NCBI RefSeq assembly: GCF_000091665.1
Contig: NC_000909.1
Location: forward strand, 1 to 32,000
Direction: 5' to 3'
DNA length: 32,000 bases
Source: Methanocaldococcus jannaschii DSM 2661
Lineage (GTDB): Archaea; AGJL01; Methanococci; Methanococcales; Methanocaldococcaceae
The position numbers were made by a program, and so were the translations under genes. Under the pieces are notes generated by a model that did no database searches, was not told the origin of the DNA, and saw only the letters and a program-made list of their open reading frames with translations. Below, piece after piece: positions 1 to 32,000 of this stretch; the first letter of the stretch is position 1, and each line of letters starts with the position of its first letter.

Positions 1-377
1 TACATTAGTGTTTATTACATTGAGAAACTTTATAATTAAAAAAGATTCATGTAAATTTCTTATTTGTTTATTTAGAGGTTTTAAATTTAATTTCTAAGGG
101 TTTGCTGGTTTGATTGTTTAGAATATTTAACTTAATCAAATTATTTGAATTTTTGAAAATTAGGATTAATTAGGTAAGTAAATAAAATTTCTCTAACAAA
201 TAAGTTAAATTTTTAAATTTAAGGAGATAAAAATACTCTGTTTTATTATGGAAAGAAAGATTTAAATACTAAAGGGTTTATATTATGAAGTAGTTACTTA
301 CCCTTAGAAAAATATGGTATAGAAAAGCTTAAATATTAAGAGTGATGAAGTATATTATGTTGTGAATGATTGCCCTA
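1..377 (+). promoter_or_regulatory. CRISPR leader (AT-rich, no ORF; may run off the window start)
   Basis: A non-coding, very AT-rich stretch directly abuts the first intact repeat. The degenerate repeats are at the opposite end of the array, which puts the leader here. A TATA-like 'cttaaatatt' lies about 40 nt upstream of repeat 1. Confidence 0.6.
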
Positions 378-2127
378 ATTAAAATCAGACCGTTTCGGAA
401 TGGAAATTTGCTCCTGCATTAGATGGAGGAGCGTATGTAGCGTATTAATTAAAATCAGACCGTTTCGGAATGGAAATTTTGCAGAGTTGTATTCTGGCAG
501 TGCGGATATTATAAATTAAAATCAGACCGTTTCGGAATGGAAAAATCTAATACAAACAGTGAAGATACTGAATACTGCGGAATTAAAATCAGACCGTTTC
601 GGAATGGAAAAACTGTCTCTTAACATATTCTGCAGTTTTACAACTTTCGAAATTAAAATCAGACCGTTTCGGAATGGAAAGCATAATTGATGAGGCTAAT
701 AGAATAGCACCTAATAGAATTAAAATCAGACCGTTTCGGAATGGAAAGATTAATGTAATACTTTTTTATAAATTTATAATGCAAAATTAAAATCAGACCG
801 TTTCGGAATGGAAAGTAATTTCTACGACTTGGATTACTTCACGATGGAAATCAAAATTAAAATCAGACCGTTTCGGAATGGAAAGATAGAAGAATTTGAT
901 GCTTTATTTGGATGTTTGAAGAATTAAAATCAGACCGTTTCGGAATGGAAAGCAGCTTGTGGCGATACCTTCAAGTTCAAAATTTTTCCCCATAATTAAA
1001 ATCAGACCGTTTCGGAATGGAAAGACTAACTTTAATTATATCCCTTTCAGCTTCCTCATCATAAATTAAAATCAGACCGTTTCGGAATGGAAAGTAGAAA
1101 TTGTCTCAATAACTGCGTTTGTTGATGGAACAATTAAAATCAGACCGTTTCGGAATGGAAAGCAAACAGCATTATAACAATTGATAGACAGAAATTCAGA
1201 ATTAAAATCAGACCGTTTCGGAATGGAAATATTGGTGAAGTAGTTGCTTATGACTTAGATAGTGGAATTAAAATCAGACCGTTTCGGAATGGAAATGACA
1301 TAATTAAAGCATAATAATACTTTAACGCTTCTTTTAAATTAAAATCAGACCGTTTCGGAATGGAAATTATATCTCCCTCCTTAACCTTTTTTTATTTAAC
1401 ATTCCCATATTAAAATCAGACCGTTTCGGAATGGAAATATCTACTTGGAACTACAACACTCACAGGTAAATCTAATATTAAAATCAGACCGTTTCGGAAT
1501 GGAAATAAGTTAAAACAATGGTTAATGTTAAGGGGGATTAAGCTGTATTAAAATCAGACCGTTTCGGAATGGAAATGACATAATTAAAGCATAATAATAC
1601 TTTAACGCTTCTTTTAAATTAAAATCAGACCGTTTCGGAATGGAAATTATTACCACCCTCTTGCTTTTAAAAAGCTTTCTAATTCTTCATTAAAATCAGA
1701 CCGTTTCGGAATGGAAATAATCCAGATTTGAATTGTTCCCAAGCATTACCGAGCCAATTAAAATCAGACCGTTTCGGAATGGAAATTTTTTATCGAAACC
1801 TTCTAAAATCATATCTCATCCCCCCAATTAAAATCAGACCGTTTCGGAATGGAAATCTTATTTTAAGTTACAAAAAAGTTTATAGTGGTTAATGATTAAA
1901 ATCAGACCGTTTCGGAATGGAAATCTTATTTTAAGTTACAAAAAAGTTTATAGTGGTTAATGATTAAAATCAGACCGTTTCGGAATGGAAATCTTATTTT
2001 AAGTTACAAAAAAGTTTATAGTGGTTAATGATTAAAATCAGACCGTTTCGGAATGGAAATCTATGTCTGTGATAGTTACAATATTATTTCCTATTTTATT
2101 AAAATCAGACCAATTCGGGATAAAACG
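378..2127 (+). CRISPR. CRISPR array: 25 intact 30-nt repeats (ATTAAAATCAGACCGTTTCGGAATGGAAA[T/G/A]) plus one degenerate terminal repeat, with 25 spacers of about 36-42 nt
   Basis: I located repeat starts by hand at 378, 448, 515, 582, 652, 719, 786, 856, 923, 995, 1065, 1133, 1201, 1267, 1338, 1409, 1477, 1547, 1618, 1689, 1757, 1827, 1895, 1963 and 2031. The degenerate repeat starts at 2098 (23/30 match). The repeat 3' end ..AATGGAAAT resembles the 8-nt crRNA 5'-handle source of type I/III systems, which supports + strand transcription. Confidence 0.97.
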
Positions 2128-2169
2128 TTTTTCTTTATTAAACTCAATTACTCTTTTCTACACTCTTTT

Positions 2170-2199
2170 ATTAAAATCAGAAGAGAAATGAGCATTAAA
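2170..2199 (+). repeat. Vestigial CRISPR repeat (first 12 nt, ATTAAAATCAGA, intact; the rest decayed)
   Basis: It lies 72 nt after the degenerate repeat at 2098, which is one repeat-spacer period. About 16/30 positions match the consensus. Confidence 0.45.
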
Positions 2200-2215
2200 A
2201 TAAAATACTAAAAAT

Positions 2216-3343
2216 TCACTCAAAAATCTCTTTTATAATCCCTAAAGCTTTCTCTATATCTTCATATTTTGTAGCATAGCTGAACCTAATATAGTTAGCT
2301 CCATTCTCACCAAATGCAACTCCAGGAACACATAAAACCTTATTCTCAATCAATTTCTTAGCTACCTCTACCCCATCTCCATACTCAGAAACATCTGGGA
2401 ATATATAGAATGCCCCATCTGGCTTATTGACTTTAAAGATATCCTTCAATCCATTATAGATTAAATCTCTCCTCATTTTAAACTCTCTAACCATATCCTC
2501 AACACACTTTTGACTACCTCTTAAAGCTGCTAATGCCCCATATTGAGCAAAGGTTGTAGCACATGCAAAGCTATACTGATGAATCTTAATCATATTGTTG
2601 ATTAAATCTAACTCCTTATTTAGTTCATCAGAAACAGCCAAATATCCAATCCTCCATCCAGTCATGGCATAGGTTTTAGAGAAACCGTTAATTAATATGC
2701 ATCTATCAGTAAATTGCATTGGAGAGTAATGCTTCTTATCGTAGATAATCTTATCATAGACTTCATCTGAAACAATAATTAGATTATAATCCTCAGCAAT
2801 CTCTGCCAAGCCTTTTATGGTCTCCTTATCATAGACTTTTCCAGTAGGATTTGATGGAGAGTTAAATATTATTAGCTTTGTTTTTTTAGTTATTGATTCT
2901 TTAACTTTCTCTAAATCAATATTAAAGTTTTCATCTAAATCTATATTCTTAATCTTACCCTCAGCAAACTCTGTTAGTGAAAAATAAGACACAAAAGATG
3001 GATTTGGAATTAAAACCTCATCCCCTCTGTCAATCAAAGTCATAATAGATAACATTAACGCCTCTGAAGCTCCACAGGTAACAATAATATTGTCCTTATC
3101 AACGTCTAAGTTGTAATCATCCTTTAACTTATTGCTTATCTCCTCTCTAAGCTCTGGAATTCCATTGTTTGGAGAGTAGTGAGTTTTCCCCTCATCTAAA
3201 GCCCTTTTTGCAGCCTCAATGATATGCTTTGGAGTGTCAAAATCTGGCTCTCCTATTCCTAAATTTATGCAATCAGATGTAGCTAAGTTAAATATCTCCC
3301 TAATTGCTGATGGTTTTATATTTTTGCATCTACTGCTTATCAT
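2216..3343 (-). CDS. Class I PLP-dependent aminotransferase (aspartate aminotransferase-like)
   Basis: 375-aa ORF. It has the NSPSNPTG motif and the PLP-lysine motif SKTYAMTGWRIGY, and a full-length fold-type I profile. Its start overlaps the upstream gene's stop (ATGA). Confidence 0.9.
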   Translation of the reverse strand: MISSRCKNIKPSAIREIFNLATSDCINLGIGEPDFDTPKHIIEAAKRALDEGKTHYSPNNGIPELREEISNKLKDDYNLDVDKDNIIVTCGASEALMLSIMTLIDRGDEVLIPNPSFVSYFSLTEFAEGKIKNIDLDENFNIDLEKVKESITKKTKLIIFNSPSNPTGKVYDKETIKGLAEIAEDYNLIIVSDEVYDKIIYDKKHYSPMQFTDRCILINGFSKTYAMTGWRIGYLAVSDELNKELDLINNMIKIHQYSFACATTFAQYGALAALRGSQKCVEDMVREFKMRRDLIYNGLKDIFKVNKPDGAFYIFPDVSEYGDGVEVAKKLIENKVLCVPGVAFGENGANYIRFSYATKYEDIEKALGIIKEIFE

Positions 3344-4071
3344 TCTCTCACATCCTCAAAGTATAGCTTTTTATAAAGCTCTATAGCCTTAATCTTTGCA
3401 GTTTCTGATGGCTCATCAATTAGGTTAGAGTTTTTATAGCTCTCATCTAACAATACACCCAACTCATAAAAATAGCTTTTTATTTTCTTCTTATAACTCT
3501 CATCAACTGGCTTTTTATTTACTTTACATTCAAAAAGATAGCTCACAATATCCTCATCGTAGCAATCTAAGCATCTAAATGAGCTAAAATCTGATTTAAA
3601 TTCTCCACTCTCTAAGCATAAAATACCTTGATAATAAGCTCTCAAAATATATAAAAGTGTCTTTGGATTGTTATAACTTTCTTTCTCACACAATTTTTGT
3701 AGAGGTTTGGCAAATCCCTTCCAATGATGATATAGCTTTTTGCAAATGCAATTATAAGCTATCCCTTTAACATCTTCATGATACTTCGATGAATACAAAA
3801 CCTTATCAGATAAGGCTATCTCAATAAAGTTAGCATTTGGCTTTAATAACTCTCTTAAAAACTTTCCAAGCTCAAAGCTAACAAAATCACACTTTCCAAA
3901 CATTTTATTTATAACTTCTTCTTCCTTGCTTTTATATAGGCAGTTCTTAATAAATAGCTCTCTATCCAAGATATGAGCGCCTCTGATATCTACATCACTT
4001 GGATTTGGAATCCCATACAAATCACTGCCAGAGATAACGACGAATATTGGAACTTCCATAAATATCTCCAT
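3340..4071 (-). CDS. Predicted nucleotidyltransferase (Pol-beta superfamily, RlaP-like)
   Basis: 243-aa ORF. The N-terminal 'ISGSDLYGIPNPSDVDIRG' matches the GS..yG...SDxD signature of this predicted nucleotidyltransferase family. It is translationally coupled to the aminotransferase. The true start could be the second Met (4059). Confidence 0.7.
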   Translation of the reverse strand: MEIFMEVPIFVVISGSDLYGIPNPSDVDIRGAHILDRELFIKNCLYKSKEEEVINKMFGKCDFVSFELGKFLRELLKPNANFIEIALSDKVLYSSKYHEDVKGIAYNCICKKLYHHWKGFAKPLQKLCEKESYNNPKTLLYILRAYYQGILCLESGEFKSDFSSFRCLDCYDEDIVSYLFECKVNKKPVDESYKKKIKSYFYELGVLLDESYKNSNLIDEPSETAKIKAIELYKKLYFEDVRE

Positions 4072-4099
4072 GCTATTGGATTTTTAATATCTCCAAAAT

Positions 4100-4116
4100 T
4101 ATTAGAAATTCTAATT
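4100..4116. promoter_or_regulatory. Palindromic operator-like site TATTAGA-AAT-TCTAATt (copy 1 of 4)
   Basis: 13/14 half-site positions are palindromic. It lies 29 nt upstream of the 4071 start codon of the minus-strand operon. Confidence 0.5.
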
Positions 4117-4251
4117 GGTAGTATTTTATAATAGGACTTATGTAATTTTTTATATAATTTTTTATAATTGGTATTTTGATGCTCTATTAATGGGTGGTTG
4201 TCCAATTAGAGAAACATTGAGAACTGATTATGGAGAATATTTAGCGTTTAG

Positions 4252-4566
4252 TTAATTAAAGGTTTATTTGGATTGTTTGTTGACGCATTGATTGGATATA
4301 TTATATTTAGTGCTACTGGAAATATTTCAGCGTTCCCATGGTTTGTTGATAATGGTTTTCACCAATCCCAGGAGACCCATTAGGCAATTATTGGAGGTTT
4401 TGGAGTTGGATTCTTTTCAGTTGTTCAAGGGGGCTGTCCTCTAAGGAATTATATTATGGCTGCTGAAGGAAACAAAACAGCTATAGCCTATCTATTTGGA
4501 TTAGCTGTTGGGGCAGTAATATTCCATAAAATAGTTGCTTCAACGGTTAAGGCAATCATGACTTAA
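4252..4566 (+). pseudogene. C-terminal remnant of a YeeE/YedE-like (sulfur/selenium transport family) membrane protein, interrupted by an in-frame TAG
   Basis: Hand translation of one frame gives GLFGLFVDALIGYIIFSATGNISAFPWFVDNGFHQSQETH*AIIGGFGVGFFSVVQGGCPLRNYIMAAEGNKTAIAYLFGLAVGAVIFHKIVASTVKAIMT*. The hydrophobic helices and the GG-C-P-x-R motif are typical of YeeE/YedE. There is no start codon or N-terminal half upstream. Confidence 0.5.
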
Positions 4567-4910
4567 ACTTTTTAATTTAAATTTTTATCTCTATAAGATA
4601 TGAAAATTTTTGATATATTGTAAAGTTATTTAAAACTAAGACCAGAAAATACAAGATGTCCAAATCTAAATGTTCGTAAAATTTTGTGTGGATGATATTA
4701 GCTTTTTTAATATCCAGTTAGTAATTAAATTTTTTACCAATAACTTTATATACTCCTATTTTGAGAAAAACCAGTGATTTTATCAGAGTTAGATTATTAA
4801 AAATAATAATTGTACTTTATTTATATATTCTCATAAGGTATTGAATATCAAAAGTCATCAACTTTCCTTAAAAATTTATTTCTCTTAACATTCTATTAAA
4901 TTGTGAGAGT

Positions 4911-5381
4911 ATGAAAGGAAAAAGAATAGCCATTGTTTCTCATCGCATATTAAATCAAAATAGTGTTGTTAATGGGTTGGAAAGGGCTGAAGGAGCTTTT
5001 AATGAAGTTGTTGAGATTCTTTTAAAGAATAATTATGGAATAATACAACTTCCATGTCCAGAGTTGATTTATTTGGGAATTGATAGAGAAGGAAAAACAA
5101 AAGAGGAATATGACACAAAGGAATACAGAGAACTTTGCAAAAAACTTTTGGAACCAATAATCAAATATCTGCAAGAATATAAAAAAGACAACTATAAATT
5201 TATCTTAATTGGGATAGAAAACTCTACAACTTGTGATATTTTTAAAAATAGAGGAATTTTGATGGAAGAATTTTTTAAAGAGGTTGAAAAATTAAATATC
5301 ATCATTAAAGCAATAGAATATCCAAAAAATGAAAAAGATTACAATAAATTTGTAAAAACTTTAGAGAAGATGATAAAATGA
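4911..5381 (+). CDS. Hypothetical protein, translationally coupled to the activase gene
   Basis: 156-aa ORF. Its stop overlaps the next start (ATGA at 5378-5381). 'IIQLPCPELIYLG' shows a weak resemblance to DUF523-type proteins, but I cannot assign a family. Confidence 0.7.
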   Translation: MKGKRIAIVSHRILNQNSVVNGLERAEGAFNEVVEILLKNNYGIIQLPCPELIYLGIDREGKTKEEYDTKEYRELCKKLLEPIIKYLQEYKKDNYKFILIGIENSTTCDIFKNRGILMEEFFKEVEKLNIIIKAIEYPKNEKDYNKFVKTLEKMIK

Positions 5382-6109
5382 TTTTAGGGATAGATGTTGG
5401 ATCTACAACAACGAAGATGGTTCTAATGGAAGATAGCAAGATAATTTGGTATAAGATAGAGGATATTGGAGTTGTTATTGAGGAAGATATTTTATTAAAA
5501 ATGGTTAAGGAGATTGAACAAAAATATCCAATAGATAAAATCGTTGCAACTGGATATGGAAGGCATAAGGTTAGTTTTGCAGATAAGATAGTTCCAGAAG
5601 TTATTGCATTGGGAAAAGGAGCTAACTATTTCTTTAACGAGGCAGATGGAGTTATAGACATTGGAGGGCAAGATACAAAGGTCTTAAAGATTGATAAAAA
5701 CGGAAAAGTTGTTGATTTTATCCTATCAGATAAATGTGCCGCTGGAACTGGAAAATTCTTAGAAAAGGCATTAGATATTTTAAAAATTGATAAAAATGAG
5801 ATAAATAAATACAAATCAGATAATATCGCTAAAATATCTTCAATGTGTGCTGTCTTTGCTGAAAGTGAGATAATAAGCTTACTATCAAAAAAAGTTCCAA
5901 AGGAAGGCATTTTAATGGGCGTCTATGAGAGTATAATAAATAGGGTTATCCCAATGACCAATAGGCTTAAAATTCAAAACATAGTGTTTAGTGGAGGAGT
6001 TGCTAAAAATAAGGTTTTGGTTGAGATGTTTGAGAAAAAATTGAATAAAAAACTACTAATTCCAAAAGAACCACAGATTGTTTGCTGTGTTGGAGCTATA
6101 TTGGTTTAA
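5378..6109 (+). CDS. BcrAD/BadFG/HgdC-type ATPase ('CoA-substrate-specific enzyme activase')
   Basis: The ASKHA-fold motifs GIDVGSTTTK and DIGGQDTK are present. DKCAAGTGKFLE and SMCAVFAESE carry the cysteines that bridge the [4Fe-4S] cluster in this family. Confidence 0.9.
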   Translation: MILGIDVGSTTTKMVLMEDSKIIWYKIEDIGVVIEEDILLKMVKEIEQKYPIDKIVATGYGRHKVSFADKIVPEVIALGKGANYFFNEADGVIDIGGQDTKVLKIDKNGKVVDFILSDKCAAGTGKFLEKALDILKIDKNEINKYKSDNIAKISSMCAVFAESEIISLLSKKVPKEGILMGVYESIINRVIPMTNRLKIQNIVFSGGVAKNKVLVEMFEKKLNKKLLIPKEPQIVCCVGAILV

Positions 6110-6110
6110 T

Positions 6111-7250
6111 TTACCTCTCAATATTAAATAGTGGTGGCAAACTGTTATCTACTCCCGGGATATAGCCTAATGTGTCTCTTATTTTTAGCTGCATTCTATG
6201 GAATATGTAAGCTAAAGGAATATCCATTGGGCATGCATCTTCACACTGCCCACAGTTTATACAACTTTGGGATATATGGCTCAATCTAATCCCTTGGAAT
6301 ATTAATGGATTTGGTGGGATTTTACCTTTTTCTTCAATGTAATCTTTTTCTAAACTACATTCAACACAGAAACATAAAGGGCAGTTATCCCTACAACCGT
6401 AGCATTTTATACATCGATTCCAATATTTTTTCCATTTTTCTAAGCTTGGATACTCTTCCTCTAAATGCTTCTTTTGGAATTTTTTAGCCAACTTTATCAT
6501 TATACTTTCAATTTTCTCCCTAACTTGTATTGCCTTCTCTGAAGGTTGTTTAATTTTAATATAACCATCTTTCTCAGCATCTTCAACTAATTTTCTCCCT
6601 CTCTCTGAACAGATTTCAACAAATGTCCAACCCTTTTCAGCCCCCCAATTCCCGCAGGCTAAATCTGCCATCCTTGGAATCATTATTTCGCATCTTTGGC
6701 AATTTTTCCTCCTACCAAAGCCTTTCTCCTCCAATTCTTCTATTTTTACAGCCTTATGCTCCCCATTCTTTAATTCGATAATAAACTTACCCTTATCAAT
6801 CTCTTCCTTAACAACATCTAATGGATTAACTTCATAAAATAATTCAATCATCTTCATGGCTGTTATTGGACTTATCGTTCCTCCACAATTCAAACCAATC
6901 ATATAAACATTGTCTAAGTTTATTTGATTTAATTTTGCCAATTCTCTAATAGCCATTGCATCACATGGCTTTGCAGGAACGGCAATCTTTTTGTCTGCTA
7001 AGTATTTTGCAATCAACTTTCCAAAGTTTGTAGGAGCACAGTGTAAAGAACCAGCAGTCTCAACCAACTCATTAGAATTCGTTATAAATGTTGGAATTCC
7101 ATCATAAACATCTTCTCCTCTCTTTAAAGCTAAAACGCCGTCAACAAGCTTTTTATCTAATAGATATTTAAATAAGGCTGTAACAGCACCACCACACTCA
7201 GCCCTCCTCAAAATCCCATTGTCTGTAGCTTGAATTAAAACGTATTTCAT
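6111..7250 (-). CDS. FrhB/FdhB-family (F420-binding) subunit with a C-terminal 2x[4Fe-4S] ferredoxin domain
   Basis: 379 aa. The N-terminus resembles the beta subunits of F420 hydrogenase/formate dehydrogenase. Ferredoxin motifs are CIKCYGCRDNCPLC and CINCGQCEDACP. An RBS aaggtgat precedes the ATG. Confidence 0.85.
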   Translation of the reverse strand: MKYVLIQATDNGILRRAECGGAVTALFKYLLDKKLVDGVLALKRGEDVYDGIPTFITNSNELVETAGSLHCAPTNFGKLIAKYLADKKIAVPAKPCDAMAIRELAKLNQINLDNVYMIGLNCGGTISPITAMKMIELFYEVNPLDVVKEEIDKGKFIIELKNGEHKAVKIEELEEKGFGRRKNCQRCEIMIPRMADLACGNWGAEKGWTFVEICSERGRKLVEDAEKDGYIKIKQPSEKAIQVREKIESIMIKLAKKFQKKHLEEEYPSLEKWKKYWNRCIKCYGCRDNCPLCFCVECSLEKDYIEEKGKIPPNPLIFQGIRLSHISQSCINCGQCEDACPMDIPLAYIFHRMQLKIRDTLGYIPGVDNSLPPLFNIER

Positions 7251-7275
7251 GATATCACCTTAGTTATTTCTTTTA

Positions 7276-7300
7276 AACAGGACTTTCACAGTTTATATAT
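7276..7300 (-). promoter_or_regulatory. Promoter module ATATATAAA-CTGTGAAAGTCCTGTT (TATA box plus a conserved 16-nt element), read on the minus strand
   Basis: It ends 25 nt upstream of the ATG at 7250. It is 24/25 identical to 31192-31216, upstream of fruD. Confidence 0.55.
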
Positions 7301-7337
7301 CCTCAAGGTATTTAGATGCCTAAAAGCGTCAATTTCC

Positions 7338-8474
7338 TTATAGAAGTTTATTCCTGTGAATATCCTGTTGTATATCCTCTAAGGAGTTAAAGCCCAAATC
7401 ACTACCAAGCTTTTCAGCTAAGCTTTTTATTATAAGCCAATCATCCATAGCATCTCCAGGAGGATTTACAGCTTTATTTATTTTCTGAATTCTCTTATCA
7501 GTGTTTATAAACGTCCCATCCTTTTCAGCCCAGCATGTTGAAGGCAAAACAACATCTGCCATCTCCGCTGTCTCAGTCATTATAATATCTTGGACAACTA
7601 AAAATTCAACATTTTTTAAGACATCTTTATCAACTAAAGCTGGATTCTCTCCCATTATGTATAAGAACTTTGAATTTTTTAATAATTCAAAATATTCATC
7701 CTTATTTAAAGCAGGGATGCCTATAAGTGTTGCTCCAACTGTATTGCAGTGCTTCGCAACTGGCAAAACCTTAGCTTTATTTTCCTTTGCAGTTTTAATT
7801 ATCTCATCAACATTTACTGGGGCATTAATTATGATAATGGTATTTTTATCGACATTACTCAAATCAACACCTAAATAACTATCAACCTTCACAAATTCAT
7901 CGGCATTTAGCTTTAGGATTTCCTTCTCCTCTGTGTTAAAAATTGTTACCTTAGATCCTTTTTCTTTTGCCTTAATAACTTTTCTACCAATTAACGCATG
8001 TTCAGAGAAGACATCACCAATAATTATAATGTTTTTTGCGTTCTCAATATCATCAATTGTTGTAGAAACCTCAGCATAATTTACCTTTGGAGAGTTGCAG
8101 ATACAATGCCCAATTTTAGCTTTTAAGCTATCAACCAACTTTTTTAATGCGTAGTTATCTTCATTTGTGCATTTTCCAGAGGCTATGAAGGTTATATCAT
8201 CAGCATTATAATTCTTTAATTTCTCTGCAATAAAGCTTAAAGCCTCATCCCATGTAGCTTCAACAAGCTTTCCATTCTTCTTAATCAATGGCTTTTTTAA
8301 TCTCTTTTCATGATAGATTATTTTATAGCTATTTTTTCCATTTGAACAGTTTTTACCTTCATTTATTGGATGTCTCTTGTATGGATAAGTGCCAACAACT
8401 TTATCATCTTTAACAATCAAATCAATTCCACATCCAACACTACAACCTGGGCAGATAGTATGAACAACTTTCAT
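7338..8474 (-). CDS. Molybdopterin-oxidoreductase family protein, FdhA-like but only about half length
   Basis: 378 aa. It has the N-terminal 4Fe-4S Mo/W-bisPGD-type Cys motif ([10 protein letters not shown] ... C at 'GKNCSNG') and Rossmann-like MGD-binding segments. It lacks the C-terminal dinucleotide-binding domain and ends at a TAA. Confidence 0.8.
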
Positions 8475-8724
8475 AATATCACCTAAATGTTCTATTTGTC
8501 ATAAAAATTCTCTGTGTTTATTTTTGTCTAAGTTTTAATTTTGATTTCTAGCTTTCCTTTATCTTACTAATCTTAGATTTTTGATACCTTTTTTAATATT
8601 TATTATGTCAATGATATTACTAATATATTAATACTATTTTCAACTATCATATATAAAATTTACTACTTAATTTAAATTATTATTACTTAAATAAGATAGA
8701 ATTTTAAATAAGTATTACTACTAT

Positions 8725-8741
8725 TATTAGATTTTCTAATA
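8725..8741. promoter_or_regulatory. Palindromic operator-like site TATTAGA-TTT-TCTAATA (copy 2 of 4)
   Basis: Perfect 7+7 inverted repeat in the divergent 8475-8883 intergenic region. Confidence 0.5.
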
Positions 8742-8840
8742 TCAACTAAACCATTAAAAATTTTGAAGATAAGATTTTTATGATTAGAAATATACTCTTT
8801 TAATGAATTTCTTAAAAAAATAACCCAAATCTTCATAAGT

Positions 8841-8857
8841 TATTAGAAAATCTAATA
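8841..8857. promoter_or_regulatory. Palindromic operator-like site TATTAGA-AAA-TCTAATA (copy 3 of 4)
   Basis: Perfect 7+7 inverted repeat, 26 nt upstream of the ATG at 8884. It is flanked by the same 'agt' as copy 4. Confidence 0.55.
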
Positions 8858-8883
8858 ACTAAATAGATATTAAATTTGGTGAT

Positions 8884-10005
8884 ATGATGAAATTAAAGGC
8901 AATTGAAAAGTTGATGCAAAAATTCGCCAGTAGAAAAGAACAGCTATATAAGCAAAAAGAAGAAGGTAGAAAAGTTTTTGGAATGTTCTGTGCCTATGTT
9001 CCAATAGAAATAATTTTAGCAGCAAATGCAATCCCAGTTGGTTTGTGTGGAGGTAAAAATGACACAATCCCAATAGCAGAGGAGGATTTGCCAAGAAACC
9101 TATGCCCATTAATAAAATCATCCTATGGTTTTAAGAAGGCAAAAACCTGCCCTTACTTTGAAGCATCTGATATAGTTATTGGAGAAACTACCTGTGAAGG
9201 AAAGAAGAAGATGTTTGAGTTGATGGAGAGATTGGTGCCAATGCATATAATGCACCTCCCACACATGAAAGATGAAGATTCTTTGAAAATCTGGATTAAA
9301 GAAGTTGAAAAGCTAAAAGAATTGGTTGAGAAAGAGACTGGAAATAAAATAACAGAGGAAAAGTTAAAAGAGACAGTTGATAAAGTAAATAAAGTTAGGG
9401 AGTTGTTTTATAAACTCTATGAATTGAGGAAGAATAAACCAGCTCCAATTAAGGGTTTAGATGTTTTAAAATTATTCCAGTTTGCCTATTTATTGGATAT
9501 TGATGACACAATAGGGATTTTAGAGGATTTAATTGAGGAGTTAGAGGAGAGAGTTAAAAAAGGAGAAGGTTATGAAGGAAAGAGAATTTTAATAACTGGC
9601 TGTCCAATGGTTGCTGGAAACAATAAGATTGTTGAAATTATTGAGGAAGTTGGAGGAGTAGTTGTTGGTGAAGAAAGCTGCACTGGAACAAGATTCTTTG
9701 AAAACTTTGTTGAGGGCTATAGCGTAGAGGACATTGCAAAAAGATACTTTAAAATCCCATGTGCTTGTAGATTTAAAAACGATGAGAGAGTTGAAAATAT
9801 AAAGAGATTGGTTAAAGAGTTGGACGTCGATGGAGTTGTTTATTACACTTTGCAGTATTGCCATACATTTAACATAGAGGGAGCTAAGGTAGAGGAGGCA
9901 TTAAAAGAGGAGGGCATTCCAATTATAAGAATTGAAACTGACTATTCTGAAAGTGATAGAGAGCAGTTAAAAACAAGGTTGGAGGCATTTATTGAGATGA
10001 TTTAA
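8884..10005 (+). CDS. 2-hydroxyacyl-CoA dehydratase D-component / BcrC-BadD / double-cubane-cluster-protein family Fe-S protein
   Basis: 373 aa with family-typical organisation and many conserved-looking cysteines (FCAYVP, GLCGG, NLCPLI, TTCEGKK, TGCPMV, ESCTGT, QYCHTF). An RBS ggtga precedes the ATG. Confidence 0.85.
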
Positions 10006-10027
10006 ATTCTTTCTTTTTACTTTTAGT

Positions 10028-10044
10028 TATTAGATTTTCTAATA
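10028..10044. promoter_or_regulatory. Palindromic operator-like site TATTAGA-TTT-TCTAATA (copy 4 of 4)
   Basis: Identical to copy 2. It lies immediately upstream of a TATA-like 'cttttatatat' (10049-10059) and 30 nt upstream of the 10075 ORF start. Confidence 0.55.
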
Positions 10045-10074
10045 TATACTTTTATATATCTTAATTTCCTATTA

Positions 10075-10737
10075 ATGTTTTGTGGGAGTATGATAGCTAT
10101 ATGCATGCGTTCCAAGGAGGGGTTTCTTTTTAACAACAAGTTGATGGATTGGGGATTGCATTACAACCCAAAGATAGTAAAAGACAACAACATTATTGGT
10201 TATCATGCTCCAATTTTGGATTTGGATAAAAAAGAGAGCATTATTATTTTAAAAAACATAATTGAAAACATTAAGGGTAGGGATTATCTAACAATCCACT
10301 TGCACAATGGAAAATATGGGAAAATTAACAAAGAGACATTAATTGAAAATTTATCGATTGTTAATGAATTTGCAGAGAAAAATGGAATAAAATTATGCAT
10401 AGAGAATTTAAGGAAAGGATTTTCATCGAATCCGAATAATATAATTGAGATAGCCGATGAAATTAACTGTTATATAACGTTTGATGTTGGGCATATTCCT
10501 TATAATAGAAGGTTGGAGTTCTTAGAAATCTGCTCAGATAGAGTTTATAACTCTCACGTTTATGAGATTGAAGTTGATGGAAAGCACCTACCACCCAAAA
10601 ATCTCAACAATTTAAAGCCGATATTGGATAGGCTCTTAGACATTAAATGTAAAATGTTTTTGATTGAATTGATGGATATTAAAGAGGTTTTAAGAACTGA
10701 GAGAATGTTAAAAGATTATTTAGAGATGTATAGGTGA
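10075..10737 (+). CDS. Xylose-isomerase-like TIM-barrel protein (sugar-phosphate isomerase/epimerase or AP-endonuclease-2 fold)
   Basis: 220-aa ORF with the pattern 'LTIHLH ... LCIENL ... FDVGH' typical of this fold. The start is uncertain. In-frame ATGs at 10090, 10105 and 10144 fit better with the TATA at about 10050. Confidence 0.7.
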   Translation: MFCGSMIAICMRSKEGFLFNNKLMDWGLHYNPKIVKDNNIIGYHAPILDLDKKESIIILKNIIENIKGRDYLTIHLHNGKYGKINKETLIENLSIVNEFAEKNGIKLCIENLRKGFSSNPNNIIEIADEINCYITFDVGHIPYNRRLEFLEICSDRVYNSHVYEIEVDGKHLPPKNLNNLKPILDRLLDIKCKMFLIELMDIKEVLRTERMLKDYLEMYR

Positions 10738-10742
10738 AATAA

Positions 10743-11573
10743 ATGATATTTAATGAAAATACTCCAAATTTTATTGATTTTAAGGAATCCTTTAAAGAAC
10801 TACCCCTATCTGATGAAACGTTTAAAATAATTGAAGAGAATGGAATAAAGCTGAGAGAAATTGCTATTGGAGAGTTTTCTGGGAGAGATAGCGTAGCGGC
10901 AATAATCAAAGCCATCGAAGAAGGGATAGATTTTGTTCTGCCGGTTGTTGCATTTACTGGGACTGACTATGGAAACATAAATATATTTTACAAAAACTGG
11001 GAGATTGTCAATAAAAGAATCAAAGAAATTGATAAGGATAAAATTTTACTGCCATTGCATTTTATGTTTGAGCCAAAACTCTGGAATGCATTAAATGGGA
11101 GATGGGTGGTTTTATCTTTTAAAAGATATGGTTATTACCGTCCATGCATTGGATGCCACGCATATTTAAGAATAATTAGGATTCCTCTGGCAAAGCACTT
11201 AGGAGGAAAGATAATTAGTGGAGAGAGACTTTATCACAATGGAGATTTCAAAATTGACCAAATAGAGGAGGTTTTAAATGTCTATAGCAAAATCTGCAGA
11301 GATTTTGATGTTGAGTTAATTCTACCTATAAGATACATAAGAGAGGGAAAGAAAATCAAAGAAATCATAGGAGAAGAATGGGAGCAAGGGGAGAAGCAAT
11401 TTTCATGTGTATTTAGTGGAAACTATAGAGATAAAGATGGAAAGGTAATTTTTGATAAGGAAGGGATTTTAAAGATGTTAAATGAATTTATCTACCCTGC
11501 TTCAGTTGAGATTTTAAAAGAAGGCTACAAAGGAAACTTTAACTATTTAAATATCGTTAAAAAGCTTATTTAG
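10743..11573 (+). CDS. Uncharacterised protein with a PP-loop-like (adenine nucleotide alpha-hydrolase-like) N-terminus
   Basis: 276 aa. 'FSGRDSVAA' resembles the SGGxDS PP-loop, and 'PCIGCHAYLRI' is a CxxCH motif. It starts 5 nt after the previous stop. Confidence 0.65.
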   Translation: MIFNENTPNFIDFKESFKELPLSDETFKIIEENGIKLREIAIGEFSGRDSVAAIIKAIEEGIDFVLPVVAFTGTDYGNINIFYKNWEIVNKRIKEIDKDKILLPLHFMFEPKLWNALNGRWVVLSFKRYGYYRPCIGCHAYLRIIRIPLAKHLGGKIISGERLYHNGDFKIDQIEEVLNVYSKICRDFDVELILPIRYIREGKKIKEIIGEEWEQGEKQFSCVFSGNYRDKDGKVIFDKEGILKMLNEFIYPASVEILKEGYKGNFNYLNIVKKLI

Positions 11574-11580
11574 TGAGAGA

Positions 11581-12867
11581 ATGAGGGCTATTTTAATTCT
11601 ATTGGATGGTTTGGGAGATAGAGCATCCGAAATTTTGAATAACAAAACTCCTCTACAATTTGCAAAGACTCCAAATTTAGATAGATTAGCTGAAAACGGC
11701 ATGTGTGGCTTAATGACTACGTATAAAGAAGGCATCCCTTTAGGGACAGAAGTAGCTCATTTTCTACTTTGGGGCTACTCCTTAGAAGAATTTCCAGGGA
11801 GAGGAGTTATTGAAGCTTTAGGGGAGGATATAGAGATAGAGAAAAATGCCATTTATCTGAGGGCATCTTTAGGCTTTGTTAAAAAGGATGAGAAGGGATT
11901 TTTAGTTATAGACAGAAGAACAAAAGATATAAGCAGAGAAGAGATTGAGAAGTTGGTTGATTCCCTCCCTACATGCGTAGATGGATATAAGTTTGAGCTT
12001 TTCTATTCTTTTGACGTCCATTTTATATTAAAAATTAAAGAAAGAAATGGATGGATTTCAGATAAAATCTCAGATTCTGACCCATTTTATAAAAATAGGT
12101 ATGTTATGAAAGTTAAAGCAATAAGAGAGCTTTGTAAAAGTGAGGTAGAGTATAGCAAGGCAAAAGACACTGCAAGGGCGTTAAATAAATATCTTTTAAA
12201 CGTCTATAAAATTCTACAAAACCATAAGATAAATAGAAAGAGAAGGAAGTTGGAGAAGATGCCAGCAAACTTTTTATTGACAAAATGGGCATCAAGATAT
12301 AAGAGGGTAGAGAGCTTTAAAGAGAAATGGGGAATGAATGCTGTTATTTTAGCAGAAAGCTCACTATTCAAAGGATTAGCTAAATTCTTAGGTATGGATT
12401 TTATAAAAATTGAGAGCTTTGAGGAAGGGATAGACTTAATTCCAGAGTTGGATTATGATTTCATCCATCTGCATACAAAAGAAACAGATGAAGCAGCTCA
12501 CACTAAAAATCCATTAAATAAGGTTAAAGTCATTGAAAAGATTGATAAGCTTATAGGAAATTTAAAGCTTAGGGAGGATGATTTACTGATAATAACTGCA
12601 GACCATTCAACTCCCTCTGTAGGGAATTTAATCCATTCTGGAGAAAGTGTGCCAATCTTATTTTACGGCAAAAATGTTAGAGTTGATAATGTTAAAGAAT
12701 TTAATGAAATAAGTTGTTCAAATGGGCATTTAAGAATAAGAGGGGAGGAATTGATGCATTTAATTTTAAACTATACGGATAGGGCTTTACTGTATGGTTT
12801 AAGGTCTGGAGATAGGTTGAGGTATTATATTCCAAAGGATGATGAAATAGATTTATTAGAGGGATAA
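11581..12867 (+). CDS. Alkaline-phosphatase-superfamily metalloenzyme, archaeal cofactor-independent phosphoglycerate mutase (ApgM) paralogue
   Basis: 428 aa. Family motifs are 'ILILLDGLGDR', 'HTKETDEAAH' and 'ITADHSTP'. It starts 7 nt after the previous stop. Confidence 0.85.
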   Translation: MRAILILLDGLGDRASEILNNKTPLQFAKTPNLDRLAENGMCGLMTTYKEGIPLGTEVAHFLLWGYSLEEFPGRGVIEALGEDIEIEKNAIYLRASLGFVKKDEKGFLVIDRRTKDISREEIEKLVDSLPTCVDGYKFELFYSFDVHFILKIKERNGWISDKISDSDPFYKNRYVMKVKAIRELCKSEVEYSKAKDTARALNKYLLNVYKILQNHKINRKRRKLEKMPANFLLTKWASRYKRVESFKEKWGMNAVILAESSLFKGLAKFLGMDFIKIESFEEGIDLIPELDYDFIHLHTKETDEAAHTKNPLNKVKVIEKIDKLIGNLKLREDDLLIITADHSTPSVGNLIHSGESVPILFYGKNVRVDNVKEFNEISCSNGHLRIRGEELMHLILNYTDRALLYGLRSGDRLRYYIPKDDEIDLLEG

Positions 12868-12868
12868 C

Positions 12869-13462
12869 TTGATAGGAAAATTAAAGAATCTTTTTAAATT
12901 AGGAAAAGGGAAAAAAGAAGAAAAAGCTAAAAAGAGTTTAGAAGGAAAAGGATTAATTATATTTGAAAACACAAAAGACGCAATGAGAGCAGAGAGCATT
13001 TTAAAAGACAAATATAAAATTAAGGTTGTTGCTCCCCCTCCAGAAATTAGAGAGGGCTGTGATTTGGCAATAGAGTATGAATTAATAGATGAATTTGGAA
13101 TTAAAAGAGAATTAGAAAGTAATGATATAAAGCCGTTGAAGTTTATCTCTCTAAATGATTATTCTTTAAAACCTCTTGAATTAATAAAAGTTAAAGAGGT
13201 AGATGGCTTTATATTGGTCAGATGTGGAAATATGAAAATAACTATTGATAAAGAGGGAAATATAGTCAATATCTCTGGTGGAGGATGTCCAGATGTACCT
13301 TATTTAGCATTAAAATTAAAAGGAAGGAATATTAAAGATATTAAAGAGGAAGAAACACCAAAGAATTTGGGATTTACATTGTGTGCTTATATATTAAATA
13401 AGGGGTCTTCCCAACGTGGTCATTCATGGACAATTATAGATTTTGAGGTACTTTCCATTTAA
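12869..13462 (+). CDS. DUF3343-like (putative S/Se carrier-like) domain protein with an extra C-terminal domain; the last ~20 codons probably read into IS sequence
   Basis: 197-aa ORF with a TTG start 1 nt after the previous stop. 'LIIFENTKDAMRAESILKD...VVAPPPEIREGCDLAIEY' matches the small DUF3343 fold pattern. From about 13400 the sequence changes to GC-richer, structured, IS-type sequence. Confidence 0.7.
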   Translation: MIGKLKNLFKLGKGKKEEKAKKSLEGKGLIIFENTKDAMRAESILKDKYKIKVVAPPPEIREGCDLAIEYELIDEFGIKRELESNDIKPLKFISLNDYSLKPLELIKVKEVDGFILVRCGNMKITIDKEGNIVNISGGGCPDVPYLALKLKGRNIKDIKEEETPKNLGFTLCAYILNKGSSQRGHSWTIIDFEVLSI

Positions 13463-13640
13463 ATCAACTGTATAGACCATCAGAGGGAAATCAAAGATTT
13501 GAACAAAATCCTTCGGATTTTGTAGCTCGAACCTTCGGTTCGATTTCCTTACTGGAAGCTTCGCTTCCACGTTGGGATTGGGCTTCACCAGTCTCAACTC
13601 CCCTCTGGGTTCATTGGAGAGTAAATCATCGACCTCAGCC
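13400..13640 (-). ncRNA. Candidate omega-RNA (TnpB guide RNA scaffold) overlapping and extending past the tnpB 3' end
   Basis: This is a locally GC-enriched patch in an AT-rich genome. It has the hairpins aaaatcc-ttcg-ggatttt and cgaacc-ttcg-ggttcg. An 11-nt long-range inverted repeat (tcccaacgtgg at 13409-13419 against ccacgttggga at 13567-13577) is also present. Its position relative to tnpB matches known omega-RNAs. Confidence 0.4.
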
Positions 13641-14836
13641 CCAGCCACGGGAACTCCAACTCCGCCTAAGAGTTTTTTAGCTAATTCAACTCCTCTTTTA
13701 AAAATATTATAGCATCTGACAAACTGTCTATCAAAAATTCCACACTTATCGCATTTTACAACCTGCCCCTCTTGGGACTTCATTTTACTCCCACATACGG
13801 GGCAGGTTTTTGAAGTATAGTGAGGATTAACGTATAGGACAACACTCTTATACTCCAACTTTTTCGCTATTTTTCTCCAGTTAGTTCTATCCAAATTCCT
13901 ATTAAAATTCGAATTCTTATCATACATGTTGAATTTATCTAAATCTTCAAAGATGAAAATCGCATCTGGAAAGAGTTTAGACAACTGAGAAGTTAGCTTG
14001 TTAATAAAATCTTCGACTCGGTTTTTTCTCCTATTCCAGTATTTTTTCAATAATTTACCAATTCTCTTCGGAGCTTTTTTATAGATAGATTTTAGCTTAT
14101 CGGGTATGGTATCATAAACTCTCTTAATTCAATGTAATTCAGACAAATCTACTCTAATCCAGCCCTCTTCTGGATGATACAAATCTAACGACTTTAGATT
14201 ACTATCAACACCAATAACAACCTTTTTATCTAATAAATTTAACGGTTTTTTAAAGGTTATTAATGCCTCGTTATTCTTTAAAATAACTTCTCCAATGTTA
14301 AAATTTTTTAACTCTTTCGAAAAACCACTCATCTTTAATGTTTAAAATTAAATACTCTTTCTCGGTTTTATTGTAATTCTTATAATCCCATTCTTTCTAT
14401 CGTATTTCATCAAGGTAGTTTTAACTCTAACAAAAGGTCTTTTGAATATCGGTTTATTTTTCTTTCTATTAACGTTTAAATAGTTTGATTTCCAACTCTC
14501 TATTGCTGAATAAGCTGTCTTAATAGCTCCATCGACATAGTGAGAGGCAAACTCCCAGCCCTCTAATAAACGATTTCTCAACTCTCTTTTGAAATCATTG
14601 TCCTTTGGAATTTTAGGGATTAGTCGAGTAGTTGTGTAATATTTGTATTTCTTCTTTCCTATTTTGTATCGATGTTTAACTACCTTTTCCTTCCAGTTGA
14701 TGTTTTCCCAAATAATATCGATAGCTCTTTGAGAGATTTTTATAAACTCATCAGGTAAGTTTTTTAAATCGTGGTTGTGTTTAACCTTATAAGTCAATAC
14801 AATTTCGGTTGGGAGTTTATTCTTTTTCTTTGGCAT
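13424..14836 (-). pseudogene. tnpB: tnpB (OrfB/RNA-guided nuclease family) interrupted by three in-frame stop codons and no frameshifts
   Basis: The three track ORFs (14348-14836, 14129-14332, 13424-14050) are all in one frame. Stops are TAA at 14348-14350, TAA at 14342-14344 and TGA at 14129-14131. Motifs are RuvC-I 'VIGVDSN', RuvC-II 'IFIFEDLD', Zn finger 'CPVCGSKM...CDKCG' and a RuvC-III region 'FDRQFVRCYNI'. Confidence 0.8.
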
Positions 14837-15458
14837 CCTCCTCCCTTACGATTTCTTTAACTGTTTTTGTAAGCTTTTTATACTTATGAGAATGCATTCC
14901 GTAAAGTTTTCCAGCAAAGTGAGAAACGATTGTTATTAAGTCTTCTACTAACTCTTCCTGTGGTGTCTTATGCTTTTTATTTATGATTACAATTTCCGTT
15001 CCGTAAGATTTAAAGAATTCCTTTAACGTTTCAAAGCCAAATCTCGTTAATCTATCTGGATAGGCAATTATTACCTTCTCAACCTTTCGATTCATAACCA
15101 TTTTTAAAAGTTTTTTGTAATTTTTCCTCTTTTCGTTTAAACCGCTACCAATATCTTTCAGTATTTGTATATCCCAACCGTTTTCCTCTGCATAGGATTT
15201 TATTAGTTGTATTTGCCTCTCTAAATCATCTTTTTGCGCGTTAAATGAAACTCTTGCATAGCCGATAATTTTTCTTTGTTCTTTATCCTTAATTCCTAAG
15301 ATTCGTTTTATCTCACTTTCTGGAACTCTTCTTTTTCCTCCTAAGGTTCTGATACATTTAATCTTCCCTGCTTTATCCCATCGTTGCAACGTTTTAATCG
15401 AAACTCCCAAGATTTTCGATGCCTCTTTTAAAGTATAATGTCGCTCCATAATCATCAA
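14817..15458 (-). CDS. tnpA: IS607-type TnpA: serine recombinase with an N-terminal MerR-like HTH
   Basis: The HTH is '[26 protein letters not shown]', followed by the resolvase catalytic region '[18 protein letters not shown]'. Confidence 0.9.
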
Positions 15459-15497
15459 TGCCTATATTTGTCTATCTAATATATAACAGTTTCGGAA

Positions 15498-15614
15498 GGG
15501 TATGATTTAGTTGATGCGATTAAATTGGCAAATAAGGCAAGTTCAATTGTTGTTGGAAAGGTTGGGACTGCAACAGTTAGTTTGGATGGATTGTTTGGTG
15601 ATGATGTTGAATAA
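15498..15614 (+). pseudogene. 3'-terminal fragment of a PfkB/RfaE-type sugar kinase gene
   Basis: Hand translation gives GYDLVDAIKLANKASSIVVGKVGTATVSLDGLFGDDVE*, a typical ribokinase-family C-terminus. The gene is cut off upstream by the IS607-type element. Confidence 0.5.
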
Positions 15615-15807
15615 GGCAATTTTTTTAGATAGGGATGGAGTTATTAATAAACGACTAATTGGAGACTATGTTAAAAAAATAGAGGAATTTGAATTACTGC
15701 CTAACGTTAGAGAGGCATTAATTGAATTTAAAAAGATGGGTTATTTGTTGATAGTTGTAACCAATCAGCAGGGTTCGAAACAGTTTTTAATTTTCTATAA
15801 CTTATAG
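15601..15807 (+). pseudogene. 5' fragment of D,D-heptose-1,7-bisphosphate phosphatase-like HAD hydrolase (gmhB-like)
   Basis: HAD motif I 'AIFLDRDGVIN' and motif II 'LIVVTNQQG' are present. Similarity then stops at about 15778, so only about 60 of the expected ~180 residues remain. The track ORF's first 30 codons (15511-15600) are the kinase gene read out of frame. Confidence 0.6.
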
Positions 15808-15862
15808 TAGCATATCATAATAAACAAACCGTAGTTCTCATTACACATTTAAATGTTTTTAT

Positions 15863-16636
15863 TCATTTATTGATTCTTTTATGTTGTATGTTGTAAGCGA
15901 TTGTGAAGAGTAAAAGCTTAGCACTTAAACCTTTCTTGCTTACAGCTCGGATGTGCCTTGGGAATGACTCTGCCAATTTGGATAAGTTTGTTTCGATTGC
16001 CTTTCTTAATTTATTCAGCTCTTTATATTTTTTAGCTTCTTCATTCGGTTTTATCATGTTTTTTCTTTTTATTGGGATGAAATAAACGCCTCCGAGTTTA
16101 AATAGATTTTGGAGACCTTTATCAATATAGCCCTTATCTCCGATTATTACACAGTTTTTGAAGTCCCTAATGATTTCTTTATAATTTTCCTCTAAAATAT
16201 CCTTATCGTGCTGATTTGCTGGATTTATAAACAGTAACATTAAATACTTCCCATCGGTAATGAAAGTTGCTTTATATCCAAAATACCAACATTTTTTCGA
16301 TGGATTGTAACCAATACTACTGTTTTTTTAATAAGCTTTGAAATTCCTATCCTCTCATGTCGAGTTTTCCTCACAAGCTCTTTTGTTTTAATTGGCATTG
16401 CATCGATGAACAACATTTTGGGAATCGGAGCGAAGCGAAGAGCAACGAAATCACAAAGTGATTTCGTCTAATAATTGTAAATATTCAATTAAAAACTCAT
16501 ATCCACATTTATACACTCCTGCAAAATATATCATGCATAAAACCGAAAAGATTATTAAGTCGATTAGAGAGATTATCTCTCTAAGGATATAGGGTGATTT
16601 ATACTTTGCAACTATCGGATAAAACTTAGCTCGCAT
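15863..16636 (-). pseudogene. Decayed DDE transposase (IS4/IS5-superfamily, IS982/IS5-like)
   Basis: The C-terminal fragment carries 'IIGDKGY' and 'RKAIETNLSKLAESFPRH'. Hand translation upstream gives 'GYNPSKKCWYFGYKATFITDGKYL' in the same frame, after a stop next to an A7 run (about 16323-16330). 'MLFIDAMPIKTKELVRKTRHERIG' is in another frame, and an N-terminal fragment at 16451-16636 is in yet another. Confidence 0.6.
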
Positions 16637-16754
16637 AAGCTTTATTAAACGCTTAACTCTCGGAATTTTTGATTTTTTGATAACGCTATCACCTCCACTA
16701 TTTTTTATCGATATATTAAAGTTAAGAGTTTATATATTTATCTATTTGATGGGA

Positions 16755-17457
16755 GAGACTGTCAAGTTAAGTTTTTATCAAAATATTGATAAAAAATAAT
16801 AAAATATGAGGCTCACAATAGAAGTTATAAAGGAGAAAATCGTAGAGAGGAAGCTTTTTAAAAGGAATAGGAAATCGATAGAGGTTAAAATCTTAGCAGG
16901 GCTTTTGTATTACCTCGGATTATCGTTAAGGAAGGTAAGTTTATTCCTTTCCCAATTCGAAGACATAAGCCACGAATCGGTTAGAATTTATTATCACAAG
17001 ATTAAAGAAGTTTTAAACGAGCCAGAAAGAAAGGAAAGAAACTTAATTGCAATCGATGAGATTAAACTAAAGGTTGGAGACAAATATATTTATGCATGGT
17101 CTGCCATCGATGTAGAAACGAAAGAATGCTTAGGAGTTTATATATCGAAGACAAGAAATTACCTCGATACTATATTATTCGTTAAGAGTATATTAAAATT
17201 TTGCTCGAATAAGCCAAAGATTTTAGTTGACGGTGGAAAGTGGTATCCGTGGGCGTTGCGAAAATTAGGCTTAGAATTCGAAAAAGTTAAATTCGGACTA
17301 AGAAATTGTGTAGAAAGCTTCTTCTCAGTGCTTAAACGAAGAACAAAAGCATTCTTTAATAGGTTTCCTAATAATAGTAAATTCGATACAGTTATTAGCT
17401 GGATTAAAAGCTTCATGATGTTCTACAATTGGGTAAAATCATTAACTTGACAGTCTC
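16755..17457 (+). mobile_element. Intact IS6-family insertion sequence (703 bp) with perfect 16-bp terminal inverted repeats
   Basis: IRL is gagactgtcaagttaa (16755-16770). IRR is ttaacttgacagtctc (17442-17457), its exact reverse complement. A single transposase ORF fills the element. Confidence 0.9.
16806..17450 (+). CDS. IS6-family DDE transposase
   Basis: 214 aa. The DDE pattern is '[10 protein letters not shown]...[14 protein letters not shown]...' then '[11 protein letters not shown]' then '[15 protein letters not shown]'. The ORF ends inside IRR, as is usual for IS6. Confidence 0.85.
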
Positions 17458-17657
17458 GAAAGATAATAAAAATTTTATATTTAATAAAACTAATATATAG
17501 ATAATATATAGATATAAATTAAGTTAATATATTTAAAAATATTTAAAAAACTTAATAATAATATTTATCTAAATATTTATATATTATTTGGAAAGAAAAA
17601 AGCATATATAACTATTAACTTTTAAAATTTGATATATGGGTAATTAGGTGGTGTATA

Positions 17658-19232
17658 ATGATTTTCAAAAAAAGAAAAGGGCAACTCACATTAGAATTCA
17701 TTTTATTAATTTTAGGTATGACAGTTGTTGGAATTGTTATTACTATGGGATTAGTAGAAAAAAGTCCAATATTTATTGGAGATAAACCATTAGAAGTTAA
17801 AAAAGAAACTATGGGATTGTTCATAAATGAATCGAAATTTAATTTAACAGTTGAAAATACTACAATATCAAATTTAGGTAATAATAATACAGAATCGAAC
17901 AACTCAAATAATGAAACTGGTGGAGGGTATCTTTATATAAGAGTTTCAGGAAGTTCAAAAGGTCTAATAACGAAAGATTTAATAGTATCTGGAGATGCTA
18001 AAGATGTTTCTGGAGACATTTCTAAAACTATAAATAGTAAATGTGTTGAAGAAAATGCTATTGGAGAAGTTTATGGAGATATATATTTAGAAGGTAGTGC
18101 TAATTACAAATTAGGTAATTTATTATGTATAAATAAATTCCAGACATATTTAACTGGTAGCGGAAGCTTAAAAGTATATGTTCCGTATATACAGGAATTC
18201 ATAATAAGGGACAAAAATAGCGGAGAATCTCAAATTGGAGGAAGTGTTTCACTTACTGTGGGTAATACAAATATTAATAGATTTTATGTTGAAAAGATAA
18301 CTGGAGGAGCTAAAGTAAAATTTAAGGACTTTGCTATAAATACATTTGAAACTAATAGTGGTAACTTTGGAGGAGGGGCAGAGACAGTATTTGAAAATGG
18401 ACGAATATCTACAATGAAATTAGGGGATATTGTAAGTGGAGGAAATGTAAAGTTTAAAAACGTAAATATTGGAAATATGATAATAAACAATATGATAGGA
18501 AGCCCAACATTTGAGCTTTCAAATTCAACAATAAACAATATGAAAATAAATAAATTAATTGGCAGCCCAAAAATATTAGTAGAGGATAGTTCAATTATAA
18601 ATTCCTTAGAAACAGACCAATTAGGTGGAAGTGACATTGAAGTTAAAGATGGAAGTATAATAAAAGAAATTACAATACACGGTTCTACCGGAACAAACGG
18701 GAAGATATTTGTTGGATATGGGGGCAAAGTTGAAAAGTTGTTTGTAGAAGGCAATATCAATTCAAGAATTGATCTTAAAGGATTTAGTGGGCTTATAGAT
18801 GTTAGTATTGGAAATATTGCTGGCGGAGGAAAATTATATGTTGATAATGTAATTGGAAATTCAATATCAACAGGAATTATTGGGAACAATAAGGGATTAG
18901 AAATTGAAGATTCAAGTTTGTCAGTTGTGAATATTGAAGGTGTATCAAATTCTGGAAGTGCATTTATTAAAAATACCCTCATATATCAGTTAAAGATTAA
19001 TTCATTACCTGATTGGGGTTCAGATATGACGCTTAATAAAGTTAATATAACAAAATTATCTATTAATGAAATTAGAAATGGAAAACTTACTATTAAAAAT
19101 TCAGAAATTGGTGAGTTGCATATTACTAAAATTTCAGGAAAAGGAAAAATAATTGTAAAAAAGTCTTATGTAAATGGAAAATACTATAAGAAGTTAGTAA
19201 TCAAAAAGAGTAATTATAAGAAATGGAGTTAA
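17658..19232 (+). CDS. Large secreted protein with a class III (archaeal type IV pilin-like) signal peptide and a repeat-rich, beta-helix-like body
   Basis: The N-terminus is MIFKKRKG|QLTLEFILLILGMTVVGIVITMGLV: a basic stretch, Gly at -1, Gln at +1, and a hydrophobic helix. The rest holds dozens of degenerate ~15-20-aa units rich in I/V-x-G-x-(I/V) (e.g. KITGGAKVKFKDFAINTF, GDIVSGGNVKFKNVNIGNMIINNMIGS). Confidence 0.8.
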   Translation: MIFKKRKGQLTLEFILLILGMTVVGIVITMGLVEKSPIFIGDKPLEVKKETMGLFINESKFNLTVENTTISNLGNNNTESNNSNNETGGGYLYIRVSGSSKGLITKDLIVSGDAKDVSGDISKTINSKCVEENAIGEVYGDIYLEGSANYKLGNLLCINKFQTYLTGSGSLKVYVPYIQEFIIRDKNSGESQIGGSVSLTVGNTNINRFYVEKITGGAKVKFKDFAINTFETNSGNFGGGAETVFENGRISTMKLGDIVSGGNVKFKNVNIGNMIINNMIGSPTFELSNSTINNMKINKLIGSPKILVEDSSIINSLETDQLGGSDIEVKDGSIIKEITIHGSTGTNGKIFVGYGGKVEKLFVEGNINSRIDLKGFSGLIDVSIGNIAGGGKLYVDNVIGNSISTGIIGNNKGLEIEDSSLSVVNIEGVSNSGSAFIKNTLIYQLKINSLPDWGSDMTLNKVNITKLSINEIRNGKLTIKNSEIGELHITKISGKGKIIVKKSYVNGKYYKKLVIKKSNYKKWS

Positions 19233-21121
19233 ATCTCCTTTAACTTTTTTCTCAATATATCATTAACTAACTTTCCATCCGCTTTTCCTCTTAGCTTTGC
19301 CATACATCTACCCATTAAAAATCCATAGGCCTTTTCTCCTTTTTCTTTAACCACATTTAAATGTTCTTTAATTATGCCCTCAATAATCTTTTCAACTTCT
19401 TCCTTAGATAATCCTTTTAATCCTTTAATTTCTAAAATCTCATCTATACTTTTATCTGGAAACTCACAAAAGCCTTTTAAAACCTCAACAATTCCCTCTT
19501 TAGCTATCTTACCTTCAGATAGAGCTTTAAAGGTCTCTTCTAAATGTCTATCCTCCAACTTATCAATATCATATCCTTCTCTTTTAATCTCCTTCAATGT
19601 CCCTTCTAAGGTTGTAGCAATTAAAACCGGCTTAACATTCTTAAATTTCTTACATAGATCTTCAAATAAATCAACGTAATAACTTAAAACCATCTTTTTA
19701 GCTAATTCATCATTTAATTTATATTCTTTCTTAAACCTCTCAAACTTCTCCTCTGGAAGTTCTGGCAGATTAGCTCTAATCTCCTCAATAAACTCCTTCT
19801 TTATAATTATTGGTGGGATATCGGTTTCAGGATACATTCTTGCGGCTCCAGGTAGCGGTCTTAGATATGCAGTATTTCCATCCTCTAAAGCCCTTCTTGT
19901 TTCCTCTGGAACTCCTATTAATGCCTCTTTAGCCCTCTCTATTACAGCCTCTAACGCCCTATCTACCTTGCTTTCCTCATCTGCAACAATAATTACAGCA
20001 TCATTTTCTTCTGCATTAACAAACTCTTTAAGTTTTTTAACTTCCTCCTCTGTAATACCATATTTTGGCAACTCATCAGTGTGGAAAAGCCCTCCAACGC
20101 CAGCTATAACCTTGGCCCTATCTGAAAATTCAGTTCCTAATCTTCTTCCTGGCTGAATCTCTTTTCCAACTAAACCAGCAAATCCTTTTAATAAAACTGC
20201 CTTAACCTTTCCATTCTTTTTCTTTAAAGCATTTTGTATAATTTTTGATTTACAGTCTTTAAATATCTCTGTAACATCAAATATCTTCTCAACAACCTCT
20301 GCATTTCTTTCTCTTAATTCATCTCTAATCTTTAATAAGTTTAGTTGCCTTATAACTTCATTCTCTACAACCTTTTCAATTAAATCTAAGTCTTGAACTC
20401 CCTTAACCTCTATTCTTGCTCCATCTTTAATTGATATGTTTATATCCTGCCTTATAGTCCCTAAACCTCTCTTAACCTTTCCAGTGGCTCTTAATATCTC
20501 TCCAATTCTTCTTGCTGCCTCTTTAGCCATCTTTGGAGTCTTTATGTCGGGAGCTGTTGAAATCTCAACCAATGGAATTCCCAACCTATCTAAGTTATAA
20601 ACAACTGCATCCCCTCTATCTTCTATCTTTCTTGCAGCATCTTCCTCTAAACATAAGCTTGTTATTCCTACTTTTCCCTCAGATGTTTCTATATATCCAT
20701 CTCTTGCTAAAAATATGGTTCTTTGAAATCCAGAAGTGTTTGAACCGTCAATAACTATCTTTCTCATTGTGTATGCAACATCAACCACGTTCATATTCAT
20801 CAATAAAGCAACCTCTAACGCTATCCTTAAAGCCTCTTCACTTGGTGGATGTGGAGGTTCTTCATCCAACTCAACCAAACATGTTGTGTCATTATAAAAT
20901 TGATAAATGAATTTCTTCCCTTTCCTTGCCTCTATTAAAGCAGCTCTATCAACTTCTCCCATTTCACTTAATGAAGGTCTTAAAACTCTAACAATCTCTC
21001 CATCTGGTTCATCATCTCTTAAAATTGTTGGACAGTGGCAGAATAACTTTCTCTTTGTATTTAACTGTTGATGAATTTCTAACCCAACCTTTAAACCAAC
21101 TTTTTCATAGTTAATCTCCAT
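19229..21121 (-). CDS. gatE: Glutamyl-tRNA(Gln) amidotransferase subunit E
   Basis: 630 aa. The GatB/E N-terminal core is 'GLEIHQQL...KLFCHCP'. An insertion domain and a C-terminal YqeY-like tail follow. It sits next to gatD. Confidence 0.93.
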   Translation of the reverse strand: MEINYEKVGLKVGLEIHQQLNTKRKLFCHCPTILRDDEPDGEIVRVLRPSLSEMGEVDRAALIEARKGKKFIYQFYNDTTCLVELDEEPPHPPSEEALRIALEVALLMNMNVVDVAYTMRKIVIDGSNTSGFQRTIFLARDGYIETSEGKVGITSLCLEEDAARKIEDRGDAVVYNLDRLGIPLVEISTAPDIKTPKMAKEAARRIGEILRATGKVKRGLGTIRQDINISIKDGARIEVKGVQDLDLIEKVVENEVIRQLNLLKIRDELRERNAEVVEKIFDVTEIFKDCKSKIIQNALKKKNGKVKAVLLKGFAGLVGKEIQPGRRLGTEFSDRAKVIAGVGGLFHTDELPKYGITEEEVKKLKEFVNAEENDAVIIVADEESKVDRALEAVIERAKEALIGVPEETRRALEDGNTAYLRPLPGAARMYPETDIPPIIIKKEFIEEIRANLPELPEEKFERFKKEYKLNDELAKKMVLSYYVDLFEDLCKKFKNVKPVLIATTLEGTLKEIKREGYDIDKLEDRHLEETFKALSEGKIAKEGIVEVLKGFCEFPDKSIDEILEIKGLKGLSKEEVEKIIEGIIKEHLNVVKEKGEKAYGFLMGRCMAKLRGKADGKLVNDILRKKLKEI

Positions 21122-21147
21122 GTTATCACCAAATTAATTTGTTATTA

Positions 21148-22401
21148 TTAGTATGCATCAAATCTGCTCCTATATTCAATCTCCCCAACCAAATTCTTAT
21201 TAATTAATTTTTTAACTTCCTCTGGCTCATAATTTCCTAAGAGATACATTAATTTAACCAATGCAACTTCTGGAGGCATATCTTCACAACCAATAACTCC
21301 TAATTTTTGTAATTCTCTTCCATTTGAATAGACGTTCATATTTACTCTTCCATTGATTGTTTGAGTAGTCATTACAACAACTACTCCTTTATCAGTTGCA
21401 TACTTTATGTGTTCAAATATATACTCTGGGGCATGACCTAAACCCGTCCCTTCTAAGACAATCCCTTTATACTCTTTATCAACATAGAATCTAATAATTT
21501 CCCCATCCATTCCAGGATATACTTTTATTAAAGCCACTTTTTCTTCTAAGTTTGTGTTTATCTCTACCTTTTTGCTGTTATCTGATTTTTCAACTTCCTG
21601 CAAATAGATGATTTCCTTTGTAAATGGGTTTATCTTAGCTACTGGAATTGAATTTATAGATTTAAATGCATCTCTTCTTGATGAATGGCATTTCCTAACT
21701 TTAACTCCCTTATGTAGATAGCAAAATGTATCTCCACTCTCCCCATGCATTACTACATAAACTCCTTTAATTGGTTCTCTTGCAGCTAAAACAGCACTTA
21801 TTAAGTTTAGAGCAGCATCTGATGAAGGTCTGTCACTACTTCTCTGAGCTCCAACCAAAATTATTGGGACATCAGCTTTAACCATAAATGAGAGAGCTGA
21901 AGCTGTATAGCTCATAGTGTCTGTTCCATGGGCAATAACAATTCCATCAGCTCCCTCTTCTATCTCTTTTTTTATCTCTTCAGCAATCTTTCTCCAATAC
22001 TCTGGTTTCATATTTTCGCTTAATATGTTCATTACAGCCCTTCCTTTTATGTTGGCAATGTCTAAAAGCTCTGGTACAGCCCTAATTAAATCATCTGCTG
22101 TAAAAGAAGGATGAACAGCTCCTGTTTTATAATCAACCTTTGAAGCTACTGTCCCTCCAGTGGATAAAATAGAGATTGTTTTTAATTTTTCATTTTTTTC
22201 AATGTTTAATGGAGGTAGTTCATACTTTGGCTTTTCTCCTTTAGCAATAATCTCAATATTTTTTACATTTTCTTTTAATATTCCAACGTTATAACCGTTT
22301 TTCATCTTTATTGTAATGATATTTTCGTTAGTTGATGGCAATAAGATACCTTCAAAAATCCCTTTGTCTGTCTCTACCCTTATAACATCTCCAACATTCA
22401 T
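21148..22401 (-). CDS. gatD: Glutamyl-tRNA(Gln) amidotransferase subunit D (asparaginase-like)
   Basis: 417 aa with the type I asparaginase motifs 'STGGTVAS' and 'HGTDTM', upstream of gatE. Confidence 0.93.
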
Positions 22402-22524
22402 CGTTCCACCTTAAAAACTGATTCTTAGAGATTGTTATAGATTAGGGTATAAAAATTATAAAAAGATAGCTATCATATAAATTTTTATATTTAAATATAT
22501 AAATTAATATTTGCAAAATAAAAA

Positions 22525-22584
22525 GTGGCGTCAGTTCGCCCATCAATCATCATAGCTCAGCAGCTACTCCGTTCATCATCCGCC
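22525..22584 (-). ncRNA. C/D-box sRNA (2'-O-methylation guide)
   Basis: The minus strand reads GGCGG-AUGAUGA(C)-ACGGAGUAGCUG-CUGA(D')-GCUA-UGAUGA(C')-UUGAUGGGCGAA-CUGA(D)-CGCCAC. Both guides are 12 nt, and the terminal stem is GGCG/CGCC. Confidence 0.85.
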
Positions 22585-22761
22585 ATAAATATATTAAGTA
22601 GCTTTAAGTATATATACTTACCTCAATAGGACTTCGCAGGAATAAAATCTTTAAAGGAAAGTTTAACAGGTTGAATGCAATTTAAATATATTAAGGAACT
22701 TTGAAGCTTTTGGCTTCATCTATCCAATAATAAATTACTATTCAATATTTACGGTGAAAAC

Positions 22762-23889
22762 ATGAATGTTGAAGAGATTGAAAAATATTTGGAAGAAAAT
22801 TTTGATAAATTGCCAGAGGGATGTAAGCAGTGTGTTAAAGGGGGAAAATTAGTTTTATTCATCACAGGAATTTGTAATAACAACTGCTACTACTGTCCTT
22901 TATCTGAAAAGAGAAAGAATAAAGATGTAATATATGCCAATGAGAGGTTAATAACTACCGTTGAAGAGGCTATAGAAGAGGCAAAGCTCTGCAGTAGTAA
23001 GGGAGTAGGAATAACAGGAGGTAATCCTTTATTAAAAATAAATAGAACTGTAAAATTCTTAAAAGCACTAAAAAAAGAGTTTGATGAATTTCATGCTCAT
23101 CTATATACAACTCCGGAAACAGTAAATGAAGAGAACTTAAAACTTCTAAAAGAGGCAGATTTAGATGAGATAAGGCTACATCCAACAAAAATATTCAATG
23201 AAGGATATGATGAAGAATATATAAAGTTTTTATGTAATAAATTGAACTTATGCAACAAATACATTGAAGATGTTGGGGTTGAAATTCCAGCAATCCCAAA
23301 TATGGAAAATGAAATTTTAAAGTTAGCTGAGGCAATTGATGGAATAGCCAAATTTATGAATATCAATGAGCTTGAGTTTTCTGAGGAAAATTATCATGAA
23401 TTAGAGAAGAGAGGTTTTATGCCAAAGGATGATGTAAGTAATGCAATTGCTGGCAGTGAAGAAACAGCTTTAAAAGTTATAAAAGAATTTAAAGGTGATT
23501 TATTCATTAACTACTGCCCATCAGTTTTAAAAGATGCCATACAGATGAGAAATAGATTAATAAATAGAGCTAAGAATGTAGCTAAGCCTTATGAGGTTAT
23601 AACTGAAGATGGCTTACTATTGAGAGGCATTATGATTTTTGACAATGAGGATGATTTAAAGGAAATGGCTGAGATTTTGGAAGAGAATGAGATAGAGTTT
23701 GAAATTATTGATAAAAATATATGCTTAAATCCATTTATATTAGAGGATATTATTGAAGAGATGAAAAGGCAGAGGTTTCCTATAACATTCTCAGCTTATA
23801 TCTCAGAACTCTACCCTACAGCTGATGCTTTAGAAGTAGAGAGAATCCCATTAATAACTAAAAAACTAAAGTTTAGGAGAAGAAGATAG
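22762..23889 (+). CDS. Radical SAM protein (activating-enzyme-like)
   Basis: 375 aa with the CxxxCxxC motif 'GICNNNCYYCPLS' near the N-terminus. Confidence 0.85.
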   Translation: MNVEEIEKYLEENFDKLPEGCKQCVKGGKLVLFITGICNNNCYYCPLSEKRKNKDVIYANERLITTVEEAIEEAKLCSSKGVGITGGNPLLKINRTVKFLKALKKEFDEFHAHLYTTPETVNEENLKLLKEADLDEIRLHPTKIFNEGYDEEYIKFLCNKLNLCNKYIEDVGVEIPAIPNMENEILKLAEAIDGIAKFMNINELEFSEENYHELEKRGFMPKDDVSNAIAGSEETALKVIKEFKGDLFINYCPSVLKDAIQMRNRLINRAKNVAKPYEVITEDGLLLRGIMIFDNEDDLKEMAEILEENEIEFEIIDKNICLNPFILEDIIEEMKRQRFPITFSAYISELYPTADALEVERIPLITKKLKFRRRR

Positions 23890-23983
23890 TTTTTTGCAAA
23901 AGTTATTAAAATTACTAAGGTTATTTGAACGCCAAAGGCGTTCATTTCTTCATTAATACTCAAAATGTTTTGCAAAAAACTAT
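23886..23983. repeat. 98-bp palindromic intergenic element: perfect 16-bp outer inverted repeat plus a central GC hairpin
   Basis: The outer arms are atagttttttgcaaaa (23886-23901) and ttttgcaaaaaactat (23968-23983). The central hairpin is tgaacgcc-aaa-ggcgttca (23926-23944). The left arm contains the upstream gene's TAG stop. Confidence 0.75.
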
Positions 23984-24002
23984 AAAAAGATAATGGGAGA
24001 TT

Positions 24003-25091
24003 ATGATTTATGATTTCAGGAAAAAATCAAAATTTGGCTACACTACTGGCTCATGTGCTGCTGCTGGGGCTTATTCTGCATTATATTATTTAAAATTTGG
24101 AAAAAAACTTAGTTATGTTGAGATTGAGAATTTAAATGGTGATAAATTAATTATTCCAATAGAAAAAATTGAAAAATGTGGAAATAAAGCTAAAGCAGTG
24201 GTTATTAAAGATGCTGGAGGGGATATAGATATAACAAACGGAATTGAAATTATTACTGAAGTGGAGTTAAAAAAAGGAAAAAAGGATGTTATTATCAAAG
24301 GTGGAGAAGGGGTTGGAATAGTTACAAAGAATGGCTTGCAGGTAAAGAAAGGAGAGCCAGCTATAAATCCAAAACCAAGAGAGATGATTAGAAACAACCT
24401 TTTAAAATTGTTAAATGATGATGAAGTTGTAGAGGTAACAATCTCTATCCCAAAAGGAAAAGAACTTGCTAAAAAAACACTAAATCCAAAACTTGGAATT
24501 GTTGGTGGATTATCTATATTGGGAACAACTGGAATTGTTAGACCAATGTCAAATGAAGCATATATGAACTCTTTAGCTCCACAAATAGATGTTGCATTAG
24601 CAAATGGCTATAAGAGATTAATTTTTGTTCCTGGAAATATTGGAACTAAATATGCTAAACAACTTTTAAATGCTAATGATGATGAGATTATTGAGGTTTC
24701 AAACTTTTGGGGATTTATGCTTGATAAAGCTAAAGAAAAAGGTGTTGAGGAGATTTTAATCTTTGGACATGCTGGAAAAATAATTAAGTTGGCGGGGGGG
24801 ATATATAATACTCATTCAAAGGTAGCTGATTGTAGAAATGAGATATTAGCAGCTTATTCGTCTCTATTTATTGATGACAAAGAGGCGATAAAAAAAATTT
24901 TATATTCAAATACAACAGAGGAAGTTATTAAAATTTTAGAGGAAAAAGGAGTTTTAAATGATGTGTTCAATTTTATAGCTAAAAGAGTTGTTGAAAGGTT
25001 AAGTGAAAGATGGAAGGGTATAAAATTCAGCTGTATAATTATAAATATGAAAGGGGAGGTTTTAGGAAGTTATATATGGAATAAAAAATAA
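24003..25091 (+). CDS. cbiD: Cobalt-precorrin-5B (C1)-methyltransferase
   Basis: 362 aa with a full-length CbiD profile (N-terminal 'GYTTGSCAAAGA', 'GTTGIVRPMS'). Confidence 0.9.
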   Translation: MIYDFRKKSKFGYTTGSCAAAGAYSALYYLKFGKKLSYVEIENLNGDKLIIPIEKIEKCGNKAKAVVIKDAGGDIDITNGIEIITEVELKKGKKDVIIKGGEGVGIVTKNGLQVKKGEPAINPKPREMIRNNLLKLLNDDEVVEVTISIPKGKELAKKTLNPKLGIVGGLSILGTTGIVRPMSNEAYMNSLAPQIDVALANGYKRLIFVPGNIGTKYAKQLLNANDDEIIEVSNFWGFMLDKAKEKGVEEILIFGHAGKIIKLAGGIYNTHSKVADCRNEILAAYSSLFIDDKEAIKKILYSNTTEEVIKILEEKGVLNDVFNFIAKRVVERLSERWKGIKFSCIIINMKGEVLGSYIWNKK

Positions 25092-25283
25092 TTAAACATT
25101 AACAATGAACACAAAAAAGTAATCTTGAAGAATGTAGGGGTATTATGACAGTTGCCTATGCTAAGTTGTATGAGATTATTCATAAAAATGTTAAAGATAA
25201 AAGATTAATGAAATACTGAATACGGAAAAGAGGATAAATATGAGAAAAGCTAAGAGGCATCACCGAACATAGTGAGGTGAGTA

Positions 25284-25640
25284 ATGAAATCCATAAGGAT
25301 TTCATCTGATTATCGAGCGAAGCGAGATAATGCATCATGTTTTGATGAAACTTTTTTGAAAAGTTTCGCAGAGGAATTGTATAATGCAATTATTGAGATT
25401 ATCAAAGAAAATAAAACTATTATTAAAAATGAAGTTAGAGATGAGTTAAGGAACGAATTGGCTACAAAAGAAGATATTTTATTGGTAGAAGAAAGATTGG
25501 GGAAAAAAATTGAATTATTAAATCAAAAAATTGAAAGAGAAATAAAATTAGTTAGGAGGGATATGATAATAATTAATTTAGTTATAATTTTAGCTATGTA
25601 TGCTCCTGAGATTATTGGGAAACTTTTAATTTTTAGATAG
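25284..25640 (+). CDS. Hypothetical coiled-coil protein with a C-terminal membrane anchor
   Basis: 118 aa. An RBS gtgaggtga precedes the ATG. The central region has charged heptads (ELRNELATKEDILLVEERLGKKIELLNQKIEREIK), and the C-terminus is the hydrophobic helix IIINLVIILAMYAPEIIGKLLIF. Confidence 0.6.
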   Translation: MKSIRISSDYRAKRDNASCFDETFLKSFAEELYNAIIEIIKENKTIIKNEVRDELRNELATKEDILLVEERLGKKIELLNQKIEREIKLVRRDMIIINLVIILAMYAPEIIGKLLIFR

Positions 25641-25685
25641 AAAATATAATTATATTGTATATTTTATTTTTCATCCCTCTATGGC

Positions 25686-26105
25686 TCATAAATCAACTAT
25701 ATATCTAATCTTCCATCCATCTTCTTCTTGTTTAATTTCCATTTTATGATAGGTTACTGCTTTAACCTCCTCTTTTATATTATGTTTTTCTTTGTTTATC
25801 TTTTCTCCGTAAGCAGTACATTTTAACCTGTAGCCATTATCATTTTTTTCAATTTTTACATCGAAGTCATTAAAAACCAGATTTTCAACATCAGTATAAA
25901 AAAGTAACTCATTTAGAAAATTGTATAAGAGCTCTTCCAAATCTTCTCCTGTTATTTCAAACTCTATTTTTTCTTTTTTATCAACTTTATCAATATCTAC
26001 CATAATATTGTAAAGTCCCTTAGCTCCTTCTTTAAATGCCTCTTCTAAACTCTTTCCTTTTGCTTCAACACCCAAATCAGCAGTAGTTTCAAAATAATTA
26101 AACAT
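25686..26105 (-). CDS. Archease
   Basis: 139 aa. '[11 protein letters not shown]' at the N-terminus and '[11 protein letters not shown]' near the C-terminus are archease signatures. Confidence 0.9.
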
Positions 26106-27122
26106 TTAAACCACCTCAATAGTAAATCCATTGCAATTATTTTCTTTATATTCTTTAATCTCAAAATCTACATCCAAAAAGTGTTTAACAACCCACATGT
26201 TTGTTTTTGTATGATTGGTTATCTCTGAAACCCCCACTATTCCTTTACCAAAAGCTAAGAATGGGATTATTTGGTCTCCCATATATTTATCTAAAGCCAT
26301 CCCACTTTCCCTCTCCTTTAATAACTCATTAACCGCCCTTTCAGCAACAATCTCCGCCCTTAACCCTTTCTCTCCTAAACAACTTCCCCCTAAAGTATCG
26401 TTCCATAAAACTATCCCTGCTCCAGTAGAAATACCCTTTGAACATTCTATTTTTATATTGGGCAGAAGTTTTTCTTTGTTTAATAAATCAACTGCCTTTT
26501 TTCTCATTCTTCTTGCTATACTCTCATCTAAATTTTGCACATAGCTAATTCCTTCAACTAAGTTACTTTTAGAATGTTCTATTAAATCAAATTTTTTAAT
26601 TTTTGAAGGCTTTACTTCAAAAATAACCTCTCCTCCGCCTTCTGGATAAAATCCTCTTTTTAAAACTTTTAGCTCTGTCAATACTCCAAAATTTCTAAGA
26701 ATTTTTAAGGTTACATTTTTTACATAATCAATTGGTGGGGCTCTTTTGACATCAGTCCCTCCCTTTATTTTTACAGTGAATTTTTTGTTAATTCCTAATG
26801 ATAATGGGAGGAGAGTTTGTATAACCAAAGATATGCTCCCAGCAGTTCCAATATCAATTGTAAAATCCTTTGGAGATAATTTTGAAGGTATAAAAGTTAA
26901 TTCTTCTGAGCCAACGTTTAATCCAAAAACTTCAGCATTGCAAAGCTTTTTTACTGCTTTAACTGCAGATACATGTTGAGGAGCTAAACCTTTATTCTTT
27001 CTCTTTTTCCTTATGTTAATAATTTTTACTGGTTTTTGAGTTAAAGCTGATAAAGAAACAGCAGTTCTTATAATCTGCCCTCCTCCTTCTAAGTAACTTC
27101 CATCAATAACAATAAAATCCAT
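26106..27122 (-). CDS. rtcA: RNA 3'-terminal phosphate cyclase
   Basis: 338 aa. '[23 protein letters not shown]' is present, and the conserved His region is 'DQIIPFLA...'. The stop directly abuts the archease start. Confidence 0.9.
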
Positions 27123-27133
27123 CTCATCACCAA

Positions 27134-27961
<828 letters not shown>

Positions 27962-27982
27962 TTATTATTTAATAAGGTATTG

Positions 27983-28005
27983 ATAAAAGCCCAAAGGGCT
28001 TTTAT
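27983..28005 (-). terminator. 10-bp stem / AAA-loop hairpin (ataaaagccc-aaa-gggcttttat) just after the archaeosortase-family gene stop
   Basis: Perfect hairpin in a 59-nt intergenic gap. There is no strong oligo-T tract, so a terminator role is only a guess. Confidence 0.3.
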
Positions 28006-28017
28006 ATTACTTCCTAT

Positions 28018-28572
28018 TTATAAGTGGGATTTATTTGATGAGTGTCTATATTTTTCAATAATTTTTAAATAACCTATAACCAATACTGGAACTAACGTTA
28101 ATATAACCCCATATCCCGCAATTTCATGATATAGATAAGAACTCTCCGGATGCATATTTACCAAATAGCAAATCAATACAATCCTAAAAATATTTACAAA
28201 AAATGCTAACAATACAAAAAAGATTCCAATTATAAACTCTTTAATGTTTTTTGAATAAACAATAATTAGAGCTAAAAGTCCAGCAATTAAAAAACTTCCT
28301 GTGCATTCTTCAACCACTTCAACAGTGTTGTTTGGCAAATATATAAAATTATCTGCCAATCTTGCATCTGAAATAATTATTTTTGTAAATATGTAGCTTA
28401 GATATGTAACAATTCCTATTAAATATTTTCCAAAATAGCTTAAAATAAAAAACACTACTAAAAATATAATATAAAACTTTATCAAAAACAAAATTTTTTC
28501 TTTTTTACTCAATTTACCATTTGTGAATGTATCCTCCACCATAAAATTCCTCTCCATCAATAAACTGCCCAT
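28018..28572 (-). CDS. Exosortase/archaeosortase-family membrane protein (short form)
   Basis: 184 aa and polytopic. The family's Cys/Arg/His signature occurs in order: 'VEECTGSF', 'FVNIFRIV', 'YLYHEIAGYG'. The 5' end overlaps the thiL 3' end by up to 59 nt. Confidence 0.7.
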   Translation of the reverse strand: MGSLLMERNFMVEDTFTNGKLSKKEKILFLIKFYIIFLVVFFILSYFGKYLIGIVTYLSYIFTKIIISDARLADNFIYLPNNTVEVVEECTGSFLIAGLLALIIVYSKNIKEFIIGIFFVLLAFFVNIFRIVLICYLVNMHPESSYLYHEIAGYGVILTLVPVLVIGYLKIIEKYRHSSNKSHL

Positions 28573-29473
28573 CTTCTATAATTTTACCGATTTTATAAAT
28601 CTTTGAATAGCCTTTTAGTGAATCTTTCACTTTATTAAATTTAGATGTTGTGAATAAAAGCTCAAACTCCTCTCCACTATTTAGAGCAACTTTTATGGGG
28701 TTTAAATTAAAGGCATCACAAAATTCAATGACATCTTCTGGAATAAGCTTAAAAATCCTATCACTGTATATCTCAAAATTTTTGAAATAAGTAATTTCCT
28801 TTCCCAAACCGTCTGAGATGTCACAACAACCATTTATGAGTTTATTCATTAATAGCCCTTCTTTAATCCTTGCAATAGGTTTTCTTAATTTTTCAATAAT
28901 CTTTGGATATTTCTGGCAGAGTCTTTCAAACTCTTTGTAGCTAATTTTGTTCTCTTTAAGCATATAATATAGAGTTAAAGCACAATAAACCCTACCTAAA
29001 TCATTAGTTACACAGATATCATCCCCAACTTTCCCTCTCCTATATATAGGATTGTCAGTTATTCCAAAGGCAGTTCCTGATAATATGAGCTCATCTCCCC
29101 TATTTGTATCCCCACCAACCACTGGGCAGTCATAAAGCTTAGAAAAATCATCTAAGCCAGAATAAAGCTCTTTAATAAACTTCTCATTTGCTTCTTCCTT
29201 AGATAGGGATATCGATACTAAAAATGCCAATGGCTTGGCTCCCATAGATGCAATATCTGAAACATTGGCGGTTAAAATTCTCCCTCCAATTTCATATGGG
29301 GATAATATAGAAGGGATATGGGCTTTTTTAACCATCATGTCTGTTGTAGCAACTAAATAAAAATTTTCATCAATTTTTATAATTGCACAGTCATCATCAA
29401 TGCCTTTTACAATATTTTCATTAGAAAACTTTAGAGTTTTTTTGATTATTTCAATTACTTTCATCTCGTCCAT
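28514..29473 (-). CDS. thiL: Thiamine-monophosphate kinase (AIR-synthase-related fold)
   Basis: 319 aa with 'DDCAII', 'LVATTDMMV' and 'GGRILTANVSDIASMGAKP', typical of ThiL/PurM-like proteins. Confidence 0.85.
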   Translation of the reverse strand: MDEMKVIEIIKKTLKFSNENIVKGIDDDCAIIKIDENFYLVATTDMMVKKAHIPSILSPYEIGGRILTANVSDIASMGAKPLAFLVSISLSKEEANEKFIKELYSGLDDFSKLYDCPVVGGDTNRGDELILSGTAFGITDNPIYRRGKVGDDICVTNDLGRVYCALTLYYMLKENKISYKEFERLCQKYPKIIEKLRKPIARIKEGLLMNKLINGCCDISDGLGKEITYFKNFEIYSDRIFKLIPEDVIEFCDAFNLNPIKVALNSGEEFELLFTTSKFNKVKDSLKGYSKIYKIGKIIEDGQFIDGEEFYGGGYIHKW

Positions 29474-29549
29474 TTTTAGCCCCTCTAATTAGAATAAAAG
29501 AAGTTTTTTATGACTTTTCTTTATTAGTTGATAAATAAAAAAAGGAAAA

Positions 29550-29610
29550 GTGGCATCAGCCGGCTTGCTACTCATCATAACTCAGACGGGGATAAACGTC
29601 ATCATCTGCC
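29550..29610 (-). ncRNA. C/D-box sRNA (2'-O-methylation guide)
   Basis: The minus strand reads GGCAG-AUGAUGA(C)-CGUUUAUCCCCGU-CUGA(D')-GUUA-UGAUGA(C')-GUAGCAAGCCGG-CUGA(D)-UGCCAC. The terminal stem is GGCA/UGCC. A TATA-like tttaaataaa lies about 25-30 nt upstream. Confidence 0.85.
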
Positions 29611-29852
29611 AAATAAATACTCTTAGCGTTACATTTATTTAAATCTTTTTAGAGTATGGTAATATCTATTTATAATATTTTATTCGATTAATAATACAAA
29701 AAATTGATTTTTAACATATCCAAAAACCTAAATCCCTATATTGGCATTTTTAAAGAGATATTAGCTTATATAAGCTTATATAAAACAACCTAATGATAGT
29801 TGATTAAACAAATATCTCTTTTCAATGTTTTATTACTTTGGAGGTGAATTTT

Positions 29853-31085
29853 GTGACCAATAGAATAGAAATTGCCCCTACAACCAGGCATGAAGGACAC
29901 GCCAAATTAATTTTAGAGGTTGATGAGGAGGGAATTGTAAATAAAGCATACTATTTAAACACAACCCCAGTTAGAGGATTCGAAACAATGTTAAAGGGCA
30001 AGCCAGCAGAGTTTGCTCCAATAGCAGTGATGAGAATCTGTGGAATCTGTCAAACCACACACGGAATTGCCTCCTGTGAAGCTATAGAAAACGCTATTGA
30101 CTGTGAAGTTCCAGATGATGGTTTGCTATTAAGGGAGTTAGTAGGAATTGGAAATAGATTGCACTCCCACCCATTACACCACCTATTGACAATTGACGAC
30201 TTCTTAAAACCAGATGAGACAGATTTAAAAATTGAACTAATAAAATTAATCCAAAGAATGAGAAAGGTTGGACAATTAGTTGTAGATATTGTAGGAGGAG
30301 AAGGAATCCACCCACCAAACATTGTAATTGGTGGAATGAGAACAAACATAACAGAGAGAGCTAAATCAAGACTATACTATGCATTAAGACAGTATGAAAA
30401 AGATGCCTATGAGTTGTATGAGAAATACACTGAATTAATTGAAAGATACTTAGAAGAGATTGGAATCCCAGACTTAGGAGCTCATGAATATCCATATATA
30501 GCAACTCACACAACATACGGAGACAGATATGCAATAAACTGGGATGATGTAACTGAAATTCCAGCCCAAAGATACTACGATGATGAAGAAGCTAAACAAA
30601 CAACAACAATCCAAATTCCTTTATATGCTGGAGTTCCTGCTGAAGGAGGGCCAAGAGCAAGAATGGTCAAGTTTGGTAATTTCAGAGAAGGAGGAAGTGC
30701 AATGGATATAAATATAGCAAGAGCTCAAGAGAACCTTGGAGCTGTTTATAGAGCTTTAGAGATTTTAGATGAACTCGACTTAAACGGAAAAACAAGAGCT
30801 GAGGTAGAATATAAAGATGGCTTTGGAATAGGGGTTCATGAAGCTCCAAGAGCTACAAACACACACATGGCAGAAGTTGGAAAGGATGGAAAAATTAAGA
30901 GCTATAGAATTATAGCGGCATCAACATGGAACTTCCCAATTGTTGAAAAGGCAATTGAAGGCTATCCACAGCAGTATGCTGAAGTCATAATGAGAGCTTA
31001 TGATATATGAGCTTCATGTGCAACACACGTTATAGTTAAAGATGAAGAGACAAAAGAGATTATAGAAGTTAGAAAAATGTTATAA
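29853..31085 (+). CDS. fruA: F420-reducing [NiFeSe] hydrogenase alpha subunit; selenocysteine encoded by TGA at 31008-31010
   Basis: The N-terminal Ni-binding motif is 'RICGICQTTH'. The track ORF stops at TGA 31008, but the frame continues as ...MRAYDI-U-ASCATHVIVKDEETKEIIEVRKML to TAA 31083-31085. This completes the C-terminal D-x-(C/U)-x-x-C-x-x-H motif and the protease-cleaved tail. The likely start is GTG 29853, six nt after RBS GGAGGTGA; the track uses the in-frame TTG at 29838. Confidence 0.9.
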
Positions 31086-31119
31086 GCCTCGAGGGGAACC
31101 CGAAAGGGACCCGAGAGGC
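31086..31119 (+). promoter_or_regulatory. Archaeal-type SECIS element in the fruA 3' UTR
   Basis: GCCUCGAGGGGAACCCGAAAGGGACCCGAGAGGC is a GC-rich two-helix hairpin. The outer helix is GCCUC/GAGGC and the apical helix is CCC-GAAA-GGG. It has the asymmetric GAA/A internal loop and starts directly after the stop codon. Confidence 0.8.
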
Positions 31120-31121
31120 AT

Positions 31122-31216
31122 AACAGGACTTTCGCAGGAATAAATATTCAATGGAATATAGACATCCAAAGATGTCAAAGTTCCAAAGTGCATATATAAA
31201 CTGCGAAAGTCCTGTT
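31122..31216. repeat. 95-bp palindromic intergenic element: perfect 16-bp outer inverted repeat plus a central hairpin; the right arm forms part of a TATA-proximal module
   Basis: The outer arms are aacaggactttcgcag (31122-31137) and ctgcgaaagtcctgtt (31201-31216). The central hairpin is gacatc-caaa-gatgtc (31161-31176). A TATA-like atatataaa lies at 31192-31200. Confidence 0.8.
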
Positions 31217-31254
31217 TCTTTGGAAGCTTAAATTAAACCCTTAAAAAACTTAAA

Positions 31255-31806
31255 ATGAATGAAACCATGAAGGCAGAGATAGAAAGCCAAGATGATGAAT
31301 TGTTTGATTTAACCCCTTCATATTTAAAAAAAGAGATTATGGTCTTAGCTTGTGGTAATATACTATTTGCCGATGATGGCTTTAGCGTTCATGTCATTGA
31401 AAAATTAAACAAAATCTTAACTGACAAAGAAAAACAAAAAATTGCCTTAGTTGATGCTGGAGCTGGAGCCCCTCAGCAAGTTTTAACATTAATAGATGAA
31501 AACTCTAAAACAAAAAAAATAATTGTTGTTGATGTAATTGATTGGGGAATAAAACCAGGAGAAATAAAAATAATTGAGAAGGATGAGCTTCCAAATCCAA
31601 AATATCATAGATTAGATTCTCATGACTGGCCTTTAGCTCCTTTATTAAGGGAAGTTGCTGAAAAATATAATATAGAGGTTAAAGTTGTCGGCTGTCAAGC
31701 CAAGTATATTTCTGAGCCAGATGTTTATATTGGGTTGAGTGAAGAGGTTGAAAAAGCCGTTGATAAGGCAGTTGAGATAATTCTTAGAGAGTTGAGAGGT
31801 GATTAA
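31255..31806 (+). CDS. fruD: F420-reducing hydrogenase delta subunit / maturation endopeptidase (FrhD family)
   Basis: 183 aa. '[18 protein letters not shown]' and 'DSHDW' are typical of HycI/FrhD-type hydrogenase maturation proteases. It sits between the alpha and gamma subunit genes. The start may be an internal ATG (31267). Confidence 0.85.
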
Positions 31807-31807
31807 A

Positions 31808-32000
31808 GTGGTTAAAGTTGCTCATGTTCAATTATGCAGTTGTTGCGGTTGCTTAGTGTCTTTAGCAGACACATATGAAAAGCTTTTAGATGTTTTGAAT
31901 TCAATTGAGTTGGTTTATTGTCAAACTTTAGCAGATGCAAGAGAAATTCCTGAATGCGATATTGCTTTAGTTGAAGGCTCTGTCTGTTTAGATGACCACC
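31808..32000 (+). CDS. fruG: F420-reducing hydrogenase gamma (small) subunit, 5' part; continues beyond the window
   Basis: A GTG start lies 1 nt after the fruD stop. Hand translation gives [64 protein letters not shown], the typical small-subunit N-terminus with a CxxCGC cluster motif. Confidence 0.85.

Follow-up and report, generated by a model that had tools for sequence, protein, structure and literature searches.

Methanogens have been known since the 1990s to switch genes according to selenium supply, and the regulator HrsM has been known since 2004; the negative element of Methanococcus voltae and the binding of HrsM were reportedly defined in work by Noll in 1999, Sun and Klein in 2004 and Quitzke in 2018. 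Palindromic operators are also familiar from nitrogen control in this order, where NrpR operators (GGAA-N6-TTCC) lie at the nif and glnA promoters of Methanococcus maripaludis. Methanocaldococcus jannaschii is regarded as selenium-dependent, and we know of no back-up isoenzymes in this organism. HrsM, which according to published work represses frc and vhc when selenium is sufficient, is the one regulator experimentally tied to the selenium-depletion response (PMC11097638; PMC5322559). In M. maripaludis JJ, just 51 genes are induced upon selenium depletion, and the report describing them gives no shared promoter motif, the words 'motif' and 'operator' being absent from it (Funkner 2024, PMC11097638). 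A selenium gene neighborhood of YedE, YedF, DUF3343, LysR_Se and an HgdB-like protein with its activase has been described separately, with STRING links that tie the HgdB-like and activase genes to LysR_Se, YedE and DUF3343 (Lin et al., 2015, PMC5322559).

An earlier note on the window, by which we mean the whole 32,000-nucleotide stretch of DNA analyzed here (M. jannaschii genes MJ0001 to MJ0013), had pointed to four intergenic copies of a palindrome, TATTAGA-N3-TCTAATA, three of them a short distance upstream of an ORF. A pattern scan of the window bore this out. Exact copies are found at 8725-8741 (TATTAGATTTTCTAATA), 8841-8857 (TATTAGAAAATCTAATA) and 10028-10044 (TATTAGATTTTCTAATA), and a copy with one mismatch (13/14) is found at 4100-4116 (TATTAGAAATTCTAATT). 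All four lie between ORFs, and copies 3 and 4 do have the 5' flank 'agt' in common. The distances of 26-30 nt given in that note hold if the first ATG is taken as the reference: copy 1 is 28 nt from the start of the MJ0002-like nucleotidyltransferase gene at 4071 (minus strand), copy 3 is 26 nt from 8884, and copy 4 is 30 nt from 10075. When up to two mismatches were allowed, six matches were observed, now including 4696 and 15465, compared to 1.07 expected, and none of 100 dinucleotide shuffles of the window yielded six or more. A weight matrix trained solely on sites from other species ranked the four reported copies and 4696 above every other position in the window. These five scored between 17.6 and 22.1, the next-best position scored 12.3, and the maximum under a Markov null averages 12.2. 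The match at 15465 was rejected as a member of the motif (matrix score 7.1). The four-copy palindrome is therefore confirmed as a real feature of the window, with a full consensus of TATTAGA-WWW-TCTAATA and an invariant core of ATTA-N7-TAAT.

The distribution of the motif across related genomes is uneven. In 351 kb of Methanococcales DNA, of which 14% is non-coding, all 19 copies with at most one mismatch (19/19) reside in non-coding DNA. The motif is also kept at orthologous promoters in Methanocaldococcus, Methanothermococcus and Methanococcus, where it stands at a fixed distance from the TATA box amid diverged flanks. An alignment of TIM-barrel promoters from eight genomes (Methanocaldococcus, Methanothermococcus, M. 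voltae and one M. maripaludis-like contig) shows TATTA, TAAT and TTTATATAT invariant at fixed spacing within flanks that cannot be aligned. Across 29 sites ATTA and TAAT are invariant, although this is partly circular as the sites were gathered by pattern matching. A matrix trained on Methanocaldococcus alone was additionally run on 20-kb loci of other genera, and its best matches fell at the promoters of the DCCP, TIM-barrel, ABC-transporter binding-protein and hdrA genes; the nine matches scoring at least 14.5 were all at DCCP, TIM-barrel or binding-protein promoters, and the best scores in L214 (10.8) and L215 (13.0) were within the range of shuffled maxima. The vhcD and hdrA genes have canonical copies in Methanocaldococcus sp. 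28A, sp. 16A and M. vulcanius, and M. igneus vhcD has none. Taken together, the motif occurs more often than expected by chance, is confined to non-coding DNA and is conserved at orthologous promoters. The density and conservation checks support the suggestion of the earlier note that a dimeric HTH regulator with a small regulon may use the palindrome as its operator, acting at or beside the TATA box or transcription start.

The candidate operators differ in their surroundings. Copy 1 (4100-4116) lies before the genes for an RlaP-like nucleotidyltransferase and a class I/II aminotransferase (MJ0002- and MJ0001-like, 2216-4071, minus strand; Pfam), and a TATA-like element at 4124-4133 on the minus strand (TTTTATAATA on the plus strand, TATTATAAAA on the minus strand) is found 7 nt from it. 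The resulting order of TATA, site and ATG would place the predicted MJ0002 transcription start inside the operator. Copy 1 is conserved as AATTAGAATTTCTAATA in the orthologous contigs L220 and L223, and the block 'tataaaatactacc' together with the site is retained in L220-L223. In these four metagenomic relatives the copy is part of a divergent promoter shared with a Sec-containing selD gene, which refines the earlier assignment to the nucleotidyltransferase operon alone. A candidate fifth copy, weaker and with two mismatches (TATTAGCTTTTTTAATA, 4696-4712), precedes the TudS-like/activase operon (MJ0003-MJ0004-like) by 198 nt. Its matrix score of 17.6 is the fifth highest in the window, and in M. 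indicus a weak site is found 65 nt before the activase gene; whether the 4696 copy belongs to the regulon is uncertain.

Copies 2 and 3 both lie upstream of the gene for a DCCP reductase of the HgdB/HGD-D family (MJ0007-like, 8884-10005, plus strand; Pfam PF06050), named in the sources as a double-cubane-cluster-containing anaerobic reductase. Copy 3 (8841-8857), which extends to a perfect 10-3-10 palindrome at 8838-8860, is located 20 nt upstream of the GGTGAT ribosome-binding site of this gene. It is conserved before the orthologous DCCP gene in L134, L128, L135-L139 and L216, and a site is present at the DCCP promoter in all Methanocaldococcus genomes examined, despite differing neighbor genes; weaker sites are found at this promoter in M. 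maripaludis (L132) and M. okinawensis (L131). Copy 2 (8725-8741), a perfect copy 116 bp upstream of copy 3, had been placed in the divergent region of the FdhA-like gene. It is indeed intergenic, but it is probably not an operator of that gene: the equivalent position at -117 carries a site in L136 (TATTAATTTTTCTAATA) and a half-conserved one in L138 and L139, and a mapped deletion junction lies directly to the left of copy 2. These positions suggest that copy 2 is probably a distal operator of the DCCP promoter. Matrix scans of the window and of the relatives' loci revealed no operator copy belonging to the short Cys-type FdhA-like and FdhB-like genes themselves (MJ0006- and MJ0005-like, 6111-8474, minus strand; Pfam). 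By gene order, these two genes are the tail of a Sec-free vhc-hdrA-fwdB cluster present in M. igneus (L215) and M. vulcanius (L216), and mapping of the deletion showed that the Cys isoforms of vhc, hdrA and fwdB are missing from this locus in M. jannaschii.

Copy 4 (10028-10044) is perfect and ends 5 nt upstream of the consensus TATA box of the TIM-barrel operon (TTTTATATAT, 10050-10059, plus strand), an invariant block in the promoter alignment. The conserved start of the TIM-barrel gene, also that of RefSeq, is the ATG at 10090, 45 nt from copy 4 and 30 nt past the TATA box. The operon (MJ0008 to MJ0011-like, 10090-13462, plus strand; Pfam) encodes the TIM-barrel protein, a hypothetical protein, an ApgM-like metalloenzyme and a DUF3343 protein that is Se/S carrier-like according to Pfam. 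In relatives, sites also precede vhcDGAB, hdrA, an iron-type ABC transporter and selD, and the vhcD and hdrA genes with canonical copies are Sec-free Cys isoforms, since VhcA carries DPCLSC.

Many of these genes have orthologs that respond to selenium in M. maripaludis JJ, and the gene orders around the orthologs match between M. maripaludis and the site-bearing loci. Upon selenium depletion, log2 changes were +5.84 for the HgdB ortholog MMJJ_07100, +5.47 for the TIM-barrel ortholog MMJJ_09720, +2.11 for MMJJ_09730, +2.76 for MMJJ_09740 (ApgM), +2.28 for the DUF3343 gene MMJJ_12990, +5.87 for the AfuA-type MMJJ_09780, +13.8 for vhcD and +10 for hdrA; MMJJ_07110, MMJJ_09770-09800 and vhcDGAB were also induced (PMC11097638). 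The M. maripaludis list of selenium-induced genes contains no ortholog of MJ0002, MJ0001 or the activase (PMC11097638), and sps (selD) is unaffected by selenium supply in that species (Funkner 2024, PMC11097638). By orthology to M. maripaludis, we propose that the regulon marked by the motif is the selenium-starvation regulon, and M. jannaschii would be expected to respond in the same way. More tentatively, and at somewhat short of even chances, this regulon may extend across all Methanococcales and persist in M. jannaschii despite the loss of vhc, hdrA and fwdB from the locus. Its conserved core would then consist of DCCP and its activase, the TudS-like desulfidase, the TIM-barrel/ApgM-like/DUF3343 operon and the ABC transporter, forming an uncharacterized pathway for selenium scavenging or recycling, with a single LysR-type sensor whose targets include selD.

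Pfam and further checks agreed with the earlier note that the window holds no regulator gene. MJ0300 of M. jannaschii is presumably a LysR-family protein. The likeliest factor at the site is probably the LysR-type HrsM or its Methanocaldococcus ortholog. The LysR dyad T-N11-A, a loose criterion, fits the palindrome: in TATTAGAnnnTCTAATA, T3 and A15 are 11 nt apart. In L220, where the contig is long enough, selD is followed, tail to tail, by a gene for a 279-amino-acid regulator with an HTH_1 domain.

A different regulator could nevertheless bind the same operators and govern the same regulon, responding either to selenium by another route or to a signal that correlates with it, for example sulfur or persulfide status, redox state or H2 supply. 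To this alternative we give a minor though real share of the probability. The best-characterized HrsM target, the frc-vhc intergenic region of M. maripaludis, lacks a canonical copy: in strain C5 (L214) it contains weak matches of 9.7 to 10.8, within the range of shuffled maxima, and several isolated half-sites, including ATCTAATAAC beside the vhcD ribosome-binding site. The L220 regulator resembles LysR proteins in its HTH alone and has an unrecognized C-terminal domain; hmd, which is also regulated by H2, adjoins sites in L136; and the route of selenium sensing is unknown according to Funkner 2024 (PMC11097638). Against such a regulator, all site-bearing units with expression data belong to the set induced by selenium depletion, Methanocaldococcus has sites at vhcD and hdrA, relatives have them at selD, and no regulator other than HrsM has been linked to the response by experiment (PMC11097638; PMC5322559).

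We consider it likely that a selenium-responsive transcription factor controls the selenium-starvation regulon of the Methanococcales with the palindrome as its DNA operator. With sufficient selenium, this factor would occupy the site as a dimer or tetramer; once selenium is exhausted, it would leave the DNA, allowing induction of the genes. Two layouts can be distinguished, with transcription starts predicted from TATA positions alone. Class A includes the promoters of the TIM-barrel operon, of selD in relatives, and of DCCP in Methanococcus and Methanothermococcus. Here 5-7 bp separate the end of the site from a consensus TATA box downstream, so the site abuts the BRE and binding would exclude TFB and TBP. 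Class B includes the promoters of MJ0002 and, in relatives, of vhcD, hdrA and the gene for the ABC-transporter binding protein. In these the site comes after the TATA box but before the start codon, sometimes touching the ribosome-binding site, and binding would exclude RNA polymerase.

We infer that a protein binds the site and, from these layouts, that it represses rather than activates. Class A copies, placed immediately before the BRE and TATA box, do occupy the usual position of an archaeal activator, and a factor bound there might recruit TBP and TFB under selenium starvation in the manner of Ptr2 in M. jannaschii; Noll in 1999 is said to have found activator elements in the M. voltae frc-vhc region. 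We regard such an upstream activating sequence as improbable because class A promoters already have a perfect TTTATATAT box and because other copies lie past the TATA box or at the ribosome-binding site (L216:8402, L217:17143, L128:10054), where an activator could not work. Far less probable is a hairpin in RNA, or a hairpin or cruciform in DNA, that acts from a 5' or 3' UTR on translation, stability or termination. The predicted folding energy of copy 3 and its flanks is -8.9 kcal/mol at 37 °C (z = -6.9), and L221 and L222 share a symmetric change of G to A and C to T; however, no structure is predicted at the growth temperature of 85 °C, about 40% of the 29 sites have pairs 6/12 and 7/11 disrupted with no compensating change, the sites work in either orientation, and class A copies precede the TATA box and hence fall outside the regulated transcript. 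Finally, chance AT-rich matches, or remnants of a local duplication or mobile element (MITE ends), can be practically dismissed: although a scan of viral contigs shows that the bare 14-base pattern is not rare across very large collections, the window is rich in IS fragments and copies 3 and 4 form an inverted pair around the DCCP gene, the observed count was reached in 0/100 shuffles, sites recur at orthologous promoters of all three genera in unrelated contexts, and in genomes with the TIM-barrel gene elsewhere, the DCCP gene has no copy behind it.

A conserved operator of this kind would provide a direct handle on archaeal selenium sensing and would separate direct from indirect targets among the approximately 50 induced genes. 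It would connect selenium metabolism to uncharacterized genes, namely those of the double-cubane reductase and the TIM-barrel, ApgM-like and DUF3343 proteins, and it predicts a selenium response in M. jannaschii. The 17-bp sequence could serve as a probe for EMSA or pull-down, which would allow effectors such as selenophosphate to be tested; if the regulon reading is true, the operator is the missing tool for identifying the signal of the sensor.

Several known systems resemble this motif in part. The neighborhood of Lin et al. resembles the window, which encodes a DUF3343 protein, an HgdB-like reductase, its activase and a TudS-like protein, although function was predicted there from bacterial gene context and no cis-element was defined (Lin et al., 2015, PMC5322559). 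The Ptr2 (Lrp family) sites come from the same organism, M. jannaschii, and are likewise dyad-symmetric, with the class A position immediately before the BRE and TATA box. Ptr2, however, activates weak promoters by recruiting TBP, whereas here the TATA boxes match the consensus and other copies overlap the start region, a difference that points to repression. NrpR operators are similar in being palindromes at or just downstream of the core promoter, often with two copies per promoter, and in the proposed relief of repression by a metabolite signal, but they differ in sequence, half-site spacing, regulator family and signal (2-oxoglutarate and nitrogen status). Repression of frc and vhc by HrsM (LysR_Se) in M. 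voltae and M. maripaludis is the same physiological response, with vhc and hdrA as common targets and negative regulation, as proposed for the palindrome, from the promoter region; in addition, the core ATTA-N7-TAAT fits the LysR T-N11-A pattern, and a gene with a LysR-type HTH lies beside selD in a close relative. The published HrsM element, in contrast, comes from the Methanococcus frc-vhc intergenic region, which the present motif matches weakly, while the motif is sharpest in Methanocaldococcus and stands at genes new to HrsM: those of DCCP, the TIM-barrel and ApgM-like proteins, the ABC transporter, and selD/MJ0002.

Pattern matching recovered all four copies of the 17-bp palindrome TATTAGA-N3-TCTAATA reported in the earlier note, three of them perfect (copies 2, 3 and 4, at 8725-8741, 8841-8857 and 10028-10044) and one with a 13/14 match (copy 1, 4100-4116), and each was found to fall between ORFs, as had been claimed. 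The symmetry of copy 3 is perfect over 10-3-10 (8838-8860). With up to two mismatches allowed, the window holds six matches vs 1.07 expected, a number reached in 0 of 100 dinucleotide-preserving shuffles. When the window was ranked with a weight matrix trained solely on sites from other species, the top five positions in the 32 kb were the four copies and a candidate fifth at 4696-4712 (scores 17.6 to 22.1); the sixth scored 12.3, and the maxima of a Markov-chain null averaged 12.2. A two-mismatch match at 15465 was rejected as unrelated because of its low score (7.1) and its position at the start of an IS607-type recombinase. All 29 sites share the core ATTA-N7-TAAT, favour G6 and C12 and have only A or T at the centre, an apparent invariance that is inflated by the pattern-matched origin of the collection. 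When the bare motif was run against viral contigs, scattered single matches were found among the matches listed, and it was therefore judged too unspecific for whole-collection scanning.

In 351 kb of Methanococcales DNA, all 19 copies with one mismatch or fewer are non-coding, and none lies inside coding DNA; the non-coding share of this DNA is 14%, or ~26% once its higher A+T is allowed for. Three of the 19 had initially been scored as coding, due solely to spurious N-terminal ORF extensions. A matrix trained on Methanocaldococcus alone was applied to loci of other genera, and all nine matches scoring at least 14.5 fell at promoters of the double-cubane-cluster HgdB-like reductase (DCCP), the TIM-barrel protein or an ABC-transporter binding protein. 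The top scores in the loci from M. maripaludis C5 and M. igneus (10.8 and 13.0) were inside the shuffled-maximum range; they precede hdrA and the presumed DCCP gene. Cross-genus conservation rules out the reading of the copies as chance matches or as the relic of a mobile element.

The clearest case of motif conservation, as judged from promoter alignment, is the TIM-barrel promoter. In M. jannaschii, copy 4 precedes plus-strand genes for the TIM-barrel protein (10090-10737), a hypothetical protein (10743-11573), an ApgM-like metalloenzyme (11581-12867) and a DUF3343 / Se-S-carrier domain protein (12869-13462). These are inferred to be MJ0008 to MJ0011, the numbers used here being counted from the ORF at 14348-14836, which matches the Pfam family named MJ0013. 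The encoded TIM-barrel protein shares 100% identity with its M. jannaschii counterpart in RefSeq. IS fragments follow after 13462, and mobile-element debris spans 13424-17450 (a TnpB/Cas12f-like fragment, an IS607-type serine recombinase with a MerR-like HTH and two DDE transposase fragments). In all eight genomes compared (M. jannaschii, four other Methanocaldococcus including M. vulcanius, a Methanothermococcus contig, M. voltae and an M. maripaludis-like contig), 4-6 nt separate the motif from a downstream TTTATATAT; TATTA, TAAT and the TATA box are invariant, and the flanks on both sides are unalignable. The TIM-barrel gene is not adjacent to DCCP in the three genomes from outside Methanocaldococcus, and the site therefore belongs to the TIM-barrel promoter. 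In the Methanothermococcus contig (L217), about six short hairpin-forming repeats of 35-40 nt each (…cgagacaaa…tttgtcgattcacgaaa…) occupy 9519-9745, upstream of this promoter.

All Methanocaldococcus genomes examined have the site in the promoter of the DCCP gene (HGD-D family, inferred MJ0007, 8884-10005, plus strand) despite differing neighbour genes: FdhA-like in M. jannaschii, activase in L134 and M. indicus, TudS-like in L128, hmd in L136 and vhcD in Methanocaldococcus sp. 28A, sp. 16A and M. vulcanius. Weaker copies occur at the DCCP promoters of M. maripaludis and M. okinawensis: one abuts the TATA box, and the other is more downstream, ~30 nt before the start codon. The motif is thus kept at orthologous promoters across genera at both the TIM-barrel and the DCCP gene. 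The possibility that copies 3 and 4 are the inverted ends of a mobile DCCP cassette was rejected, since no copy lies downstream of DCCP where the TIM-barrel gene is elsewhere, and TIM-barrel genes carry their own site.

An unbroken vhcD-vhcG-vhcA-vhcB-hdrA(-fwdB) cluster diverges from DCCP in sp. 28A, in sp. 16A, in M. vulcanius and in L137. It bears canonical copies of the motif, one touching the vhcD ribosome-binding site and another 20 nt before hdrA. On its left, copy 2 is flanked by sequence (8553-8719) with homology to the intergenic DNA that follows fwdB in sp. 28A, sp. 16A and M. vulcanius, and on its right by sequence homologous to the DCCP upstream region, with the junction at ~8716-8724. 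From these homologies we infer that M. jannaschii lost vhcDGAB-hdrA-fwdB precisely, in a single deletion ending beside an operator copy, leaving the FdhA-like and FdhB-like tail of the selenocysteine-free cluster adjoining DCCP (short FdhA-like, inferred MJ0006, 7338-8474; FdhB-like, inferred MJ0005, 6111-7250; both minus strand). Copy 2, which the earlier note had placed in the divergent region shared with the FdhA-like gene, is therefore best read as a distal DCCP operator. In M. igneus and M. vulcanius, orthologues of this pair and a gene for 118-139 aa follow fwdB (L215:16240-20453 and L216:1-2133), and their position at the end of the selenocysteine-free vhc-hdrA cluster suggests that these two genes, too, encode a back-up enzyme free of selenium.

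The VhcA of this cluster is a cysteine isoform, as DPCLSC lies within a single polypeptide. The fruA gene of the window (29838-31100) has a TGA at that position: the ORF stops there, within RAYDI-U-ASCATH, and the gene is read through, so its product is an F420-reducing hydrogenase of the selenocysteine type. Upstream of fruA there is no operator copy. Nearby, the ORF at 28514-29473 was considered as selD and rejected, being ThiL, and two C/D-box sRNAs lie on the minus strand (22529-22583, Rfam sR2; 29554-29610, Rfam sR1). The cysteine isoforms of vhc, hdrA and fwdB are isoenzymes free of selenium, which Methanococcus makes only when selenium is limiting. In M. maripaludis JJ, only 51 genes are induced on selenium depletion, among them the cysteine isoforms vhcDGAB, hdrA and fwdB (log2 +9 to +13.8), the DCCP orthologue HgdB (MMJJ_07100, +5.84) and the PstS-like gene downstream of it (MMJJ_07110, +2.73), the TIM-barrel gene (MMJJ_09720, +5.47), a hypothetical gene (MMJJ_09730, +2.11), ApgM (MMJJ_09740, +2.76), ABC and ECF transporter genes (MMJJ_09770 to 09800, up to +5.87), DUF3343 (MMJJ_12990, +2.28) and hmd (+5.23) (Funkner et al., 2024; PMC11097638). 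These locus tags agree with the gene orders in loci L132, L219 and L214, so every site-bearing unit with expression data falls in the induced set. MJ0002, MJ0001 and the activase are absent from this set of 51 genes. The operator interpretation can thus be sharpened: comparison of sites with induced genes supports the motif as the mark of a predicted selenium-starvation regulon.

Copy 1 lies upstream of minus-strand genes for an RlaP-like nucleotidyltransferase (inferred MJ0002, 3340-4071) and an aminotransferase (inferred MJ0001, 2216-3343), directly upstream of which is a plus-strand CRISPR array (378-2060, at least 26 repeats, Rfam CRISPR-DR13). In four metagenomic contigs with MJ0002 orthologues, the divergent gene is selD, which shares copy 1 with the orthologue; the copy is kept in two of the four (L220 and L223), and the other two (L221 and L222) have a symmetric change, G to A and C to T, across the two half-sites. 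On the selD side, TTTTATAG begins 7 nt after the site. The L220 selD (1830-2869, minus strand) scores 579 bits vs the SelD model, and an in-frame TGA in its N-terminus (…LVKLHG-U-ACKL…) marks its product as a selenoprotein form. In M. maripaludis, sps (selD) is reported to be unregulated by selenium (PMC11097638). Homology between the window and these contigs ends at 4130, just past the TATA element beside copy 1, with no selD remnants there. The unusually long gap at 4117-4910 (~800 bp; the ORF-poor stretch is 4072-4910), with short broken ORFs lacking Pfam matches, therefore has the look of a rearrangement breakpoint. The idea that 4200-4570 holds a YedE pseudogene was dropped, the ORF fragments having no Pfam match. 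A weak site at 4795-4811, followed by the TATA box TTTATTTATATAT, lies ahead of the plus-strand operon for a TudS-related desulfidase (inferred MJ0003, 4911-5381) and a BcrAD/HgdC-type activase (inferred MJ0004, 5378-6109).

Sites take two positions relative to the promoter. In class A, 5-7 bp separate the end of the site from a downstream TATA box, which is of consensus type at the TIM-barrel gene and at DCCP of M. maripaludis and M. okinawensis and is TTTTATAG at selD; assuming the usual archaeal geometry, such a site would span roughly -53 to -37, abutting the BRE. In class B, the site falls downstream of the TATA box but ahead of the start codon: at MJ0002 the order is TATAAAAT, 6-7 nt, site, 28 nt, ATG; at vhcD and the binding-protein gene the site touches GGTGA; and at DCCP 5-20 nt separate it from GGTGAT. 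In either class, a protein on the site would keep the pre-initiation complex from assembling, and the consensus TATA boxes and the copies adjoining the ribosome-binding site favour repression over activation. That the palindrome acts instead as an RNA or DNA hairpin is unlikely, as no fold is predicted at 85 °C, ~40% of the 29 sites have pairs 6/12 and 7/11 broken with no compensating change, and each class A copy lies on the upstream side of its promoter. Promoters of DCCP hold a pair of copies separated by 80 to 158 bp (116 bp in M. jannaschii), an arrangement suggesting that an oligomer binds cooperatively or by looping. At both the DCCP and MJ0002 promoters (8868-8874 and 4084-4090), a shared AGATATTAAA contains a third half-site, TATTAAA (TATTAGA in relatives), exactly 10 nt past the palindrome on its downstream side; an oligomeric regulator may use it as an additional contact.

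Cross-genus conservation and confinement to non-coding DNA support the earlier proposal of an operator for a dimeric HTH protein, with binding predicted; the motif is a genuine, conserved predicted operator. Annotation bears out that the 32-kb window encodes no transcription regulator. In L220, a 279-aa protein with a LysR-type HTH_1 domain (922-1761, plus strand) is encoded tail to tail with selD, directly after dapF, and is a candidate orthologue of the LysR-type repressor HrsM (LysR_Se); against solved structures and NCBIfam, its HTH domain was found and nothing else matched. The EGRIN paper on M. maripaludis yielded no usable motif. A real rival is that a regulator other than HrsM binds the operator: the classic target of HrsM, the frc-vhc intergenic region of M. 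maripaludis, has only weak full matches (9.7 to 10.8) and otherwise holds scattered half-sites. HrsM leads as the only regulator known for the selenium response and one described as a repressor, acting when selenium is sufficient. In practice, the predicted operator is of use in working out how selenium is sensed and in giving functions to several conserved genes of unknown role. HgdB-like genes, activase, DUF3343 and YedE have been linked to LysR_Se by gene context (Lin et al., 2015; PMC5322559). With its half-sites spaced by one helical turn, the motif suits a dimeric HTH protein; it also conforms to the loose LysR T-N11-A rule and is probably the promoter-overlapping predicted operator of a LysR-type repressor.
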